Shown: positions 1 to 64,000 of the stretch, piece by piece
How the letters are laid out: each line of letters starts with the position of its first letter
Position numbering within the stretch: the first letter of the stretch is position 1
DNA from: Anaerolineae bacterium
GTDB lineage: Bacteria; Chloroflexota; Anaerolineae; Aggregatilineales; UBA3940
Direction of reading: 5' to 3'
Length of the DNA: 64,000 nt
Assembly: GCA_034435035.1 (NCBI GenBank)
Contig: DAOTXW010000040.1
Coordinates: 83,144-147,143, forward strand
Position numbers and translations under genes: made by a program
Notes under the pieces: model-generated
What the model was told of the DNA's origin: nothing
The model's input: only the letters and a program-made list of their open reading frames with translations
The model's database searches: none

Positions 1-1
1 T

Positions 2-508
2 AGGTTCTGCCGGCGGCTGGATATCGACCGGTGCAGCCGTCGCTGAGGCTGGAGGGGCAGGGATGCTGGTGCCCGATGCCTGGCGGGCTGCCTGCCCGGG
101 ACCGGAAGGCACTCCCAGTGATACCAGAAAGACGACGGCCGCCGCAATCAGCACCAGCCCGGCAATCATGACCAGCCCCCAGCCCCAGTTCAGCGTTAGC
201 CACCGGATGAGGGATGGCTGGCCCTCCACGGGCCGGCCGCCTCCGGGAGAGAGACTCTCAACCGGTGCGGGTGGTTCTGGCAGGGGGTCCGCGTCAGCCG
301 CTTCCTCAAAGGGAACATCTTCCACCCAGCGGTTTCCCTCCTGGCGAAGCCAGCCCCCTGAATCGGGGTTGATGCGCCAGCGTCTGCCGGCGGCATCCGT
401 TCCCACCATCTGTTCCAGGCGACGGGCGAATTCTTCATAGGAGATATCGCCGCTGATGCATAACAGGCGCCAGGCCGAATAGCGCCGCCGCATGCTCTCA
501 AAGTCCAT
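2..508 (-). CDS. Hypothetical single-pass membrane protein, running off the window edge (3' end missing)
   Basis: Not in the ORF track; translated by hand. ATG at 508 follows GGGAGG. It reads MDFESMRRRYSAWRLLCISGDISYEEFARRLEQMVGTDAAGRRWRINPDSGGW..., then a TM segment (WGWGLVMIAGLVLIAAAVVFLVSLG) and a Pro/Ala/Thr-rich linker, open to position 2. Confidence 0.7.
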   Translation of the reverse strand, partial: MDFESMRRRYSAWRLLCISGDISYEEFARRLEQMVGTDAAGRRWRINPDSGGWLRQEGNRWVEDVPFEEAADADPLPEPPAPVESLSPGGGRPVEGQPSLIRWLTLNWGWGLVMIAGLVLIAAAVVFLVSLGVPSGPGQAARQASGTSIPAPPASATAAPVDIQPPAEP

Positions 509-662
509 TGCGAACCTCCCACTTCATTCGATACTCCCGATCGTAGTCTGCTGCTCCAGTTGGGTCAACTGCTGGCGCTCCAGCTCGAACAGCGTATACT
601 CACTGTCAAGCTGTAAGGTTATCTGGTATTGATTGCTGGACGCGGTTCACTGGAGACATTAC

Positions 663-1886
663 ATGATCTCGAAACCTTCCGGACGGCCTCCTGAGCAGGG
701 AGCGCGTCATGGCCTGGCCTTCATCGGCCTAGCCCTGCTGCTGATCGGTGGGATCAGGCACGCATCAGCGCGAACCCTATCTCCTTCCGACCCCATTGAG
801 CCGCGCTACTATGACAATCTTCCGCCGGCTCCCGGCAGTGATTCCATCTCACTGCCCGCAGCCTACGTACTGGCAGTGGCGTGGCCGCACTCCAGCGTCA
901 CCTACGCCATCCTCAACTGCCCGCGTTCCCTTGACTGCGAGGCTGCTCGTACGGCGGTGCGTCAGGCAGCGGCTGCCTGGGATGATGCGTCGGGCCTGAC
1001 CCTGACGGAGGTTAGCGGCAATGCCGATATTCGCATCTCGTGGGTGACCGGGGATCATGGGGACGGCTTCCCGCTGGATGGACCTGGCGGCGACCTGGGA
1101 CACACCTTCTTTCCCGCTCCTGCGCTGGGCTCGCTTGCTGGAGACATTCACCTGGATGATGATGAGATCTGGGTAGTTGGGCCGGCAGATGAGCCTGGCG
1201 AGGTCGATCTGATGACAACTATCCTGCATGAACTCGGCCATGCACTGGGTCTGGATCACTCGTGGGACCCTTATGCCCTGATGTGGCCGCTGTATACAGG
1301 CATTCGCGGACTGGCCCCGGACGATGTCGCAGGCATCCAGCAGCTCTACGGGCCCCCCGATGCGGGCGACGCCGAGCCGGCTTCCGATATTGGCAGTGTG
1401 AACGCTACAGCCAGCGATACCCTCCGGCTGCGGGCCGGGCCGGATACAACCTATCCGCAGATAGACAGCATCCCTGCCGGGACGACGCTGCCTGTGCTGG
1501 GGAGAGACTCGGCTGGCGACTGGCTGTACGTGGATTTCTTGGGCCAGCGAGGCTGGGTGGCGGGGTGGTACTGCACCCTGAGTGGCAGCCTGAGCGGCGT
1601 GCCGGTTGTGCCAGCTGATGGCTCCGGCGCGTCCGCTCCATCGACTCCACTCCCCGCGCCCGGCGCTGTCACCGCGGAATCGGGATTCACGCTCCGGCTG
1701 CGCTCCGGTCCGGGGATGGATTCGGCGCAGATCGGTACCATCCCGGCCGGCACCGGGATGATTGTACTGGGGCGGAATGCCTCGGGTCAATGGCTGTATG
1801 TGGCCAGCGGTGCGCAGCGTGGTTGGGTAGCTGGCTGGCTGTGCACGGTTAAGGGGGATCTGGGCAGCGTGCCGACTTTAGACTAA
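663..1886 (+). CDS. Secreted matrixin-family (M10/metzincin) zinc metalloprotease with two C-terminal bacterial SH3 (SH3b) domains
   Basis: HELGHALGLDH zinc motif, Met-turn ALMWP, GHTFFP and DIHLDDDE motifs. Two repeats of LRLRxGP...WLYV...GWVAGW. Hydrophobic N-terminal signal. Start at 663 preferred over the ORF-track 633. Confidence 0.9.
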   Translation: MISKPSGRPPEQGARHGLAFIGLALLLIGGIRHASARTLSPSDPIEPRYYDNLPPAPGSDSISLPAAYVLAVAWPHSSVTYAILNCPRSLDCEAARTAVRQAAAAWDDASGLTLTEVSGNADIRISWVTGDHGDGFPLDGPGGDLGHTFFPAPALGSLAGDIHLDDDEIWVVGPADEPGEVDLMTTILHELGHALGLDHSWDPYALMWPLYTGIRGLAPDDVAGIQQLYGPPDAGDAEPASDIGSVNATASDTLRLRAGPDTTYPQIDSIPAGTTLPVLGRDSAGDWLYVDFLGQRGWVAGWYCTLSGSLSGVPVVPADGSGASAPSTPLPAPGAVTAESGFTLRLRSGPGMDSAQIGTIPAGTGMIVLGRNASGQWLYVASGAQRGWVAGWLCTVKGDLGSVPTLD

Positions 1887-1892
1887 TGCTGC

Positions 1893-2432
1893 TCAGCGGA
1901 TCATCATCACCGTCGCAATAATCAGGCATAAGGTGATTGCGCCGCCTGCAACGGCAGCAGCCATCAGCATGCGCTGCTGCCGTTGCGCCTGTGTCTGCTG
2001 ATGGCGCAGATTGCGCAGCCGCTCACGCTCCTCAGCTTCCAGTCGTTCGCGCTCGCGCTGCATGTACATCATATCGCGACCCTTGGTCTGCACAAGTTCT
2101 TCCCTCATCAGCGCGGTGCTGCGCCGCTGACCTGCAGACGTGCGCATGAAGACTGATGAGAGGGTGTCCAGCGGGGTGGCGCAACTCATGCAGTGATCAA
2201 TCCCCGGTGGATTATGGTGATTGCAGACCGGGCAGACTCTGCCCAGCGTAAGACCACAGTTCATACACTTACGCGCCGAAGCCGGGTTTGCAGTGCCGCA
2301 AGACGGACATTCGACTTCATCGCGCGGGGAACCCAGATTAGCGCCGCAGTGGCTGCAAATAAGGTTACCCGTGGGATCATGCTCAAATCTGCTTGCCCCG
2401 CACGAGGGGCAGGAAATGCGTTCGAGGCTCAT
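1893..2432 (-). CDS. Zinc-ribbon protein (six CxxC pairs) with coiled coil and C-terminal TM anchor
   Basis: CPSC, CSHC, CPSC, CMNC, CPVC, CMSC; an E/R/Q-rich helix; hydrophobic C-terminus. Confidence 0.8.
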   Translation of the reverse strand: MSLERISCPSCGASRFEHDPTGNLICSHCGANLGSPRDEVECPSCGTANPASARKCMNCGLTLGRVCPVCNHHNPPGIDHCMSCATPLDTLSSVFMRTSAGQRRSTALMREELVQTKGRDMMYMQRERERLEAEERERLRNLRHQQTQAQRQQRMLMAAAVAGGAITLCLIIATVMMIR

Positions 2433-2606
2433 GTTCCTATATCCACCATCCGTGTAAACGAGCGCTCTTTATGTGATTACACGCACCAGTATAATCAATG
2501 TGGGGCTGTGAGGGAAGGAAGCGCGCTGGAGACTGCAACCCTGGCCGTGCAGACACGTAGTACTCTATACAAGTTGACGATCTAACACTGTGGAGCCAAC
2601 AAACTG

Positions 2607-3146
2607 ATGCCTGAGAGTGTTCTTCGTGAGCCATCTGCACGGCCTCTGCCGGAAACCACCGTCGAGGAGCGCACATGGGCCGCGGTTGCGCATGTTAGCG
2701 CACTGCTGACCATCCCGATTGCGTTCCTGTCGGCGGGCGTCGGCGCGATCCCGTTTGTCTTTATTCCCCTGGGCATCTACCTCATGTACTACCGGCGCTC
2801 ACGCTTCGTAGCATTCCATGCCGCACAGGCGCTGGCGCTTCAGGTTATAGGCTCGGTAGGGTACTTTTTGTTCACATTGGTTGGGGCTCTGCTGATCGCG
2901 CTGGTGACAGTACTCGGCGCACTGCTGACGGTCATACTGGTTGGTATTCTGGTTCTGCTGCTGGTCCCGGTGATTGCGGTTGCGTATGCAGGCCTGTATG
3001 TGGTCGTCCCGATCGTGTTCTCGGTGCTGGGGGTGGTTGCCGCAGCGGAGACCATGAGCGGGCGCGATTACTACTATCCCTATCTGGGGCAGTGGGTTGA
3101 AAGCTGGCTCAGCCGGACGACGGCCACCCCGGCGCCGGCAGTCTAA
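2607..3146 (+). CDS. DUF4870-like membrane protein
   Basis: ERTWAAVAH...SRFVAFHAAQALALQ...GRDYYYPYLG pattern with three hydrophobic segments. Confidence 0.8.
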   Translation: MPESVLREPSARPLPETTVEERTWAAVAHVSALLTIPIAFLSAGVGAIPFVFIPLGIYLMYYRRSRFVAFHAAQALALQVIGSVGYFLFTLVGALLIALVTVLGALLTVILVGILVLLLVPVIAVAYAGLYVVVPIVFSVLGVVAAAETMSGRDYYYPYLGQWVESWLSRTTATPAPAV

Positions 3147-3165
3147 CCCTGGCTGTATCTCTGTG

Positions 3166-3203
3166 GGGGGTGGGGCGGCTAATCGCCTCACCCCCTGCTT
3201 TTT
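3166..3203 (+). terminator. Intrinsic terminator after the DUF4870 gene
   Basis: 12-bp stem gggggtggggcg/cgcctcaccccc (one G-U pair), 6-nt loop, followed by tgcttttt. Confidence 0.75.
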
Positions 3204-3240
3204 GATCACGCTCCTCCGATTTAGCTTTTAAGTTGACCTG

Positions 3241-3249
3241 TGCTACAAT
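3241..3249 (+). promoter_or_regulatory. Extended -10 promoter element of the glycogen operon
   Basis: TGcTACAAT about 70 nt upstream of the GH57 start. Confidence 0.5.
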
Positions 3250-3318
3250 CCCTGCAGCCCTCCTGATCCCCGCCGGGCCTGATCACCGGCCCGCAGTTGT
3301 AGCGAAAGGCAACAATCG

Positions 3319-5013
3319 GTGAATCCTATAGGCGCTTTCACCTTTGTCCTGCACAGTCACCTTCCCTATGCGCGGATGGCCGGACGCTGGCCCCATGGTG
3401 AGGAATGGATTCACGAGGCTGCTGCGGAGACCTATATTCCCCTGCTCAATGCTCTGTACGATCTGCACGAGGCGGGTGTTGCCTATCAAGCCACTATTGG
3501 TCTGACTCCGATTCTCGTTGAGCAGCTCAGCGATCCCGATGTGCTTGACAATCTTGATGCGTACCTGGACGAGAAGATCGCCTCGGCCAGCGCAGATATT
3601 GCGCGCTTTGAAAAGCTGACACCGCCCGATCTCCACATGGCATATCTGGCCCGGTGGTACACGGGCTGGTTTGAGGATGTCAAGCGCAGTGTTGACACCC
3701 GCTTTGGACGGGACCTGATCGGGGCGTTCCGCAGGCTCCAGGATGCCGGGCGCATTGAGATCACTACCTCGGCGGCCACTCACGGCTATCTGCCGCTGCT
3801 CAGCCGGGACTCTTCGATCTATGGGCAGATCAAAACCGGCGTCGAGGCCTATCGGCACCATTTTGGCCGTGCGCCGCGCGGCATCTGGCTGCCTGAATGC
3901 GCCTATCGCCCCGCTTACGTAGATGATGCGGGCCGGCTCCGGCCTGGTCTGGAGCAGTTCCTGCATGAACTGGGGATCGAGGTCTTCTTCAGCGAGACTC
4001 ATACCATTGAAGGTGGCCAGCCGGTCGGCGTGGCTGCCGGTGACGCAATTGGCCCTTATGGTGAGGTTAAGCGCCGGTATGTGATCCCGGTTCAAGCAGC
4101 GATTCCGCGCCGGGAGGCCTCAACCTTCAAGCCCTATTATGTATCGGATACGGCTGGCGGGCCGAATGCGCCGCAGCATTCCGGCGTGGCCGTGATCGGA
4201 AGGGACAATCGCACCGGGATGCAGGTGTGGTCGGCGGACTGGGGCTACCCGGGTGACTATGATTACCGGGAGTTTCATAAGAAGGATGGGATCTCAGGTA
4301 TGCAGTACTGGCGCGTGACCGGTGCAAGGGTGGACCTGGGTTTCAAAGATGCCTATCATCCCGACTGGGCGATGAGTAAGGTCTCTGAGCATGCCCGCCA
4401 CTTTGCCTGGCTGGTCGCGGATCGCCTGAAGCAGTACCACAATGAGACGGGCGGCTATGGGCTGATCGCATCCAACTATGACACGGAACTGTTCGGCCAC
4501 TGGTGGTTTGAAGGGATCGAGTGGATCAAGCAGGTGCTGATGCTGCTGGCCGAAGATCCGGCCGTGGAGCTGGTGACCGCCAGCGGCTTTGTGGAGCGCC
4601 ACCCCCCTGCCGAGGTGCTCCATATCCCGGAAAGCTCGTGGGGGATGGGCGGCAATCACTGGACGTGGGATAACCACGATACGCACTGGATGTGGGCGCC
4701 AATCCATGCGGCGGAAGCACGCATGGAAGCTCTGGCGGCGCGCTTCGTGGATCCCTCGGAGGATGAGCGGGCTGTGCTTAACCAGGCTGCACGTGAGCTG
4801 CTACTGCTGCAGTCCAGTGACTGGCCGTTTCTGGTCACAACCGGCCAGGCGCGGGAGTACGCCATCCGCCGATTCACCCGGCATGTCGAGCGCTTCGAAG
4901 CGCTGGCTGCAGGATTGGAAACCGGGCAGCCTGATCGCCGGATGGCGGACGAGCTGTATGAGGTGGATAAGATCTATCCGGATATCGACTATCGCTGGTT
5001 CCGCCCACGCTGA
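3319..5013 (+). CDS. GH57 1,4-alpha-glucan branching enzyme (DUF1957 type)
   Basis: FVLHSHLPY, GEEWIHEA, GIWLPECAY (nucleophile Glu), YDTELFGHWWFEG (acid/base Asp), ELLLLQSSDWPF. Confidence 0.92.
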   Translation: MNPIGAFTFVLHSHLPYARMAGRWPHGEEWIHEAAAETYIPLLNALYDLHEAGVAYQATIGLTPILVEQLSDPDVLDNLDAYLDEKIASASADIARFEKLTPPDLHMAYLARWYTGWFEDVKRSVDTRFGRDLIGAFRRLQDAGRIEITTSAATHGYLPLLSRDSSIYGQIKTGVEAYRHHFGRAPRGIWLPECAYRPAYVDDAGRLRPGLEQFLHELGIEVFFSETHTIEGGQPVGVAAGDAIGPYGEVKRRYVIPVQAAIPRREASTFKPYYVSDTAGGPNAPQHSGVAVIGRDNRTGMQVWSADWGYPGDYDYREFHKKDGISGMQYWRVTGARVDLGFKDAYHPDWAMSKVSEHARHFAWLVADRLKQYHNETGGYGLIASNYDTELFGHWWFEGIEWIKQVLMLLAEDPAVELVTASGFVERHPPAEVLHIPESSWGMGGNHWTWDNHDTHWMWAPIHAAEARMEALAARFVDPSEDERAVLNQAARELLLLQSSDWPFLVTTGQAREYAIRRFTRHVERFEALAAGLETGQPDRRMADELYEVDKIYPDIDYRWFRPR

Positions 5014-5021
5014 GTCCGGGT

Positions 5022-6482
5022 TTGCCTGCCATGAATGTGCTTTTCCTGGCTGCGGAGTGTGCGCCGTTTGTTAAAGTCGGCGGCTTGGGGGATGTCGTTG
5101 GGACGCTGCCCCAGGTGCTCAATCGGCTGGGCGGCCATGATGTGCGCGTGATGATCCCGCATCACGGGGTCATCCATGATTCACGCTACGGGATCCGCCT
5201 GCGGGAGACCGCACCCCTGATGTGGAATGGCGCGGAGACGCTGGTAGAAGTCAGCACTGTCGAGCGTGAAGGCGTGCCGATCTACCTGCTGCGTGGCTGG
5301 CCGTTCTTTTCCTCCGACGAAACCTTCATCTACCACCTGGACGAAGGCATCGACGCCGGGCGGTTCCTCTTCTTCATTGGTGCTGCCCTTGACCTGACAC
5401 GGCGGTTAGCAGCCCGTGAAGGGTGGCGGCCGGACCTGGTTCATATCCACGACTGGCATACGGCATTGACTTCCTACCTGCTGGAACGCCCGTACGCAGA
5501 TGATCCGGTCATAGGGCGTCTGCCGACCGTGCTCTCGATTCACAACATGATGTATCAGGGATGGGGCATCGGCTGGCACATTGCCCGGGCCGGGCTGCCG
5601 CCAGTCGATCATCCTCTGCTGCGGGCCATGGGCCGCAGCGACAACGCCCTGGCCATCGGGATCGCGTACAGCACCATGCTCAGCACTGTCAGCCCGACCT
5701 ATGCTCACGAGATCACTACGATGGAGGGAGGCTATGGGCTGGACGGGCTGGTCCATGCCAGACTCCAGCGCCTGGTCGGTGTCCTGAATGGCATTGACAT
5801 GATCCGCTGGAACCCGGCCACAAGCAGCGCGGTAGCTGTGCCCTATGATCTGGATACCCTGGCCCGACGGGCCGGCAATAAACCTGCCCTCCAGGCTGCG
5901 GTAGGGCTGCCTGTGCGGCCAGAGGTGCCGCTGGCGGGTGCAGTCACGCGGCTGGTGGAGCAAAAAGGGATTGATATCCTGATACCGGCAATTCGCCATG
6001 TGCTGGGCAGCCGCGACATGCAGTTTGTCGTGCTGGGAACCGGAATGCCGCATTTCGAAGCCCGGATGCTGGCGCTCCAGCAAGAATATCCGGACCGGGT
6101 GTCGGTTCAACTGACATTTAACGAGCCGCTGTCTGAGTTGATCTACGCCGGGGCTGATCTGTTCCTGATGCCCTCTCTATTTGAGCCTTGCGGAATCGGG
6201 CAGATGATCGCCATGCGATATGGCTGCCTGCCACTGGTGCGGCATGTTGGCGGGCTGGCTGACACAGTCGATGCGGACACCGGGTTTACCTTCGCGGCTT
6301 ACGAGGCGGGGGCTCTCATCGGGGCCCTCTGGCAGGCGATGGATGTCTACGAGGGCGACAAAACAAGCTGGGAGAGCATCCAGCGGCAGGCTATGGTCCG
6401 TGATTTCTCTTGGGAAACGTCGGCGCGTCGCTATCTGAGTCTGTATGAGCAGGCTGTTGCACTCCAACGTCAGTATGCGTGA
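5022..6482 (+). CDS. glgA: Glycogen synthase (GT5)
   Basis: ECAPFVKVGGLGDV ADP-glucose motif, HIHDWHT, SIHNMMYQG, MPSLFEPCGIGQMIAMRYG. Confidence 0.95.
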   Translation: MPAMNVLFLAAECAPFVKVGGLGDVVGTLPQVLNRLGGHDVRVMIPHHGVIHDSRYGIRLRETAPLMWNGAETLVEVSTVEREGVPIYLLRGWPFFSSDETFIYHLDEGIDAGRFLFFIGAALDLTRRLAAREGWRPDLVHIHDWHTALTSYLLERPYADDPVIGRLPTVLSIHNMMYQGWGIGWHIARAGLPPVDHPLLRAMGRSDNALAIGIAYSTMLSTVSPTYAHEITTMEGGYGLDGLVHARLQRLVGVLNGIDMIRWNPATSSAVAVPYDLDTLARRAGNKPALQAAVGLPVRPEVPLAGAVTRLVEQKGIDILIPAIRHVLGSRDMQFVVLGTGMPHFEARMLALQQEYPDRVSVQLTFNEPLSELIYAGADLFLMPSLFEPCGIGQMIAMRYGCLPLVRHVGGLADTVDADTGFTFAAYEAGALIGALWQAMDVYEGDKTSWESIQRQAMVRDFSWETSARRYLSLYEQAVALQRQYA

Positions 6483-6500
6483 TCGGGAGGCTAGACGCTC

Positions 6501-7763
6501 ATGAAGGTACGCGCGGTTATTCTGGCTGGTGGCGAAGGGACACGCCTGAAGGTGCTCACACGCAAGCGTGCCAAGCCGGCTGTCCCCTTTGCCGGCAAGT
6601 ACAGGATCATCGACTTCACACTCTCCAACTGCGTCAACTCAGGGATTTTCGACATTATGATCCTGACGCAGTATCGTCCCCACTCGCTTAATGAGCATAT
6701 CGCCAACGGCCGCCCCTGGGATCTGGATCGCACCTTCAGCGGGGGGGTGCAGTTGCTCCAGCCGTTCATTGGCCGAGAAGTCTCAGACTGGTATGCCGGG
6801 ACGGCTGACGCGGTCTATCAGAACATCAATTTCATCCGCCAGCGGGACCCGGATCTCATCCTGATTCTGTCCGGTGATCATGTGTATGAGATGGACTATG
6901 AACGGTTGATTACCTTTCATCAGGAACACGACGCTGATGCGACGGTCTGCACGATACGCGTGCCCATAGAAGAAGCATCACGCTATGGCATCATGACGAT
7001 CGACGACCGCTACCGGGTCACTGACTTTGTTGAGAAGCCCTCAACTCCCCCCGGTAATCTGGCATCAATGGGCGTTTACCTCTTCCGGCTGGAAGTCCTT
7101 GACCGGCTGCTGCGAGCCGATGCGGCCCGCAGCACCTCGTCGCATGACTTTGGCAAGGACATCATCCCCCGGATGATTGAGGATCAAATGCGGGTCTTTG
7201 CCTATCCTTTCGCCGGTTACTGGGTCGATGTGGGGACGGTGGATGCCTACTGGGAAACGCATATGGATCTGGTGGCACACCCGCCCGCTCTCGATCTCAC
7301 CGACCGGTCCTGGATCATTCACACCCGCAGCGAGGAACGGCCCCCGGTGCGCATTGAAGCAGGGGCGCAGTGCATCGACAGCTTGATCACCGATGGTTCA
7401 GTGATTGCAGGCGGGGCAATAGTGGAGCGATCAATTCTTTCACCGGGCGTTTACGTTGGCCCGGATGCAGTCGTGCGGGAGTCCATTATTCTGACAGACT
7501 CGTATATCGAGGCGGGCGCTGTCGTTGAGCGGGCCATCATTGACAAGAACTGCGTGATCGGCCACAAGGCGCGCGTCGGGCAGATCGTGGAGGGTGCTGC
7601 GGAACTCGGCATTGTCATGGTAGGCAAGAATACGCATCTGCCGACCGGCATTGTTGTCGGGCGTGGGGCGACCCTTGGTTCCGATCTGCGCAACGAGAAT
7701 TTCCCGGACCCTGTGATTCCGGAGAATGCCTACATCCATTCGATGCAGCATGAGGATTACTGA
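6501..7763 (+). CDS. glgC: Glucose-1-phosphate adenylyltransferase
   Basis: [65 protein letters not shown]. Confidence 0.97.
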
Positions 7764-7862
7764 TCCCGTCACCCTGGCTGTTGCCGTTGCGTTGTACCTG
7801 CGTTAGTCTAAGAGTGCGGCATATCGCTAACTCCAGTTCACCAAGGGATAGCATCAGCGCGA

Positions 7863-10046
7863 ATGACACCCAAAATATATCTGTCTCTGGCAATCCATAA
7901 CCATCAGCCTGTGGGGAACTTCGGCTGGGTTTTTGAAGAGGCCTATGAAAAATCGTACCTCCCTATGGTGGAGTGTCTGGAGCGACATCCGGCGGTCCGG
8001 TTGGCGCTGCACTACACGGGCCCGCTGAGGGATTGGCTCCTGGTGCACAAACCGGATTTCTTTCCGCGCATCCGCCTGCTGGTGGAGCGCGGGCAGGTCG
8101 AGATACTCAGCGGAGCCTACTATGAACCGGTGTTGGTCGCCCTGCCGGATGCTGACAAGGTGGGGCAGGTCCGCAAGCAGACCCGGTCGATTGTCGATGA
8201 TTTCGGTTACGAGGCCTCTGGCATCTGGCTTGCTGAGCGGATCTGGGAGCCGCATCTCCCGCGGCCGTTGGCTGAGGCCGGGGTCAGCTATACCATCGTC
8301 GATGATACGCACTTCAAAAATGTGGGTTACCACGACAGCGACCTCTTCGGCTACTACGTCACGGAAGAACAGGGCCGGGCGCTGAAGATATTCGCTACCT
8401 CCATGCAGCTGCGCTACTCGCTGCCGTGGAGCCCGGTAGAGAATGTGCTCACCTGGCTGAGGGAGCAGGCCGATGCAGAAGATGCGACCGGATTGTATCT
8501 GGGACGCGCGCGGGTTGCGGTCATGGGCGATGATGGCGAGAAGTTCGGGTTGTGGCCCGGTACTTACCAGCATGTGTGGCAGGATGGCTGGATGGATCAG
8601 TTCTTCACGGCCCTCACAGAGAACAACGATTGGGTCGGGACTATCCCCCCGGGGGACTTTGCGCGTCAATATCCCAGTCTGGGTCGGGTCTATCTGCCCA
8701 CCGCGTCCTATGACGAGATGGGTGAATGGGCGCTGCCGCCCGATGCGGCCTGGGAGCTGCCCCATCTGAAGCACAGGCTGATTGACGAGGGGCGCCAGGA
8801 TATTGCTCGCTACATGCGGGGCGGTTTGTGGCGCAACTTCATGGTGAAATATCCGGAGGTCAACCAACTGCACAAAAAGGCGCTGTGGGTCAGTCGGAAA
8901 GTACATGCGATGCCGGAGGGGCCGCAGAAGGAGCAGGGGCTTGATCTGCTGTGGGCCGGGCAGTGTAACTGCGGCTACTGGCACGGCGTGTTTGGCGGCA
9001 TCTATCTTTTTCATATCCGCACGGCTGACTATGAGAACCTGATCCGGGCCGAGAACCTCGCCGATGCCGAACGGCCGGGATCGTTTGCGCGTGCCGAAGT
9101 GGTTGACTTCGACCTCGACGCAATTGATGATGTGGTGATCACCACCGATCGGCACAGTCTGGTCTTCTCCGCGGACAAGGGCGGATCGCTGGTGGAGTGG
9201 GATTTCCGTCCTGCCGCCTATAATCTGATCAACGTGCTGACCCGCTACCGCGAGGGTTACCACCGCACTCTGTTGGAAGCTGCTGCGCGCGGCGAGATCA
9301 TCACGCCAGACTCGCCGCCTCCCAGCTCAGGTGCGCCTGAGACCATTCACACGATGGTAGTGCGTGCGCGTGAGGCTAACCTGGAACAGAAGTTGTTTTA
9401 TGACTGGCACCGCCGCACCAGCCTGCTGGATCATTTCCTCGGTGATGCGGCTACGCTGGACAGTTTCTACCGCGCGAACTACCCGGAGCAGGGTGACTTC
9501 ACCAACCAGCTCTATCAGCACGCGATTGTCGAAGACGGCGAATCCGGGGTGACGGTGCGTCTGTGGCGAGATGGGCAGGTATGGCAGGGGCCAGTGCCGC
9601 TCCCGGTGCGGGTCGAGAAGGTAATTCGTGTGGCGGCGGGCAGCAACATCGTGCATGTCCGCTATCAGATCACCAATGGCGAGGCTGGCCTGCTGCATAT
9701 GAGGTTCGGCGTCGAAACCAACTGGGGCTTTGCAGGTGGGGATGATATGCGCCACACCTATCTGAGCCGTGGCTTCGGGCGCTATTCGCTGGCAGAGATC
9801 GCTGCCAGTGAAGAGGTGACAGACCTGTCACTGACCAGCGAACTGTGGGGCATTCGGGTTGATATCCAGGCGGATCTCCCTGCTTCGCTCTGGCACTTCC
9901 CGCTGGAGGGGGTGTCGGCCTCAGAGGCAGGCTTTGAGCGCAACTACCAGGGCACTACCGCCATACTGTGGTGGCCGCTGAGGCTGGAACCAGGGGAAAG
10001 CTGGCATACCAGCCTGCAGTTTACGATTCATGATATGAAGAACTGA
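7863..10046 (+). CDS. GH57 alpha-amylase / 4-alpha-glucanotransferase (DUF1925/DUF1926 type)
   Basis: HNHQPVGNF, GIWLAERIW, MGDDGEKFG, QCNCGYWHGVFGGIYL, C-terminal beta-sandwich ending SASEAGFERNYQG. Confidence 0.9.
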   Translation: MTPKIYLSLAIHNHQPVGNFGWVFEEAYEKSYLPMVECLERHPAVRLALHYTGPLRDWLLVHKPDFFPRIRLLVERGQVEILSGAYYEPVLVALPDADKVGQVRKQTRSIVDDFGYEASGIWLAERIWEPHLPRPLAEAGVSYTIVDDTHFKNVGYHDSDLFGYYVTEEQGRALKIFATSMQLRYSLPWSPVENVLTWLREQADAEDATGLYLGRARVAVMGDDGEKFGLWPGTYQHVWQDGWMDQFFTALTENNDWVGTIPPGDFARQYPSLGRVYLPTASYDEMGEWALPPDAAWELPHLKHRLIDEGRQDIARYMRGGLWRNFMVKYPEVNQLHKKALWVSRKVHAMPEGPQKEQGLDLLWAGQCNCGYWHGVFGGIYLFHIRTADYENLIRAENLADAERPGSFARAEVVDFDLDAIDDVVITTDRHSLVFSADKGGSLVEWDFRPAAYNLINVLTRYREGYHRTLLEAAARGEIITPDSPPPSSGAPETIHTMVVRAREANLEQKLFYDWHRRTSLLDHFLGDAATLDSFYRANYPEQGDFTNQLYQHAIVEDGESGVTVRLWRDGQVWQGPVPLPVRVEKVIRVAAGSNIVHVRYQITNGEAGLLHMRFGVETNWGFAGGDDMRHTYLSRGFGRYSLAEIAASEEVTDLSLTSELWGIRVDIQADLPASLWHFPLEGVSASEAGFERNYQGTTAILWWPLRLEPGESWHTSLQFTIHDMKN

Positions 10047-10085
10047 GCGATAGGAGAGCATCTCGCTTTCGTTGGCGAGTCGACT

Positions 10086-11483
10086 ATGCCAGGCCCACAA
10101 TTCCTCAGTGTACACTGTCACTACTACCAGCCGCCGCGCGGCAACCCATTCAGCTCGCGGCCGCTCATAGAAGCCGACGCGGCGCCGCACCCTAACTGGA
10201 ATGCCCGCATTACGGCTGAGTGCTACGAGCCCAATGGCGCGATAGGTAACTTCAGCGCAGTATCCTTCAACCTGGGCGAGACACTGGCCAGCTGGCTGGC
10301 TGAACATGCCCCGCAGACCTATCAATATTTTCTCAAGGCTGACGCGGACAACGTCAGCCGCTTCGGGGAGGGGAATGCCGTTGCCCAGCCGATGCATCAC
10401 ACGATCCTGCCTCTGTCACGCAGGCGCGACAAAGTAACGCAGGTGCGGTGGGGCAAGGCTTTCTTCAAGCATCGGTTTGGCAGGCAGTCAGCGGGTATCT
10501 GGCTGCCAGAGATGGCCTGCGATCTTGAGACTCTGGAAGTGCTGATCGAACAGGGAATTGAGTGGACCATTCTCACCGAGCGTCAGGTGATCGGCAAGCC
10601 GGCTGGTGCCGGGCCTTACTGGATCCGGCTGCCCGGTGGCCAGCGCATCAAGGTATTTGTTCGCGACGAGGGTTTGTCCAATGATATTGCGTTCAATCTG
10701 GGGCACTTTGGCGGCGCCGGGCGCTGGGCGCGCCAGGTGCTGGTGCCGCGCAAGCGCGATGCCGGCCCGCTGACCCTCATTGCCACGGATGGCGAAACCT
10801 TCGGCCATCACTGGCCAGGTGAAGAGCAGTTCCTGCACTGGCTCATGACCTACGAGGCCCGGGCTGCAGGCTATGAGACGACCACCCTGGGCCGCTACCT
10901 GAAACAGGTGGAACCGCATGCCGAAGTGGAACTGTGTGAGAATACCTCGTGGAGCTGCGGGCATGGACTGGCGCGCTGGTCAACAGGTTGCAGTTGCACG
11001 CCGGGTGATTCCACCTGGAAAGGGGCGCTGCGCCGCGCGCTGGATAACCTGCGTGCGGAAGTAGATACCATCTATCTCCGTGAGGCGCATAACCTGGACA
11101 TCGGCGATCCGGCTGAGCTGCGCGATGCTTATATTCGAGTTGTACTGGGGATCGTGCCGCGCGAGCAGTTCCTGAAGGAACAGGAGATTGACCTGCCAGC
11201 CGATCGAGGCGAGCGGCTTCTGAAGCTGGTCGAGGCGCAGTACTACCGCCAGGTGATGTATGCCAGCTGTGCCTTCTTCTACCCGGAGCTGGATGCGCTC
11301 TCCACGCGCTATGGCATCGCCAATGCCGCCAACACGATCCGCCTGACCCGCGAAGCCACCGGCGAAGACCTGACCCATGATTTCCGCCGCGATCTCGGCA
11401 TCGCTGCCGGCCCCGCCCGCAAATCGGGCGAGATGCTGACCGGTGCGGAGATCTTCGATGAGCTGGCAGGCGAGTTGATTTGA
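10086..11483 (+). CDS. GH57-family glycoside hydrolase (DUF3536-like, short form)
   Basis: HCHYYQPPRGNP, WNARITAECY, SFNLGETL, GIWLPEMA, ATDGETFGHH, SWSCGHGLARWSTGCSC. Confidence 0.85.
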   Translation: MPGPQFLSVHCHYYQPPRGNPFSSRPLIEADAAPHPNWNARITAECYEPNGAIGNFSAVSFNLGETLASWLAEHAPQTYQYFLKADADNVSRFGEGNAVAQPMHHTILPLSRRRDKVTQVRWGKAFFKHRFGRQSAGIWLPEMACDLETLEVLIEQGIEWTILTERQVIGKPAGAGPYWIRLPGGQRIKVFVRDEGLSNDIAFNLGHFGGAGRWARQVLVPRKRDAGPLTLIATDGETFGHHWPGEEQFLHWLMTYEARAAGYETTTLGRYLKQVEPHAEVELCENTSWSCGHGLARWSTGCSCTPGDSTWKGALRRALDNLRAEVDTIYLREAHNLDIGDPAELRDAYIRVVLGIVPREQFLKEQEIDLPADRGERLLKLVEAQYYRQVMYASCAFFYPELDALSTRYGIANAANTIRLTREATGEDLTHDFRRDLGIAAGPARKSGEMLTGAEIFDELAGELI

Positions 11484-11510
11484 TCGAAGGCCCTGCTTTG
11501 CCCGGTGAGA

Positions 11511-12401
11511 CTACCCACCAGGGCGGCGGAAGATCTGAAGCAGCGGGATGCGGGCCAGCAGCGGCGAATCGGCCACATCGTTCGGCCCCTGAGGCGCAAA
11601 CACCATCGTGTAGGGGTGTGTGAAGTCGATCGTCAGCGGGGCGCCATCGGATGGGTGGCGCCCCAGATCGGCGGGGCGAAGATGTGCATGGGGCGTAGGG
11701 GCAAGCCGATTATGCGCACCGCTTGCCAGCACGGTGAAATCCACAGGCGTCCATTGATCGCCCACATAGACGCCCAGAACCGTGTAGTAGGGCGTCCCAC
11801 TCATGAAGCCCGCGCGCCAGTCACTGTTGGCCCGGTGATAGACGGTGGGATCCTGGTAGTACATACCGAAAACCGCGACACGCTCACGAGGCACGCCGAG
11901 CATCAGCAGCAGGGTGGCGGCACTGAAACTGGCCGTCATGTGGTGTGGAAAGACCAGAGAGTCCCACGCCCGATGAATTTCGGCAACTGCGGCGAAGGCC
12001 ACCGGGGGCACGGTGGCGCCATGCTTCTGGCTGAGCGCCTCGGCCACGCGGCTGATCACGTCTCTGGCCCGTGTGCGTGCCTCGGGATGGGCAAGACTCG
12101 CCAGCCGGTGAATACGCCGCACGGCGTCCCAGATGTGCTGGTCGTTGTCGATCCGGCGCGGGCGGCCGGTATAGCTTTCGCCAAAGGCAGCGCGCGCCGC
12201 CAGATGCATGGCGGTAGTCGGCTCCCAGACATGGTAGTACAGCCCTGCTTCGTCCTCGACCGGCCAGTGTGCGACGACATAAGCATAGCGGTCGTCTGCG
12301 GGCCTCACCAGTACGGGGAAGTCAAGCTCTACCAGCCCTTTGGCGTGCAAATAGGCAACTCGACCGGTGTGAAGCGTCTGTTCGAGGAATCGGCGTGCCA
12401 T
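11511..12401 (-). CDS. Hypothetical protein, possibly a degenerate transglutaminase-like fold
   Basis: Long ORF; ATG at 12401 follows GAGGGA. The segment AATLLLMLGVPRERVAVF...YTVLGVYVGDQWTPVDFT resembles a transglutaminase-like core. Confidence 0.7.
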   Translation of the reverse strand: MARRFLEQTLHTGRVAYLHAKGLVELDFPVLVRPADDRYAYVVAHWPVEDEAGLYYHVWEPTTAMHLAARAAFGESYTGRPRRIDNDQHIWDAVRRIHRLASLAHPEARTRARDVISRVAEALSQKHGATVPPVAFAAVAEIHRAWDSLVFPHHMTASFSAATLLLMLGVPRERVAVFGMYYQDPTVYHRANSDWRAGFMSGTPYYTVLGVYVGDQWTPVDFTVLASGAHNRLAPTPHAHLRPADLGRHPSDGAPLTIDFTHPYTMVFAPQGPNDVADSPLLARIPLLQIFRRPGG

Positions 12402-12523
12402 GCAGGTTTCCCTCGGTGGCTTAATGCAGGTGCACGATTGGGTTCGCTGGTAGAGTGATGCTGCCCTCAATTGTATAGCAACCCTGGCGCCGGGAGAAAA
12501 GCGGCATGCAGGGGCCTGTCTAT

Positions 12524-14950
12524 TCAGGGAGCGCCGTATAGTGTGCGGTACATAGCGTAGTGCTCGTAGATGCGCTCGACATAGGTGCGCGGCTCGCTCA
12601 GGCTGATGGACTCAACGAACAGATCCGGGTCCCCGGCAGAAGCCTCAACCCAACTGGCGGTGCTTCCGGGCCCGGCATTGTAGGCGGTCAGGGCGGCAAA
12701 TGGGTCCTGGTCGAAGCGGTCAAGCTCATCACGGAGCAGCCAGGTGCCGAACGCCACGCTGACCACAGGGCGCTGCAGGTCAGAGGGCTGGTAGCCCGGC
12801 CAGCTCAGGCGAGCGGCAATGTCCTCCCCGGTGGGCGGCCATATCTGCATCAGACCTTGCGCCGACGCTGAAGATACGGCGAAACCCTCGAAGAGGCTTT
12901 CCTGCCAGATCAGCGCGTACACCCACAGCGGATCAAGCCCGTACCGCTCTGAGTCGGCGATCACCAGATCGGAGAAGTAGGTCGGGTAATACAGGCGTGC
13001 CAGAAAAGGCGGCGCTTCCAGGGAGGTGACGTCAGCCAGCTGCATCACACGACCGGCTGCCAGCAGCGATGAGCGGTAGAGGCCCATATCGCGGTAGAAG
13101 ATTGCCAGCTGATACAGGGCCAGCGGATCGTCCTGATGGTCGCGGCGCAACGCCTCCAGCTGGCTGCGGGCTTCCGCGGTCTGCCCCAGTTCCCACAGTT
13201 CGCGCCCGCGCAGCATCCGGTTATCGGTGGCGAGATCGGCGCGCAGGCTTTCGGCCAATGGAGGCTGCTCTGAAAGCGCGAATGTCTGTACGAGCCATGC
13301 TTCAGCTTCTTCGCGGCCCTCGTCCAGATCGGTAGGGAGCAGGAAGCCGGCGGGAGGGGCAAAGGGCTCGGTGCCATTGATCTGATCGCGCGCCCTGAGG
13401 GCGTAGAAGCGTGTGCCATCGGCGGTAAGAGCGCTGTTGAAGGCGACAGCGGCCTGCTCGCTGTTGCCAGCTGCCTGCAGAATCCTGCCAAGCCAGTAGT
13501 AGCTGGCGGCGGGGCGTTCATTCGCCGGCTGGGCTGCTGCCGTGTTCAGCAGCGTTTGCGCGGTCTCCATATCCCCGGCGCGATAGCTGTCCAGGGCGGC
13601 CTGGAATAGCAGTCGTGCCCCCCGGGCGTCTGTCGGGTATTCTGTGGCCAGCCGTTGGCCGTAAGCAGCCATGCGGGCCGTATCCCCGAGCGATTCCGCC
13701 AAGAGAGCAGCTGCAGAGAGCGCATCGGGCGCCTGAGCCAGCTCCGGATTTTCGGCAACAAAGGCATCATATGCGGCAAAAGCGAGGTCTATGCTGCCTG
13801 CGGCGGCGTAAGCATCGGCCAGCTCCAGATGGGCATCGGCCCATGCCTCACCGTCTTCGAGTCCGAAGCGCCGGATCATGCCCTGCAGCTCGCTGATTGC
13901 AGCCTGGACATTCCCCAGCTGCCGGTAGGAGCGTGCGATGAAAAGATGTACATCAGGCGGGTAGTCAATCGGTGTGCTGGCAAGATAGTTGTAGAATGCC
14001 TCCAGGGCGATGTCATACTGGCCCTGATTGTAGTTCACCAGGCCTCGCTGAAACTGATCAACCGGGTATCCGGCCTCCAGCAGGGCGCGCAGGGCGCTGA
14101 GAGCCTCGAAGCTCTCCGGATAGGCCATGAACACGAGGGTAAGCTGCTCGTAGCCAGCCTCAACCTGGCCTGCTTCCAGATACGTCTGCCCGATGGCGAA
14201 CTCAATGCTGGCGCGGTAGGGTGCATTGTCGGCTACCGCCAGGATTGCCTGATACTGACCGATCGCCAGATCGGTGCTTCTCAGAGAACGGAAGATGGCG
14301 GCGACTTTCTCCCGCAGCTGCAGGTGGCTTACTATATCGCGCTCTGCCAAAATGGCCTGATCATAGGCAGTCAGAGCGGCCTCAGTTTGGCCCAGCGCCA
14401 GGTTGGCGTCAGCAATGCGCTCGTATACAAAGCTGTCAATGAGGCCCGGCCGCAGGCTCAGGTAGGTCTGGTAATCCGTGATGGCGCCAGCCCAATCCGC
14501 CAGGCCCAGCTTCGCTTCACCGCGCAGGAAATATGCCTGAGCGGCCTTCGGATGATCGGGGAACTGGGCCAGCAGAGCGTCCAGAGCGGCGCGGGCTGAG
14601 CCGAAGTCCCCTCGCCGGAGCGAGGCCAGGGCCAGGCCAAGATAAGCGCGCACCGATTCGTCAGGCGAGGTTGCAGCACTGGCAACGATAACCTCAAATG
14701 TCTCCATAGCTGCATCCCAGTCTCCATTCGACAGGCTGCGCTCAGCTGCCGCCAGTATCTCCGCCGGGATCGGGGTGGAGGTAGGGGGCACGGTCGGAGT
14801 AGGGGTCACTGCAGGAGCGGCCAGGGAAGGAGGAATGCGGGTGGCAAGCGGGATGGGAAGACCGGATCCTGCTCCGTCGCAAGCTGCCAGAGCCAGGCTC
14901 ACAGCCAGTGCTGCGACGGAATGCAGCGTCACGTCCTGAAGTCGGTTCAT
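12524..14950 (-). CDS. Lipoprotein with TPR repeats and a C-terminal SLT lytic transglycosylase domain
   Basis: Lipobox LALAAC after the start at 14950, a TPTPT linker and many TPR helices. SLT motifs: WQESLF (catalytic Glu), AQGLMQI, AYNAGPG, EPRTYV. Confidence 0.92.
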   Translation of the reverse strand: MNRLQDVTLHSVAALAVSLALAACDGAGSGLPIPLATRIPPSLAAPAVTPTPTVPPTSTPIPAEILAAAERSLSNGDWDAAMETFEVIVASAATSPDESVRAYLGLALASLRRGDFGSARAALDALLAQFPDHPKAAQAYFLRGEAKLGLADWAGAITDYQTYLSLRPGLIDSFVYERIADANLALGQTEAALTAYDQAILAERDIVSHLQLREKVAAIFRSLRSTDLAIGQYQAILAVADNAPYRASIEFAIGQTYLEAGQVEAGYEQLTLVFMAYPESFEALSALRALLEAGYPVDQFQRGLVNYNQGQYDIALEAFYNYLASTPIDYPPDVHLFIARSYRQLGNVQAAISELQGMIRRFGLEDGEAWADAHLELADAYAAAGSIDLAFAAYDAFVAENPELAQAPDALSAAALLAESLGDTARMAAYGQRLATEYPTDARGARLLFQAALDSYRAGDMETAQTLLNTAAAQPANERPAASYYWLGRILQAAGNSEQAAVAFNSALTADGTRFYALRARDQINGTEPFAPPAGFLLPTDLDEGREEAEAWLVQTFALSEQPPLAESLRADLATDNRMLRGRELWELGQTAEARSQLEALRRDHQDDPLALYQLAIFYRDMGLYRSSLLAAGRVMQLADVTSLEAPPFLARLYYPTYFSDLVIADSERYGLDPLWVYALIWQESLFEGFAVSSASAQGLMQIWPPTGEDIAARLSWPGYQPSDLQRPVVSVAFGTWLLRDELDRFDQDPFAALTAYNAGPGSTASWVEASAGDPDLFVESISLSEPRTYVERIYEHYAMYRTLYGAP

Positions 14951-14957
14951 GCGGCAG

Positions 14958-15007
14958 ATTATGTCGGGGCGTTTGGTGCTTGTCAAACGCTCTTGGCATG
15001 ATACTAT
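14958..15007. promoter_or_regulatory. Overlapping divergent sigma70-type promoters (SLT gene and pfkB-like gene)
   Basis: Minus strand: TTGACA (14986-14981), 17 nt, CATAAT (14963-14958). Plus strand: TTGTCA (14980-14985), 16 nt, with TGa-TACTAT (14999-15007). Confidence 0.55.
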
Positions 15008-15043
15008 CACCCAGGTCAGCCACATGGATCCACAGGAGCTTCT

Positions 15044-15967
15044 ATGATGCCGCCTGCTTTTGACGTGCTGAGCTACGGGACGATAGGCGCCGATCTGGTG
15101 CTGGAGGTGCCCCATTGGCCAACGCCGGATTCCGGCACCCATGCACGCAGCCGGGGCCTGCACCCCGGCGGCAAGGCCACCAACACCGGATCGCTGCTGG
15201 CGCGCTGGGGGCTTCGGGTGGCGGTGAGCGGCACGGTCATCGGCGATGACGAGATGGGCAACCGCCTGGTAACGATGCTGGAGCAGGTTCCGGGCCTGAG
15301 CCTTGACTATCTGGAGCGGCGGCCCGGGCTGGACAGTATGTATTGCTGTGTGCTGGTCAGGCTGGATGGCGAGCGCGCTATCATCGGCGTGAATGCCGAT
15401 GAAGTGCCGTACACATTACCCTCGCGCGCAATGATCGAGAACACGCATGTTTTGACTCTCGATCTTTATGGCGGCGCTGAGCGCGTCGAGATTGCACGGC
15501 TGGCGCATGCGCAGGAGAAGCCGGTGGTGGTGGGTGATGTCCGCTCACCGGAGCACCCGGTACTTCTCTATGCGACCATTGCGCTGGCTTCGGCAGCGGA
15601 GCTGCGTCAATCCTACCCGGGCCGTCCTGCGGCGGAATTTGCTGCAGCCGTGCTCAGCCGTGGGCCTGCCTGCGTCATGGTAACGGCGGCTGCCGGCCCG
15701 GTGCAGGTATTCAGCCGCAGCGGCGGGGTGTCCATTCTGCCGCCAGCAGTGCAAGTCGTTGACACAACCGGGGCAGGGGATGCTTTCCGGGCAGGCGTGG
15801 TCTATGGTATACGTCATGGGTGGCCGCTCGAAGAGTGCGCAGCCTTCGGTACCGCGGCGGGTTCACTGAAGACCCGGGTTCTGGGAGCCGCCAGCGGCCC
15901 ATGGGATGTGGAGGATGTGCGGTCTCTGGCTGCCAGCCTGACTCGTACTAAGTTCAACTGGCCCTGA
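15044..15967 (+). CDS. PfkB/ribokinase-family carbohydrate kinase
   Basis: PGGKATNTG, GTVIGDDEMG, VVDTTGAGDAFRAG signature. Confidence 0.92.
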   Translation: MMPPAFDVLSYGTIGADLVLEVPHWPTPDSGTHARSRGLHPGGKATNTGSLLARWGLRVAVSGTVIGDDEMGNRLVTMLEQVPGLSLDYLERRPGLDSMYCCVLVRLDGERAIIGVNADEVPYTLPSRAMIENTHVLTLDLYGGAERVEIARLAHAQEKPVVVGDVRSPEHPVLLYATIALASAAELRQSYPGRPAAEFAAAVLSRGPACVMVTAAAGPVQVFSRSGGVSILPPAVQVVDTTGAGDAFRAGVVYGIRHGWPLEECAAFGTAAGSLKTRVLGAASGPWDVEDVRSLAASLTRTKFNWP

Positions 15968-16095
15968 GATCGGATCTCAGTCCACGCAGGAACCCCACCA
16001 GGGAAGCGTGGTTTATCATGAAGCGGAGGTGCCCCGGCAGGGAGTGTCGCGAGCTCCCCTGGCGTCGGCAGCCAGTGCAGTCCGCCGCCCTATCA

Positions 16096-16476
16096 CTATC
16101 CGCGATCGGGGACCAGCATCTCGCGAACTTTGGCGATCAGATCGCTATGTAGAATCGGCTTGGATAAGTAGTCATCGGCGCCCGCGTTCATTCCTCGCTC
16201 AACCGATTCGGGGTCGCCGCGCGCGGACAGGATGAGTATCGGAGTCTCCCGGGTAGCACCTGCTGCTCGGATCTGGCGGCACAGTTCGATGCCGTCAATA
16301 CCCGGCATCATCACATCCAGGATAATCATATCCGGTGTAATGCTGCGGAGGTGGTTGAGCGCCTCATAGGCATCCTGCGCCTTGACGACCTCGAAGCCGC
16401 CGCGCTCAAGCATGATGCCGATCAATGTGAGCGCGCCAACCTCATCATCTACCACCATGATCCGATTCTTGTCCAT
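16096..16476 (-). CDS. Single-domain response regulator (receiver only)
   Basis: VVDDE, IILDVMMPGIDG (phospho-Asp), ILILSA, GADDYLSKP; no output domain and no adjacent kinase. Confidence 0.93.
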   Translation of the reverse strand: MDKNRIMVVDDEVGALTLIGIMLERGGFEVVKAQDAYEALNHLRSITPDMIILDVMMPGIDGIELCRQIRAAGATRETPILILSARGDPESVERGMNAGADDYLSKPILHSDLIAKVREMLVPDRG

Positions 16477-16747
16477 GGCTGTGGTCGCTCCCTAGCCGTT
16501 GGAGAGCCGCATGTCAGTACTTTCGACAGACATTGCACTTGATGACAGTCTACAACAACTGGCGGCTTTTGCAAACGTCTGCCTCAGAAGCGGTGAGGAA
16601 TGACCACCCTGAGCCCGATAGTGGCACAGCAATGTGACATCCAGCATTAGATACGTCATGTGCCAGGTGGCTGTGAAACCCTCCCTAGTGTAGCACAATT
16701 CTGGATGCTGCAAGCGAATGTGCCTGCCAGCTGTGCGGTGAAGCGGA

Positions 16748-16777
16748 TTGATGGTGCTCGAAGGCGCCTGTTATAAT
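16748..16777 (+). promoter_or_regulatory. Sigma70-type promoter for the PPC lipoprotein pair
   Basis: TTGATG, 18 nt, TATAAT with a TGn extension (tgttataat at 16769-16777). Confidence 0.55.
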
Positions 16778-16799
16778 ACGCGCGTGCCGATGCTGAGAG

Positions 16800-18332
16800 A
16801 TGACACGATCGCACATGTTCGACAACCATCCAACCCGCTTCCGCCAGCCCCTCATGAGCAGACAGCCTCTTTCATGGGGGCTGGCTGTGCTGGGAGGAAT
16901 GCTCCTCCTCTCGGCGTGCCAGCGTGAGGGGCTGCAGCCTCTCTCCGCGCCGACAGACTCCGGGCTGGCCGGCGGTGGGGCGGATGTATCTCTGGCGGCT
17001 GCCACGCCGCAGCCTATTCTGCCCGATGCCAGTCCGACCCCGGCCAATGCCGTGGGGGCAGTGCTTGCCGAGCAGACGATCGCCCTCAATGCGGCGGACA
17101 ACGCGCCTGTGGCTCTACCCTTCACCGGCAGTACGGGCCAGGTGATCCGCGTGGACCTGGCGCTGAGCCCCCCTGACGCTGAGTGTGATCTGCGAGTCAT
17201 CGATAAGTTTGGCAGTGTGCTTGCCGAGGCATCTGGCCGTGCGGGGCAGCCTCCTCCTCAGGTGGCCGAGCTGGCCCTGCCCTATGACGGCACCTACCGA
17301 GTCGAGGCAGCCGTGCTGTCCGGCCAGGCATCGGCAACCGTCCGCGTCAGCCAGGGCGGCCCTGCCAGCGGAGGTGGCTCATATGGAGGGCTTCCCATCT
17401 ATGCTTCGGCCCGGCTTTCCAGCGCAGGCGTCTACCACGTATACCAGTTCGATCTGGCGGTCGGACGGACGGTCACCCTTTCTGCGGTCTCAGCAGATGC
17501 ATCGCCTGGCGTGCTGGACCTGCGGCTGTTTGGGCCGGATGGTCGGCTCTCGGCCCACAGCACCGAAGGAATGGTGAGCGGATATGTCGCTGCCGAGTCG
17601 GGCATACACACGGCCCTGATCGGACTCACTCGCCCGGGCAGCGTTCCTTACGTGTTCAAGGTGGTGCAGGATGATGTTCCGCCAACGCCGGTTGGCCCGG
17701 CGGATGTGGTGCTGAACCAGACGTACCCGGTTTCGCTCGTTGAGGGAAGCAACCTGATCGTCGCGTTCGATGGATCCCGTGGCGAGACGCTGCGGATTGC
17801 GGTTTTCGATATGCCGCGCGATCTCGGTGTCGATCTGTACCTGCGCAGCCCGTTTGATCAGACGATTGCGTTTGCCACAGGTACCCCTGCAGAGCAGGAG
17901 ACAGCTATTCGCGAGATACAGCTCCCCTATACAGGGCAGTATCACCTTGAGATGCGCCCGCGCGGGTCCGGCACAGCCGCGTTTGCGTTGACACGCCTGC
18001 CGGCTGAAGCCTTGACCGGCGGCGGTTATTTCGGCGAGGCGGCGACAGGCCGGCGTTCCGGTGCTTTTACATCGGGTCAGATCTATCATGTCTATCAGTT
18101 TTTGCTCACCCGCCCGGCGGCAGTCAGCCTGACTCTCACTTCCGGGCCGCGGTTAGACGCAGTGATGGTACTCCTCTCCCCGGATGGCAGGCAGATCGCG
18201 CTTCGAGCTACAGACAACCGGGGTGATGCGCAGCTGGAAGAAAACCTCCGGCAGACGGGAACCTACACCGTGATGGTCTATTCCCCTTCAGGCGCAACAG
18301 GAGCCTATGAGTTTGCCTATCTTCGCCGCTGA
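16800..18332 (+). CDS. Lipoprotein with repeated PPC-like (pre-peptidase C-terminal) beta domains
   Basis: Lipobox LLLSAC; repeats of the type FxGxxGQxIRV...DLRVID.FG..LA...LPYDGTYRV. Start may be 16815 or 16854. Confidence 0.75.
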   Translation: MTRSHMFDNHPTRFRQPLMSRQPLSWGLAVLGGMLLLSACQREGLQPLSAPTDSGLAGGGADVSLAAATPQPILPDASPTPANAVGAVLAEQTIALNAADNAPVALPFTGSTGQVIRVDLALSPPDAECDLRVIDKFGSVLAEASGRAGQPPPQVAELALPYDGTYRVEAAVLSGQASATVRVSQGGPASGGGSYGGLPIYASARLSSAGVYHVYQFDLAVGRTVTLSAVSADASPGVLDLRLFGPDGRLSAHSTEGMVSGYVAAESGIHTALIGLTRPGSVPYVFKVVQDDVPPTPVGPADVVLNQTYPVSLVEGSNLIVAFDGSRGETLRIAVFDMPRDLGVDLYLRSPFDQTIAFATGTPAEQETAIREIQLPYTGQYHLEMRPRGSGTAAFALTRLPAEALTGGGYFGEAATGRRSGAFTSGQIYHVYQFLLTRPAAVSLTLTSGPRLDAVMVLLSPDGRQIALRATDNRGDAQLEENLRQTGTYTVMVYSPSGATGAYEFAYLRR

Positions 18333-18360
18333 GGCGCAGCCCCGAAAGGGGGTGCACCGT

Positions 18361-19866
18361 GTGCGGGCTGCAGCCCGGGCGCTTTGCTGGGTGGCGTTGA
18401 TGGCCGGCTGCCGGCCAGTGCAGGGCGCTCAGCCTGCGCCAACACCGGGGACTACTGCTACTCCGTGGCCGACGCTGGCTCCAATGGCGCCCGTTCCGGG
18501 GGAGGGAGGGCAAGCTCCCACCCCCCTGCCGGGCCCGCAGCTTCGCGACAAGTTCCGAGTCGAGGTTGTGACCGGCGTATCCGCTGTCTTCCCGCTTGAA
18601 GGGCGGATCGAACAACCGGTACGTATTGAGGCACTGGTCCTGAGCGGCGACTTAGATCCTGTCATCATCATCACTACAAGTGACGGGGATCGGCTGGCTT
18701 CGGTGAATGGCGGAGGGCCCGGGCAGCCGGAGGTCATCGGCGAGTTCCAGTTCCCCGGGACGGGCTACTACGAGCTGGGGCTGGCAGCCAGTAGCGGTGC
18801 GGGCGAGCTTGGGGTCTCGATCTACAACCTTGATCCGGCGGCGATCGAAGGTGGCGGCGTTTTTTCTTCGATTGAGGAGATCCTGCATGGGAGTATGGAC
18901 CAGCCAGCCAGTTATCACATTTATCGGCTGACGCTGGAGCGCGGCCATCGCATTGATCTGGCAGCCACCGCTATGACCGACGGCCTGGATCTGGTGATGG
19001 AGCTCTACGGGCCTGACGGGGCACTGAAGGAATCGCGCGATGACAATGTAGGCAAGGATCCACGCCTGTGGAACTACATGCCCAGTCAGACCGGGACCTA
19101 CATTGTCGTGCTGAGCAACTTTGATCAGAATACAGGTGACTATGAGCTGGCGGTGAGCCCTTCGGTATCTGGTGGCGAAGCCGCGATCGGCTCACGGGCG
19201 GAGGTTCAGCTGGAAGGCTCGCCCCGGCGCAGCACCTGGTTCACCTTCCCCGGTCGGGCACTGGACGCTGTCAGGATCGAGGCGCGCACTGCATCACCGG
19301 GTGTGGATATATGGCTGTCGGTCACGGATCCGTATGGCAACCGGCTGGCATCTGCTGATCTGAACGGGCCGGGTGGTACGGAGACACTTTCACTGGTACA
19401 ACTGCCGTTCGATGGCGCCTATCAGGTCGAGTTCCAGACGCTCGCCGAAAGCGGTCCCGTCGAGTATCTCATCACCACGACACGGGCAGCCGATCTTGAT
19501 CTGGGAGGGCGGATCGCGCCGAGCAACTTTGCGCGCACCGGCGCTTTTGATGCGCCCGGCACGGTGCTTTCGTACACATTTGATGCCAGCGCGGGTGATC
19601 TGATAGCTGTCAGCGCCCGCCCGACCGTGGCTGGAAGCGATCTGGATATGGGTTTCTACCTGTATGCGCCAGATGGATCCCGGCTGGCGAGTCACGATGA
19701 TGACGTGGGCAAAAACCCGGTGGCTGATGGCATTGAGCTGCCTTTGACAGGGCGATATGTCGTCTGCCTGTGGAATTATGGTGGCACACTCGGCCCATTT
19801 GAGGTGGTCATTGCCAACCCGGAAGCGCCCGTCGCACCCCCTGGCTCTCCGGGATCGACTCCATGA
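18361..19866 (+). CDS. Second PPC-repeat lipoprotein, paralog of the upstream gene
   Basis: GTG at 18361 follows AAAGGGGG; lipobox LMAGC; PTPGTTATPWPT linker; repeats LYxPDGxxLxxxDDxxGKxP...LPxTGxY. Confidence 0.78.
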   Translation: MRAAARALCWVALMAGCRPVQGAQPAPTPGTTATPWPTLAPMAPVPGEGGQAPTPLPGPQLRDKFRVEVVTGVSAVFPLEGRIEQPVRIEALVLSGDLDPVIIITTSDGDRLASVNGGGPGQPEVIGEFQFPGTGYYELGLAASSGAGELGVSIYNLDPAAIEGGGVFSSIEEILHGSMDQPASYHIYRLTLERGHRIDLAATAMTDGLDLVMELYGPDGALKESRDDNVGKDPRLWNYMPSQTGTYIVVLSNFDQNTGDYELAVSPSVSGGEAAIGSRAEVQLEGSPRRSTWFTFPGRALDAVRIEARTASPGVDIWLSVTDPYGNRLASADLNGPGGTETLSLVQLPFDGAYQVEFQTLAESGPVEYLITTTRAADLDLGGRIAPSNFARTGAFDAPGTVLSYTFDASAGDLIAVSARPTVAGSDLDMGFYLYAPDGSRLASHDDDVGKNPVADGIELPLTGRYVVCLWNYGGTLGPFEVVIANPEAPVAPPGSPGSTP

Positions 19867-19876
19867 TCCGCGCCTG

Positions 19877-19906
19877 AAAAAAGCAGCGGGGCGCAACGCC
19901 CCGCTG
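19877..19906 (-). terminator. Intrinsic terminator of rplY (possibly bidirectional)
   Basis: Perfect 10-bp stem cagcggggcg/cgccccgctg with a caa loop; A6 on the left gives a U-tract on the minus strand. Confidence 0.8.
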
Positions 19907-19933
19907 TGAAGACCAGGTAACAGATGGCTGCGA

Positions 19934-20584
19934 TTATTCCTCTTCTTCTTCGGCGCGCCGCTCGCGGATGACTTCTACAGCGTCCGCCGAGATCGGCTCG
20001 ACAAATAGGGCCTCTTCAACCTCGGCGGTCATCGGCTGATCGATCTTGAGGATCAATTCACCGGGGTCTGTTACGATGCGGACGCCCGCAGGAACGGGCA
20101 GATCGCTCACCAGGATGTGCTGTCCAACAGCAGTAAGCGTGCTTGCTTCCACCTGAATGCTGGGTGGCAGATCGGCCGGGAGCGCCTCCACCTCGACCGA
20201 GTTGGTGAGATGAATCAGGATGCCTTCGCGGCTTGCCACAACCGGAGATTCACCCACCACCACCACCGGCACCTCTGCGCGGATCAGCCGATCCATCGCC
20301 ACCCGGTAGAAATCGACATGCAGGATGTTACCTGCGATGGGGTCCCGCTGAACCTCGCGGGCGAGCGCCGGGATGGACTGGCTGCCCACCTGAAGTGCGA
20401 TCAGCTGCGTGCCACCCGCATGCGCCAGGACGGAGCGCAGGGCTTTATGATCAACCGTGAGGTTAATGGGCTCAGATTCGCGGCCATAGACAACAGCCGG
20501 GACCATACCCTGCCGGCGAAGCTGCTTGACTTTCTTGCCGACGATCTCGCGCGGACTTGCCTCAAGCGAGTATTTCTGGCTCAT
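19934..20584 (-). CDS. rplY: 50S ribosomal protein L25 / Ctc (long form)
   Basis: LEASPREIVGKKVKQLRRQGMVPAVVYG, EVQRDPI...HVDFY, EALPADLP, acidic tail. True ATG at 20584 follows GAGGAG. Confidence 0.95.
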   Translation of the reverse strand: MSQKYSLEASPREIVGKKVKQLRRQGMVPAVVYGRESEPINLTVDHKALRSVLAHAGGTQLIALQVGSQSIPALAREVQRDPIAGNILHVDFYRVAMDRLIRAEVPVVVVGESPVVASREGILIHLTNSVEVEALPADLPPSIQVEASTLTAVGQHILVSDLPVPAGVRIVTDPGELILKIDQPMTAEVEEALFVEPISADAVEVIRERRAEEEEE

Positions 20585-20737
20585 TCTTTCGTTCTCCTCT
20601 ACCACAGCCTTCGCCAGCGACGAGCTCCCATCAACGCCGGATCGTGGCTGGTTGCAGTTCAGCAAACAAAATGGGCGCCTCCACTCCGCCGCCAGCACTG
20701 CCGGGCAGCGAAGGGCCGGGAACGCCCCGCGGCACAT

Positions 20738-20766
20738 ATTGTACCGGGCGCAGGATACAGCGTCAA
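20738..20766 (-). promoter_or_regulatory. Sigma70-type promoter of rplY
   Basis: TTGACG, 17 nt, TACAAT on the minus strand. Confidence 0.75.
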
Positions 20767-20808
20767 TAGCGGGCGGCCCCGGCTTATACCTGAAGGGCCG
20801 CCGCCCGG

Positions 20809-21375
20809 TCAGGACTCGGACGCGGCCACGTAGCGGTCAATGAGATCGGGCGTGAGGGGGCCGAGATGCTCAGCGCGAACGATCCCCCGGGAGTCCAGAA
20901 TCACCGTGGTGGGGAATACCCGTATTCCGTACAGTGCAATGATGGAGCCGTCCGGATCGAGCGCCGCCGGGAACGTGAGTCCAAGCTCCTGCATATAGGC
21001 CGATACCACCTCAGGCTGTTCGCCTGCGTTCACTGCCACCACGTTGATCTGGCCCGCAGCAAAGGCCTGCTGAAGGGCCGGCATCTCCACGCGGCAGGGG
21101 CCGCACCAGGTCGCCCAGAAGTTGACGGCTACCGGCGTATCACGGTACAGAGAGCTGAGACGGATCACACCGCCGGCCTGGGTGCTGGCGCTGAAGTCCG
21201 GCGCGGGTTCTCCCACAATCACACGGTCGGGGATGGCGGTTGGCAACGCCGTCTGCCCCGGCGCCGGGGCGGAGCGGGGGCCGGCGCTCAACACAGCCAG
21301 CGCCATGACTGCGCCGGCGGCGATCCCTCCCAGCAGTAGAATGACCGGTGCGCGGCTGTCAGTCCGACCCGACAC
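20809..21375 (-). CDS. Membrane-anchored TlpA/ResA-like thiol-disulfide oxidoreductase
   Basis: APDF, VNFWATWCGPCRVEMP, VVAVNAGE, VFPTT; N-terminal TM. GTG at 21375 with AAGGA preferred over ATG 21405. Confidence 0.92.
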   Translation of the reverse strand: MSGRTDSRAPVILLLGGIAAGAVMALAVLSAGPRSAPAPGQTALPTAIPDRVIVGEPAPDFSASTQAGGVIRLSSLYRDTPVAVNFWATWCGPCRVEMPALQQAFAAGQINVVAVNAGEQPEVVSAYMQELGLTFPAALDPDGSIIALYGIRVFPTTVILDSRGIVRAEHLGPLTPDLIDRYVAASES

Positions 21376-21388
21376 GGGGTGCTTTCCT

Positions 21389-21416
21389 TCATTAGCTGAT
21401 GACATTAGCTGATGAC
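21389..21416. repeat. 13-bp tandem direct repeat of a near-palindromic unit
   Basis: cattagctgatga occurs at 21390-21402 and again at 21403-21415. Confidence 0.85.
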
Positions 21417-21423
21417 GTTACCA

Positions 21424-22779
21424 TCAGGGTATCCACTGCCCACTAAAGCCATTGCCTGTCACACGCTGCAGAGTCTCTGAAGACATATCATACATCCATA
21501 GCTCGGGGGTGCTGTGGGGCTGCTCCAGATTGAAGCGCTGGATCAGGATCTGATCCCCTGATGGGCTCCAGGTGAAGGCGGTGTTGTTGTAGATCGGATC
21601 CTCTGTGATGGCTCGTATCTCGCCTGTGTCGGGGTTCAGCAGGGTAAGCTGGCTGGCCCAGCCGGTCTGACGATCCAGACGACGGCGCCCAAAGGCAATC
21701 CACTTGCCCTGCGGGGACCAGGCGGCAGCCTGATCCTCTTCAGCTTGCTCCAGCAGCGGCCGTAGCCCTGCGCCGTCCCCTTCCAGCAGCGCCAACCAGA
21801 GCTCTGCGAAATACTGGCGCCCGACCGGGCGGATATCTGTGTAGACCATGCTGGTGCTGTCTGGCGAGAAGCTTCCCACTTCGCCCATCTGGCTCGGGAT
21901 CAGGATAGCATCCCCGCCGGACAGTGGCAGCACGCGAATGGCCTGTGAATTGGCATCAAAGAAGGCCAGCCATTGGCCATCCGGGCTCCATACCGGGGTG
22001 AATCCCAGCACCTGGTTGTCCTCAAAGACGGGGCCGGTCTGACCCGTTGCCACGTCATAAAGCCACACGCGGCTGGGCCCTGGCACTCCGGTGGCGGCGG
22101 CATCCTGACGCTCATAAGCCAGCAGGCGGCCATCCGGCGACCAGGCTGGCGTGCTGCAGATGCCTGGCCAGCAGTCGGTCAGCGCCTGTGCATTACCGCC
22201 CTGCGCATCGATGATCCAGATCTCAGAGGTCAGGTCCTGATTGAAGACAGTCACCGCGATCTGCGTGCCATCCGGGCTGGGCGCGAAGTTATACACACCA
22301 AACTCGGGGGCGAATATCTGCCGGGCATCGCCCTCGCCGGGGGCGATGCGCCACAGGCTGCGCTGCGGCGAATCCGCCGGGGCGAGGTACAGGATGGCAG
22401 GCTCGCGCGGGGTGAACGACCAGCGAATAGCGCGGGGGTTTGTGCGCCCATCGAGGCTGGACGCCCCCGATTCGAGCGTCACCGTGTAGACCCTGCCCGG
22501 CTGCAGGGCGGCTGTCGGGGTGAATGAGACGACGCTGCCATCAACACGCAGCTCGCCATCTACAACCGGCTCGATCCGCAGCCTCGTTTCTATGCTTGAA
22601 GGTTCCATCGGGCGGGCAAACTCAAGACGAATCTGGGTAGTGGACGGGGGGCGGCTGCCATCGGCAGGCGTCATGGCGATTAGGGGCACGCCTACATGAT
22701 CACCCAGGGCAACCACTCCCGCGATGGCTGCCAGCAGGCCGATGATGATCCCTGCGATGAGGCGATCGAAGCGATCCAT
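21424..22779 (-). CDS. Membrane-anchored protein with an Ig-like (SbsA/Big_5) domain and a TolB-like PD40 beta-propeller
   Basis: N-terminal TM; IRLEFARPM...FTP...LQPGRVYTVTL; repeats SPDGTQIA, WSPDGRLLAY, WSPDGQWLAF, WSPQGKWIAF, WSPSGDQIL. Confidence 0.85.
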   Translation of the reverse strand: MDRFDRLIAGIIIGLLAAIAGVVALGDHVGVPLIAMTPADGSRPPSTTQIRLEFARPMEPSSIETRLRIEPVVDGELRVDGSVVSFTPTAALQPGRVYTVTLESGASSLDGRTNPRAIRWSFTPREPAILYLAPADSPQRSLWRIAPGEGDARQIFAPEFGVYNFAPSPDGTQIAVTVFNQDLTSEIWIIDAQGGNAQALTDCWPGICSTPAWSPDGRLLAYERQDAAATGVPGPSRVWLYDVATGQTGPVFEDNQVLGFTPVWSPDGQWLAFFDANSQAIRVLPLSGGDAILIPSQMGEVGSFSPDSTSMVYTDIRPVGRQYFAELWLALLEGDGAGLRPLLEQAEEDQAAAWSPQGKWIAFGRRRLDRQTGWASQLTLLNPDTGEIRAITEDPIYNNTAFTWSPSGDQILIQRFNLEQPHSTPELWMYDMSSETLQRVTGNGFSGQWIP

Positions 22780-22786
22780 GGGGCGC

Positions 22787-23563
22787 TCAGGGGTAGAGAT
22801 AGGGCTGCTCAGGGGGCTGTACCGGCGTGATCTCCGAGGCCATTAAGACGGGCACGGCGCTTCCATCCACGATGCCGGCCTCAAAAGTGCCTCTCACCCG
22901 CACCCATGTGTCAGCCGGATAATTCGCTGGCTCCTCGGTCTGGACGACAACGCCGATAGCCAGCGCATCGGCCACACAGCAGGTCAGCGTGAACCGTCCT
23001 ACCATGAACTGCTCTGCATCGAAGCGGGCATCCCGGTAGACAAACCCGACGATGTCGGCTTCCTGGCCGTCCAGGGCTGCTGGATCAGGATCCTCGTTCA
23101 TGACGCGGACCCAGTCCAGGATATTGCGCTCGGAGGGGACCACGGTGAGGCGGCTGCCCTGATCGGCTGCGCCGGCCACATCGGTGGTGATGCCACGATT
23201 AGCGATCGCATTCGCGCCCAGAGGCCGTGCCGGGATGGTGATTCCCAGAATCAGCGGGAAGGCGACAATCACCAATGGCCAGGCCGACACGGTCTCATTA
23301 TGGGGATCGTGTCGGTGTCCGTGCGAGGGGGCATGGTCGGGGGGGATGTGCTGCGCGTCATCTCGGTCACTGATCAGCTTGTAGGAGCCTGCCAGCAGGA
23401 TCAACAGCCCGACTCCGACCACAGACAGCCAGCCGAAACGAGGGCCAATGTAGTAGTACAGCTTGCCGCTGACGAATTTCTCGGCCAGAAACATTGCGAG
23501 CAGGATCAACAGCAGCGCCTTGAGACGATTCGCAGAGTGGACGGTCAGCCGCATGCGCCTCAC
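22787..23563 (-). CDS. TIGR03943/DUF1980 (YcgQ-like) putative permease partner
   Basis: [11 protein letters not shown], His-rich [41 protein letters not shown]. Its GTG overlaps the stop of the upstream permease (GTGA). Confidence 0.85.
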
Positions 23564-24486
23564 CAGGGGACATTAAGATTGATGAACACACCGGTCAGCA
23601 GCGTGAGCAGGAATGGCAGCACCATCAAATAGACCACGATCCGACGTTCAAAGACGCCCAGGAACATCAGCGTGCTCTTGATGTCGATCATCGGGCCAAA
23701 CACCAGGAAGCTGAGGATGGAGCCGGTTGTGAACGTTCCGGCAAATGCCAGGGACAGGAACGCATCAACCGTTGAGCACACGGACAAAAGGAACGCCAGC
23801 CCCTGCATGACCAGGACCGATCCCACCGGCCCCGATCCGACGGACAGCAGAACAGCCTGCGGCACCAGAGTCTGAAGCATCGCTGCCAGTGCCGAGCCGA
23901 TGATCAGGTAGCGCGCCATTTCAAAGAACTCATCTGCCGCGACCTGCAGCGCGCGCTGCAGTCGATCGCGCACCGGCATGATCGGGCGCAGCGGGATCAC
24001 TTCGTCGCTGGCGGCCACAGGCGTCATTGGGGCATGTTGGCGCATCAGCCGCGCTGGCTGGGGGTGGAGCGAGAAAACCAGGCCAATGCCGGCAGCAATC
24101 AGGAATCCCAGCCCAAAGCGAGCGAACAGGATGGGCCTCCAGCCATACGCAGCATAGGTGCTGGCGACCACGACCGGATTGATGATAGGGGCTGAGAGCA
24201 GAAAGGCTATACCTGCCGATGCCGGTAAGCCCTTGTTGAGCAGCCGGCGGGTGAGCGGCACGACGCCGCATTCGCAGACCGGAAACGCGAGCCCCAGGAG
24301 TCCGCCGATCAGCACCGCCCGACCAGGCCTGCCCGGGATGAGCCTGAGCATGTCCTCGCGGCTGATGAACTCCTCCACCAGCCCTGAGGCAAGCGTGCCC
24401 AGCAGCAGAAAAGGGATGGCCTCAATCAGGATGCCCAGAAAGACGGTGGTGAAAGTAATGACCTGATCGATCACAGTGCCCCGCAC
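23560..24486 (-). CDS. DUF318/COG0701 (YcgR/ArsP-like) predicted permease
   Basis: [54 protein letters not shown]. Confidence 0.9.
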
Positions 24487-24538
24487 ATGGCCGGCGGAAT
24501 ACCCGTGATCTTACCACGGCCTTTCCAGGTTGCCAGTT

Positions 24539-24624
24539 TCAGCAGACCACAATGGATATCGATGGCAAACCAGAGACCGATGCGCGAAGTTCATCCGCGG
24601 CGTGGTTTCATTGTGGTCTGCTGA
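24539..24624. repeat. Perfect 16-bp inverted repeat (86-bp hairpin- or MITE-like element)
   Basis: tcagcagaccacaatg (24539-24554) and cattgtggtctgctga (24609-24624) are exact reverse complements, with a 54-nt spacer. Confidence 0.9.
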
Positions 24625-24663
24625 GCGTCAATTAGTGGTGACCTGCCCTTTAGAAGTGCCGGA

Positions 24664-25686
24664 TCACTCCCCAAGACCTATCACCAGCTGTGCGGCATTG
24701 GCCCGCATCATGTCCACATAGGTTTCGGCGCCGCTGCCCGGCGCTCCCAGCGAGTCAGTGTACAGGGTAAGTACACGGATATCCGGCCCGAGTTCGGCAG
24801 CAATCGTACCGGCAAGCTCTGCATCGATCGTTGTCTCAACGAAGATGGCCCTGATCCCCTCTGCACGTAGTACATCAATTAGCTGAGCCATCTGACCGGC
24901 CGATGGCTCGGCTACCTCGGCGGCCCCGATGTAGATCGTGTCCACCACCTCAAACCCATAGGCTCGAGCGAAGTACGCCAACGCATCATGGTTGGTCACC
25001 AGCCGACGGTGTTCCGGTGGGATTCGTGCCACCTGTTCGCGGATGTGAGCATCAAGACTCTCCAGCTCTCTCCGATAGGCCGCCGCATTGGCGCGATAGC
25101 TGGTAGCCCCGTCGGGATCGAGAGCCGCCAGGGTTTCGGCCACGTTGGCTACCCAGATCATCACATTGCGCGGATCCTGCCAGGTATGGGGATCTCCATA
25201 CTCATGGGTGTGATCCAGATCCCCGCCCTCCTCGCTCTGATGGTCTTCATCCTCAACGGGGAAGATAATGTCCACACCAGCGGATACCGGTACGACAGCG
25301 GGGCTGCCGCCCAGCATATCCAGGACCGGCTCGAGGCCTTCCTCGAAGTGAAGCCCGTTGACGTACAGCACGTCCGCTTCGCGCAGTAAGGCGAGGTCCG
25401 ATGCGCTGGGCTCGTAGCTGTGTGGGTCCTGCCCGGAGGGTATCAGCACTTCCAGATGGATGCGATCGCTGCCGACGTTGGCGACCACATCGCCGATGAT
25501 ACTGGTGGTGGCCACGACTTGCAGCGGATCGCCTGCGGGGCGCTCTGCCGGGGAGAGCGTCGGGAGCGCCAGTTCCGTGTCCCTCTCTTCGACGAGAGGC
25601 TGGGGAAGCACGGGCTGCGACAGCCCCCCACAGGCGGCCAGGGTAAGTCCCAGGATTACGGGCAGGCAAGTAACAGTCAGGCGCAT
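24664..25686 (-). CDS. Metal (Zn/Mn) ABC-type substrate-binding lipoprotein, ZnuA/TroA family
   Basis: Lipobox LTLAAC; VVATTSIIGD, GQDPHSYEP, NGLHFE, His/acidic loop EDEDHQSEEGGDLDHTHE, DPHTWQDP, HDALAYF, IFVET, YTDSLG. Confidence 0.93.
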   Translation of the reverse strand: MRLTVTCLPVILGLTLAACGGLSQPVLPQPLVEERDTELALPTLSPAERPAGDPLQVVATTSIIGDVVANVGSDRIHLEVLIPSGQDPHSYEPSASDLALLREADVLYVNGLHFEEGLEPVLDMLGGSPAVVPVSAGVDIIFPVEDEDHQSEEGGDLDHTHEYGDPHTWQDPRNVMIWVANVAETLAALDPDGATSYRANAAAYRRELESLDAHIREQVARIPPEHRRLVTNHDALAYFARAYGFEVVDTIYIGAAEVAEPSAGQMAQLIDVLRAEGIRAIFVETTIDAELAGTIAAELGPDIRVLTLYTDSLGAPGSGAETYVDMMRANAAQLVIGLGE

Positions 25687-25701
25687 TCGGGGGCTCCTTA
25701 A

Positions 25702-25751
25702 TGAGATGAAGTATCAATTAGTATTCTATCGTGTGCCTGGCCGCCTGTCAA
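25702..25751 (-). promoter_or_regulatory. Sigma70 promoter of the SBP gene with a Fur-family (probably Zur) box at the transcription start
   Basis: Minus strand: TTGACA (25751-25746), 17 nt, TAGAAT (25728-25723). tgagatgaagtatca (25702-25716) matches 10 of 14 positions of the 7-1-7 TGATAATnATTATCA motif. Confidence 0.65.
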
Positions 25752-25879
25752 ATGGTGTCAGCCGCAGGACCAATCGACCTATTCCGACTTGACCCTCGCC
25801 TATTGACCGTACTACACTTAAGCACAAGCAGGGGGGGACCCCGCCCTGAACTGATCAGCGCCGGGCGGCGCCGGCACCC

Positions 25880-27430
25880 ATGGAGGATCCACTCATGCGT
25901 CAAGATCAAGGACTGAGGAACGCAGTGGTATTCGCAGTTGTTGTGCTGGCAGCGCTTGTCATGACCGGCCCGCCAGCACCCGCGGCGGCTGCAGGCGAAG
26001 AGGGGGTATGGCTGGCCGAATACTATGCTAACCGCGAGCTCTCGGGGCCGATCATTTTTTCAGAGACGTTGCCCGGGCCGTTTCTGATCAAAGAATGGCC
26101 ATGGGGGGAAGGCCCCAAGAATGGCGTACCGGATGACAAGTGGTCGGCCCGCTTCACTACCCACGCGACATTCCCGGGGGGGAACGTCAAGTTTTTGCTG
26201 AACTCGGATGATGGCTCACGGCTGTACCTCAATGGCGAAGTCATACTTGACGAATGGCATGAACGCGCCGCAACCTGGTATGCAGCCCGTGTGCTGCCTG
26301 TCCCCGCAGGCACCTACACGATCATGGTCGAATACTATGACACGGGCGGCATCAACAAGATAGAAGCGCTCTGGCAGGCAACCACTGATCTGCCCGCCGC
26401 GCCGGATGCCAATTTTGTGCCGGCGGGTACCGGGCAGGGCGGGGGCGGCCTGCCGACCGGGATACCGGTTGACATGTGGCGGGCGGACTACTACTCGAAC
26501 CGCGATCTGGAAGGGGCAATCACCTTCTCCGAGGTTCTGCCCGGCCCCTACCTGGAACGCGATTGGCTGTGGGGTTTTGGGCCACAGAATGGCGTGCCCG
26601 ATGATGAATGGTCGGCCCGCTTCACAACCCGGCATGTGTTCCCCGGAGGCAATGTCAAGTTTTTCATCAATTCGGACGATGGATCGCGGATGCTGTTAAA
26701 CGGTCAGGTGATCATCGACGAATGGCACGATCGTGCTGCCACCTGGTATACGGCGCGCGTCCTGCCGATTCCAGCCGGAATGTACGAGATCACGGTGGAG
26801 TACTACGAAGCATTCGGGATCAACAAAGTGTCAGCGGGGTTTGAACCGACAACCGATCTGCCGGCTGCGCCTGATGCGGGCTTTGTGCCGGCGCCCTTGC
26901 CCCCGGACCAACAGCCAGCCGCGCCAACTGGCCAGCCTGGCACGTCACCTGCGGGCGGGCAGGCAGAGGGCGGCCCGACTCTGGCCACCCCGCCCCCGGG
27001 CGGCATAGTCGTCGATGCCAATACACCTGCCTTTGCCTGGGCGGGATCAAACGAGTGGGGCTATGGCTTCGGCGGCCTGCTGGACAATCTCTACCTGTTT
27101 GTGGGCAATAGCGCTTTTGCGCCTCGCCTGTGGGCGCGCTGGAACCCATCGCTCCCCAGCGCTGGCTACTATGACATCTATGTCTGGATCCCGGCCAACC
27201 CGGCAGCTACAACCAATGCTCGCTACCGGGTGTTTCACAGCGGCACGCTGAGCCCTGTGATCGCGGTGAACCAGCGTGAGAATGGCGGTCAGTGGGTCTG
27301 GATCGGCAACTTCTACTTCGCACCCGGCGCAAGCCAGTACCTGTATCTCAATGACCTGACGTTCGAGTCGGCGGATTCTACCTGGGTGCTGTTTGATGCC
27401 GTGAAGTTCGTTTACAGCGACACCCAGTAG
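25880..27430 (+). CDS. Secreted protein with two PA14 domains and a C-terminal golvesin/Xly-CBD-like domain
   Basis: Signal peptide; two copies of W.A.YY.NR.L.G...WSARFTT...FxxNSDDGSR..LNG.VI.DEWH...VEYY. C-terminus WARWNPSLPSAGYYDIYVWIP...NARYRV...QWVWIG.F.F...FDAVKF. Confidence 0.85.
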   Translation: MEDPLMRQDQGLRNAVVFAVVVLAALVMTGPPAPAAAAGEEGVWLAEYYANRELSGPIIFSETLPGPFLIKEWPWGEGPKNGVPDDKWSARFTTHATFPGGNVKFLLNSDDGSRLYLNGEVILDEWHERAATWYAARVLPVPAGTYTIMVEYYDTGGINKIEALWQATTDLPAAPDANFVPAGTGQGGGGLPTGIPVDMWRADYYSNRDLEGAITFSEVLPGPYLERDWLWGFGPQNGVPDDEWSARFTTRHVFPGGNVKFFINSDDGSRMLLNGQVIIDEWHDRAATWYTARVLPIPAGMYEITVEYYEAFGINKVSAGFEPTTDLPAAPDAGFVPAPLPPDQQPAAPTGQPGTSPAGGQAEGGPTLATPPPGGIVVDANTPAFAWAGSNEWGYGFGGLLDNLYLFVGNSAFAPRLWARWNPSLPSAGYYDIYVWIPANPAATTNARYRVFHSGTLSPVIAVNQRENGGQWVWIGNFYFAPGASQYLYLNDLTFESADSTWVLFDAVKFVYSDTQ

Positions 27431-27445
27431 GGGGGCTTCTCCCCA

Positions 27446-27481
27446 CCGGGCGCGGGATCGGCTACCAGCCCCCGCGCCCGG
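27446..27481. terminator. GC-rich hairpin after the PA14 gene (no U-tract)
   Basis: 11-bp stem ccgggcgcggg/cccgcgcccgg, with an inner ggct/agcc pairing. Confidence 0.45.
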
Positions 27482-27572
27482 GGATTAAACCCGGATGTGT
27501 TTGCCCGGACCTGCGAGCCATGCTACGATGTCCATCAGGCCGACCGGGACCACAACAGGTGACGACAACAGC

Positions 27573-28352
27573 ATGGATAACAACCAATCAAACTATGACG
27601 CGCTTGATGTCCAGGCGCTGAGTTCCCTCTTGCTGAACGCAGACATGTCCCCGGAGGTTCACCGTGGAGCGCTGTCGGCGCTGGCCCGGCGCAGCCCCTA
27701 TCAGCGCAGCACTCTGATCATCCAGATTCTCCGCAGCGTCATGAGCCACCCTGATCGGTATGATCAGGAAGTCATGATGGCTCTGATTGATATTCTGGGG
27801 TCTGATCCAAATGCTGATGCAACAGCGGCCATGCTGGAAGTGCTGCCCGATATGCTGGAACAGGCCCTTGACCCGAAACGGGCGCTCAAACCGGAGTTTC
27901 GTGAGTACTTCTATCAGACACTTGTGACCAGGCAGCGCGAGGACGATCTGTCTGTCTGGGGTGAGATGCTGCCCAACCTGGAGGCCAAGACACTGGTTGC
28001 AATCCTGGTTGACCCGGTGGCACGGCCCCTGGAGGCACTCGAACCCCTGACTCTGATCGACCGGCTGCGGGAACCCAGCCGGACGAAGGCTCTTATCTCG
28101 GTCATTGCCGGGGTGGCACATACCGGCGGCGATCCCGCCAATGTGCAGAAGGCCGCTGCGCTGATCGCGAACTCAGCGGATGCCGATCAGCTCAAAGAAG
28201 GGATCAACGTCCTGGGCCAGCACTGGGATCGGGCCAAGAAGTCAGGGCGGCGAGCACAGACTGAGATGCTTGAGCGGGCTCTTTCGATCATCGATCCGGC
28301 TCCGCGCACGCCCACAGAGCGCTTGACTGGAAAACGGATGTGGGCTAAATAG
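27573..28352 (+). CDS. Hypothetical all-alpha (HEAT-like) protein
   Basis: Long ORF with amphipathic helices and no recognised motif; ATG 27573 preferred over 27495. Confidence 0.65.
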   Translation: MDNNQSNYDALDVQALSSLLLNADMSPEVHRGALSALARRSPYQRSTLIIQILRSVMSHPDRYDQEVMMALIDILGSDPNADATAAMLEVLPDMLEQALDPKRALKPEFREYFYQTLVTRQREDDLSVWGEMLPNLEAKTLVAILVDPVARPLEALEPLTLIDRLREPSRTKALISVIAGVAHTGGDPANVQKAAALIANSADADQLKEGINVLGQHWDRAKKSGRRAQTEMLERALSIIDPAPRTPTERLTGKRMWAK

Positions 28353-28523
28353 CTGCTCCCAACGAGCAGAATGTTTCGGCGCCGGGGATTTGGAACCGGC
28401 GTTTTGTCTGCTGCCGAAGCGGTACGCTGCTGGCAGGTGATTTTGTGATCCTCTGCGCCTGAAGTATAATCCCGCTACTGCAAACAAGACCTCAGCACAA
28501 TTTCCCAGCAGGAGTACCGATTC

Positions 28524-28886
28524 ATGACAAAGCCCAATCTGCGTCGGACACAGGATTTCCAGACGGCTATTGATCGCTACCACGAGCTGGCACACCAGAA
28601 TCCCTATGACACCAAGGTGCTGACCAGTCTTGCCTGGAGTTACGAGCGCGCTGGTGAATATCCACAGGCGGTGCAGCAGTTCAAGCAGGCTATTGGGATC
28701 GACCAGAACCAGCCTGATGCCTACTTCGGGCTTGGCCTGGCCTTGCTGGGCAACAACCAGATCAGCGATGCGATCGAGGCGCTTGAACAGGCTCACCGGC
28801 TGGCGGCACAGAGCGATGACCGCAGCTACATGGTGACGCTCCAGCACCAGGTTGACGTTCTGCTGAGGCTTTATCGCCCCGCCTGA
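28524..28886 (+). CDS. Small TPR-repeat protein
   Basis: LAWSYERAGEYPQAVQQFKQAI, AYFGLGLALLGNNQISDAIEAL; preceded by AGGAG. Confidence 0.85.
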   Translation: MTKPNLRRTQDFQTAIDRYHELAHQNPYDTKVLTSLAWSYERAGEYPQAVQQFKQAIGIDQNQPDAYFGLGLALLGNNQISDAIEALEQAHRLAAQSDDRSYMVTLQHQVDVLLRLYRPA

Positions 28887-28901
28887 ACCTGGAGTGCCGT
28901 A

Positions 28902-29903
28902 ATGAACAAACGACAGCGTCTGGAAGCTACTATCCATGGCGAAGTGGTGGATCGCGTTGCGGTGGCATTGTGGCGCCATTTCCCCGGTGATGACCAGCGC
29001 GCTGACGACCTTGCAGCAGCTCATCTGGCGTTCCAGGCCACCTACGATTGGGACTTCCTGAAAGTCTCTCCCGCCAGCAGTTTCTGCATCCGGGACTGGG
29101 GCGTGGAAGATCGCTGGTCAGGCAATACCGAAGGAACCCGCGACTACGGGCGGCGGATCGTGCAGTCACCGGAGGATTGGCTTAACCTCAAACTGCTCAA
29201 CCCGCTGGAAGGAGCGCTTGGCGAACAGCTGCGCTGCCTGCAGATACTTCACGCGGAGCTGAAGGGCAAAGTCCCGTTTGTCCAGACGGTGTTCAGCCCA
29301 CTGGCTCAGGCCAAGAACATCGCGGGCAACCGCAACCTGGTTGTCCACATGCGTCAGAATGCAGGCCAGGTGCATCACGCACTGCAAACGCTGACCGATA
29401 CCACGATCCGTTTCATTCACGAAGCCAAGGCGCATGGCATTGATGGGATCTATTATGCGGTGCAGCATGCCAGCTACATCCTGCTAAGCGAAGCAGAGTA
29501 TCAGGTATTCGGGCGGCCCTATGACCTGCAGGTGCTGCAGGCCGCCAACGATCTCTGGTTAAATATCCTGCATCTGCATGGCCCTCATGCGATGTTCGGC
29601 CTGGTGGCAGATTATCCGGTGCAGGTCCTGAACTGGCATGATCGGGAGTCGGCGCCGGCCCTTGAAACGGGCCTGAAGAAGATCAAGGGAGCAGCCTCGG
29701 GCGGAGTCGATCGGGATGTCCTGCATCAGGATGATCCGGCGCCTGCTCTTGAACAGGCTCGTGATGCTTTTGCGCGGACCGGTGGCCGACGCTGGATCCT
29801 GGGCACGGGTTGTGTGACTCTCGTCACTACCCCCATGGGCAATCTGCGCCGCCTGCGTGCGCTGGCCGATCACCTTAAGCCCGGGCAGGCAGCTCCGAAC
29901 TAG
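28902..29903 (+). CDS. Uroporphyrinogen-decarboxylase-like (UroD/MtaA superfamily) protein; probably not true HemE
   Basis: TIM-barrel family pattern (FVQTVFSPL, GIDGIYY, ILHLHG, ILGTGC), but the HemE RQAGR motif is absent. Confidence 0.75.
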   Translation: MNKRQRLEATIHGEVVDRVAVALWRHFPGDDQRADDLAAAHLAFQATYDWDFLKVSPASSFCIRDWGVEDRWSGNTEGTRDYGRRIVQSPEDWLNLKLLNPLEGALGEQLRCLQILHAELKGKVPFVQTVFSPLAQAKNIAGNRNLVVHMRQNAGQVHHALQTLTDTTIRFIHEAKAHGIDGIYYAVQHASYILLSEAEYQVFGRPYDLQVLQAANDLWLNILHLHGPHAMFGLVADYPVQVLNWHDRESAPALETGLKKIKGAASGGVDRDVLHQDDPAPALEQARDAFARTGGRRWILGTGCVTLVTTPMGNLRRLRALADHLKPGQAAPN

Positions 29904-29921
29904 CGCTATCATCATCTGTAG

Positions 29922-29960
29922 AAGCGGAGAGGGCGCTCCTGAAAGCGCCCTCTTGCTTTT
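29922..29960. terminator. Terminator between convergent genes
   Basis: 10-bp stem agagggcgct/agcgccctct with a cctgaa loop, followed by tgctttt. Confidence 0.75.
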
Positions 29961-29978
29961 GCGATACTCTGGATCGTG

Positions 29979-32900
29979 CTATTCAGCCGGTGAGCCGGCC
30001 GTATCCAGTTCATAAACCTGCACTAACCCGTTGGCCGTATCCACCACGTAAAGGCTGCTGTCTGTAGCCAGCACGGATCCGGCGAGGCCGATCGTTGTGT
30101 AATCGCCAAAGCTGTAAAGGTAGTCCCCTGCTGAGTTGAAGACAATTATCCGGTAGGCCTCGGGATCGGTTACGTACACATTGCCGCTGGCATCCACCTC
30201 GATGTACGGCCGCTCGTTGGTCTGGGCGAACCAGGCATCAACATACCACTGGCGCAGGTAGCGACCTTCCGGATCGAAGACCTGGATGCGCTGATTCCAG
30301 GTATCTGCCACGTAGATCGATCCATCCGGCCCTATCGCCAGCCCAACCGGCTCATCCAGCTCGCCCTCCTGCCCGCCTCCCGTGCCGATCTGCCGGACAA
30401 AGAAGCTCTCCCGGTTGAAGACCACGATCCGTTTGTTGCCGGTGTCCGCGAGGTAGATCCTGCCCTCATTATCGGTAGTGATACCCCGGGGGCCCCAGAA
30501 CGCCAGTGGGTCTCCTACATTAGGGCCTTCAAAGCCCCAGTTGCGCACATACTGCCCCTGAGCTGAGTACTCCACAATCCGGTGGTTCCATGTATCGGCG
30601 ATGTAGATCGTGCCGTCCGGCCCCACTGTGACATCCCAGGGCTCATTGACGGCGTCGGGAGCCGGGGCAAGGCCGTATTTGCTGAGGCTGCGAACGAAGT
30701 TGCCCTGCTGATCAAAGACGACAATACGGTGGTTGCCACTGTCGGCAATGTAGATCAGACCATCTGGCCCCATGCTGATGCCATGCGGGCGAGCCAGCAT
30801 GCCAGCGCCAAATGTTCGAACCGGCACCATCTCCCGGACGCCCTCGGCGTAGGGATCGGTGGCCTGTGCGATCTCGCTAGCCGCTACGCCGTAATCCCAT
30901 ACCTGGGCAAAAACATCCTTGCGGATGTAGACGCGCATACGCTCCGATACAGGCCACCGGCTGAGGGAGAAGTCTGGGCGTGCGCCCCGGTAAAGTGAGA
31001 CGGCATCGGCGTATGTGCTGTAGTCCCGGCGGAAGAAGATGTCGCGGATTCCCCGCTGGAGCCCGGGATCGGTCAGCACATCAGCCAGCATAGCCCGCAT
31101 CCGGGGCCACTCCTCGTAGCCGAAGTAATCCTGCATCGGCCACCACATCCGGATGTACTCGAACTGGTAATACCGCCCTCCCAGGAGCGGTTCAACTTTC
31201 GCCCAGTTGCCGGGCCCGGCGAGGATCACGGGGGCGTCTCCGATCAGGCCGCGCGATGGCTGTTCGCCGTAGTACACGGCATTGTAGTAATTGCGCAGAT
31301 ACCATGAAAGCGGCCACGAAACCTGGTTGTCGTAAGCAACGCGAAGCCCATAACCATCGGTGGTCTTGAGGGAAATCTCCTCAATCTGGTCCATCACCTG
31401 CTTCACCGCCCCCGCCGAGTGCGCGTAAACCAGATACTCATTGGCCTGGTCGTAGTTCACGAACGAGGCGATCAATGCGGTGCGGGCAGTAAGGAAGGCC
31501 AGCCACACGACCAGCCACAGCGCTGTCAGCCTCCAGAGCTGGGCGATCGCCAGACGGCGGGCTGTTGTAAACAGAGCTGCCACGGTCGCCGCCAGTACAA
31601 TGACGGCAGCTAGCCAGGCATAAGTAGCATAGAGATCGCTGACCCGCACTCCCTTGAAGACTCCCTGCTGGAAGCGTTCGGGAATCACCGTCGTGCAGGG
31701 TAGCTTCAGCGCCCCCAGGAGGACCTCGCCCCAGCCATGTGCCCCCGGCGGCGCTATGCCAGCGGTGGCTTCCACCGCCAGCGGGGGGGGAGGAACGACA
31801 GCTGAGCAGATCGGCCCCGTCACACGTAGAAGGGACACCAGCAGAAGCGGCAGCAGCAGCAGAACCAGCCAGGTGCTACCCTGGACAATCCGCTTCCACT
31901 CGATGCTCTCCAGCAGGCGCCCGACCATCCATCCGCCCAGCAGGATGAAGGGCGCTGTCAGGTGAGTGGTGAGCCACGGCATCTTCTCGCCGGCGATGCT
32001 GTAGGCCACGATGTTCAGGACGCCCCAGTAGGCAGTGAACGCGAAGATCGGGAACGCGATGGGAGCCTGAAGGTCTATGAATAAGCGCTGCCCGGGCCCG
32101 GCAGCCGCAGCATCGTTGCGGCCATCGGATGGGGGCAGGGATGCGGGCCGCAGGGCTGAGCGCACCAGCCGGCCAAGCCCAAGCGCACCGGCTGCCGCCG
32201 ATAGTATCACCGGCAGGAACTCGTATATCGGCAGCATGATCATCAGGTAGTAGTACCAGGGCTGGTTGCCGCGCTTGACCCCCTGCTGCTCCAGCCAGTA
32301 CGCAAGCGACCCGATTACCCCGGTCCCGAGTCCTGCCCCGTTGGTAAACATGGTCGTAAAGAAGAAGAGGAAGAACAACCAGAAGACGGCGCCGATGGCC
32401 CACCAGCGGCTGGCAAGGGCTGCCTGTACCCAGTCGAGCAGGTCCGGCTCCACCTCGATCTCGATGTTGTCTGCGCCCTCCGGGATCGATACCTGCGCCA
32501 GTTCCTCGGCTGTGAGTGCGTTAACCGGGACGCGAATACGGCGCCTGATCGGCTTCTGCATCCCCCATGCCACGCCCACCCCGATGCTGATGAACAACAT
32601 GGGCAGCGTGAACAGCAGGCTTGTGGCAACACCCTGTGAGGTCTCATCCATCGGGTTAAATCCCGCAGCATGGATCAGGAAAGGCGTCAGCATGGGCAGG
32701 ATCAGGGACCCCAGAACAATCATCACATCGAGTTCGGGGAATTGACGCAGCTGCTTCCACTGGCCTACCAGCACAGAGCCTGCCATAACGACCAGCGAGA
32801 GCGCCGAAGCGCCCATCAGCGCGATCTGCACCGGATCTCGCTCCGCGGTGACCGGTGCGGCCTCGTCCGGCAGCCCGGCAGCCGGATCAACCGGCGCGGC

Positions 32901-33698
32901 GGTCTCCGTCCCCCCGATGGTCTCTGCCGCGTGCTCCTGCAGCAGAAGATAGACGCCCAGAGCCGTCAGCGAGATCAGGGTGGCGATCAGGGCCGCCGCA
33001 AAGATCAGATTGAGCCGCCTGCTGTCCCAGCGCACATCCAGCAGCCGGGTGACAAAGTAGAGGGTCAGGAAGCTTCCGAATATGGCCACGTAGATAAATG
33101 ACACTTCCTTGGTCGCATACAGAATGGCGAAGCCAAAGGAAAGCCACAGCAGATAGCGGTTGCGCCGGGATTCGATGTAGTGCCAGATCGCCAGCACCAT
33201 GATCAGGGCGCCCAGCAGTGCTGGCATGTCCTCGCGAATGTAGCGCGAGTAGTACATGATTAGCGGTGAGATCAGGAACATGAAGGACGCTGCAAGCGCG
33301 CCGGTGCGTCCAAGCCAGCGGCGCGCCGCAATCGGCAGCATCACCACGATGATGCCGACCACGGCGGGGTAGATGCGTGCGCTGAAATCGCTGTCGCCGA
33401 AGAGCAGGTACATCAGAGCGGTGACGTGAAAGAGCAGCGGGCCGTGCATCAGCGGGGTATGCGCAAACCCGTCGCCGCGATAGAGTCCCCAGGAATACCG
33501 CGTGTGGAGACTTTCGTCGTGGCTCATCACACGAGCGCCGAGATCCCAGAAGCGTGTCAATACAGCCAGTATGAAGATGAGGGCGTAAGCCAGCTTCTCC
33601 CCATCGATGACCAGCAGCCGCGCGAGATGGCTTTCGAGTGCCGCCAGCGGGCGGGAAGCCGCATCAGGAGGTGTCAATGCCTGCTCTGTTGACGTCAT
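29979..33698 (-). CDS. TIGR03663-type GT-C (PMT_2-like) membrane glycosyltransferase fused to a six-bladed NHL beta-propeller
   Basis: RFWDLGARVMSHDESLH, HGPLLFH, YSRYIREDM, ATKEVSFI, GEKMPWLTTH, YAHS. Six NHL blades (PHGISMGPDGLIYIADSGNHRI and others). Confidence 0.88.
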   Translation of the reverse strand: MTSTEQALTPPDAASRPLAALESHLARLLVIDGEKLAYALIFILAVLTRFWDLGARVMSHDESLHTRYSWGLYRGDGFAHTPLMHGPLLFHVTALMYLLFGDSDFSARIYPAVVGIIVVMLPIAARRWLGRTGALAASFMFLISPLIMYYSRYIREDMPALLGALIMVLAIWHYIESRRNRYLLWLSFGFAILYATKEVSFIYVAIFGSFLTLYFVTRLLDVRWDSRRLNLIFAAALIATLISLTALGVYLLLQEHAAETIGGTETAAPVDPAAGLPDEAAPVTAERDPVQIALMGASALSLVVMAGSVLVGQWKQLRQFPELDVMIVLGSLILPMLTPFLIHAAGFNPMDETSQGVATSLLFTLPMLFISIGVGVAWGMQKPIRRRIRVPVNALTAEELAQVSIPEGADNIEIEVEPDLLDWVQAALASRWWAIGAVFWLFFLFFFTTMFTNGAGLGTGVIGSLAYWLEQQGVKRGNQPWYYYLMIMLPIYEFLPVILSAAAGALGLGRLVRSALRPASLPPSDGRNDAAAAGPGQRLFIDLQAPIAFPIFAFTAYWGVLNIVAYSIAGEKMPWLTTHLTAPFILLGGWMVGRLLESIEWKRIVQGSTWLVLLLLPLLLVSLLRVTGPICSAVVPPPPLAVEATAGIAPPGAHGWGEVLLGALKLPCTTVIPERFQQGVFKGVRVSDLYATYAWLAAVIVLAATVAALFTTARRLAIAQLWRLTALWLVVWLAFLTARTALIASFVNYDQANEYLVYAHSAGAVKQVMDQIEEISLKTTDGYGLRVAYDNQVSWPLSWYLRNYYNAVYYGEQPSRGLIGDAPVILAGPGNWAKVEPLLGGRYYQFEYIRMWWPMQDYFGYEEWPRMRAMLADVLTDPGLQRGIRDIFFRRDYSTYADAVSLYRGARPDFSLSRWPVSERMRVYIRKDVFAQVWDYGVAASEIAQATDPYAEGVREMVPVRTFGAGMLARPHGISMGPDGLIYIADSGNHRIVVFDQQGNFVRSLSKYGLAPAPDAVNEPWDVTVGPDGTIYIADTWNHRIVEYSAQGQYVRNWGFEGPNVGDPLAFWGPRGITTDNEGRIYLADTGNKRIVVFNRESFFVRQIGTGGGQEGELDEPVGLAIGPDGSIYVADTWNQRIQVFDPEGRYLRQWYVDAWFAQTNERPYIEVDASGNVYVTDPEAYRIIVFNSAGDYLYSFGDYTTIGLAGSVLATDSSLYVVDTANGLVQVYELDTAGSPAE

Positions 33699-33722
33699 AC
33701 TACTCCCCTAAATGAACTGGTA

Positions 33723-34220
33723 TCAGGGTGCATCGGGCGCGCGGACAGCCAGTGTTGGCTCTGCCAGCCGAGCGGGTGTGATCGTCGCCGCCGTGCCGGT
33801 CATTGTCCCGGTAGTTACATAGGCGGTCGCTGCCGGGGTAACCATGACAGGTGAAGCGGTCTCGCTCAATGCCGTGCCGGATGACAGCCGATTGCCCGGA
33901 TGCTGCATGCCCAGAGCCGCCGGCACCAGAAACATCAGCAGGCTGATGATTGCAGGCAGAAGATAGCCCGGGATATGGCGCTGCGCGGGCTGCCGCAGGG
34001 CCTCGGACACCGGTTGCCACCATTGCCTGACGACACTATCCGGCAGGGGGCGGCTCTGTCCCAATGCGCTTCGCAGGTCCGCGGCAGTCTGCTCATACAG
34101 CGCCAGTCGGCACAGGCACCGCTCGCAGCGGCGTATATGCCGATTCACCTGCGCTGCGGCCTTTGGGCTGAGCTGTCCGGTGACATAGGCGGCCAACAGA
34201 TGGTCAATGTGCCCTATCAT
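33723..34220 (-). CDS. Zinc-binding anti-sigma factor (ZAS/zf-HC2) with one TM helix and a Thr-rich tail
   Basis: LLAAYVTGQL...HIRRCERC (HxxxCxxC); TM YLLPAIISLLMFLVPAALG. ATG 34220 overlaps the sigma-factor stop (ATGA). Confidence 0.85.
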   Translation of the reverse strand: MIGHIDHLLAAYVTGQLSPKAAAQVNRHIRRCERCLCRLALYEQTAADLRSALGQSRPLPDSVVRQWWQPVSEALRQPAQRHIPGYLLPAIISLLMFLVPAALGMQHPGNRLSSGTALSETASPVMVTPAATAYVTTGTMTGTAATITPARLAEPTLAVRAPDAP

Positions 34221-34810
34221 CGTCCGAACGCTCCCTGCAGCAGCGCTTCGCGCTGACTGGCCAGCAGGTTGTACAGCGCTTCGTGCGCCAGCCGAACCCG
34301 CGACTCGGCGGTTTTCTGCGGGCATCCCAGCACCTCAGCCATCGCCTGGTAGGTCAGCCCATCGAAATATCGCAGCACAACCGCCTCACGCAGCTTCGGC
34401 GACAGCTGCGCCAGCGCAGCGAACAGCGCATCATGCACCCCATGCTGCTCCACCACCGATTCCGGGTGATCCTCCCCGGTCGACAGGTGGTCAGCCGCAT
34501 CGCCTGCCAGCATTACCGGAAGCCAGCGGCGGCGCTTGTTGCGGCAGCGGCTCAGAGTAATCATGTACAGCCATGTCTTGAAGGCTGATCGGGCGGGGTC
34601 GAACTGCCCGAGATTGCGGAACGCATAAATGAAGCTGTCCTGAACCACTTCCTCGGCATCCTGCGCATTCAGCAGGATCCCGTAAGCCAGCCGGTAGGTG
34701 GGCTGGACGTGCTGCTCGTACAGGGCTGCGCAGGCCAGCTGATCGCCAGCCTGTGCTCGGGCGATCAGGGCCTGAAGCGCGTTCGGGGCAGCATGCGATC
34801 CGCTATCCAT
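34217..34810 (-). CDS. ECF RNA polymerase sigma-70 factor
   Basis: AQAGDQLACAALY, DAEEVVQDSFI, FKTWLYMIT, LSPKLREAVVLRYFDGLTYQAMAEVLG, ESRVRLA. Start at 34810 or 34852. Confidence 0.93.
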   Translation of the reverse strand: MDSGSHAAPNALQALIARAQAGDQLACAALYEQHVQPTYRLAYGILLNAQDAEEVVQDSFIYAFRNLGQFDPARSAFKTWLYMITLSRCRNKRRRWLPVMLAGDAADHLSTGEDHPESVVEQHGVHDALFAALAQLSPKLREAVVLRYFDGLTYQAMAEVLGCPQKTAESRVRLAHEALYNLLASQREALLQGAFGR

Positions 34811-34882
34811 GGTCGGGGCCGCAGGTTCTATGCATTGCATCAGAGTATACACACACAGAAATACTTCCCCTCACTGCGGAGT

Positions 34883-36697
34883 CTACTGTGGCCGATCCGC
34901 AGAGACCAGCCGATAGATATCCTGCCGCACCCAGAGAATCATCCGCTGATCTGCCGGAGCAGTAGGGGCAGTGCGATAAATCACCCACTGCGCTGCCTGT
35001 GGTATGGTCATTCCTGCGAGCGACCAGTCCTGGATCACGACGAAATCCTGCCCCACATAAGCCGATCCCAGCGCGGGGTCCGAACCGGACGCCGGCGTGA
35101 TCGCCATGACCGAGTCAACGGTGGGGTTGACCTGCTCCACGAAGCTCACATGAGTGAAGTCCCGCAAAGCCCAGGCGACCGCGCCATCGGGTTCGGTCTG
35201 CACCGTGAGGCTGGCATCATGCGGGTAGCCGACCGTCAGCTTGCTGACTTCGCGGGCAGCATCGGCCAGCATATCCATCCCAATCTGTACACGTTCGGTA
35301 TGAAATGCCTCAAAGGGGCTGGCTGAACGGGCAAATGCCAGCGCTCCGCTCTGCCCGCCTGCGGCGATCAGCGTGATGGCCAGCACAGCGAACCCCAGGC
35401 CGCGCCATGCTGTGCGCGGCTCCCACATGCTGGCTACCGTCAGCCACATGACCACCACCAGCAGGCTCCATAAAATGACCAGCACCAGATCGAGCGGCAC
35501 ACCGGAAGATGGGCTGCCTGAGCCGGTCAGCGCGGGGATGGTCAGCATCCGCGGCGCTCGCAGATGCTGCGCCAGCCCGGCCAGGATCATGCCGAAGAAC
35601 GCCACGCTGCCCAGCGCGTGCGATCGCGCTGCCCATGCCGGCGCAGAATCGCCCAGAGACAGCAGGGCAGCGATCGCTTTTCCGGCGAGGCCGGCCAGCG
35701 GGATGGTAGCCCACAGCGTGTGCTCCGGCAGCGCTCCTGGATAGATAAGCACGGCAACAAGAGCAGCAAACCCCCATGCTGCCAGGAACCGCTCGTGCGA
35801 GTGGGCCGACTGGGAAGCGAGCCAGATGCCGATCAGGCCAAACAGCAGCGTAGCCGGCTCGTAGATCGCAATCACCAGCCCTGTCCACGGCGCGCCCGCC
35901 TGGCGAGTCACCAGGCCACGTCCGAAGGCAGCCAGCAGATCGCCTGCTGCTCCCAGCCCATCCGGTATCAGGAAGAACAGAGTGCCAAAGACGACCAGCG
36001 CACCGGCAAGCCCTGCTGTGAAATATCGCCATGACCAACCCCGGAGCCGATCCCGATCAGCGCCCTCAGTGAATGTCCCCTCCTCATCGGTCAGGAAGGT
36101 ATAGGCGGCCCCGGCGCCGAGCGCCAGCAGCCCCAGCGGGGCGGCGGGGTCGGAGAGGAGCGCCAGACCGGCTGCTCCGCCTGCGAGCAGCACTGGCCGC
36201 AAAGATCCCGACTGCCAGTAGGCTGCACAGGCCGCGAGCACCCCGATCAGCGCCATCATGGCCATGCTGTGCCCGCTGACCTGCCGCGCAGCTGCGGTGC
36301 CGGCTGGTGAGAGGGCGAGCAGCAGCGCAGCGATCAGCGCGGGCAGCTTGCCCAGCCGGGCGCGGAACAGCAGGGGGGCAAATACCAGCCCCAGGCTGGC
36401 CAGCATCGGAAAGGCGCGGGCGGCGGCAGTGGATGGGCCCAGCACCGCAAAGCTGCCCAGGATTCCTGAAAACACGGTCGGGCTGATGATGATCCCGGCA
36501 CCGGCGGTATCTGGGTACAGCAAATGGAGGGCAGCAAACGCCTGCCGTGCCTCCATCTCACCCAGTGAGGGAGTGGATAGTCGAAGCGCCCTCAGGATCA
36601 CGGCGATGATGGCGATGAGCGCATAAGCAAGCGCCTCAACAGATACAGCGATCCGGGGGGCGGGAGATACCTCAGTATGAGCGGAAACAGCGTTCAT
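34883..36697 (-). CDS. GT-C-like multi-pass membrane protein, divergent paralog of the TIGR03663 module
   Basis: Collinear with the 29979..33698 protein (ILRALRLS..LGEMEA; ARAFPML; ALSP; AWALRDF; MILWVRQDIY). ATGA overlap with the DUF2298 stop. Confidence 0.75.
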   Translation of the reverse strand: MNAVSAHTEVSPAPRIAVSVEALAYALIAIIAVILRALRLSTPSLGEMEARQAFAALHLLYPDTAGAGIIISPTVFSGILGSFAVLGPSTAAARAFPMLASLGLVFAPLLFRARLGKLPALIAALLLALSPAGTAAARQVSGHSMAMMALIGVLAACAAYWQSGSLRPVLLAGGAAGLALLSDPAAPLGLLALGAGAAYTFLTDEEGTFTEGADRDRLRGWSWRYFTAGLAGALVVFGTLFFLIPDGLGAAGDLLAAFGRGLVTRQAGAPWTGLVIAIYEPATLLFGLIGIWLASQSAHSHERFLAAWGFAALVAVLIYPGALPEHTLWATIPLAGLAGKAIAALLSLGDSAPAWAARSHALGSVAFFGMILAGLAQHLRAPRMLTIPALTGSGSPSSGVPLDLVLVILWSLLVVVMWLTVASMWEPRTAWRGLGFAVLAITLIAAGGQSGALAFARSASPFEAFHTERVQIGMDMLADAAREVSKLTVGYPHDASLTVQTEPDGAVAWALRDFTHVSFVEQVNPTVDSVMAITPASGSDPALGSAYVGQDFVVIQDWSLAGMTIPQAAQWVIYRTAPTAPADQRMILWVRQDIYRLVSADRPQ

Positions 36698-39174
36698 GGC
36701 GCTTCCTCGATCAGCGGCTGATCGGCCCGGTAAATTACCACATCCTGATCGCGATAGACCGCTGGCAGAAACCGATCAAACTTCTGCAGGCCGGCAGGTG
36801 GGGCGAAGGCCGGGTTGCGCTCCAGCGTGCCCACGAAGATGTATGTCACGTTGTAGCGCTGCAGGAGGCCCTGCGCCAGATCGATACTGGGAGTCTGGTA
36901 GATACGCAGAATATCCTCCTCGCGCGTGCCCGCCAGCTCGGCATACCGCGCGCCGCGCCACTGGCGTTCATGGCCCGGCCAGCCCAGCACCGTAGGAATG
37001 CCGGTGGCCATCGATACCCGGGCATAGTAGGAGTACTGCCCCCCTACTGCCTCCAGAACCACAGCCCCCGGTTCAGCATTCTGTTCCAGCCACCGGATGC
37101 CGGCATAATCGCCGGGGTAGCTGCGGCGGATAAAGTCCAGTCCATCCAGCGTTGGCTGCGCAGTCTGAAAATCGCCCAGCCTGGCGGGAATGGCAAATGC
37201 CGGGTAAACCAGCCCCCCCGCGATCAGCGGCACGATGAGGATGCTCGCAATGATCTGTATAGCTCGCTGCCGATGCGCCAGCAGCTCATGCGTGGCGTAG
37301 GCCGAAGCCACTGCAAACAGGATCCAGGCTGCGTAGTAGAACTTGAAGACCGTGTTCAGCCGCTGGCCGAAGACATCCCGCAGGTACACAAACTCGGGCC
37401 CCAGTGTCAGCAGTGCCCCGGTCAGAATGAGAAGGGTGACAAATCCATTCGCGGGATGAATCGAGGCCGGAGTCGACTCGCCCGACGGTGCGCTCCGGGG
37501 AGGGCGGGGAATCAGGGCCGCCAGGCAGAGGACGATGAGGCCTGTCAGGAAGAGCGCGGTCAGCGGGTGGGCCAGCCGATGCCTGAGCACCTGTCCGGCC
37601 AACCCGGGCAGCCGCGCGCGGATTGCAGCGTCCGGCTGCCCCTGCAGCTGCGCATCCACACTGATGGCCAGAAATGCGCGCGCGCCGGGATCCAGGCTCA
37701 CTGCCACGGCGCTCAGGATAAGCATAGCAGCGACCAACATCGCCAGCAGCAGCAGGGCTCCCTGCATGCCGGTGCGCCAGTCCATGTGCCGCCCATGACG
37801 GATGGCCCGATCTACCAGGAACATCCAGATAATCACCTGGAACGGGCCGAACATCACCAGGAACTGGTGCAGGCGAGTCGGGAACAGAGCGTTGGGCAGG
37901 ATCCCGCCCGCCTGCGATCCGAAGCTGATATACCAGGGAAGGTAAGCCGCTATTCCGCCTGCCAGGATGCCCAGCCCCGTCAGCCCGGCCCGGCCCAGAT
38001 CCGCGCCCGATAGAGTCCCGGCTCGGAGGATGCCGCGCAGGGCCAGTGCGCTGATCAGAATAAACAGGTAGATCGGGAGATCCCACGTGTTGAGGAAGGC
38101 GAGGCCGCCGAAAACAACGATACAAAGAGCCAGCTGGCTCCGATCGGGCTCCTCGCGCTGATGCACGAGTCCGAATGCCAGGGCCAGTGCCAGCAGCACA
38201 AACGGCAGCGCCAGCACATGCGGGTGCATGTCGCCAAGCAGAAAACTGAAGAATGGGAACTCGTCAATTGGTTGCAGCCCGATTGCCACCCCGGTCAGGT
38301 CACGGTCACGCACCACGCGGGAGGCACGCCACCACCACCAGAAGCGCCACCGGCTGGGGGGCCACAGAGGCCCACTGATAGGGTCGGCCAGGTCTTCCAG
38401 ATCAAGCCACGCCCAGAACCCGGCCCCAAGCAGCGGGAACTGAAGCGCCCGCACGAGCTCCAGCAGGCCCGCCAGATTTCCCAGCAGGGCGACGAACAGC
38501 GGCCCCAGCAGGGCAGTCATGGGCGCGCCGGACTGGTGTGACCGGCGGGCGGCTGTCAGGTTGTAGACCAACCCATAGCTGCCCAGCAGCGTCAGGGCGA
38601 ATAGCAGGGCGATCCCGAGATTGAACGCCACGCCGCCGGATACTCCGGTCAGATCGGCCATCAGAGCGATCAGCACGTAACCGAAGTAGTAGTAGCTGAT
38701 TGCATAGCCCGAAAGCCACGGATCGAGCGGCGGGAATGCCGGGCTGCGCAGCACGCTGGCCAGAAAGGCCATCTCCATGGGCTTCTCGGTACCGGCGATG
38801 TCAGGCGTATGAGCGCGGAAGAGCGTCCAGCTCGCCAGCGCGGCGACGAACAGCGCTTCGGCGGTGAGTATCACCGCCCTGTGGCTGCTGAACCAACGCC
38901 CCAGGCTGTCAGTACGATCAGGGCGGCTCTGGTAGATCCACAGTGAGATGCTCAGCACGATCAGAGCGGCCAGGATGATGCCGCCCGGTGTGTTCTTCAC
39001 AAAGCCCAGGCTGCCCAAGAGCCAGAAAACGTATCCGGTCAGCAGCAGGCCCAGCGCCCTGCTGAGGGTGTAGCCACGATCGGGCAGGCCCGGCAGCAGG
39101 CGAAAGGCCAGCGGCCACGCAAGACCGCCAATCAGGGTGATGGCCGCATACCAGCCCAGGATGGCGCTCACCAC
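36694..39174 (-). CDS. DUF2298 / Chlor_Arch_YYY (TIGR03662-type) membrane protein
   Basis: GTEKPMEMAFL, PPLDPWLSGYAISYYYFG, IDEFPFFSFLLGDMHPHV, FLNTWD, RLNTVFKFYY, TGIPTVLGWPGHERQWR. Confidence 0.9.
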   Translation of the reverse strand: MVSAILGWYAAITLIGGLAWPLAFRLLPGLPDRGYTLSRALGLLLTGYVFWLLGSLGFVKNTPGGIILAALIVLSISLWIYQSRPDRTDSLGRWFSSHRAVILTAEALFVAALASWTLFRAHTPDIAGTEKPMEMAFLASVLRSPAFPPLDPWLSGYAISYYYFGYVLIALMADLTGVSGGVAFNLGIALLFALTLLGSYGLVYNLTAARRSHQSGAPMTALLGPLFVALLGNLAGLLELVRALQFPLLGAGFWAWLDLEDLADPISGPLWPPSRWRFWWWWRASRVVRDRDLTGVAIGLQPIDEFPFFSFLLGDMHPHVLALPFVLLALALAFGLVHQREEPDRSQLALCIVVFGGLAFLNTWDLPIYLFILISALALRGILRAGTLSGADLGRAGLTGLGILAGGIAAYLPWYISFGSQAGGILPNALFPTRLHQFLVMFGPFQVIIWMFLVDRAIRHGRHMDWRTGMQGALLLLAMLVAAMLILSAVAVSLDPGARAFLAISVDAQLQGQPDAAIRARLPGLAGQVLRHRLAHPLTALFLTGLIVLCLAALIPRPPRSAPSGESTPASIHPANGFVTLLILTGALLTLGPEFVYLRDVFGQRLNTVFKFYYAAWILFAVASAYATHELLAHRQRAIQIIASILIVPLIAGGLVYPAFAIPARLGDFQTAQPTLDGLDFIRRSYPGDYAGIRWLEQNAEPGAVVLEAVGGQYSYYARVSMATGIPTVLGWPGHERQWRGARYAELAGTREEDILRIYQTPSIDLAQGLLQRYNVTYIFVGTLERNPAFAPPAGLQKFDRFLPAVYRDQDVVIYRADQPLIEEAP

Positions 39175-42100
39175 GAACTGACCTCCCCCCGGACCACCCG
39201 ATAAACCTGTGTCCCTTCCCTGTCATAGAGCAGGATCAGGGAGCCCTCCTGCGCCATGTGAGCGAACTTACCCAGCCCCTCGGCATTGTAGTAAGCGCGT
39301 TCCAGATCGCCGACGATAATCAACTCCACCTGATAGCGATCCAGAATCTGCCGGGCGTAGGCGATATCCGTGGTGTTATACGCCTCCTGAATATCGGCTG
39401 CGCGCTCCCAGATCTCCTCGCTTTGCGGCGGGCGCTGCTGCCGCTGATGCCAGTTCCAGCCCAGGACAGTCGGCAGCCCGGTATACACGGCGACACGGCT
39501 GCCCCACTGATACTCGACCGTCTGTGCTTCCAGGGTGATCGGCGCCCCGGTGATATGTTCCTGAAGCCAGCGCAGCATGTGATAGTCCGGCGCCAGGCTG
39601 AATGTCACACCGTTCTCATAGCGCTCGGCAAAGAGCATGTAGGCCATGCCATCCAGGGTCTTCGGAGCAGCAGGCGCCCACCGATCCTGTACCTTTGCGC
39701 GCGTTGCCATGATTGGGTACAGAGCCGCCAAAAATACCAGCATGCCGGCTGCTGTCAGCCACGGGAGCCTGATCCGGCGGCGGGCCTGCTGTACAGCGGG
39801 CCACAGCCAGCCCAGCGCAGCGCCCGCAGTCACCGCCAGCAGCACCCACACCTGGAGGTAGAACTTAAAGACCGTGTTCATCCGGCTGATGTCCCCCTGC
39901 AGGACAAAAACCTCAACGATCAGCGTCAGCGCCAGCGCCACGATCAGCATAGTGAGAACCACGCGCTTTTCCACCGTCTGATCGCGGCGGATAAAGAGTG
40001 CCAGCGACCAGAGAATCAGCGGCAGGGCCACCGCCGCGACCGGGTATCTGCTGGCAGCAAGAGATGAGAAGACGGCCACCAGCGCAAGCAGCAGAAGAGC
40101 TGCTAACACCCGCTGCCGCGGCGATGCGGACTGTGCACGCGCCATCCACCAGTTTGCACTCTCCACTGCCATCCACGAACAGATAACAAACAGGAAGAGT
40201 CCCAGGATATCCAGATAGGCCCACAGCGGAGTGGTTGATCCGGTCCAGGGAATGACGGTGGAGTACCCCAGACGATAGTTGAGGATGAACGGCAGGTACA
40301 GCAGCATCGTCAGGCCAGCCAGCAGGGCGATTTGCGTGATGGCGCCCAGCAGGGTGACCCATGATCGGACAAGGGGCGGCGCGGATGGCTCGCCCGGCAG
40401 GCTTTGTGCCCGGCCTCTGGCCAGCAGCAGGCCCGCAGCAAAACCGATGCCGAAGCCGATCAGCGCCGCCACTGCGGCCAGGAAGATCTCGCTCCCGGCC
40501 GCGCCGGTCGATGCATCAGACAGGGCGGCGCTGCCGATCGAAAGGGCTCCACTGGCCGCGGCAATCGCCAGGGCTGCGCCGGTGCCGGCTCCGATCAGGG
40601 CAGGATGATCGGAGCGCCGGACGGCGTGTGCGATCATCAGCAGGGCCGATCCGAGGGCCAGATAGGTAAGCCAATCCCACGTGTTGGTGGGGCGCAACGC
40701 CCCGATCACCAGTGCACCGACCAGCATGTTGACGAATCCGCCAACGCGCGGCAGACGGAGTGCAGCCTGGGCCTGAGCCGCCGCCCGCGCCTGGCTGATG
40801 CCCCAGCTGAGTGCAAGAAGCGTGATTGGCAGCGCAAGCAGGTGGGCATGCAGGTCGGCATACAGGAAAGTAAAGAAGGGAAACTCGGTGATGGGGCCGA
40901 CTTCAAGCGGCACACCCTGGGCATTCAGCGGGACGGGGATCACGCGGGTAGCATTCCAGTACCACTCGCCCAGCCCCACCGGAGGGAGCTGGTTCTGTGT
41001 CACAGTCAACGTCAGCCCGCGCCACAGGTCCCGGGCGGCAGGCAATAAGCGGGTTGCATACGCTGGCTCTCCGGCACCCAGCTCGGCCAGCCCCCATAGC
41101 AGCGTCCGGATCTGATCCAGATTGCCCAGCCCCACCGCCAGCAGCATGGCGGCTATCCCGGCCAGACGCGCCTGCCAGATCATGCGATTCTCGCTGGGCA
41201 TGGCAAATACCCCTGTCATGGCCTCAAGTACTTCAGTGGCGGAGACTCGCGGCCAGGCTCGAAGTATCGACCATAGGGTCGGGGGCTGTGCCGCCGGAGG
41301 TGATGCAGTCTCACGATGCGGAGCCAGCAGGTTGTAGGCGGCGGAGAAGGCAGCCGTACCGGCCACCGCAAACAGCGTGGGCAGGATCAGGTTGTAGGCC
41401 AGAGTTGAGGGCATGCCCAGCAGCCTGACCGGCAGGGCAGCGATCACGAAGCCGAAGTAGTAGTAATTGATGAAGCCGCCCGCAAACCAGGGATCAAAGG
41501 GTGGGAAGCTGGCTGAGCGCAGCACGGCATTGAAATACGACAGATCCATGGGCTTTTCCCCGCCATAGGCAGGGTGCCACAGATCGGGGTTTCCCCAGCG
41601 GATCAACAGGAAAATCAGGAAAAGGCTCAGGAAAAGCCCTTCTACCAGCAGCACATGTCGGCGCTGCTGGCGAAGCCAGGCGACCAGCTCCGTGCGGCGC
41701 GGCCAGCCCAGAACGGCGGCCAGGCCGGCCAGCGCCAGCACGGACATCCAGGCTCCCCCGGTGCTCCAGGGCACTGCGCGGAGACTGGCGAGCATCCAGG
41801 TGAGCCAGGTCACACTCAGCCATCCGAAGATGCGCCCGAGCCCGTATCCGCGGTCAGGCAGGCCGGGGATGAGTGAGAACCAAAGGACAAAGCCGATCCA
41901 TCCCAGGCCCGTGATGACCACATACCAGATCAACACAGCTAATGGCTGGACGGCCCGATATAGGCCGGGCGGCGGGTCTGCTGCCGGAGCGGCACCCGCC
42001 GACGTCAGCAAATCGAGATCGGTGGAGCCTGTCTGCCGGGGAGGCAGTACCCGCACGGGCCGCCCTCTGGCATCTCTGGCGATGGCCCGCACAGCGCTGT

Positions 42101-44510
42101 CCACATCCACAGCATCGAGGATAGCGGCGACCCTGGCTGCGTCATAGGCGGCTGTCTTACGGAAGATCAGCACACGCGGATGATCGTAGACCGTCCATGC
42201 CTCCTCGGCTGTATCATCGAAGAATGAGATCGGGCCCAGATTTGGGCGGGAGGTGAAATCGCCGACCAGGCGGAATCCGAGTTCTCCGCTGAAAAGCGCC
42301 TGGTAATAAGCGATGCTCAGTGGGAAGCGCTCCGGGTTGCGGGACAGCGACGCATAGAAGCGATTCGATGAGATGACGAGGTAGTCGGCGCGGTCGAGGA
42401 TGTACTTCATCCGCTCGCGTTTGTCCGCGGTATCTTCCCACGACATCTCCAGCTCGTAGCCGTGATATTGGGCGTCCCAGATGATGAAGGGGGGAGTAGG
42501 AACGGGAAGGGGATCATCCCAGGCGCCTTCTGTGGCAACGGCTGAGCCGCTGATCACCAGGGGGCCGCTGGCATCGGGCTGAAAGACGAGGTAATACAGT
42601 TTACCGGCTTCCAGCGACACAGGCGGCAGATCCAGCTGATAGGATTGGCCTCGCGGGTCTTCCTCCGCGGCGAAGGTCGCCGAAATGGTATCTTCGGCCA
42701 GCGCGCCGCTGAAATCGCTGGTAGAGGAGAGAGCCACGCGCAGCGTTCGGAGCCGGGTCTCGCTGGCCGGATCGATCACATGAGTCAGCCTCAGACCGCT
42801 GAGTACACCATCGACAGGCACCCGAATCTCGTAGGGCTGCGGAAGCCCACCGGCCAAGTATGTATAATAGGCCGGCGGACGCGTAGGATCATTATCGACC
42901 TGAGAGGGCGGAAGCCAGCTGTTGCGCAGACCAACCTGGACCGTCTGCTGCCCGTTTGGGGTATCTAGGGTTAGCGTCAGGTCGGAGGCAATATTCGTCA
43001 GCATCCAGTCTGAAGCGGCCACCCGGGTCACCGGCCGTGTATAGATGCGCGATACCGCGAAACCCCAGCCAGCGGCTCCGACCACAATAACCGTTGCCAG
43101 ACCGCCCACCACCGCCAGCGGCCATCGTGTCCGCACAGCAGGGCGCGAAGCCAGCAGGCTCGCCACCCGATCCCACAGGGTGACCAGCGCCCACCCGCCC
43201 AGCAGGGTCAGGAAGGGATATACTGGCAGGAAATAGCGCATGGTCTTGACCCAGCCGATGCCCTGCCAGATGAAGAAGGTCAGGATCCACAGCACTGGCA
43301 GGATCAGCCGCTCTGCGAGCCGGTGCCCCCGCGCGATTTCCCACACTGCCCAGGCCAATGCCAGCCAGCACCACAGACCCAGCGGCCAGCCCATCCCGAC
43401 CCGCACCATGTTCACCCACGGGAAGATCAGCGGCAGCCGCCTGCCCCACTGATGATTGGGTGGGATATCGGAGTATCCGGAAACCTGTCGACGCACCTCA
43501 GCCATCTGCTCGAGCCAGGCCGGGTTCGGGCGCAGCCCGACCGGATCGCCCAGGCGGCTCACAGCGGTCATCACCGGTCCCAGGGCATCAGGCTCGATGG
43601 CTACGTCCGAGTGTGATGGCAGAAACGCATAGGGCTGGCCGATACGGAACACCAGGACCGTGATCGCGCCAGCAAGGATGAGGCCCAGCACGGCCTGGCG
43701 CACCGGGGGGGTGAGCCACCACTGCCCCGCTACCTGCGGGCGTGACCCTGCAGGCTGTGCGTCGTTTACGGGCTGGCTCAGCCAGACGCGCAGCCCCAGC
43801 GCGGCGATAAGGATAAGGGCAAACGGGAACACACTGACCTTGCTCGCCATCGCCAGCCCGAGCGCGATACCAAACAGGATGTAATCCGGCCAGTGGTGCG
43901 CAGTCAGAGCCCGGGCGGCGAACCAGAATGCGGCTGCCACGAACAGATTGGTGAAGGTGTCAACGGTGAAGAAGTGCGAAAGCTGGATCGGAAGAGCCGC
44001 TGCCGCATACAGCAGGGCGCCCAGCAGGCCGATTCGCCGGTCAAACAGTTGCCGCCCGATGAGGAATACCAGCACAATAACCAGAATATCTGCCGCAGCT
44101 GAAAGGCTGCGCCCGACCAGATAGTTGCTGTAGTAGTCGGCGCTGTCAGTCCACTCGGTAACATAGCGAACCAGGGTGATCGGGAAGTTCCCGTAAACAA
44201 AGAAGCCGTAGCCCACATTGTTGGGGTTGAGCGGCGATCTCTGCGTGTCGAAGTACTGTGCCCATGAATCAACGGGAGAAATAGCCCCTGTCACCATGGA
44301 GAGGAATCGCTCATCCGGGTGCAAATGCTGCCCCTCGTCCCAGTCCATGCCAACCAGCCGCAGCGCAGCGCCGCCCAGCGCGATGACGATGAGCACAGCC
44401 ATTGTCGCGGCTGCATGCAGCACAGGAGTTGACGATTCGCCCCCAAGGCGCCCGGAGCGCTGGTGAGTTATCATGCGAGCAGTTTGCCTGGGAAGGAGAG
44501 GCGTGTGCAC
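39168..44510 (-). CDS. 1780-aa fusion: GT39/PMT_2-like GT-C module, beta-sandwich insert, DUF2298 (YYY) module
   Basis: N-half: WDEGQHLHPDERFL, FVYGNFP, SHFFTVD, WVKTMRYFLP, TVYDHP. C-half: GGEKPMDLSYF, FINYYYFG, TEFPFFTFLYADLHAH, RMNTVFKFY, TGLPTVLGWNWHQRQQR. Start uncertain (44510, 44474 or 44402). Confidence 0.88.
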   Translation of the reverse strand: MHTPLLPRQTARMITHQRSGRLGGESSTPVLHAAATMAVLIVIALGGAALRLVGMDWDEGQHLHPDERFLSMVTGAISPVDSWAQYFDTQRSPLNPNNVGYGFFVYGNFPITLVRYVTEWTDSADYYSNYLVGRSLSAAADILVIVLVFLIGRQLFDRRIGLLGALLYAAAALPIQLSHFFTVDTFTNLFVAAAFWFAARALTAHHWPDYILFGIALGLAMASKVSVFPFALILIAALGLRVWLSQPVNDAQPAGSRPQVAGQWWLTPPVRQAVLGLILAGAITVLVFRIGQPYAFLPSHSDVAIEPDALGPVMTAVSRLGDPVGLRPNPAWLEQMAEVRRQVSGYSDIPPNHQWGRRLPLIFPWVNMVRVGMGWPLGLWCWLALAWAVWEIARGHRLAERLILPVLWILTFFIWQGIGWVKTMRYFLPVYPFLTLLGGWALVTLWDRVASLLASRPAVRTRWPLAVVGGLATVIVVGAAGWGFAVSRIYTRPVTRVAASDWMLTNIASDLTLTLDTPNGQQTVQVGLRNSWLPPSQVDNDPTRPPAYYTYLAGGLPQPYEIRVPVDGVLSGLRLTHVIDPASETRLRTLRVALSSTSDFSGALAEDTISATFAAEEDPRGQSYQLDLPPVSLEAGKLYYLVFQPDASGPLVISGSAVATEGAWDDPLPVPTPPFIIWDAQYHGYELEMSWEDTADKRERMKYILDRADYLVISSNRFYASLSRNPERFPLSIAYYQALFSGELGFRLVGDFTSRPNLGPISFFDDTAEEAWTVYDHPRVLIFRKTAAYDAARVAAILDAVDVDSAVRAIARDARGRPVRVLPPRQTGSTDLDLLTSAGAAPAADPPPGLYRAVQPLAVLIWYVVITGLGWIGFVLWFSLIPGLPDRGYGLGRIFGWLSVTWLTWMLASLRAVPWSTGGAWMSVLALAGLAAVLGWPRRTELVAWLRQQRRHVLLVEGLFLSLFLIFLLIRWGNPDLWHPAYGGEKPMDLSYFNAVLRSASFPPFDPWFAGGFINYYYFGFVIAALPVRLLGMPSTLAYNLILPTLFAVAGTAAFSAAYNLLAPHRETASPPAAQPPTLWSILRAWPRVSATEVLEAMTGVFAMPSENRMIWQARLAGIAAMLLAVGLGNLDQIRTLLWGLAELGAGEPAYATRLLPAARDLWRGLTLTVTQNQLPPVGLGEWYWNATRVIPVPLNAQGVPLEVGPITEFPFFTFLYADLHAHLLALPITLLALSWGISQARAAAQAQAALRLPRVGGFVNMLVGALVIGALRPTNTWDWLTYLALGSALLMIAHAVRRSDHPALIGAGTGAALAIAAASGALSIGSAALSDASTGAAGSEIFLAAVAALIGFGIGFAAGLLLARGRAQSLPGEPSAPPLVRSWVTLLGAITQIALLAGLTMLLYLPFILNYRLGYSTVIPWTGSTTPLWAYLDILGLFLFVICSWMAVESANWWMARAQSASPRQRVLAALLLLALVAVFSSLAASRYPVAAVALPLILWSLALFIRRDQTVEKRVVLTMLIVALALTLIVEVFVLQGDISRMNTVFKFYLQVWVLLAVTAGAALGWLWPAVQQARRRIRLPWLTAAGMLVFLAALYPIMATRAKVQDRWAPAAPKTLDGMAYMLFAERYENGVTFSLAPDYHMLRWLQEHITGAPITLEAQTVEYQWGSRVAVYTGLPTVLGWNWHQRQQRPPQSEEIWERAADIQEAYNTTDIAYARQILDRYQVELIIVGDLERAYYNAEGLGKFAHMAQEGSLILLYDREGTQVYRVVRGEVSSW

Positions 44511-44557
44511 ACGCTAATCATACACAGGGACCCGGTGGATTCCTCAGTCTTCTGGCA

Positions 44558-46909
44558 CTAACCCGACCGTACAACAAACAGGATGAAATCGCGGCCAGCG
44601 GTGGCACTCCGATAGTAATGGAGCTCGCCGGCCGGGAAGCGTTCCTGGAGGATGCGCTGGCTTTCTACATCCTGCGGATGAACAATGAATACCAGCGGGC
44701 GGGCCGCCATGCGCTCCGGCAGGCTGTTCAGGTAGGTGGTCAGCATAGGCACGTCCAGAATCGCCTGATCGAATTCCAGATCGCCCGCTTCGATGCCGAT
44801 AGCGCGGTAGTCATGCCAGAAAGGCCAGCCCTGAAGCCACACACCATCCAATGGGGCCTCCGGGCCAATCTGTTCCCGTATCGCTGCGGCGACCTCGCCG
44901 GGATTGAGCGCCGAGTTCCGGTAGGATGTGGCATACAGGTCGAAATAGATGTGGAAATTGAGATAGGCCGCTCCGCCGATGAGGGTTGCGATCAGAACGG
45001 CTCCTACCGCGATACCGGGAAGCCGCCCCATCACCATACTCCATCGCTGGCGAATCAGCGCCAGTGGCCATGCAGCCAGCACAAATACGATCGGGATTGT
45101 GCCGCTGCCCCGGGTGGCGCTGGGATTCTCGATCGGGAATGCAACAGCCAGCGCGGACGGCAGTAGTAAGATCAATCCGGCTGCGATCAGGAAGGCATCG
45201 ACCGGATCGCGCCGTAGTTTCAGCCTTACCATCCATCCGAGCAGCCCCAAGATAAACAACCCTCCGGTGATGCGATCCAGGAGCGGAGCGCCAGGCACCG
45301 CGCTGAACCACGAAGAGTCGCCGCGCACATTGAACATGCCCAGCGCCTTGCGGTAGTTATCCGCCAGCACTGAACTGACTGTGCCGTTAATGGCGACTTC
45401 GTTGCTGGTAGTCCGGTTGATGACCCGGTTCCAGAGATCCTGTGGGTAGTCATGCCACACCCTGAGCATGGGTACGAAGATCACTGCGGCTATCAGTCCG
45501 GCAAACAGCAGATTCAACCCCTGCCGGGCGGCGGTCTGGAGGGCGATTGTCGCGAGGAGCCGGGCGTCGGATTGGCCTGCACGGCTGGCTGCCAGGGCGC
45601 GCAGCGCCGGGCCGGCGACTGATGCAAGGCAGGCAGCGATAGCCACCAGCGGAGCGATCCGGAGCGCCTGGTAGGCATACATGCCTATCCCCAGCCAGAT
45701 ACCTGCCCAGATCCATGCCCGCCGGGATCCGGTACGAATTGATCTCGCAAGAACCATCAAGATCAACGCCATTATCAGGGGTGTCAGTACGATGCGCAGC
45801 CCCAACCGTCCGAGCAGAGTATGCCACCACGAGATCGCCAGCAGCGCCGCCGCATATAAACCTGTCTCGCGGTCAACGATCTCCCGGCCCAGCACAATCA
45901 TCAGCGGAATCAGCGCCAGGGCCTCCAGCGCAGTGGTTAGCTTCAGTGCCAGGAAGGTCATCCCGACTCCGGGCAGCCGGGCAATCAGAGGAATCAGATA
46001 GAACTGGATCGCTTCACGCCCGGCGTTGTTGGTGAAGAAGACATGGTGCTCGCCCTGCGAGACCCGGTAGGCGTCAAGCAGCTTTTCCACATGATCGCTG
46101 GTCATCTCGTTGGGGACCGCATCCAGGCGATAAAACCGGAAGAAGGCTGCCAGAGCCATCATCCCCAATGTAAGAAGGATCGGGCCTGCTGCGCGGCTCC
46201 AGTGCGGGCGGGTTTCTCTGGCCCTACGGATCGCCGCTGACCAGCCAGCGGCGATCGCACCGGGGTCGCGCTCGGAGACCGTCAGGAGCCACAGGATGAT
46301 ACTTAACATCCAGGTTGCTATGCCGGCCGTGGTGAAGCGGTTGCCTGCGGTGAGAAAGTAAGTTGCTGCTGAAAGGGCCAGTGCTGCCAGCCCCATCGCC
46401 AGCCGCCGGTTCAGTACCCGATCTTCGATGAGCGCCAGCGGCCGCGCGGGGCCGCCCCCGGTCGTCACTGGTCCCCGGCAGAGCAGCCCACCGTCTGGCG
46501 GCGCGATCTCGAACATCAGGAGGCCCAGCCAGATCAGCGCCGCCATCCCGATCAGCAGGCCGGCCGGGCTGCCCGATGCGCTACTCAGGGCAGATTCGGC
46601 CAGATAGACAAGGAAAACGGCCAGGACCGCCCCGATGCCGATCACGGCAATACGGCCCGCTCCGGCTCCCTCGACCGGCGCGGCAGAGCTGCCGGGGTAG
46701 TGGATCACGCCCGGTGTGTCCAGATCGGTCAGCTCAATCGGAGCCGGCTCCGATTGGGGTATCGCGGGCTCGGCGCGCCGGATTCCCGGCAGGATCGATA
46801 CATGCTCATCCTGCGGCGGGAAGAAGACTGCCTGCCAAACATCGCGCCACGTGATGCGATCCTCGGCTGGCTCATTCGGGGCAGGGGGGGCACTGGAAGC
46901 GTGAGGCAC
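44558..46909 (-). CDS. GT39/PMT_2 (ArnT-like) GT-C membrane glycosyltransferase
   Basis: FFRFYRLDAVPNEMTSDHVEKLLD, FFTNNAGRE, GRLGLR, GMYAYQALR, NPSATRG; many TM segments. Confidence 0.82.
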   Translation of the reverse strand: MPHASSAPPAPNEPAEDRITWRDVWQAVFFPPQDEHVSILPGIRRAEPAIPQSEPAPIELTDLDTPGVIHYPGSSAAPVEGAGAGRIAVIGIGAVLAVFLVYLAESALSSASGSPAGLLIGMAALIWLGLLMFEIAPPDGGLLCRGPVTTGGGPARPLALIEDRVLNRRLAMGLAALALSAATYFLTAGNRFTTAGIATWMLSIILWLLTVSERDPGAIAAGWSAAIRRARETRPHWSRAAGPILLTLGMMALAAFFRFYRLDAVPNEMTSDHVEKLLDAYRVSQGEHHVFFTNNAGREAIQFYLIPLIARLPGVGMTFLALKLTTALEALALIPLMIVLGREIVDRETGLYAAALLAISWWHTLLGRLGLRIVLTPLIMALILMVLARSIRTGSRRAWIWAGIWLGIGMYAYQALRIAPLVAIAACLASVAGPALRALAASRAGQSDARLLATIALQTAARQGLNLLFAGLIAAVIFVPMLRVWHDYPQDLWNRVINRTTSNEVAINGTVSSVLADNYRKALGMFNVRGDSSWFSAVPGAPLLDRITGGLFILGLLGWMVRLKLRRDPVDAFLIAAGLILLLPSALAVAFPIENPSATRGSGTIPIVFVLAAWPLALIRQRWSMVMGRLPGIAVGAVLIATLIGGAAYLNFHIYFDLYATSYRNSALNPGEVAAAIREQIGPEAPLDGVWLQGWPFWHDYRAIGIEAGDLEFDQAILDVPMLTTYLNSLPERMAARPLVFIVHPQDVESQRILQERFPAGELHYYRSATAGRDFILFVVRSG

Positions 46910-46912
46910 CGG

Positions 46913-47779
46913 CTACCTCCGGGTGTCCGCCGGATTGCGCGCCAGCACGCACAGATTGACCGTTGAGCGGCCGGGCGGCTCATCCATCACATTGTGCCGG
47001 TCAAACCACTCGAACAGAGTCAGCCCAATATGGACAGGGTTGAAAACACTGCCCCGGTCGCCGCTCAGGCTGTGCCTGTCGGCGGCTGCCGCCACAGCGG
47101 AGGGCAGGAGCCCCGCCTCCAGCATTGGCTTGCCGAATCCATAGACGATGTTGTGGATGAATGGAAAAGCATGGTGGGTAAAGCTGCGTTCGGCCACAAT
47201 CTCCAGTCCGGCAGCCAGCACTGTCGCCCGCAGCGCTTCCGCTGTATACAGCCGGACATGATTCGCCCAGATCCCTGCCAGTGCGCCGCGCTGGATGTGT
47301 GTATGGAAGCAGGTCTCCAGTGTCCGGTTGAGGGGATCCCACCAGAACGGGTAGTTGGCGTTGGGAACCGTGATGGCGAGGAGCCCATCTGGTTTGACAA
47401 CCCGGCGAATGCTCCTCAATGCCTCCGTATCGTCCTCGACGTGCTCCAGCACCTCGGACAGGATGACCTTATCAAACTGCGCTGCCTGAAAAGGCGGATC
47501 GTAGAGGCTGCCGGCCACCAGGCAAGGTGCACTGGCGCTGCCCGACAGCAGTGCGGCCCTTGCAATACGAAGATAGGGCAGCTCCAGTTCAAGACCGACC
47601 ACACGTGCCTGGGTGGCATGCTGGATAAAGTGCAGATAGAAGCCCCGGCCGCAGCCGGCATCCAGCACCCACTCGCCGGGTCGGGGATCCAGCCATTCAA
47701 AGATGGTGACCACGCGCCGGCGGTAGGCCATATCCGCCTCGTTGCGAATCATCTGGCGGATGAGTTCGCGGTCAACCAT
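46913..47779 (-). CDS. Class I SAM-dependent methyltransferase
   Basis: VLDAGCGRG, FDKVILSEVLEHV, VKPDGLLAITVPN. True ATG at 47779 overlaps the GT4 stop. Confidence 0.9.
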   Translation of the reverse strand: MVDRELIRQMIRNEADMAYRRRVVTIFEWLDPRPGEWVLDAGCGRGFYLHFIQHATQARVVGLELELPYLRIARAALLSGSASAPCLVAGSLYDPPFQAAQFDKVILSEVLEHVEDDTEALRSIRRVVKPDGLLAITVPNANYPFWWDPLNRTLETCFHTHIQRGALAGIWANHVRLYTAEALRATVLAAGLEIVAERSFTHHAFPFIHNIVYGFGKPMLEAGLLPSAVAAAADRHSLSGDRGSVFNPVHIGLTLFEWFDRHNVMDEPPGRSTVNLCVLARNPADTRR

Positions 47780-48974
47780 GATGGCTGCTCGCCCCCTGCC
47801 CACGCGCAGCGTCAGCCGCCGACCGTAGATGGCGCTCGTAGCGATCAATCGTCTCCTGTAGATTGAATCGCGCATCGATCTCTGCCAGTGTGCGCATGTA
47901 CCGGCTGCGATGCTGGAGGACCCGGACAATGCCCTCGCCCATCGCGATCGGGTCACCGGGCGGAACCAGCTCACCCATGCCGGTTACGCGCACCACTTCG
48001 CGCGCTCCCGGAATGTCTGTGGCTACTACGGGAGTGCCACTGCGCATCGCCTCCACCTGAACCAGAGCAAAGCATTCCGTGTCGCTGGGCAAAGCCAGCA
48101 GATCGCAGGCTGCATAGAAGCTGGCAACCTCCCTCGGATCGCTCAGGAGTCCCAGGAAGATCAGGTGGTCGCGGTAGCGGTTGATCAGGTCCTGATTGCG
48201 CTCAAAGAACTTCTCATATTTGAGCTGATGCTGCCCCGCAAATACCAGCCGGGTGCCGGGGAAGGTCCGGTGGATGACGGGCAGGGCGCGGATCAAAACA
48301 TCCGGGCGTTTCTCCTCGACGAAGCGGCCTGCATAGCCGACGAGCCGCGCCTGACCATTCAGCCCGGCCAGCCATTCTGCGCGCAGTGCCTCTACGCGCT
48401 GCGGATCAGGCGGCGGGATCTGGATGGGCGGATAGACGGCTGAGGTTTTCTCCCGGAATGGCCGGATGTAGGATGAGTTGTCTGCGTAGTCGTGGCTGTA
48501 GGCGATCAGACGATGGGCTGCGCGCCCGGCGATCAGGTACAGCTGAAAAGTTGCCCATTCGATGAAGCGGTTGAACCAGCCTGCCGGCAGGACCAGATCG
48601 CCGTGATGGGTGATTACCAGTCCTTTGCGGAGGAGGCGGGCATAGACGGCCAGGATGGCTGCTTCCAGCATCGGTGTATGGATGCTGACCACATCATGCA
48701 TCTGCACCAGGCGCAGCGCTGCCCACGGGTAGGCCGGCATGACCATGCCACGGCTGATTCGGATAGGCGCCCACAGGCGTATCACGCGCACGCCGTTGAT
48801 GATCTGCTCGTCGCGGGGGAGGCTGAGATCATAGCGGGCAGTGAGCACCGTGACCTCATGCCCTCGCGCCGCCAACGCCTCGGCAACCCGCTGCACGTGG
48901 AGCGTGAGACCGGTGCGGTGGGGTACATAGTACTGGAGCGCAATCAGAATCTTGAGCGAGCGTTGTGCAGTCAT
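47772..48974 (-). CDS. GT4 (GT-B) glycosyltransferase
   Basis: YYVPHRTGL, YAGRFVEEKRPD, ALPSDTECFALVQVEAMRSGTPVVATDIPG. Confidence 0.92.
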   Translation of the reverse strand: MTAQRSLKILIALQYYVPHRTGLTLHVQRVAEALAARGHEVTVLTARYDLSLPRDEQIINGVRVIRLWAPIRISRGMVMPAYPWAALRLVQMHDVVSIHTPMLEAAILAVYARLLRKGLVITHHGDLVLPAGWFNRFIEWATFQLYLIAGRAAHRLIAYSHDYADNSSYIRPFREKTSAVYPPIQIPPPDPQRVEALRAEWLAGLNGQARLVGYAGRFVEEKRPDVLIRALPVIHRTFPGTRLVFAGQHQLKYEKFFERNQDLINRYRDHLIFLGLLSDPREVASFYAACDLLALPSDTECFALVQVEAMRSGTPVVATDIPGAREVVRVTGMGELVPPGDPIAMGEGIVRVLQHRSRYMRTLAEIDARFNLQETIDRYERHLRSAADAARGQGASSHHG

Positions 48975-49107
48975 AGCATGCGTGCTGCGCGGGTATTGCA
49001 TGGGGCGCAGGCCGATGCCAGCGCTCCTGAGGTATCGATCAGTTCCCCTGTTGAGTGTAACATGGTGCCATCAGGGTCGACCATCCGGCCGGCCCGACTG
49101 TGCCGCC

Positions 49108-50136
49108 TCATAAGGGCGGCATTCCTGCCGGGCTTCCGGACTCAATCGGGTTGGGGTGGGCCGCTGCCTCCGCCTGGCGGGCGACCTCGCTGAAGCTGAT
49201 TCCATCCCGCAGCAGGCCCAGGATGCCGCACACGCTGGTCAGGATGAAATTCAGGCCATGCATGGCGATGGCAAAGCTGCGGCTGGCATCGGGCTGGTAG
49301 CCCGACGCCGTCAGCACCCCGATGACAGCTGCCTCGTAGGGACCCACTCCCGACGGCGCTGCCGGGACGGCTATCCCCAGCCCTGCTGCGGCGACCGACA
49401 GCAGACCGTGTATCAGAGGGACCGACGGCCAGAATGCATGCATGAGAGCCCAGGCTGCTATACCTGAGGCGATCCAGGCAGCAATTGAGAGAAACAGCCC
49501 AACAATGAATGTACGCAGGTCAGAGACCGCGCCCAGCCCCTGCACAAACGGTTCAAGGAACTGTCGAGCACGCGTGCGGTCGAGGCGGGGCAGCAGCGCG
49601 AGGGCGTGTGCCCCTACGCTCAGGGCGCGGCCCGGCCAACGGGCGGCCAGCGCTAGCACGATCATCCCGGCCACCGCGCCCGCCCCCATCAATGCCCCGG
49701 CGCTGGTTGCCCAGCCGGGCAAGTCAAGCCCGATCAGGACGATGCCGAACAGAACCACCACCGATACCATGTCAAACAATCTCTCGACCACGATACTGGA
49801 CAGGGCGCTGGTGAAATGCATGCCGGGGCGGCGCCCCGCCAACACCGCACGGGCGATCTCACCAATTCGCGCGGGAAGAATGTTGTTAAACAGGAAGCCG
49901 ATGTTAAACAGCCAGAATCCATCAATGGGTGACAGCCGTCCCTGAGTCAGCGCACTCCAGCGCAGGCCGCGCATCATGACGGTGATCAGCACCAGACCCA
50001 TCCCGAGTGCCACATAGACGTAGCGAGCCGTGCGGAAGGCCAGCAGAATCGCGCTGCCATCCGCCCGTCGGAATGCCAGGTACAGGGCGGCGCCGCTGAC
50101 TGCCAGCCCGATCACCAGTGTATGCCAGCGTCTCAT
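49108..50136 (-). CDS. Lysylphosphatidylglycerol-synthase-TM / flippase-like membrane protein (YbhN/AglD2 type)
   Basis: RGLRWSAL, IGFLFNNILPARIGE, IVVERLFD, VPAAPSGVGPYEA. ATG 50136 preferred over the ORF-track 50298. Confidence 0.88.
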   Translation of the reverse strand: MRRWHTLVIGLAVSGAALYLAFRRADGSAILLAFRTARYVYVALGMGLVLITVMMRGLRWSALTQGRLSPIDGFWLFNIGFLFNNILPARIGEIARAVLAGRRPGMHFTSALSSIVVERLFDMVSVVVLFGIVLIGLDLPGWATSAGALMGAGAVAGMIVLALAARWPGRALSVGAHALALLPRLDRTRARQFLEPFVQGLGAVSDLRTFIVGLFLSIAAWIASGIAAWALMHAFWPSVPLIHGLLSVAAAGLGIAVPAAPSGVGPYEAAVIGVLTASGYQPDASRSFAIAMHGLNFILTSVCGILGLLRDGISFSEVARQAEAAAHPNPIESGSPAGMPPL

Positions 50137-50183
50137 AACTGTGCGCCGATGTTTCCCCGGGCCTCTGAGCCCGGAACGGGCGG

Positions 50184-50212
50184 AGTATAGCACGCGCCCC
50201 CTGTCAGGGCAA
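50184..50212 (-). promoter_or_regulatory. Sigma70-type promoter at the head of the glycosylation island
   Basis: TTGCCC, 17 nt, TATACT with a TGc extension, on the minus strand. Confidence 0.55.
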
Positions 50213-50281
50213 AGCGCTCCCTCCAGCAGTTTGCCTCTTTCTGCATGGTCATTTCTCGCAAGCTGACGTATCCTAGATGCC

Positions 50282-51076
50282 ATGAGCGACTCACTCAAGG
50301 ACCAGATCCGGCTCGGGCGAGAGGCCCTTCGAGACGGGAAGAAGCGCGAAGCCCGCCGGATTTTTGGGGATTTGGTGCGGGATCATCCTGGCAACGCTGC
50401 TGCGTGGTGGTACCTGGCGGCTTTGCTTGACGATCCCGAGCAGAAGGTGCACTGTCTGCAGCAGGTTCTGCGTCTGGAGCCTGAACACGCAGAAGCGCGC
50501 GCAATGCTGGCCCGGCTGCAGGCGCGTGTGGGGCTGCCGACCCCTGCACGTGGCACTCCGCGGCCTGTTTATGAAGCTCACGAATCTACCGGTGGGCACC
50601 TTCGCATGGTTAGCCCGGCTGATGAGGCGCTCCCCTCTGCGCACCCGGATCGGGGGCACGGCGGTGACGTGTCGGTTCTGATAGCGGTGGTCGTTATCGC
50701 CTTGATCGCCATCGCCAGTGCGGCGGCGCTGTTCGGTACGGGCATGGGCGCTGATCTCTTTGGGATACAGCCGCCGGACGCAGGGCCTACGCTGCAGCCG
50801 CTGCAATTTGGCGTACCGGCCTGCAGCCAGACTGAGGATCCGGGCGCACGGCTGGTATTCATCAATAACAGCCCGGTCACGATTGAGATCTCTGAGGGGC
50901 CAGAAGGGCAGGAGCGGCTGGTAGGCAGCATTGCGGCGGGCAGTCAGGTCGAGGTCGATGCCAGCCCCGGGACTCCCGTGCGGTACTCCGCTGCAACGGC
51001 TGATCCCGCCTATGCGTCCGGCGGAGCCATCCTGGAGGTGCCTGCCGGGAGCATCTGCCGAATTCCGATCCGCTGA
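50282..51076 (+). CDS. Hypothetical membrane protein with an N-terminal TPR-like domain
   Basis: GREALRDGKKREAR...NAAAWWYLA...CLQQVLRLEPEH; central TM; small C-terminal beta domain with a Cys pair. Confidence 0.75.
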   Translation: MSDSLKDQIRLGREALRDGKKREARRIFGDLVRDHPGNAAAWWYLAALLDDPEQKVHCLQQVLRLEPEHAEARAMLARLQARVGLPTPARGTPRPVYEAHESTGGHLRMVSPADEALPSAHPDRGHGGDVSVLIAVVVIALIAIASAAALFGTGMGADLFGIQPPDAGPTLQPLQFGVPACSQTEDPGARLVFINNSPVTIEISEGPEGQERLVGSIAAGSQVEVDASPGTPVRYSAATADPAYASGGAILEVPAGSICRIPIR

Positions 51077-51087
51077 AGGGATCCCCC

Positions 51088-51654
51088 ATGGCGATCCGCG
51101 TCATTGCCGGTAAGGCGAAGGGGCGCAAGCTGAAGATGGTCCCTGGCGAGATAACGCGCCCGGTGATGGATCGCGTCAAGGAGAATGTGTTCAATATCGT
51201 GGGCCCATCTGTGCGCGAGACGCGCTGGCTGGATCTGTTTGCCGGCACAGGCAGCGTCGGTATTGAGGCACTCAGCCGCGGCGCCCGCACCTGCCTGTTC
51301 ACGGATACGAGTCGGGCGGCAATCCGGACGATCCATGAGAACCTGCAGATCACCGGGCTCGCTTCCAGCGCCCGTGTCGAGCGGGCCGACGCCCTGCTTA
51401 TGCTACGGAATGATCCACAGGATGAAGCGGCATTTGAGTACATCTACGTCGCTCCCCCCCAGTACCAGGGAATCTGGCAGAAGGTTCTGGAGCTAATTGA
51501 CGCGCGTCCGACGTGGCTGGCGCCGGATGGAATCGTGATCGTGCAGATCGATCCGCGGGAATATGCCGATCTGGACCTCACGAACCTGCGGCTGATCGAC
51601 CGGCGCACCTATGGCAACACCCTGGTGCTCTTCTATGAACTGCCGGGAGAATGA
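51088..51654 (+). CDS. rsmD: 16S rRNA m2G966 methyltransferase
   Basis: IRVIAGKAKGRKL, TRPVMDRVKENVFN, LDLFAGTGSVGIEALSRGA, RTYGNT. Confidence 0.9.
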   Translation: MAIRVIAGKAKGRKLKMVPGEITRPVMDRVKENVFNIVGPSVRETRWLDLFAGTGSVGIEALSRGARTCLFTDTSRAAIRTIHENLQITGLASSARVERADALLMLRNDPQDEAAFEYIYVAPPQYQGIWQKVLELIDARPTWLAPDGIVIVQIDPREYADLDLTNLRLIDRRTYGNTLVLFYELPGE

Positions 51655-51669
51655 TCTCAAAGCACGCCA

Positions 51670-51697
51670 TTGACCCGGCGATAGGACAGGGTACAAT
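51670..51697 (+). promoter_or_regulatory. Sigma70-type promoter for the small Cys-rich gene
   Basis: TTGACC, 16 nt, TACAAT. Confidence 0.55.
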
Positions 51698-51733
51698 CGA
51701 GGTGATCGCTGCACCCCCATCAGGAGCTTTACC

Positions 51734-52036
51734 ATGCGCGAATGTGCTGTTTGCCACACACAGACCGAAGATCATGTCACCATATGCCCAAATTGCCACG
51801 CTGATCTTACGGCGGACTCCGTCACAGCGCGTGCCCTGCGTCAGATCATGAAAAGCCCGCGCGCCAGCGCCGTCTACGTGGTAGCACCGCCGGGCGCATG
51901 CCCGGCTTGCCGCAGCACCCAGGGGACGTATGCCAAGCAGTCCGGGCGCGTTCCCCTGCTTCCGCATGAAGGCTGCTCCTGCCCGAATGGCTGCCTGTGT
52001 CGCTATGAGCCGCTGGTGGTGGAAGTAGGGCCCTAG
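51734..52036 (+). CDS. Small Cys-rich (two-site zinc-binding) hypothetical protein
   Basis: CAVC, CPNC, CPAC, PHEGCSCPNGCLC; AGGAG RBS and its own promoter. Confidence 0.8.
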   Translation: MRECAVCHTQTEDHVTICPNCHADLTADSVTARALRQIMKSPRASAVYVVAPPGACPACRSTQGTYAKQSGRVPLLPHEGCSCPNGCLCRYEPLVVEVGP

Positions 52037-53484
52037 TCCACCTGCTCGCTGCTCTGCGTGACGGGCTTCGCTGATTCAATGGGCGGTGCCCCGGCTAGCA
52101 GCTGCTTTGCCCTCCGGATCGCCTGCTTCTTGGTACGAATCTGCCCGGAAGCCTGCTCCTCGCGGAGTTGCTCCATGAGGTTGCCCAGGGCAGGCCCGGG
52201 TGAAATATTCAGAGCAGCCATCAGGTCGTCCCCGCTGAGCAGCGCGGGCGGCGCGATGACCTGCTGGTGGCGGCGAAAGCAGGCGTCCAGCAGCGGCGAG
52301 GCCACCTCATCTAACAGCATCCCCCATTCGCGTGCACGCGTGCTGAACGGATCATTGGCCAGAAAGGCTGCGAGCTCCAGCACCAGAGCATCCACTCCCG
52401 CGTCGCCGGTCAGCCGATAGTACTGATAGATGCGGCGATCATCCGGGCGCTCAGGAGGACTCAGTGCTCTGCCTCGCCCCCGCGTTACACCCTCCAGTAT
52501 CCGCCGTTCGTTTCCAGAGAGGCGCAGGCGGTCTGCCCAGAGCGCAGCGTTCTGACCTTCAGGGGTCAGGGCGTGCAGCAGGAGCAGCGCCCCTCGTGTG
52601 CGCCGATCGGCCACCGGGTACCCGAAGTGTTCCTGGAGCTGGCGCCGGAAGCGATCCAGCACCATCACGGCGGTACCCATCATCAGGTTGGCTGCGAGAT
52701 TGTCATCTCGACGCGGGCTGATGGCTGTCAGGATCGCCCAGGTCTGGCTGGCCAGAGCAAGAAGCTGCTCCAGGCCGGGGCCTTCTGGCAGCCTGTGGGG
52801 TGAGAGAGGGGGGAGCAGGCCCAGCGCGCTGAGCAGCCGGATTCCTCCGCTGGCGCGCCGGCCTCCCAGGATGGTGAAGAACTCATCGCGGCAGCGCTCA
52901 GGCTGATCCAGGTCACCGGAGGGCGCAGTAAGGCGTCGGGCAGCCGCCTGTGTAGCAGCACGCGTCTCCGGGGTCAGGCGCAGTGAGAACTGCAGGCTGA
53001 GCCGGACCGCCCGCAGCGCCCGCACCGGGTCATCAGCGATGCTGGAGGGAGAACACTGACGCAGAACACGCCGCTCCAGCAGATCGGCCTGTCCGCCAAG
53101 CGGGTCGATCAGCATTTCTGGCGAATCCAGCCGCGCGGCCATGGCGTTGATGGTGAAATCACGCCCTGCCAGATCGGCGAGGAGATCGGGGCCGCGGAAC
53201 GCGGCGACATCGATAACCATGCCACTTTTGAGGATGACGCGGCCAGTGCGCCGCTCAGGATCGATGGGGTAGTACGCACCGTCGAGCGCGTCGGCCAGCC
53301 TGCGGGCAATCCTCAGCCCATCGCCCGGGGTGGCCAGATCAATATCGCCGGCAGCCCGGCCGATCACGGCATCGCGGACGATTCCACCTACCAGATACAG
53401 CTGAGAAGCGGCAGGGGCTGCAGAAGCGATCTGTGGCACCAACTCAGGCCAGATCAGGGTGGGGTGTGGAACCTGTGCATCCAT
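52033..53484 (-). CDS. Class II tRNA nucleotidyltransferase / poly(A) polymerase family protein
   Basis: LVGGIVRD, GDIDLAT (DxD), DLAGRDFTINAMA, DDPVRALRAVR, ERCRDEF, C-terminal LSGDDLM...PGPALG..EQA.G. Confidence 0.9.
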   Translation of the reverse strand: MDAQVPHPTLIWPELVPQIASAAPAASQLYLVGGIVRDAVIGRAAGDIDLATPGDGLRIARRLADALDGAYYPIDPERRTGRVILKSGMVIDVAAFRGPDLLADLAGRDFTINAMAARLDSPEMLIDPLGGQADLLERRVLRQCSPSSIADDPVRALRAVRLSLQFSLRLTPETRAATQAAARRLTAPSGDLDQPERCRDEFFTILGGRRASGGIRLLSALGLLPPLSPHRLPEGPGLEQLLALASQTWAILTAISPRRDDNLAANLMMGTAVMVLDRFRRQLQEHFGYPVADRRTRGALLLLHALTPEGQNAALWADRLRLSGNERRILEGVTRGRGRALSPPERPDDRRIYQYYRLTGDAGVDALVLELAAFLANDPFSTRAREWGMLLDEVASPLLDACFRRHQQVIAPPALLSGDDLMAALNISPGPALGNLMEQLREEQASGQIRTKKQAIRRAKQLLAGAPPIESAKPVTQSSEQVD

Positions 53485-53499
53485 CGCCCGCCCGGAAGA

Positions 53500-54078
53500 T
53501 CAGGACTCGCGGTGTGCCGGCTCCGGGCCAATCAGTGCGCCGGGCCGGACCACCCCGATGAAGGGCAGGTTGCGATAGTACTCGTCGATATCCAGACCGT
53601 AGCCGAAGACAAAAGCATCCTTAATGGCAAATCCCACGTAGTCCAGCCGGACATCGATCTCGCGCCGCTCGCTCTTGTCGAGCAGTGTACAGACACGGAG
53701 GCTGGCAGGGCGGCGTGCCTCCAGCAGGCGCAGCACCTGAGCCATTGTATGCCCGGAATCAATGATGTCTTCAACGATGAGGACATGTCGATTTTCGATA
53801 GACAGGTGGAGATCCATCAGGATACGCACGTCGCCCGGCGAACTGCGCACGCCGGTGCCATAGGAAGTGACATCCATGAAGTCTACGGTATGAGGCACGT
53901 CGATGCGGCGCATGAGGTCGGACATGAAAAGCATGCTGCCTTTCAGGATGCCAACCAGCATCAGAGAGCGGCCCTGATAGTCTGCTGTGATGGCGTGGCC
54001 CAGCTCGGTGATGCGCGCCTGCAGGCGATCCGCGTCAATCAGTACATAATCCAGCAGATCCTGGTATGGAGGAGGCAC
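53500..54078 (-). CDS. hpt: Hypoxanthine phosphoribosyltransferase
   Basis: GILKGSMLFMSDL, DFMDVTSYG, VLIVEDIIDSGHT, LLDK, FVFGYGLD. GTG at 54078 follows GGGAG. Confidence 0.93.
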   Translation of the reverse strand: MPPPYQDLLDYVLIDADRLQARITELGHAITADYQGRSLMLVGILKGSMLFMSDLMRRIDVPHTVDFMDVTSYGTGVRSSPGDVRILMDLHLSIENRHVLIVEDIIDSGHTMAQVLRLLEARRPASLRVCTLLDKSERREIDVRLDYVGFAIKDAFVFGYGLDIDEYYRNLPFIGVVRPGALIGPEPAHRES

Positions 54079-54182
54079 CCGACAACTCCCGGTTGCTTTC
54101 ACCTGCCCGGTGGTCGGCGCCCAACGCGGCAGCGCCGCCGGGACTTCATGATCGCAAGTATACGGCAGCCGCACAATCCTGA

Positions 54183-54773
54183 CTAGCCCTCGCTGCGCGG
54201 GCGTCCGGGAACCTGGTGGCAGTGCCGGCAGCGCGCCTCGTAGGATTCCCGGGCGCCGATGAGGATGATGGGATCGTCGTACTGCGCAGGCTGCCCGTTG
54301 ATCAGGCGCTGCGACCGGGAGGCTTCCTCTCCGCAGATCACGCAGATGGCATGCAGCTTGTCCACATGTTCGGCCTGCGCGATGAGAGCCGGCATCGGCC
54401 CGAAGGGCTCGGCGCGGAAGTCGAGGTCCAGGCCGGCGACGATGACGCGGATGCCGCGGCTTTCAGCGAGCCGGCTGCAGACTTCGACCAGGCTGCCGTC
54501 AAAGAACTGGGCCTCGTCGATGGCAACCACGGTTGTCCCGTCCTGGAGATGAGACCAGATATCGCTGGCCCGCTCGATCGATATCGCGTCCGTGGCCCGG
54601 CCATCGTGCGAGTTGATGCTGCTCGCGCTGTAGCGATCGTCGAGCAGCGGCTTGAAGACCTGAACAATCTGGCGGGCAATCTCCGCCCGCCGAACGCGGC
54701 GGATCAGCTCTTCAGACTTGCCGCTGAACATGCTGCCGCAGATCACCTCAACATGCCCCCGGTGATGTCTCAT
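54183..54773 (-). CDS. tdk: Thymidine kinase
   Basis: [49 protein letters not shown]. Confidence 0.96.
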
Positions 54774-54887
54774 GATGCCTGTTTTGCTCCGCTGGTGGGA
54801 TGGTTTCAGAGTCAGGGCGCGGCCCCTGCGGAGATTCACAGGATGCCGCGCCCTCATTCCATGGCTACCCGTTCGGCAGGCGTCCGA

Positions 54888-55352
54888 TCAGCTCTCGCCA
54901 GACGGGACCGAATAACCGCGCGCGCGAAGCGTGCGCTTGAGGTCGATGAGTCCCTTCTGGCCGAAGCCCTTGATGCTCAGCAGGGCCTCATCGCCGCCCC
55001 GGGCGAAGGCTTCCAGCACGGCGCCGGCTGTGGTCAGGCCGGCCTCCGCGAGCGCCTTCTCGTTGCGGGCGCCCAGCGCCAGTTCTGTGATCGGCAGGTC
55101 TGGCGAAGTGCGCGCCTCGGCTGCCTCGCGCTCGGCGGTGATGCGCTGCTCGCGCGCCTGCAAGCGCTTCATGAAGCGATCAACCTGCCCCTCAGTGTCG
55201 ACAATGCGCTGCTCGCCTGTGAAGAACGGGTGGCAGTTGCTGCAGACGTCGGTGGAAATGCGCGGCACCGTCGAACCAGTCGTCCACGAGTTGCCGCAGG
55301 CGCAGGTGACCACGGCGTCAGGATACCATTTCGGGTGAATGTCGGGTTTCAC
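54888..55352 (-). CDS. rpmE: 50S ribosomal protein L31 (Zn-binding type) with a C-terminal RNAP-alpha-CTD-like HhH extension
   Basis: MKPDIHPKW...CACG...DVCSNCHPFFTGEQRIVDTEGQVDRF, plus about 75 extra residues. Confidence 0.93.
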   Translation of the reverse strand: MKPDIHPKWYPDAVVTCACGNSWTTGSTVPRISTDVCSNCHPFFTGEQRIVDTEGQVDRFMKRLQAREQRITAEREAAEARTSPDLPITELALGARNEKALAEAGLTTAGAVLEAFARGGDEALLSIKGFGQKGLIDLKRTLRARGYSVPSGES

Positions 55353-55464
55353 AGCTCAATCCTTTTTCGTAAGGCAACACGGCCCCGCCACCAAGGGCGG
55401 GGTAGCGTATTGCATCGATCCCCTGATCGCTGCCTGCCAGCGGAGAAGCTCAGACAGACGCGGC

Positions 55465-55734
55465 TTACCGAGCGTTGGGGTTCTCCGGGCGGATGCTGAT
55501 CAGGCGGCGGCCGCCGCGCCCGTATTCAAAGTGCACGTAGCCTTCGGACAGTGCAAACAGCGTGTAGTCACGGCCCATGCCCACGTTGGTGCCCGGGTGG
55601 AACCTGGTCCCGCACTGGCGCATCAAGATGTTGCCGGGGATGACGTGCTCGCCGCCAAAGCGCTTCACGCCGCGCATCTTGGGATTGCTATCGCGGCCGT
55701 TCCGGGTCGAGCCGCTGCCTTTCTTGTGTGCCAT
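55465..55734 (-). CDS. rpmA: 50S ribosomal protein L27
   Basis: [35 protein letters not shown]. Confidence 0.97.
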
Positions 55735-55812
55735 CACTTTCCTCCCTGTGCCGGCGCCCGGGCGCCCGCCGCGCTCAGTGCGCGTGGGGCAGGGCGGGGC
55801 CGGCCCGGTTAA

Positions 55813-56199
55813 TTATTCCGCCGATGCCTGCCCGGCTTCTTCGGAGCCAGATGCCTGCGCCTTCCGGCTGCGGCCTGGCTTCTTGCCCGGTGCGCCGATG
55901 CCGGTGATCATCAGGCGCGTGTAGTACTGCCGATGGCCCTGCTTCCGGCGGTAGCGCTGCTTGGGCTTGAACTTGTAGACGATGATCTTCTTGCCGCGGA
56001 ACTGCTCAACCACCTCCGCCCGGACGACGCTGCCCTCCACCACGGGGCGGCCGATCACGGTGGCGGGGCCGTCGGCGACCAGCAGCACATCGCTGAACTC
56101 AAGCTTATCGCCCACCTGGCTGGCCAGGCGCTCGGTGACGATCGTCTGGCCGACCTCGGCATGGTACTGCTTGCCGCCAATGCGGACAATCGCGTACAT
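55813..56199 (-). CDS. rplU: 50S ribosomal protein L21
   Basis: [36 protein letters not shown]; short basic/acidic C-terminal tail. Confidence 0.97.
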
Positions 56200-56304
56200 G
56201 GTGTCTCCGTTCTTCGCTTGCCGCCTGGGCGCGCGTCTCGCAAGAGCGGCCAGGGGAAGACGGTGCAGACTGAATTGTGCGCTCCGGCTGTGGAGCAAGG
56301 CAGG

Positions 56305-56333
56305 ATTATAGCGATCCCACCCATGCCTGTCAA
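56305..56333 (-). promoter_or_regulatory. Perfect-consensus sigma70 promoter of rplU-rpmA
   Basis: TTGACA (56333-56328), 17 nt, TATAAT (56310-56305) on the minus strand. Confidence 0.88.
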
Positions 56334-56711
56334 CGGCAGCCAGGGCCGGGGAGGCTCAGGCCGGGCAGGGGCGGCGCGGGCCGATCTGATCAAACGATCC
56401 ATTGACCGAATGGCGATCCGGCTGTAGGCTGGACAGGGCGGCGCGGGCCGCTGCGGCGTTCCGTAACGACAGAACGGGATTCTGTCGGGACGGGCGACCT
56501 GCGAAAAAAGTGACATTCTGTAACGCCCGACGATCTATTTCGTCGGGACGAAAGGGCCCGGCGGACCCCCTGCTGTACCTGAGATGGATTCACAATCCCT
56601 GCATGATGTGATGGCGCCGGAGCAGGCACCAACAGGCACGCCTTTTGTCACGCCGATGCGGGCGTTTCGTCGAGCGCTAAGGCCCTGCAGAGGCCGCCGA
56701 CCGGGCACCTG

Positions 56712-56771
56712 TTGAAATGCCGCCGGCGGGGCGCTATAGTTAGCAGGGCTAATGATTGGGCAGGCTAACTA
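56712..56771 (+). promoter_or_regulatory. marR promoter with two overlapping palindromic operators
   Basis: TTGAAA (56712-17), 17 nt, TATAGT (56735-40). tagttagc-agg-gctaatga (56737-55) and tgattggg-cag-gctaacta (56753-71). Confidence 0.75.
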
Positions 56772-56790
56772 ATCTCCGGCGGAGGCCGCG

Positions 56791-57264
56791 ATGGCAGGCA
56801 GCGCTGCAGACGAGACCGCACACGAAATCCTGCAGGTGATCCCGCTGGTGATGCGGGTGCTGGCCGCCGAACTGCGGCAGTCCGGCTGCCTGGAGCCGGC
56901 GCACCTGCGCGCCCTGACGATGCTGGGCCACCGCACCTGCACGCTCTCCGAACTGGCAGACGCGCAGGCAGTGAGCCTGCCGACAGCCTCCAACTCGATC
57001 ACGGCGCTGGAGGATCGCGGCTGGGTGCGGCGTACCCGTTCGGATCAGGATCGGCGGGTGGTGAGGGTGGAACTGACAGCGCAAGGCCGACAGGCGGTCG
57101 AGGATGCACACCGGCAGGCGGAGGCCCGGCTGCGCGCGCTGCTGGACAGCCTGAGCCCCGGCGAAATGGAGACTCTGCGGGCCGGGCTGGCGCTGCTGCG
57201 ACAGATGTTCGGCGCGGGCCGGCAGGCTACCCGGACGGAGCCAGCCCGCACCGGCCACGAATGA
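56791..57264 (+). CDS. MarR-family transcriptional regulator
   Basis: TLSELADAQAVSLPTASNSITALEDRGWVRR...DRRVVRVELTAQG; GGAGG RBS. Confidence 0.95.
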   Translation: MAGSAADETAHEILQVIPLVMRVLAAELRQSGCLEPAHLRALTMLGHRTCTLSELADAQAVSLPTASNSITALEDRGWVRRTRSDQDRRVVRVELTAQGRQAVEDAHRQAEARLRALLDSLSPGEMETLRAGLALLRQMFGAGRQATRTEPARTGHE

Positions 57265-57282
57265 CAATCGAAAGGAAGCACT

Positions 57283-59151
57283 TTGCAGAATCAGGCTACG
57301 CGACCCTGGACACCCCGGCGCAGCCAGACAGCTAAAGCGCCGGCGCTGGGCCGGGCCATCCGCTACCTAGGCGGACACCGGGCCAGCACGGCGATGGCGT
57401 ACGGCGCGCTGCTGATCGCCTCGGCGGCGCAGCTGGCCGTCCCGCAGCTGGTACAGAACATGATCGACGCGATCACCCGCGCGGGCGGCGCCGGTGGGCG
57501 CCCCCTGGACGCGACGCAGGCGGAACCGCTGCTGATCAACGCCGCGCTGCTGATCGTGGCGTTTGCCGCCCTGCGCGGGCTGTTTTCGTTCGCCCAGGCG
57601 TATATGGCCGAGAAGACCTCGCAGGGCGTGGCATTTGACTTCCGCAATGAGATCTTCGCCAAGATCCAGCGGCTGTCTTTCAGCTACCATGACCGCAACC
57701 AGACCGGGCAGCTGATGATCCGCGCCACCGACGATGTGGAGAAGCTGCGGCTGTTCATCGCCCAGGGGCTGATGCTGGCAGCACAGGCCTTCCTGCTGCT
57801 GGCCGGGGCGCTGATCGTGCTGCTGGCGACCAACTGGCGGCTGATGCTGGCGATCGCGCCTGTGCTGCCACTGGCGCTGGCGCTCTTTATGATCTTCGGG
57901 CGGATCAGCCAGCCGCTGTTTGCAGAAGTGCAGAAGCGCATTTCGGCGCTGAACACGGTGCTGCAGGAGAGCCTGGCGGGCATCAAGGTGGTAAAAGCCT
58001 TCGCCCGCGAGGCGTATGTCCAGCAGCGGTTCGACGACGCGGCGGAGGCGCTGTTAGCCCAGAGCCTGAAGGTCAGCCGCACCTTCGCCTTCCTGTTTCC
58101 GCTGATCTTCCTGATCGCCCAGATCGGGCAGGCGGTGATCCTGTATGCCGGCGGCCGGCAGATCCTGGCGGGGACGCTGAACCTGGGCGAATACCAGAAG
58201 TTCAGCCTGTACCTGGTGTACGTGTTCTTCCCGCTGGGACAGCTGGGATTCATCATCTCGCTGATGTCGCAGGCGTCGGCCTCGGCGACACGCATCTTCG
58301 AGATCCTCGATGCTCAGAGCGAGGTGACCGACAGGCCGGGCGCGGCGGTGCTGCCGCCGATCCAGGGGCGGGTGGCATTTGAGAACGTCACCTTCCGCTA
58401 CTTCAACGCGGCGGAACCCGTGCTGCGTGGAGTCAGCTTCACGGCAGAGCCGGGGCAGACTATCGCCCTGCTGGGGGCAACCGGCAGCGGCAAGACGACG
58501 ATCATTAACCTGATTCCGCGCTTCTACGACGTGTCGGAGGGAAGGGTTCTGGTGGATGGACACGATGTGCGGGATGTGACGCTTGACTCGCTGCGCGGCC
58601 AGATCGGCATCGTGCTGCAGGAAACCAACCTGTTCAGCGGCACCATCCGGGAGAACATCGCGTTCGGGAGGCCGCAGGCCAGCCTGGAAGAGGTGATGGA
58701 GGCGGCCCGGGCGGCGGCGGCGCACGAATTCATCATGAGCTTCCCGGAAGGCTATGATACGCCGGTGGGGGAGCGGGGCGTCACCCTTTCGGGAGGGCAG
58801 AAACAGCGGATCGCCATCGCCCGGGCCCTGCTGCTGGATCCCCGCCTGCTGATCCTGGACGACTCGACCAGCAGCGTCGATGTATCGACCGAAGCGCAGA
58901 TTCAGCGGGCGCTTGACCGGCTGATGCAGGGGCGGACGAGCTTCGTGATCGCCCAGCGCATCAGCACCGTGCTGAACGCCGACCAGATCCTGGTGCTGGA
59001 TCGCGGCCGCGTGGCCGCGCAGGGCACGCATGCTGAGCTGATGGAGACCAGCCCGATCTATGCTGAAATCTACGCGTCGCAGCTGATGGATGACGGGGCG
59101 GCAGGCGCCGCTGAACCGCTGTCACCTGTGACTCCCCGGGAGGCCCGGTAA
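57283..59151 (+). CDS. ABC exporter half-transporter (TMD+NBD), degenerate-site subunit
   Basis: GATGSGKTT, LSGGQKQ, Walker B LLILDD (E to D), switch IAQR (H to Q); TTG start after AAGGA. Confidence 0.93.
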   Translation: MQNQATRPWTPRRSQTAKAPALGRAIRYLGGHRASTAMAYGALLIASAAQLAVPQLVQNMIDAITRAGGAGGRPLDATQAEPLLINAALLIVAFAALRGLFSFAQAYMAEKTSQGVAFDFRNEIFAKIQRLSFSYHDRNQTGQLMIRATDDVEKLRLFIAQGLMLAAQAFLLLAGALIVLLATNWRLMLAIAPVLPLALALFMIFGRISQPLFAEVQKRISALNTVLQESLAGIKVVKAFAREAYVQQRFDDAAEALLAQSLKVSRTFAFLFPLIFLIAQIGQAVILYAGGRQILAGTLNLGEYQKFSLYLVYVFFPLGQLGFIISLMSQASASATRIFEILDAQSEVTDRPGAAVLPPIQGRVAFENVTFRYFNAAEPVLRGVSFTAEPGQTIALLGATGSGKTTIINLIPRFYDVSEGRVLVDGHDVRDVTLDSLRGQIGIVLQETNLFSGTIRENIAFGRPQASLEEVMEAARAAAAHEFIMSFPEGYDTPVGERGVTLSGGQKQRIAIARALLLDPRLLILDDSTSSVDVSTEAQIQRALDRLMQGRTSFVIAQRISTVLNADQILVLDRGRVAAQGTHAELMETSPIYAEIYASQLMDDGAAGAAEPLSPVTPREAR

Positions 59152-59156
59152 CCACC

Positions 59157-61076
59157 ATGATGGGACAACTCGACGGCGGGCGCCGTCTGCTGGACCGAGA
59201 AACGAGCAAACCAGCCCATGTGGCCGCCACGCTGGCGCGGTTCTGGCTTTACTTCCGCCAGCGCTGGTACGCGCTGGTGATTGTGCTGATCCTGCTGGCA
59301 GCCAGCACCTGGACGCAGGTGATCTCGCCGGCGCTGATCGGGCAAGCTGTAGACTGCTACCTGGTCCCGGCGGGGCCGGAGCGCTGCTGGTACGCGGCCC
59401 AAGACATGACCACGGCCTCTCTGGAAGCGCGTGCCACCGGTCTGGGCGGCCTGGTCGGCAGCCTGGTCGGGCTGTACGCGCTGGGGGCGGCGCTGACGGG
59501 GGCGATGTTCTACACGATGACCTGGGTGGGGCAGTCGGCCCTGCGGCAGATCCGGGTGGAGGTGTTCCGCCACCTGCAGCGGCTGTCGCTGGGCTACTAC
59601 GCCGAGAACGAGGCGGGCAACCTGATGAGCCGCTTCACCAGCGACGCGGAGACCATCCAGCAGGTGCTGACCTTCGCGCTGGTGCAGGTGATCAGCGGGG
59701 CGCTGCTGATCGTATGGATCACCGCCGCGATGGTGCGGATCAACCTGCCCTATGCGCTGCTGAGCCTGAGCGTGGTGCCGTTCATGGTGCTGGCGACGGT
59801 GTATTTCTCCAGCCAGGCCCGGCAAGCCTTCAGGCGCAGCCGGCGCGAGATGGGCAGCGTGAATGCCGATCTGCAGGAGAGCATCGCCGGGGTGCGAGAG
59901 ACGCAGGCCTTCAGCCGGGAGGACGAGAACATCAGCAGCTTCCGGCAGACTAACGCGGCCAACCGGGACGCCAACATCCGGGCGGCGGCCTTCACCAGCG
60001 CGCTGTCGCCGGTGCTGGAAGCCCTGGGGTACCTGGGGCTGGCTATCGTGGTGGTGGCAGGCGGACTTTCGCTGCTGCGGGATGAGCCGCTGCCGGGCGC
60101 GACGGTGGTCTCGCTGGGGACGGTGATCGTCTTCATCCAGTACACGCAGCGCTTCAACCAGCCGATCCAGCAGATCGCGGTGCTGTGGACGAACATCCAG
60201 AGCGCCATCGCCGGCGGCGAGCGCATCTTCGGGCTGCTGGACGTCGTGCCGGATATTGTGGATCGGGCCGATGCCCGCGTGATGCCGCGGATCACCGGCC
60301 GGGTGGAGTTTGAAAATGTCTCGGCGGCGTACAAGATAGGGCAGCCGGTGCTGCGCGGGGTGTCATTCACGGCGGAGCCCGGGCAGGTCGTTGCCATTGT
60401 GGGGCCGACAGGGGCCGGCAAGACGACAATCATCAACCTGATTCCGCGCTTCTACGATGTCACGGCGGGGGCGGTCCGGATCGACGGGATCGATGTGCGG
60501 GATGTCACCGCGGAGAGCCTGCGGCAGCAGATCGGGATCGTGCTGCAGGATACATTCCTGTTTGCGGACAGCGTGATGAACAACATCCGCTACGGGCGGC
60601 TGGACGCGACTGACGAGGAAGTCATGGCGGCGGCGCGGCTGGCTTCGGCGGATGGATTCATCGAGCGGCTGCCGGAGGGCTACCAGACGGTGCTGGGGGA
60701 GCGCGGCGGGGGGCTGAGTCAGGGACAGCGGCAGCTGATCGCCATCGCCCGGGCGGCGCTGGCCGATCCGCGCATCCTGATCCTGGACGAGGCAACCTCC
60801 AGCGTCGATACGCGGACGGAGCGGCTGATCCAGCAGGCGCTGCAGAAGCTGCTGGAAGGACGGACGAGCTTCGTGATCGCGCACCGGCTGAGCACGATCC
60901 GCAACGCCGACCAGGTGCTGATGCTGCAGGAGGGCCAGATCGTCGAACGGGGCACCCATGCGGAGCTGATGGCGCGGCGCGGGGCCTACTACGATCTGAC
61001 GATGAGCCAGTTTCGCCATGAGGAAGCGGAAGGGCAGCCCGGCGGCACGCAGGCACCTGTCCCGGCGGGCGACTGA
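59157..61076 (+). CDS. ABC exporter half-transporter (TMD+NBD), consensus-site subunit of a TM287/288-like heterodimer
   Basis: GPTGAGKTT, LSQGQRQ, ILILDE, IAHRLST. Confidence 0.93.
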   Translation: MMGQLDGGRRLLDRETSKPAHVAATLARFWLYFRQRWYALVIVLILLAASTWTQVISPALIGQAVDCYLVPAGPERCWYAAQDMTTASLEARATGLGGLVGSLVGLYALGAALTGAMFYTMTWVGQSALRQIRVEVFRHLQRLSLGYYAENEAGNLMSRFTSDAETIQQVLTFALVQVISGALLIVWITAAMVRINLPYALLSLSVVPFMVLATVYFSSQARQAFRRSRREMGSVNADLQESIAGVRETQAFSREDENISSFRQTNAANRDANIRAAAFTSALSPVLEALGYLGLAIVVVAGGLSLLRDEPLPGATVVSLGTVIVFIQYTQRFNQPIQQIAVLWTNIQSAIAGGERIFGLLDVVPDIVDRADARVMPRITGRVEFENVSAAYKIGQPVLRGVSFTAEPGQVVAIVGPTGAGKTTIINLIPRFYDVTAGAVRIDGIDVRDVTAESLRQQIGIVLQDTFLFADSVMNNIRYGRLDATDEEVMAAARLASADGFIERLPEGYQTVLGERGGGLSQGQRQLIAIARAALADPRILILDEATSSVDTRTERLIQQALQKLLEGRTSFVIAHRLSTIRNADQVLMLQEGQIVERGTHAELMARRGAYYDLTMSQFRHEEAEGQPGGTQAPVPAGD

Positions 61077-61100
61077 GGCAGGCGCGCTGCCCAGGCGGCT

Positions 61101-62990
61101 TCAGGGCTGGACCCGTCGCAGAATGGCGGCTGTGATCGCCTGGCGGCTCAGGCCGTGCTCGTTGCGGAAAACCAGCACCAGCGGATGATCGTAGACGGTA
61201 AAGGACTCATCCGCCGGGCCGAGCGAGAGCGCCGGGGCAGGGGGCGCCAGGCCCGGATCTGCCAGACGGGGCCACACGAGCGTGTCGTCAAACAGCGTCA
61301 GGCCGAAGATCTGCGGGTAGCGTGAGAAAGTACGCTCCAGGCGGAAGCCCAGTTCGCCGGCAAAGAGGGCGCGATAATAGGCCGCTGTCAGGGGGTAGCG
61401 GTCGTGCAGGCGGGGGATGACCCCATACAGACGGCTGCTGGAGAGGATGATGTAGTCGGCGCCGGCCACCTGATCGGCCAGGGCGGCGAGCTTCCGGCGA
61501 TCATCCGGCTCGGCGAAGGGGTCGATCAGGCGGCTGCTGACAAATCCCTCGCGGAGGTAGCCGCGGCCGTCGAGGGTCAGGTCGAGCGGCAGGGGGTCGT
61601 CCCAGCGCTCGGAGACGATGCGCACGCCGGGCGGCAGTTCGCGGTAGATCCATCGGCTGGCGGCAATCCAGGGGTGGGGAGCCGCATACATCTGCATGAA
61701 CGCCCCCGCGTAGAGCAGGGTGGGGAGCAGCACCGCCACCCCAACAGCCACCTGCCTGCGTGGGCGGCCGGCGAGCCCGGGCGACGAGACGATCAGGCCG
61801 CCCACGAGGGCGAACCACGCCGGGGTGGCCGGCAACAGATAGCGCGGGAACTTCACCAGCTGCAACCCCACAGAGATCAACACCCCCCAGGACCAGACTG
61901 CAACGACCAGCCCATCGGGCCGGGGGCGGCGCAGGGCGGAGGCTCCGGCCCACAGCAGGGCGGCGAGCGACGCCGCCGTGAGCGGGAGTCCCAGAGTCCA
62001 GCGGGCCTGCTGGTCGAGCACATAGAGCAGCGGCGGAGTGCCCAGGTACTGGCGGGTGAACGGCCAGTCGGCGGCGCCTGAGATCACAGCGGCCTGCCCC
62101 CCGACCGCTGCCAGGAAGGTCGGGGCATCCAGGAGGGCGTAGGGATTGGTGAGAACAAAAACCGCTGCGGCCAGACCCAGCGCCAGCCAGAGGGCCGGCG
62201 GATCGCGCGGGGCGGGCCAGCGGATCGCTGCCTGGCCGGGGACGCGGCCTGCCGGGAACCCCCAATGGGCGGCCAGCAGCGGGACGGCCAGCAGGCCGGC
62301 GCTGGCCTTGCAGGCGATGGCCAGACCGGCGCAGAGACCGGCTGCCAGACTGGCGGCACGCCGCTCCGTGCGGGCATAGATCGCGAGCTGCCAGATCGTC
62401 AGGGTCGAGAAAAGGGCCAGCGGCGCATCCACCGTGCCGAAGTGCGCGTTCTGAATGTGCAGGACGGCCAGAGCGCCGCAGGCCGCAGCCACCAGGCCCG
62501 CAGCGGGACTGTACAGATCGCGAGCCAGCCAGTAGATCACCAGGACGGTAGCGGAATCCGCCAGGGCGGACAGCGCACGGCCAACCCAGGTGAGATGGGT
62601 ATAGCGGTCGGCGCCGGCTACGTTCAGCAGGCGGCCCGGCAGCGAGTCCGGGGGGAGGGAAGCGCACAGGCGCCCGCCGGGCGCGCATACAAGGCGGAGG
62701 AGCGCCCCCATGCCCACTTCTGCGTACAGCGGCAGATGCCCGTACGCATAGCCCTCAGGCTGGCCGTCGGGGCGGCGCAGGGGGTTCAACGATGAGTGAG
62801 GAGCATCAAGCGCCGCGGCGGGGCTGGCGGGGAAGTCCAGGCGGCTGGCGATGAACAGGATGGCGCGCTCATCGGGGTGCAGCTGGCTCCCGCCATCCCA
62901 GCCCAGATGGCTGAAGCGCAAACAGGCGCCGATCAGCACAACAGCGGCCACCGCGAGGCGCCTGATCGGGGTGGGGAGGGCGGTCTGCAT
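61101..62990 (-). CDS. Stand-alone GT39/PMT_2-like GT-C glycosyltransferase
   Basis: WDGGSQLHPDERAIL, YAYGHLP, AHFGTVD, VKFPRYLLP, WDDPLP, YYRALFAGELGF, TVYDHP. Confidence 0.87.
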   Translation of the reverse strand: MQTALPTPIRRLAVAAVVLIGACLRFSHLGWDGGSQLHPDERAILFIASRLDFPASPAAALDAPHSSLNPLRRPDGQPEGYAYGHLPLYAEVGMGALLRLVCAPGGRLCASLPPDSLPGRLLNVAGADRYTHLTWVGRALSALADSATVLVIYWLARDLYSPAAGLVAAACGALAVLHIQNAHFGTVDAPLALFSTLTIWQLAIYARTERRAASLAAGLCAGLAIACKASAGLLAVPLLAAHWGFPAGRVPGQAAIRWPAPRDPPALWLALGLAAAVFVLTNPYALLDAPTFLAAVGGQAAVISGAADWPFTRQYLGTPPLLYVLDQQARWTLGLPLTAASLAALLWAGASALRRPRPDGLVVAVWSWGVLISVGLQLVKFPRYLLPATPAWFALVGGLIVSSPGLAGRPRRQVAVGVAVLLPTLLYAGAFMQMYAAPHPWIAASRWIYRELPPGVRIVSERWDDPLPLDLTLDGRGYLREGFVSSRLIDPFAEPDDRRKLAALADQVAGADYIILSSSRLYGVIPRLHDRYPLTAAYYRALFAGELGFRLERTFSRYPQIFGLTLFDDTLVWPRLADPGLAPPAPALSLGPADESFTVYDHPLVLVFRNEHGLSRQAITAAILRRVQP

Positions 62991-63011
62991 GCGCCGCGTC
63001 CTTCATCAACA

Positions 63012-63040
63012 ACGCGCCAGGGGGGCTACCCGCTGGCGCG
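63012..63040. terminator. Hairpin between livF and the GT-C gene
   Basis: 9-bp stem acgcgccag/ctggcgcgt; no clear U-tract. Confidence 0.4.
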
Positions 63041-63068
63041 TCCGGGAATGGCCTGCCTGCTGCCCGCG

Positions 63069-63781
<713 letters not shown>

Positions 63782-63782
<1 letters not shown>

Positions 63783-64000
63783 TACTGGATCGCCTCCTCG
63801 ATCGGTCGTCCCAGGTAGGCAGCGATGACGCGGGGGTCGCGCTTGACTTCATCGGGTGTGCCTTCGGCGATTTTGACACCGTAGTCAAGCACCGTCACCT
63901 GATCGGAGATGCCCATCACCACCCGCATATCGTGTTCGATGAGCAGGATGCTGAGCTGCATCTCATCGCGGATGCGCGTGATGAAGCCCATGAGCTCCTC
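63782..64000 (-). CDS. livG: Branched-chain amino acid ABC transporter ATP-binding protein, C-terminal part (5' end outside the window)
   Basis: ILLIEHDMRVVMGISDQVTVLDYGVKIAEGTPDEVKRDPRVIAAYLG; TAATG coupling to livF. Confidence 0.9.

Follow-up and report, generated by a model that had tools for sequence, protein, structure and literature searches.

The 64 kb of DNA analyzed here (from here on, the window) carries a gene for a cluster A-I substrate-binding lipoprotein of the zinc type (SBP), directly followed by genes for a COG0701 permease, a TIGR03943 protein, a beta-propeller and a TlpA-like thioredoxin. Our best explanation, to which we give a probability of about 0.6, is that two functionally separate units, the SBP of an importer with split znu genes and a permease operon for a metal transporter, were joined here by a lineage-specific rearrangement. 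The SBP is most likely part of an ordinary zinc ABC importer, with the other two genes located elsewhere in the genome. An earlier note on this DNA proposed that the SBP may deliver metal to the permease pair and not to an ABC transporter. That core inference was not borne out; what stands of its interpretation is the zinc SBP and TlpA as a reasonable partner, and the analysis added a Zur box for the SBP and a link of the permease pair to zinc genes.

The five co-oriented genes were confirmed as open reading frames, all on the minus strand (Table 1), and the junctions claimed for them are present in the sequence. The permease and TIGR03943 genes overlap by 4 nt (GTGA, 23560-23563), with gaps of 7 nt from the TIGR03943 gene to the Ig/PD40 gene, 18 nt from there to the TlpA-like gene and 177 nt between SBP and permease. 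All the motifs listed before were also found, i.e., the His/acidic loop of the SBP, CEC and CS in the permease and the His-rich loop and CC in the TIGR03943 protein. The reported lack of ZnuB and ZnuC holds over the full 64 kb: phmmer with E. coli ZnuB as query gave no ABC-3 (ZnuB) permease, and the ABC ATPases are only two exporter-type fusions (57283-61076) and a LivF-like gene (63069-63782). No direct sign of co-transcription was found in the window; of the terminator-like sites, just one combines a good stem with a T-tract, and it lies 3' of the L25 gene.

Table 1. Features of the gene cluster and its boundaries (window coordinates)
Feature	Position	Strand	Evidence
Strong terminator of the L25 gene	19884-19906	-	10-bp stem, 9 GC pairs, then T6
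Ribosomal protein L25/CTC gene (downstream boundary)	19934-20737	-	Pfam Ribosomal_L25p + TL5_C
Own promoter of the L25 gene	20738-20766	-	10/12 positions matched
Membrane-anchored thioredoxin-fold WCGPC protein (TlpA/ResA-like), 198 aa	20809-21405	-	AhpC-TSA 88 bits, Redoxin 75 bits
Membrane-anchored Ig-like (Big_5) + TolB-like beta-propeller protein, 451 aa	21424-22779	-	Pfam Big_5 + PD40
TIGR03943/DUF1980 putative permease subunit (YcgQ/ScfB-like), 258 aa	22787-23563	-	TIGR03943 182 bits (cutoff 88.8)
COG0701/ArsP_1-family permease (YcgR/ScfA-like), 308 aa	23560-24486	-	PF03773 229 bits
177-nt spacer, SBP to permease gene	24487-24663	-	Inverted repeat, Zur-box half-site, weak extended -10
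Zinc-type cluster A-I substrate-binding lipoprotein (znuA/aztC-like), 340 aa	24664-25686	-	PF01297 ZnuA 281 bits
Zur box CTAATTGATACTTCATCTCATTAAG	25697-25721	-	30.2 bits by weight matrix
Sigma-70-type SBP promoter, TTGACA-17 nt-TAGAAT	25723-25751	-	11/12 consensus positions

The SBP and the znuCB locus

The zinc-type assignment of the SBP is borne out by its ligands, its loop and its lipobox. The motifs DPH, DPHxW, xNHDA and YTDSL align with all four ligands of AztC, giving His-His-His-Asp; the acidic/His loop is PVEDEDHQSEEGGDLDHTHEYGDPH and the lipobox LAAC (Cys19). AztC is the best match both in NCBIfam and in the PDB (5W56/5W57), and the nearest homologue (59%) is encoded within the SBP-ZnuC-ZnuB operon of locus L068. 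The SBP promoter is the top promoter-like site within 19800-26000, and the Zur box lies immediately 3' of its -10 hexamer and immediately 5' of the ribosome-binding site. We built a weight matrix from 29 sites (consensus TTATTGATACnnnGTATCAATAA), most of them located immediately 5' of SBP orthologues; with it, this box was the sole match of at least 12 bits in the 64 kb, and only 8 matches reached 18 bits over 1.08 Mb. The same promoter-operator layout is found in the znuACB operon of L068 and in the SBP-less znuCB operon of L155.

A search for znuBC led to a pair outside the window, controlled by a Zur box. We infer that this SBP-less znuCB operon is very probably in the same genome as the window, given composition, sibling sequencing runs and the pattern of contig sizes. 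Its ZnuB homologue (P0245) shares 80% identity with the ZnuB of L068 and is located on CAYVJV010000005.1 (297,358 bp) of GCA_964451875.1; it also appears on a Logan contig of SRR10095374, and the window's proteins appear in the sibling run SRR10095373. The tetranucleotide correlation between the window and this locus was 0.987, compared with 0.966-0.980 for 16-kb pieces within the window and 0.944 for the next best of all loci. The gene order is aldehyde dehydrogenase-ZnuC-ZnuB, with neither an SBP gene nor an SBP remnant found at the locus, and in L068 it is aldehyde dehydrogenase-SBP-ZnuC-ZnuB. At the SBP-less locus TTGACA...TATAAT precedes the Zur box CTAATTGATACTGCATATCAGTTGA (24.3 bits), which has the 12-mer CTAATTGATACT in common with the Zur box of the window SBP.

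The likeness to ZnuABC and AztABCD takes in the PF01297 fold, the AztC-aligned ligands, the loop and the lipoprotein signal of the SBP, the Zur box overlapping the promoter and a matching ZnuC-ZnuB operon with the same operator at a second locus. The difference is that the genes are split, with the SBP heading an unrelated permease operon and ZnuCB lacking an SBP gene. Besides, the SBP scores 275 bits against the AztC equivalog cutoff of 350, and an AztD-type chaperone was not identified, the propeller being TolB-like with no AztD structure in its top 50 Foldseek matches.

The permease operon and its contexts in Chloroflexi

The CEC (71-73) and CST (237-239) motifs of the permease are each conserved in at least 90% of 54 orthologues, as is the motif LSxCSTxDA. 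Against the efflux models it scored 82 bits for SO_0444 Cu/Zn (cutoff 300) and 70 bits for SaoE (cutoff 325), both below cutoff, and it was rejected as an equivalog of either. In the TIGR03943 protein both the N- and C-terminal DUF1980 domains were matched, and its AlphaFold model (pLDDT 82.6) has three TM helices (8-32, 41-60 and 95-109), a His-rich loop modeled as disordered (61-90) and, C-terminally, a barrel of five strands (168-247) with OB folds as top Foldseek matches. C195-C196 is invariant in 73 sequences, and the OB-fold domain that bears it is predicted to be extracytoplasmic.

The two proteins resemble YcgR/YcgQ of Bacillus subtilis, ScfA/ScfB of Streptococcus pyogenes and SMU.746/SMU.747 of S. 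mutans, all of them COG0701 and TIGR03943 pairs, in the translationally coupled two-gene unit, in PF03773 and in a TIGR03943 protein with PF09323 and PF21537. The Chloroflexi version differs by an additional gene for an Ig/TolB-like CxxxxC propeller, often by a TlpA-like thioredoxin, and by recurrently adjoining Zur and ZnuABC genes. For the firmicute pairs, acid-stress, virulence and fitness phenotypes are known and no metal link has been reported (PMC5584981, PMC12173739), something that counts against our best explanation.

The propeller gene is the most conserved partner of the pair in Chloroflexi, adjoining it in 37 of the 51 loci with enough flank. The AlphaFold model of the protein (pLDDT 95) shows a TM helix (3-26), an Ig domain (33-122) and a propeller (128-450), in which the motif DCWPGIC contains an invariant C208 and a C203 conserved in at least 90%. 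TolB structures are the top Foldseek matches (E about 1e-15), and like TolB the protein has an N-terminal domain followed by a PD40 propeller. However, the N-terminal domain is here of the Big_5 Ig type and sits on a TM anchor, TIGR02800 gives 73 of 343 bits, Tol-Pal genes are not present, and the conserved Cys pair is shared with versions fused to the NicO metal permease (L060-L063). The thioredoxin has the membrane anchor, fold and CxxC motif of TlpA, ResA and CcmG, but the motif is of the classical thioredoxin type (WCGPC), and its scores fall under every equivalog cutoff (the best, ResA-like NF002854, 98 bits against 170). Neither cytochrome-c maturation nor Sco/PcuC genes were found near it, and it accompanies the trio of permease, TIGR03943 and propeller genes, placed 3' of the latter, in just 11 of 65 related loci, for the most part the closest. 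Since the conserved cysteines of the operon sit in predicted extracytoplasmic domains, a TlpA-type reductant, as put forward earlier, would be a reasonable partner.

The recurrent genomic link of the permease pair with Zur and ZnuABC genes was found across relatives. The trio stands beside them in eight distinct architectures, which suggests a role in zinc or other thiol-loving metals. In L050 the order is SBP-(IS fragment)-trio-[Zur box]-ZnuC-ZnuB-Fur and in L054 trio-Fur; in L036 the divergent fur-SBP <> permease region contains a Zur box; in L060-L063 the trio goes with a NicO-PD40 fusion and Fur, then SBP-ZnuC-ZnuB; and in L030, L032 and L033 Zur-like palindromes precede propeller-permease-TIGR03943. 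The trio is not under zinc regulation everywhere, as no recognisable Zur box was found upstream of the permease gene in the 11 closest relatives. Outside Chloroflexi the contexts are metal islands on plasmids: in Priestia pBM400 two permease-TIGR03943 pairs are flanked by a P-type ATPase with HMA proteins on one side and CopC/YcnI on the other, and in Streptomyces mirabilis pI the pair is near ArsR/SmtB and a P-type ATPase.

These plasmid contexts are in favor of another reading, a minor possibility in our view, in which the trio is an ArsP-family exporter or metallation system carrying Zn, Cu(I) or Cd out of the cytoplasm, for detoxification or for loading extracytoplasmic proteins, the OB-fold Cys-Cys and the propeller receive the metal outside, and the SBP is functionally unrelated. 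TlpA-type reductants, known in the maturation of copper chaperones, would fit such a role. The permease shares its Pfam family and the first-repeat CxC (CEC here, CSC in SO_0444 and SaoE) with characterised exporters, namely SO_0444, a Cu/Zn efflux protein (PMC3219624), ArsP and SaoE (bioRxiv 10.1101/2022.07.06.499078), and SO_0444 efflux and SaoE are its closest named NCBIfam models. That the characterised members of the family are exporters also counts against our best explanation. However, SO_0444, SaoE and ArsP act alone, whereas the window permease is obligately paired with TIGR03943, and its scores to the efflux equivalogs are far under cutoff. Furthermore, the Chloroflexi contexts are Zur-repressed uptake genes and not efflux regulators of the ZntR, CzrA or SmtB type, and neither an efflux ATPase nor a metal-sensing derepressor was found in the window.

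The SBP gene beside the permease pair

The handing of zinc by the SBP to the COG0701/TIGR03943 pair, possibly via the OB-fold domain or the propeller, with TlpA reducing thiols, would make an SBP-dependent secondary (ATPase-less) importer. The SBP gene immediately precedes the permease gene on the same strand, the two not being separated by any convincing terminator, and the extracytoplasmic location predicted for the Cys-Cys of the OB domain agrees with such a handover. The spacer also holds a Zur-box half-site, ACTAATTGA (24628-24636), with two occurrences in 64 kb against 0.06 expected, one here and one in the SBP Zur box. A perfect 15-bp inverted repeat (24540-24554/24609-24623), unique within the window, is part of the same spacer, which folds as RNA at -73.7 kcal/mol (z = -3.25) without a U-tract and gave no match in Rfam. 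A weak extended -10, TGGTAAGAT (24508-24516), may belong to an internal promoter, as TGGTAAGAT is also present in L011 and L004-L006 have TATAAT-type -10 elements at similar distances.

The survey of neighbourhoods argues against this handover, which we consider quite improbable. The earlier note made its model depend on co-conservation of the SBP with COG0701 and TIGR03943, but an SBP was seen in only 9 of 65 TIGR03943 loci, and in 6 of these 9 ZnuCB is also present. The SBP is missing from the other 56, including all 11 closest, where the order is L25 <> permease-TIGR03943-propeller-TlpA...PA14; this block stands inverted in the window, whose arrangement is a derived inversion plus insertion. 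None of 80 loci with SBP homologues adjoins the permease pair, and most of those with enough flank are SBP-ZnuC-ZnuB. The Zur-controlled znuCB operon without SBP, very probably of the same genome, points the same way. To our knowledge, no cluster A-I SBP has been described that works with a permease outside the ABC type.

Still, four loci (the window, L017, L036 and L059) combine the trio with an adjacent gene for a ZnuA-type SBP but lack ZnuB within 10 kb, and the SBP of L017 is no orthologue of the window SBP, indicating repeated independent juxtaposition. Such repetition goes beyond simple chance, and a direct functional link may still exist. A permease operon without metal function, serving in envelope stress or acid tolerance as proposed for ScfAB and SMU.746/747 and near zinc genes only by genome organisation, is very unlikely in our opinion: the phenotypes of the firmicute homologues (acid stress, biofilm, in-vivo fitness) and the variability of their gene contexts speak for it, as does the absence of zinc genes within 10 kb in most Chloroflexi loci (about 55/65), but a ZnuA-type SBP was found within 10 kb in 9 of the 36 loci having 6 kb or more of flank on each side (by our estimate less than 1% expected, assuming a 4-5 Mb genome with one or two such genes), the cases span eight architectures, and the CxC metal motif, the Cys-Cys, the His-rich loop and the NicO-fused CxxxxC propeller are all present.

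Proposed working of the two units

Under the preferred reading of two separate units, the SBP would be the ZnuA/AztC-type lipoprotein of a Zur-repressed ZnuABC importer. Its gene, together with its ribosome-binding site, promoter and Zur operator, would have been relocated in front of the permease operon, leaving ZnuC-ZnuB beside the aldehyde dehydrogenase gene under a Zur box of their own. Zinc limitation would take Zur off both promoters, and the SBP would capture Zn(II) via His3-Asp and then dock on ZnuB2C2.

The second unit would be the ancestral COG0701 permease-TIGR03943-propeller-TlpA operon, kept across Anaerolineae-type Chloroflexi without the SBP. We infer a cysteine-based transporter whose thiol-loving substrate metal is most probably zinc. 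The ArsP-family permease would provide the pathway via the CEC and CST.D motifs of its two repeats, and the TIGR03943 protein would hand off the metal with its putatively cytoplasmic His-rich loop and its extracytoplasmic OB-fold Cys-Cys. The membrane-anchored propeller, with its CxxxxC pair, would act as an extracytoplasmic partner, and the WCGPC thioredoxin would keep the exposed thiols of this unit reduced.

The gene cluster and its products

The five genes described in the earlier note as co-oriented are all on the minus strand, and their proposed spacing was borne out: the permease and TIGR03943 genes overlap in GTGA and the Ig/PD40 gene begins 7 nt further on. A second gap within the cluster, downstream, measures 18 nt, and 177 nt separate the gene of the substrate-binding protein (SBP) from that of the permease. 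The 64 kb are also free of ABC-3 (ZnuB) genes, as had been claimed. The only ABC ATPases in the window are exporter-type fusions and a LivF-like gene, and no Fur-family gene was found in it. By its closest homologues, the organism belongs to the Anaerolineae-type Chloroflexota.

Features of the window and of compared loci (L-handles), with coordinates
Feature	Location	Strand	Description
Tandem PPC pair	16800-19866		two paralogous secreted proteins, ~510 aa, each with C-terminal pre-peptidase (PPC) domain
TlpA-like	20809-21405	minus	AhpC-TSA/Redoxin fold, WCGPC; all equivalog/subfamily scores under cutoff, best NCBIfam ResA-like (98 vs 170)
Ig/propeller	21424-22779	minus	Big_5 + PD40 repeats
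TIGR03943	22787-23563	minus	182 bits vs cutoff 88.8; DUF1980 N- and C-terminal domains
Permease	23560-24486	minus	PF03773 ArsP_1/COG0701, 229 bits vs cutoff 32.3
Spacer inverted repeat	24540-24554 / 24609-24623		perfect, 15 bp, CAGCAGACCACAATG; 54 nt between arms
SBP	24664-25686	minus	PF01297 ZnuA, 281 bits vs gathering cutoff 29
SBP promoter	25751-25723		sigma-70, 11/12 match
PA14/Golvesin	25880-27430		secreted protein, two PA14 domains + Golvesin C-terminal domain; divergent from SBP gene
PMT_2/NHL	29979-33698		1239-aa membrane protein, PMT_2-type glycosyltransferase region + C-terminal NHL repeats
ABC ATPases	57283-61076		exporter-type fusions
ABC ATPase	63069-63782		LivF-like
IS fragment	L050:7236-8608		DDE transposase fragment between SBP and permease genes
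Second Zur-box flavour	L059:12810-12855		TTGAAAAnnnTTTTCAA
NicO-PD40 fusion	L060:12076-14577 (also L061, L063)		834 aa, NicO/NiCoT-type domain (PF03824, 44 bits) + PD40 propeller
YncE-family propeller, permease, TIGR03943	L149:4416-7543		Streptomyces mirabilis plasmid pI, propeller gene directly upstream of the pair
SBP-less ZnuC-ZnuB operon with Zur box, fur-feoB-feoA	L155:7092-8849 and 9980-12890		the two operons a few kb apart

The SBP carries a signal peptide followed by the lipobox LAAC; among proteins of known structure, AztC of Paracoccus (5W56/5W57) is its best relative. Its four metal ligands, in DPH, DPHxW, NHD and YTDSL, align to those of 5W56 and give a His3-Asp site, the third ligand being His as in zinc proteins, whereas manganese proteins (His2-Glu-Asp) have Glu there. 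Its score for the AztC equivalog NF040870 is 275 bits, the cutoff being 350. An analogy of the propeller protein to AztD was tried and rejected: sequence and fold searches led to TolB and S9-peptidase propellers, and no AztD structure was among the top matches.

The motifs read earlier from the sequence were recovered, namely a His/acidic loop in the SBP (ahead of the second His), CEC in the permease (residues 71-73 in repeat 1, conserved in 54 orthologues) and a CxxC oxidoreductase, which has a thioredoxin fold with WCGPC. The permease also keeps LSxCSTxDA; for the SO_0444 Cu/Zn efflux equivalog it reaches 82 bits, short of the cutoff of 300. The TIGR03943 protein is modelled (pLDDT 82.6) with three TM helices and a His-rich loop (61-90) that is disordered and would be cytoplasmic by the positive-inside rule. 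Its C-terminal part is a five-stranded barrel, matched best by OB folds in Foldseek, and the invariant C195-C196 is located where the second strand ends. A PDB sequence search gave no relative of solved structure for this protein. The model of the propeller protein (pLDDT 95) combines a TM anchor with an Ig domain and a TolB-like propeller; of its conserved DCWPGIC pair, C208 is invariant, while C203 is kept in at least 90% of cases. It differs from TolB in score (73 bits vs the TIGR02800 cutoff of 343) and in context, TolB belonging with Tol-Pal while no tol or pal genes lie near it.

The Zur operator and a probably split znu operon

Directly 3' of the -10 hexamer of the SBP promoter lies CTAATTGATACTTCATCTCATTAAG. 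A Zur weight matrix was built from 29 sites, mostly close upstream of SBP orthologues on metagenome contigs, and its consensus TTATTGATACnnnGTATCAATAA defines a Zur operator for Anaerolineae-type Chloroflexi. The box of the SBP gene scores 30.2 bits and is the sole site of at least 12 bits in the window, with just 8 sites of at least 18 bits in 1.08 Mb of related loci. The name Zur box is based on the presence of this motif ahead of fur-SBP-ZnuC-ZnuB operons; the sites classed as 'type C' operators are this same TGATAC-N3-GTATCA box. As judged from sequence, the SBP gene carries a palindromic operator of the Fur family overlapping its promoter and is a predicted member of the Zur regulon. The flavour of the box in the window's group is TGATACnnnGTATCA, against TTGAAAAnnnTTTTCAA upstream of SBP or fur genes in L059-L063.

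For an SBP of cluster A-I (ZnuA/AztC/TroA type), adjacent ABC-3 and ATPase genes would be expected; this one is without an ABC-3 gene within 64 kb. Among 80 loci with relatives of the SBP, none has it adjoining a COG0701 or TIGR03943 gene, and those with enough downstream DNA are mostly SBP-ZnuC-ZnuB operons. The nearest relative (59% identity) is at L068, in the order aldehyde dehydrogenase-SBP-ZnuC-ZnuB. Searching with the ZnuB of L068 we found P0245, 80% identical, on the 297,358-bp contig CAYVJV010000005.1 of GCA_964451875.1 and also on a Logan contig from SRR10095374; proteins of the window were found in the sibling run SRR10095373. The order at this znuCB locus, L155, is aldehyde dehydrogenase-ZnuC-ZnuB-glyoxalase, and neither an SBP gene nor a remnant of one was found there. 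The 125-nt gap ahead of ZnuC contains TTGACA...TATAAT followed by a Zur box, CTAATTGATACTGCATATCAGTTGA (24.3 bits), that has the 12-mer CTAATTGATACT in common with the box of the window. The tetranucleotide correlation between window and L155 was 0.987, compared with 0.966-0.980 when the window was cut into 16-kb pieces and each was set against its remainder, and with 0.944 for the next best locus. Divergence from L068 is also coherent across the two places, with values of 62.5% for the aldehyde dehydrogenase, 77% for ZnuC and 80% for ZnuB of L155, and 59.5% for the SBP of the window. We infer, with a probability of roughly 85%, that L155 and the window are parts of one genome.

On the most economical reading, the ancestor had one operon, aldehyde dehydrogenase-P(Zur)-znuA-znuC-znuB, which was later split: znuA would now lie in the window together with its promoter, its operator and its ribosome-binding site, and znuCB would have stayed in the original place, controlled by a copy of that operator. 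Among the best 120 ZnuB homologues, none is on a contig as long as the window's own (307,082 bp). The orphan status claimed for the SBP holds locally, with no ABC-3 gene in 64 kb, but probably not at the genome level, where L155 is the probable partner operon. A ZnuA-type SBP working without an ABC importer would, for a cluster A-I protein, have amounted to a new principle of transport; what was found speaks rather for a split znuA / znuCB regulon, and for the SBP as an ordinary zinc SBP of that system. In front of the fur-feoB-feoA operon of L155 stands a perfect palindrome of another sequence, TGAGAAACATTCTCA, which in this organism is probably the operator for Fur (iron).

The permease operon and its genomic contexts

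Scanning species-representative genomes with a TIGR03943 alignment gave 65 loci, all from Chloroflexi. The permease gene adjoins in 52 of the 58 with enough flank and the Ig/propeller gene in 37 of 51; the conserved unit is this trio. A TlpA-like gene was found in 11/65 and ZnuB in 6/65. Fur-family genes scored in nine loci, eight of them beside the trio or Znu genes. Co-conservation of the SBP with the permease pair, a check named in the earlier note, was not found: a ZnuA-type SBP is present in 9/65 loci and in 0/11 of the closest relatives of the operon (L002-L012, 55-65% identity). The order in these eleven is PPC-PPC, L25 on the opposite strand, permease-TIGR03943-propeller-TlpA and then PA14; the tandem PPC pair is kept beside the L25 gene, and the PA14/Golvesin gene is a conserved flank marker. 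Several (L003, L005, L007, L008, L012) have a MerR-like gene between TlpA and PA14 that is missing in the window. Compared with them (over 20809-25686), the four-gene block of the window is inverted between L25 and PA14, with the SBP gene at its new upstream end. Since the block is inverted and the relatives are without the SBP, the adjacency of SBP and permease is derived and not ancestral.

The spacer between these genes contains a Zur-box half-site, ACTAATTGA, of which the window has two copies where 0.06 would be expected, and a weak extended -10 element, but no full Zur box. Any Zur control of the trio in the window would need read-through from the SBP promoter over the 177 nt. For the inverted repeat of the spacer (fold z = -3.25, U-tract absent), possible roles are attenuation, RNA processing or stabilisation; that it is a dispersed repeat was discarded, since it is found nowhere else in the window. 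For a metal riboswitch, Rfam gave nothing near gathering score over 19500-26500. Comparison of the spacer with the upstream regions of the closest relatives revealed no conservation, the divergent L25 promoter being the only element common to the relatives.

Eight different architectures place the trio beside zinc genes. A full Zur box serves the trio in L036, and weaker Zur-like palindromes (e.g., TGAGACTAGGTCTCA) are located upstream of propeller-permease-TIGR03943 in L030, L032 and L033. An SBP was within 10 kb in 9 of 36 wide-flanked loci, for which a rough estimate puts the chance expectation below 1%. Without its transposase fragment, L050 would read SBP-trio-ZnuC-ZnuB-Fur, with the trio inside a znu operon. 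The NicO-PD40 fusion gene stands between the trio and the fur-SBP-ZnuC-ZnuB operon, and its propeller keeps DCxxxxCSxPxWSPDG, the same motif as in the Ig/propeller protein of the window.

Architectures that place the trio beside zinc genes
Locus	Arrangement
Window	SBP-trio-TlpA
L017	non-orthologous SBP, then trio
L036	fur-SBP divergent from permease gene, 27-bit Zur box in common region
L042	fur-SBP-ZnuC-ZnuB ~4 kb away from trio
L050	SBP, IS fragment, trio, Zur box, ZnuC-ZnuB-Fur
L054	trio-Fur, without Znu genes
L059	trio-TlpA-SBP, two Zur-type boxes
L060-L063	trio, 834-aa NicO-PD40 fusion, Fur, SBP-ZnuC-ZnuB

Beyond the Chloroflexi, contexts vary. On a Priestia plasmid, two permease-TIGR03943 pairs have a P-type ATPase with HMA proteins on one side and CopC/YcnI on the other. 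The Streptomyces pI region is a metal island (FetAB, ArsR/SmtB, P-type ATPase), where a propeller has become associated with the pair independently, as a second case. Plasmid contexts from the firmicutes Listeria, Clostridium and Pontibacillus were uninformative.

Proposed transport by the trio, and the wider family

The conservation of the pair with a Cys-bearing propeller, its embedding in Zur/ZnuABC clusters and the fusion of the same propeller type to NicO together point to the handling of a thiol-loving metal by the trio. The best account of the cluster is that two units lie side by side, the SBP serving a distant ZnuCB under Zur control and the trio being a separate transporter. The trio would work through cysteines and carry a thiol-loving metal, zinc being the most probable one; the Cys-Cys of the TIGR03943 OB fold and the Cys pair of the propeller would act outside the membrane, kept reduced by the WCGPC thioredoxin. 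Uptake is the direction favoured by the Zur contexts of the trio; the characterised ArsP-family relatives are exporters, SO_0444 (PMC3219624) as well as SaoE and ArsP (bioRxiv 10.1101/2022.07.06.499078).

Direct delivery of metal by the SBP to the permease pair retains a small probability because four loci have an SBP and no ZnuB within 10 kb. The cluster is unlike TRAP and TTT transporters, where a DctP/TctC-type SBP is obligatory and works with DctQM/TctAB domains; none of these occur in it, and its type of SBP accompanies the permease pair in just 9/65 loci. In the most far-reaching version, which we regard as quite improbable, the permease, the OB-fold subunit and the Cys-bearing TolB-like propeller, with an extracytoplasmic thioredoxin dedicated to them, would be a previously unrecognised, Zur-linked zinc-acquisition system of Chloroflexi with three components, parallel to ZnuABC, that could take zinc from ZnuA-type lipoproteins.

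If true, this last reading would provide the first biochemical function for the YcgR/YcgQ family. For these pairs, also named ScfAB or SMU.746/747, our literature search retrieved phenotypes (PMC5584981, PMC12173739) and the exporter relatives, with no functional assignment for the pair family. In vivo the family matters to streptococci: those of group A require ScfAB for their fitness in tissue. What sets the Chloroflexi pair apart is the conservation of a TolB-like partner that bears cysteines and the repeated association with Zur and Znu, which is a testable functional lead.

Follow-up and report, generated by a model that had tools for sequence, protein, structure and literature searches.

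Organization of the locus

The window, which here means the whole 64-kb stretch of DNA that was analysed, contains a sigma/anti-sigma pair located inside a cluster of GT-C genes. The features of the locus, with positions counted in the window or in residues of the anti-sigma factor, are as follows.

34217..34810, minus strand: ECF sigma factor of 197 aa with sigma-2 and sigma-4 regions (Sigma70_r2, r4_2 and ECF models)
33723..34220, minus strand: anti-sigma factor of 165 aa (zf-HC2; ATGA overlap with the sigma stop)
residues 1–76, minus strand: ZAS anti-sigma domain, ligands H4, H28, C32 and C35
residues 87–105 (nt 33962–33906), minus strand: anti-sigma membrane helix, a single hydrophobic helix
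residues 106–165 (nt 33726..33905), minus strand: predicted disordered Thr/Ala/Pro-rich tail of 60 aa, with the run TTGTMTGTAATIT and the C-terminal sequence TPARLAEPTLAVRAPDAP
29979..33698, minus strand: Agl23-like GT-C (TIGR03663) of 1239 aa with a C-terminal six-bladed NHL β-propeller (about residues 940–1239)
34883..36697, minus strand: GT-C-like membrane protein of 604 aa with weak PMT_2/TIGR03663 similarity
36694..39174, minus strand: DUF2298/Chlor_Arch_YYY (TIGR03662) membrane protein of 826 aa
39168..44474, minus strand: fused GT-C of 1780 aa with an N-terminal PMT_2 module and a C-terminal Chlor_Arch_YYY/DUF2298 module (Pfam, NCBIfam)
44558–46909, minus strand: PMT_2-like protein of 783 aa
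46913–47779, minus strand: methyltransferase
47772–49001, minus strand: GT4 glycosyltransferase
49108–50298, minus strand: flippase-like LPG_synthase_TM protein
34844..34873, minus strand: promoter-like motif P(sig), TGAGGGG-N14-GTGTATACT, within the 72 nt that separate the 604-aa GT-C gene from the sigma gene
44517..44546, minus strand: promoter-like motif P(gtc), TGAGGAA-N14-GTGTATGAT, within the gap that precedes the 1780-aa GT-C gene

The sigma factor matches the Pfam models Sigma70_r2, Sigma70_r4_2 and Sigma70_ECF and has no region 3, and its score against TIGR02937 is 91 bits (cutoff 42.9). More than 2000 homologues were found, the best of which share 55–71% identity with it and come from Anaerolineae and other Chloroflexota. 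A GTG at 34852 was rejected as its start in favor of 34810, based on the conserved N-termini and the position of the motif. The anti-sigma gene starts from the ATG at 34220, where inspection of the sequence shows the ATGA overlap with the sigma stop codon; a mechanical ORF of 200 aa starting from the ATG at 34325 was discarded given this overlap and the conserved N-termini. A database protein found in the homologue search (P0001) is identical to the 165-aa product. In the related loci that were readable, the anti-sigma gene is likewise downstream of the sigma gene.

The preliminary description placed the pair between two GT-C genes. The genes on both flanks indeed match PMT_2, with the match of the one at 36697..34883 being under the Pfam cutoff and the other one lying at 33698..29979. 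The latter encodes the 1239-aa protein, which reaches 224 bits against TIGR03663 (cutoff 126) and carries the NHL domain with an E-value of 1e-43. Since this gene starts only 24 nt past the anti-sigma stop, the two are probably co-transcribed. Of 36 orthologues of the 1239-aa protein, 35 keep the HGP motif and the SHDE motif, the latter being an acidic Asp-Glu motif such as protein O-mannosyltransferases have in their first outer loop, and the NHL domain is present in every full-length orthologue open to checking. The scores of the 604-aa protein, 23.7 bits for PMT_2 and 35.9 bits for TIGR03663, are both under the cutoffs; its orthologues occur in 37 loci and never outside the cluster. Two proteins of the window exceed the TIGR03662 cutoff of 300, with 571.6 bits (the 826-aa protein, whose gene overlaps both of its neighbors by 4–7 nt) and 475.3 bits. 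Orthologues of the 1780-aa GT-C gene are found in 31 loci. The start of this gene is probably the ATG at 44474, because the alternative GTG at 44510, rejected on the position of the motif, is only 7 nt after the −10-like block. The four genes further upstream (44558..50298), assigned with Pfam/NCBIfam, are regarded as accessory and are preceded by no promoter-like motif. In other loci, too, such genes lie upstream of the GT-C operon: L003 has the 783-aa gene there, L058 has this gene and the GT4 gene, and L071 has all three.

In the Pfam search, the GT-C proteins of the island matched PMT_2 (PF13231), with no match to PF02366 (PMT), the MIR domain or PMT_4TMC. The only match to PF02366 in the window is that of an unrelated gene at 61101–62990. 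When the GT-C proteins were compared with PDB sequences, they matched either in the NHL domain, PknD being among the matches, or not at all, and the membrane modules gave no relative of solved structure.

The anti-sigma factor has a ZAS domain and a single membrane helix

The family of the anti-sigma factor was collected by an exhaustive HMMER search, while the word-indexed homologue search gave only the query itself. The ZAS domain mentioned in the preliminary description was recovered with the zf-HC2 model of Pfam (27.1 bits against a cutoff of 22.2), and its zinc ligands H4, H28, C32 and C35, i.e. an HxxxCxxC motif plus an upstream histidine, are invariant in an alignment of 40 family members. 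The HxxxCxxC motif is lost in the anti-sigma factors of L029, L030, L042 and L049, in which the character of the tail is retained. In the AlphaFold2 model, which was built with a 40-sequence alignment, helices are formed by residues 6–14, 19–31, 33–54, 61–76 and 87–104; the first four have pLDDT values of 85–97, and the last one coincides with the hydrophobic helix at residues 87–105, in agreement with the single transmembrane helix described before. Arginine and histidine residues flank this helix on its N-terminal side, consistent with a sigma-binding domain on the inside.

The best 12 Foldseek matches of the model were the anti-sigma domains of ChrR, RslA and RskA, with E-values of 0.35–6 that are not significant. 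ChrR (2q1z), RslA (3hug) and RskA (4nqw) share with the protein here the His-(x)n-His-x3-Cys-x2-Cys pattern, and a four-helix domain is predicted here. Different from the membrane-anchored protein described here, which has only a disordered tail, ChrR is soluble and possesses a cupin sensor domain. Judged from its motif, its domain score and the coupling of its gene to that of an ECF sigma factor, the anti-sigma factor is of the ZAS class I type.

The extracytoplasmic tail is rich in threonine and carries conserved short motifs

The composition of the tail is of low complexity, with 12 residues each of Thr and Ala, 7 of Pro and 4 of Ser. The counts of Thr and Ser and the sequence quoted in the preliminary description are confirmed, but the length is 60 rather than 59 residues. 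Given 5.0% Thr in 41 proteins of the window, the probability of at least 12 Thr in 60 residues is 3.6e-5, and 12 Thr per 59-aa stretch is reached nowhere else in the proteins of the window. Repetitive DNA was rejected as the origin of the Thr run, since the DNA coding for the tail has no tandem repeat. In the AlphaFold2 model with the 40-sequence alignment, residues 105–165 have no secondary structure and pLDDT values of 53–76. In line with the preliminary description, no folded sensor domain is predicted in the tail, but it is not featureless, in that short motifs within it are conserved.

Enrichment of Thr, Pro and Ala in the tail is conserved in the family. Threonine makes up 15.1% of the tails of 37 cluster-linked anti-sigma factors and 11.6% of those of 87 family representatives, compared with 4–5% in the cytoplasmic domains of the same proteins; the preliminary description had named tails poor in Thr among orthologues as an argument against its reading. 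In anti-sigma factors unlinked to the cluster, the first 60 residues past the membrane helix contain 8.1% Thr. Among family members the Thr content of the tail spans 1.5 to 25%, the length varies narrowly from 57 to 88 aa, and the near-invariant residues in the family alignment are prolines, not threonines. These tails account for half of all Thr-rich segments among 859 ORFs of the retrieved loci.

The common layout in the family is a Thr-rich middle with TxTxT runs followed by a Pro-rich, PxPxAP-type motif at the C-terminus. Many related tails have in addition a juxtamembrane motif of the type SPx[LV][DN]xT..PP, to which the protein of the window fits only loosely. Compared with composition-matched shuffles, which ignore the kinship of the sequences and thus overstate significance, TxTxT occurs 80 times in the family tails against 18 expected, PxP within the last 20 aa in 106 of 124 tails against 40, P.P.[AST]P in 29 of 88 tails against 1.2, and P..[DN].T in 23 of 88 tails against 3.2. 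The TP dipeptide is enriched as well. By composition and predicted topology, the tail fits the type of an O-glycosylation acceptor, with Ser/Thr in a disordered, Pro/Ala-rich, exported segment, and it is plausible that the tail itself is glycosylated.

The pair is conserved within a GT-C cluster of Chloroflexota

Membrane proteins of the Chlor_Arch_YYY (DUF2298, TIGR03662) and Agl23-like (TIGR03663) families are widespread in Chloroflexota and archaea. To our knowledge, the function of TIGR03662 and TIGR03663 proteins is essentially uncharacterised in bacteria. A full-text literature search for DUF2298 returned nothing that by title and abstract concerned this cluster, and the main text of the ECF reclassification paper presents no Chloroflexota or GT-C-linked group.

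Among 80 loci found through the sigma factor, the pair lies inside the same GT-C cluster, with TIGR03663 and TIGR03662 genes, in 45, which are loci of Chloroflexota, so that the synteny of the pair with GT-C genes extends beyond the window. Two gene orders occur; in the second, two genes separate the anti-sigma gene from the NHL gene. Only the GT-C families, the sigma factor and the anti-sigma factor are conserved across the 45 linked loci. The most constant neighbor of the pair is the NHL-bearing GT-C gene, which is linked to it even in L029, L030 and L042, where no other GT-C genes are nearby. None of the genes conserved near the cluster in these 45 loci codes for a protease, and the 64-kb window gave no protease gene either. 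Relatives of the sigma factor outside the cluster are paired with anti-sigma factors of 490–915 aa that have large outer domains. One unlinked pair (L038) and one cluster-linked pair (L018) come from the same MAG.

A two-block motif precedes the sigma gene and the GT-C operon

The two-block motif TGAGGAA-N14-GTGTATAAT has exactly two matches in the window with at most three mismatches, compared with 0.11 expected. These are P(sig) and P(gtc). P(gtc) has one mismatch to the consensus, and the motif is found at the equivalent position in L004 and L059; GTGTATAHW occurs a single time in 64 kb, at P(sig). When the two sites were aligned with orthologous ones, two invariant blocks were seen, separated by a 14-nt spacer that is unconserved. 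In 675 kb of linked loci the motif matched 27 times on the gene strand and not once on the opposite strand. The GTGTAT block goes with the clade of this sigma factor: 27 of the 45 linked loci have it a short distance before the sigma gene, as do 10 of 11 relatives from Chloroflexota that are unlinked, compared with only 1 of 24 distant relatives, over a background of 0.058 per 370 nt. The motif is a candidate promoter of this sigma factor, as suggested by its position and conservation, and the regulon would include envelope genes, as the preliminary description required of its reading, given that the motif recurs upstream of the GT-C operon.

Two observations count against this assignment in part. 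The −10-like block is common to paralogous sigma factors, and in Promineifilaceae-type loci the block before the GT-C operon retains GTGTATAAA whereas the −35-like block differs. Among metagenome contigs, the exact motif was found in nine of high GC content, and in six of these nine the sigma factor described here starts 56–164 nt downstream. Over the whole scan, real sigma loci made up 6 of 120, most of the others being chance matches in AT-rich contigs; the scan yielded no further regulon members. A generic scan for sigma-70 promoters and terminators performed at chance level and was uninformative.

Comparison with known sigma/anti-sigma systems

The promoter consensus of SigW is TGAAAC-N16-CGTATA, and its two-block layout is shared by the motif here when this is read as TGAGGA-N16-TGTATA. 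Like SigW-RsiW and SigM-YhdL/YhdK of Bacillus subtilis (for SigM, PMC11081497), the pair here would be an ECF switch for envelope stress whose outer part is small; the regulons and inducers differ, and the likeness is at the general ECF level.

A counterpart in architecture is SigD-RsdA of Corynebacterium glutamicum and Mycobacterium tuberculosis, where an ECF sigma factor is likewise held by a single-pass anti-sigma factor with predicted disorder in its outer part (PMC11175481). SigD-RsdA is triggered by defects in arabinogalactan, which is made by GT-C enzymes, and RsdA is released via site-1 cleavage by MarP and site-2 cleavage by Rip1 (PMC11175481). However, the outer region of RsdA is about 160 aa long compared with 60 aa here, and the likeness is functional only. 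RsdA lies outside the GT-C genes whose product it monitors, whereas the pair here lies within a GT-C cluster, and proteolysis has been shown for RsdA while it is proposed by us for the anti-sigma factor here. In SigI-RsgI of Bacillus subtilis, a disordered extracytoplasmic region has similarly been proposed as a sensor of the envelope state (PMC9732909). Different from the anti-sigma factor here, RsgI is not a ZAS protein and contains a SEAL domain that is autoproteolytic, SigI does not belong to the ECF sigma factors, and the target is peptidoglycan homeostasis rather than a GT-C cluster. Neither RsdA nor RsgI is among the structure or family matches of the anti-sigma factor.

We know of no link between LpqH of Mycobacterium tuberculosis and a sigma factor. 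LpqH illustrates the principle that would apply if glycosylation protected the tail: as stated in PMC5341126, which cites Herrmann et al. 1996, O-mannose sits on a Thr cluster within a disordered segment anchored to the membrane, and its loss is linked to cleavage. LpqH, unlike the anti-sigma factor here, is not a signalling protein, and the enzyme involved is a true PMT (GT39).

A putative switch and its sensor

The sigma/anti-sigma pair probably switches the GT-C cluster on. We propose that it is a dedicated ECF switch for a conserved and uncharacterised envelope glycosylation cluster, with the motif-bearing disordered tail as the sensor, a proposal made tentatively, as its chances fall a little short of even. 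At rest, the single-pass anti-sigma factor would keep the sigma factor at the membrane by means of its cytoplasmic ZAS domain. The 60-residue disordered tail outside the cytoplasm would serve as the sensor, and its short motifs (the juxtamembrane one, the Thr-rich middle and PxPxAP) would be recognition sites for a site-1 protease and/or the machinery of the cluster. Whether the tail is cut or spared would depend on the condition of what the cluster builds, be it an envelope layer or machinery, and cutting would lead to regulated intramembrane proteolysis. RsdA (PMC11175481) and RsgI (PMC9732909) set a precedent for disordered anti-sigma sensors coupled to polymers of the envelope. Release would thus be proteolytic, and the freed sigma factor would transcribe from the two promoters of the TGAGGAA-N14-GTGTATAAT type: P(sig) would drive the sigma factor, the anti-sigma factor and the NHL-bearing GT-C, resulting in autoregulation, and P(gtc) would drive the three-gene GT-C operon.

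What does the tail respond to? It could be a pseudo-substrate of its GT-C machinery, with its Thr residues glycosylated or its Pro motif held, either of which would block site-1 cleavage and make sigma activity a report of the flux or capacity of the pathway. We consider this unlikely. In the version based on threonine, the island GT-Cs would O-glycosylate the tail and shield it from the site-1 protease; upon under-glycosylation the anti-sigma factor would be degraded and the sigma factor would induce the island, the anti-sigma factor acting as a pseudo-substrate reporter of pathway flux. Such a feedback is consistent with the conserved three-fold Thr enrichment, about twice the level in the juxtamembrane linkers of unlinked anti-sigma factors, with the TxTxT runs and TP dipeptides, with the share of the tails in the Thr-rich segments of the 859 ORFs, with the conserved synteny with PMT_2-type GT-Cs whose Asp-Glu motif (SHDE) is conserved, and with the promoter-like motif that precedes the GT-C operon. 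Among the results that the preliminary description named as refuting this reading, three were open to computation, namely orthologue tails that are not Thr-rich, a lack of synteny with GT-C genes elsewhere and, as judged from the motif, a regulon devoid of envelope genes, and none of the three was obtained. Agl23 of haloarchaea supplies hexose-P-dolichol for N- and O-glycans (PMC11182771), and LpqH offers a case, in the account of PMC5341126, of Thr-cluster glycosylation tied to proteolysis. On the other hand, the wide spread of Thr content among members and the better conservation of the proline motifs do not fit well with a role of the threonines. The island GT-Cs match PMT_2, TIGR03663 and TIGR03662 but neither PF02366 nor MIR, and the combination of four GT-Cs with GT4, methyltransferase and flippase-like proteins is more reminiscent of glycan or glycolipid assembly; the PF02366-positive gene at 61101–62990 could modify the tail independently of the island. 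Because RsdA (PMC11175481) and RsgI (PMC9732909) already have an outer region that is only disordered, the architecture by itself does not demand glycosylation, and our literature searches gave no glycosylated anti-sigma sensor. Glycosylation feedback therefore appears rather doubtful to us.

The conserved prolines could instead mean that the Pro-rich C-terminal motif binds the NHL propeller of the probably co-transcribed GT-C, or else a loop on the outer side of some other enzyme of the cluster. In this case the real sensor would be the propeller, in trans, and its occupancy by ligand or substrate would set whether the tail is held or released to the protease. The PxPxAP-type motif at the very C-terminus is conserved, the pair has no neighbor more constant than the NHL-bearing GT-C, which is linked even in L029, L030 and L042 and whose NHL domain is retained in every checkable full-length orthologue, and the gap between the two genes in the window is merely 24 nt; NHL propellers are extracellular sensor domains elsewhere, e.g. 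in PknD. The two genes that part the anti-sigma gene from the NHL gene in the second gene order argue against docking, which we judge quite improbable. A similarly small chance is given to the tail being a mere spacer or degradation handle, with sensing taking place in the membrane through lipid-carrier availability, as in the SigM pathway of B. subtilis, or in the cytoplasm, where the ZAS zinc site would be oxidized. The donors of GT-C enzymes are linked to polyprenyl phosphate, the level of undecaprenyl phosphate is what SigM signalling responds to (PMC11081497), the four zinc ligands are invariant in the 40-member alignment, and Pro/Ala-rich juxtamembrane linkers are also common in related anti-sigma factors, all of which would suit a spacer. 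However, conserved short motifs and a length of 57–88 aa in an otherwise fast-diverging region argue for a function of the tail, and the loss of HxxxCxxC in L029, L030, L042 and L049, although the tail character stays, also counts against this reading.

If the tail is indeed glycosylated or bound by the enzymes that it controls, the locus would be a compact case of a pathway sensing its own output via a disordered pseudo-substrate. With glycosylation, this would amount to a glycosylation-gated form of regulated intramembrane proteolysis, a type of feedback for which no description was found in literature searches. For the dedicated switch in general, the sigma/anti-sigma pair and a recognisable promoter-like motif travel with the cluster across Anaerolineae-type lineages and thereby provide two practical handles: removal of the anti-sigma factor should turn the cluster on, and a promoter reporter could then be used to seek the inducing signal.

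The sigma/anti-sigma pair

The two genes at 33723–34810 are translationally coupled, the stop codon of the sigma gene and the start codon of the anti-sigma gene sharing the sequence ATGA.

34810..34217, minus strand: ECF sigma factor, 197 aa, with Sigma70_r2, r4_2 and ECF matches
34220 (ATG) to 33723, minus strand: anti-sigma factor, 165 aa

A 200-aa anti-sigma ORF in a mechanical ORF list is over-extended, the true start being the ATG at 34220 in the ATGA overlap. The sigma factor scores 91 bits against TIGR02937 (cutoff 42.9). The match of the anti-sigma factor to zf-HC2 exceeds the Pfam cutoff, and its putative zinc ligands, H4, H28, C32 and C35, are invariant in 40 relatives. One hydrophobic helix (residues 87–105) is followed by a C-terminal tail of 60 residues with 12 Thr, 4 Ser, 7 Pro and 12 Ala. 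The AlphaFold2 model, based on a 40-sequence alignment, contains four N-terminal helices (pLDDT 85–97) and the membrane helix, and has no secondary structure for residues 105–165 (pLDDT 53–76). A structural search ranked the ZAS anti-sigma domains of ChrR, RslA and RskA highest, none with a significant E-value. Given 5.0% Thr across 41 window proteins, the binomial probability of 12 Thr in 60 residues is 3.6e-5; a second 59-residue stretch with 12 Thr is absent from the other protein sequence of the window, and a search of the tail-coding DNA for tandem repeats found none. The Thr-rich tail on a one-helix ZAS anti-sigma factor, as reported in the preliminary description, is therefore confirmed by the domain match, the ligands, the helix, the AlphaFold2 model, and the composition of the tail, its rarity in the window and its repeat-free DNA.

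The GT-C cluster and its conservation

The genes neighbouring the pair all lie on the minus strand, in the following transcription order.

1, minus strand: flippase-like LPG_synthase_TM protein, GT4 glycosyltransferase, methyltransferase and PMT_2-like 783-aa protein
2, minus strand: 1780-aa protein, a PMT_2 module fused to a Chlor_Arch_YYY/DUF2298 module
3, minus strand: 826-aa protein, a second DUF2298 member
4, minus strand: 604-aa protein, GT-C-like
5, minus strand: sigma factor and anti-sigma factor
6, minus strand: 1239-aa protein, an Agl23-like GT-C module with a C-terminal six-bladed NHL propeller

The 1780-, 826- and 604-aa genes overlap by 4–7 nt, and the 1239-aa gene, whose product scores 224 bits against TIGR03663 (cutoff 126), begins 24 nt past the anti-sigma stop codon. 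The GT-Cs of this island match PMT_2, and none matches PF02366, the true protein-mannosyltransferase family. Outside the island, a 629-aa GT-C at 61101–62990 (minus strand) matches both PMT_2 and PF02366 (36 bits); as a candidate for a general protein O-mannosyltransferase, it could act on Thr-rich exported segments without any involvement of the island.

A word-indexed homologue search with the anti-sigma factor returned itself alone; an exhaustive HMMER search yielded 106 representatives, most of them of 165–185 aa and with 24–47% identity. Conservation is far stronger for the sigma factor, with more than 2000 homologues, the best at 55–71% identity, in Anaerolineae and other Chloroflexota. 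A genome scan seeded by the sigma alignment gave 80 loci, read over 10 kb on each side and nearly all from MAGs, a few of which have frameshifts (e.g. L003; L-numbers denote loci or contigs fetched from other genomes or metagenomes) or doubtful taxonomic labels. In 45 of the 80, most of which carry the whole cluster, one or more of these GT-C genes adjoin the sigma gene. Two gene orders occur: that of the window (1780 / 826 / 604 / sigma / anti-sigma / 1239-NHL), and a second one (1780 / sigma / anti-sigma / 826 / 604 / 1239-NHL). In an all-against-all comparison, conservation across these linked loci is confined to the GT-C families and the sigma/anti-sigma pair; the flanks vary, and neither a protease gene nor an obvious substrate gene accompanies the cluster. 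The NHL propeller is kept in every checkable full-length orthologue of the 1239-aa gene, and the SHDE and HGP motifs in 35 of 36. Related sigma factors elsewhere are partnered by anti-sigma factors of 490–915 aa with large outer domains, even within one MAG, which holds both an unlinked pair (L038) and a cluster-linked one (L018); the short tail is thus specific to the cluster-linked paralogue.

Several loci show local variations. In L003 (10515–11000), a frameshift splits the anti-sigma frame, being either an assembly error or a pseudogene. The protein following sigma in L029 (10563–10950), L030 (10552–10960), L042 (10534–10950) and L049 (5449–5870) lacks HxxxCxxC and retains the membrane helix and a Pro/Ala/Thr tail with a TPAP..P-type ending. 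In the first three, a pseudouridine-synthase-like gene is inserted ahead of the NHL-bearing GT-C, with the other GT-C genes not nearby; L049 has the same insertion, on a 6.7-kb contig in which a GT-C gene was not detected. The NHL-bearing GT-C orthologues in L023 (11052–14990) and L031 (2971–6705) contain Thr-rich runs (e.g. TATATATATST), and in L009, L012, L018, L022 and L032 the propeller is followed by an acidic C-terminal extension that includes an SPTP- or PTPTP-type sequence; both may be additional acceptor-like segments. Convergent with the NHL-bearing GT-C in the window is a URO-D-family gene (28902–29903, plus strand), found beside the cluster also in L004 and L006, and a 285-aa protein without Pfam match (27495–28352, plus strand) is conserved in L002, L004 and L006.

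A promoter-like motif

A two-block element, TGAGGAA-N14-GTGTATAAT, lies 5′ of the sigma gene in the closest relatives of the window. The 64-kb window has exactly two sites at up to 3 mismatches, compared with 0.11 expected.

34873..34844, minus strand: promoter-like site within the 72-nt gap ahead of the sigma gene
44546..44517, minus strand: promoter-like site within the gap ahead of the 1780-aa gene

Both positions are also occupied in L004 and L059. In an alignment of 15 sites, the T-AG and GTGTAT blocks are invariant and the spacer and flanks unconserved, and 675 kb of linked loci contain 27 matches on the gene strand and 0 on the opposite one. The element is located between sigma and anti-sigma in Promineifilaceae-type loci, where the 1780-aa gene is preceded by a GTGTATAAA block whose upstream partner block is different; loci of the second gene order have TCTCACAAAT as their upstream block. 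GTGTAT is found just 5′ of sigma in 10 of the 11 Chloroflexota relatives that are unlinked but in only 1 of the 24 distant ones, which belong to other phyla, against a background of 0.058 per 370 nt; the block therefore behaves as a putative −10 signature of the clade of the window sigma factor. An exact-match scan of metagenome contigs returned mostly chance matches in AT-rich DNA; among contigs above 58% GC, a window-type sigma gene begins 56–164 nt 3′ of the motif in 6 of 9. In its layout the motif is similar to ECF promoters, for example the SigW consensus, TGAAAC-N16-CGTATA. We infer that the sigma factor would autoregulate positively and control at least four GT-C genes.

A near-perfect copy (TGAGGAATC...GTGTATAAC) lies at the same place within the sigma coding region of five Promineifilaceae-type loci, and may be an internal promoter or simply conserved coding sequence.

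L018, ~10021–10051: internal motif copy
L020, ~10030–10060: internal motif copy
L025, ~10024–10054: internal motif copy
L026, ~9124–9154: internal motif copy
L027, ~8688–8718: internal motif copy

On an unrelated high-GC metagenome contig (L129), the exact motif also stands 5′ of two genes, one for a small protein and one that is URO-D-like by eye alone.

The tail across the family

The 37 cluster-linked tails are 48–88 aa long, with 15.1% Thr, 15.1% Pro, 17.1% Ala and 0.8% Lys, and 87 family-representative tails have 11.6% Thr and 15.4% Pro. Thr makes up 4–5% of the cytoplasmic domains of these proteins and 8.1% of the first 60 residues past the membrane helix in unlinked anti-sigma factors. 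Thr enrichment is thus a conserved family trait, although single members range from 1.5 to 25%. Thr is most abundant mid-tail, and Pro climbs to 23–29% in the final fifth. TxTxT occurs 80 times compared with 18 in within-tail shuffles, and PxP falls within the final 20 residues of 106 of 124 tails compared with 40 in shuffles, controls which ignore sequence relatedness and therefore overstate significance. Motifs also differ between clades. About 15–30 residues past the membrane helix, many members of the clade of the window carry SPx[LV][DN]xT..PP, and their C-terminus reads [IVLM]PAPxAP. Tails of the Promineifilaceae type contain ATATxTxxPTAT runs and close with TPAPxPTP[IVL]A; the closing sequence in the second gene order is PTPAFVLPPTPP. 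The conservation of such short motifs in a fast-diverging, disordered segment argues that something recognises the tail.

Possible mechanism and relation to known systems

The architecture of a cytoplasmic ZAS domain, one helix and a disordered outer tail, the conserved embedding of the pair in the GT-C cluster, the promoter-like motif heading both operons, and the conservation of the tail in both composition and motifs are all firmly supported by computation. The pair is very probably a dedicated regulator of the GT-C cluster. The sigma factor would recognise the promoter-like motif, and its release would follow the usual site-1/site-2 proteolysis of single-pass anti-sigma factors, with the tail acting as sensor. 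In the complete model, to which we give slightly less than an even chance, the tail motifs would be recognition sites, their accessibility being set by an envelope layer or machinery that the cluster builds.

The preliminary description had proposed that island-dependent O-glycosylation of tail Thr gates proteolysis. No test run contradicts this, and the conserved Thr enrichment, the TxTxT and TP patterns and the tie of Agl23 to glycan donors are in its favour, Agl23 of haloarchaea being described as a putative flippase of the hexose-phosphodolichol destined for N- and O-glycans (PMC11182771); LpqH offers a precedent for cleavage controlled by glycosylation (PMC5341126). However, Thr content is variable, the most conserved tail residues are prolines, the island enzymes have no PF02366 match while a separate gene at 61101–62990 does, and the gene set resembles one for glycan or glycolipid assembly. 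We regard such gating as unlikely. Less probable still is docking of the proline motif of the tail on the NHL propeller, and we give equally little weight to sensing outside the tail, whether through a lipid carrier as in SigM (PMC11081497) or ZAS redox chemistry.

The closest described system is SigD–RsdA of corynebacteria and mycobacteria, in which an ECF sigma factor is paired with a single-pass anti-sigma factor having a disordered periplasmic region of ~160 aa, defects in GT-C-made arabinogalactan are the inducer, and MarP and Rip1 release the anti-sigma factor (PMC11175481). A second described example of sensing by a disordered outer region is RsgI of B. subtilis (PMC9732909). The architecture is therefore not unprecedented. 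It is unlikely that the system is a genuinely new type of feedback. Three things are new: the short-tailed family, the strict association of this family with an uncharacterised GT-C cluster in Anaerolineae-type lineages, and the predicted promoter together with a motif-bearing Thr/Pro tail as the sole outer part; literature searches found no paper on the linkage of the sigma pair with the GT-C cluster or on a glycosylated anti-sigma sensor.

Other features of the window

A glycogen-type cluster (3319–11483, plus strand) encodes a GH57 branching enzyme, starch/glycogen synthase, glucose-1-phosphate nucleotidyltransferase, GH57 amylase/4-alpha-glucanotransferase and a GH57/DUF3536 protein. Two tandem paralogues of ~510 aa (16800–19866, plus strand) each have a terminal PPC (pre-peptidase C-terminal) domain and no other Pfam match. 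A metal-uptake-like trio (22787–25686, minus strand) of a ZnuA-type binding protein, an ArsP_1 permease and a DUF1980 protein adjoins a thioredoxin-fold AhpC/TSA protein and a PD40/Big_5 propeller protein. The region 56000–64000, which contains an ABC exporter gene pair and the PMT-type gene at 61101–62990, has a GC content of 0.66–0.685 and a third-codon-position GC of 0.83–0.88, against about 0.60–0.65 and 0.66–0.78 elsewhere; this shift could reflect acquired DNA or an assembly join.
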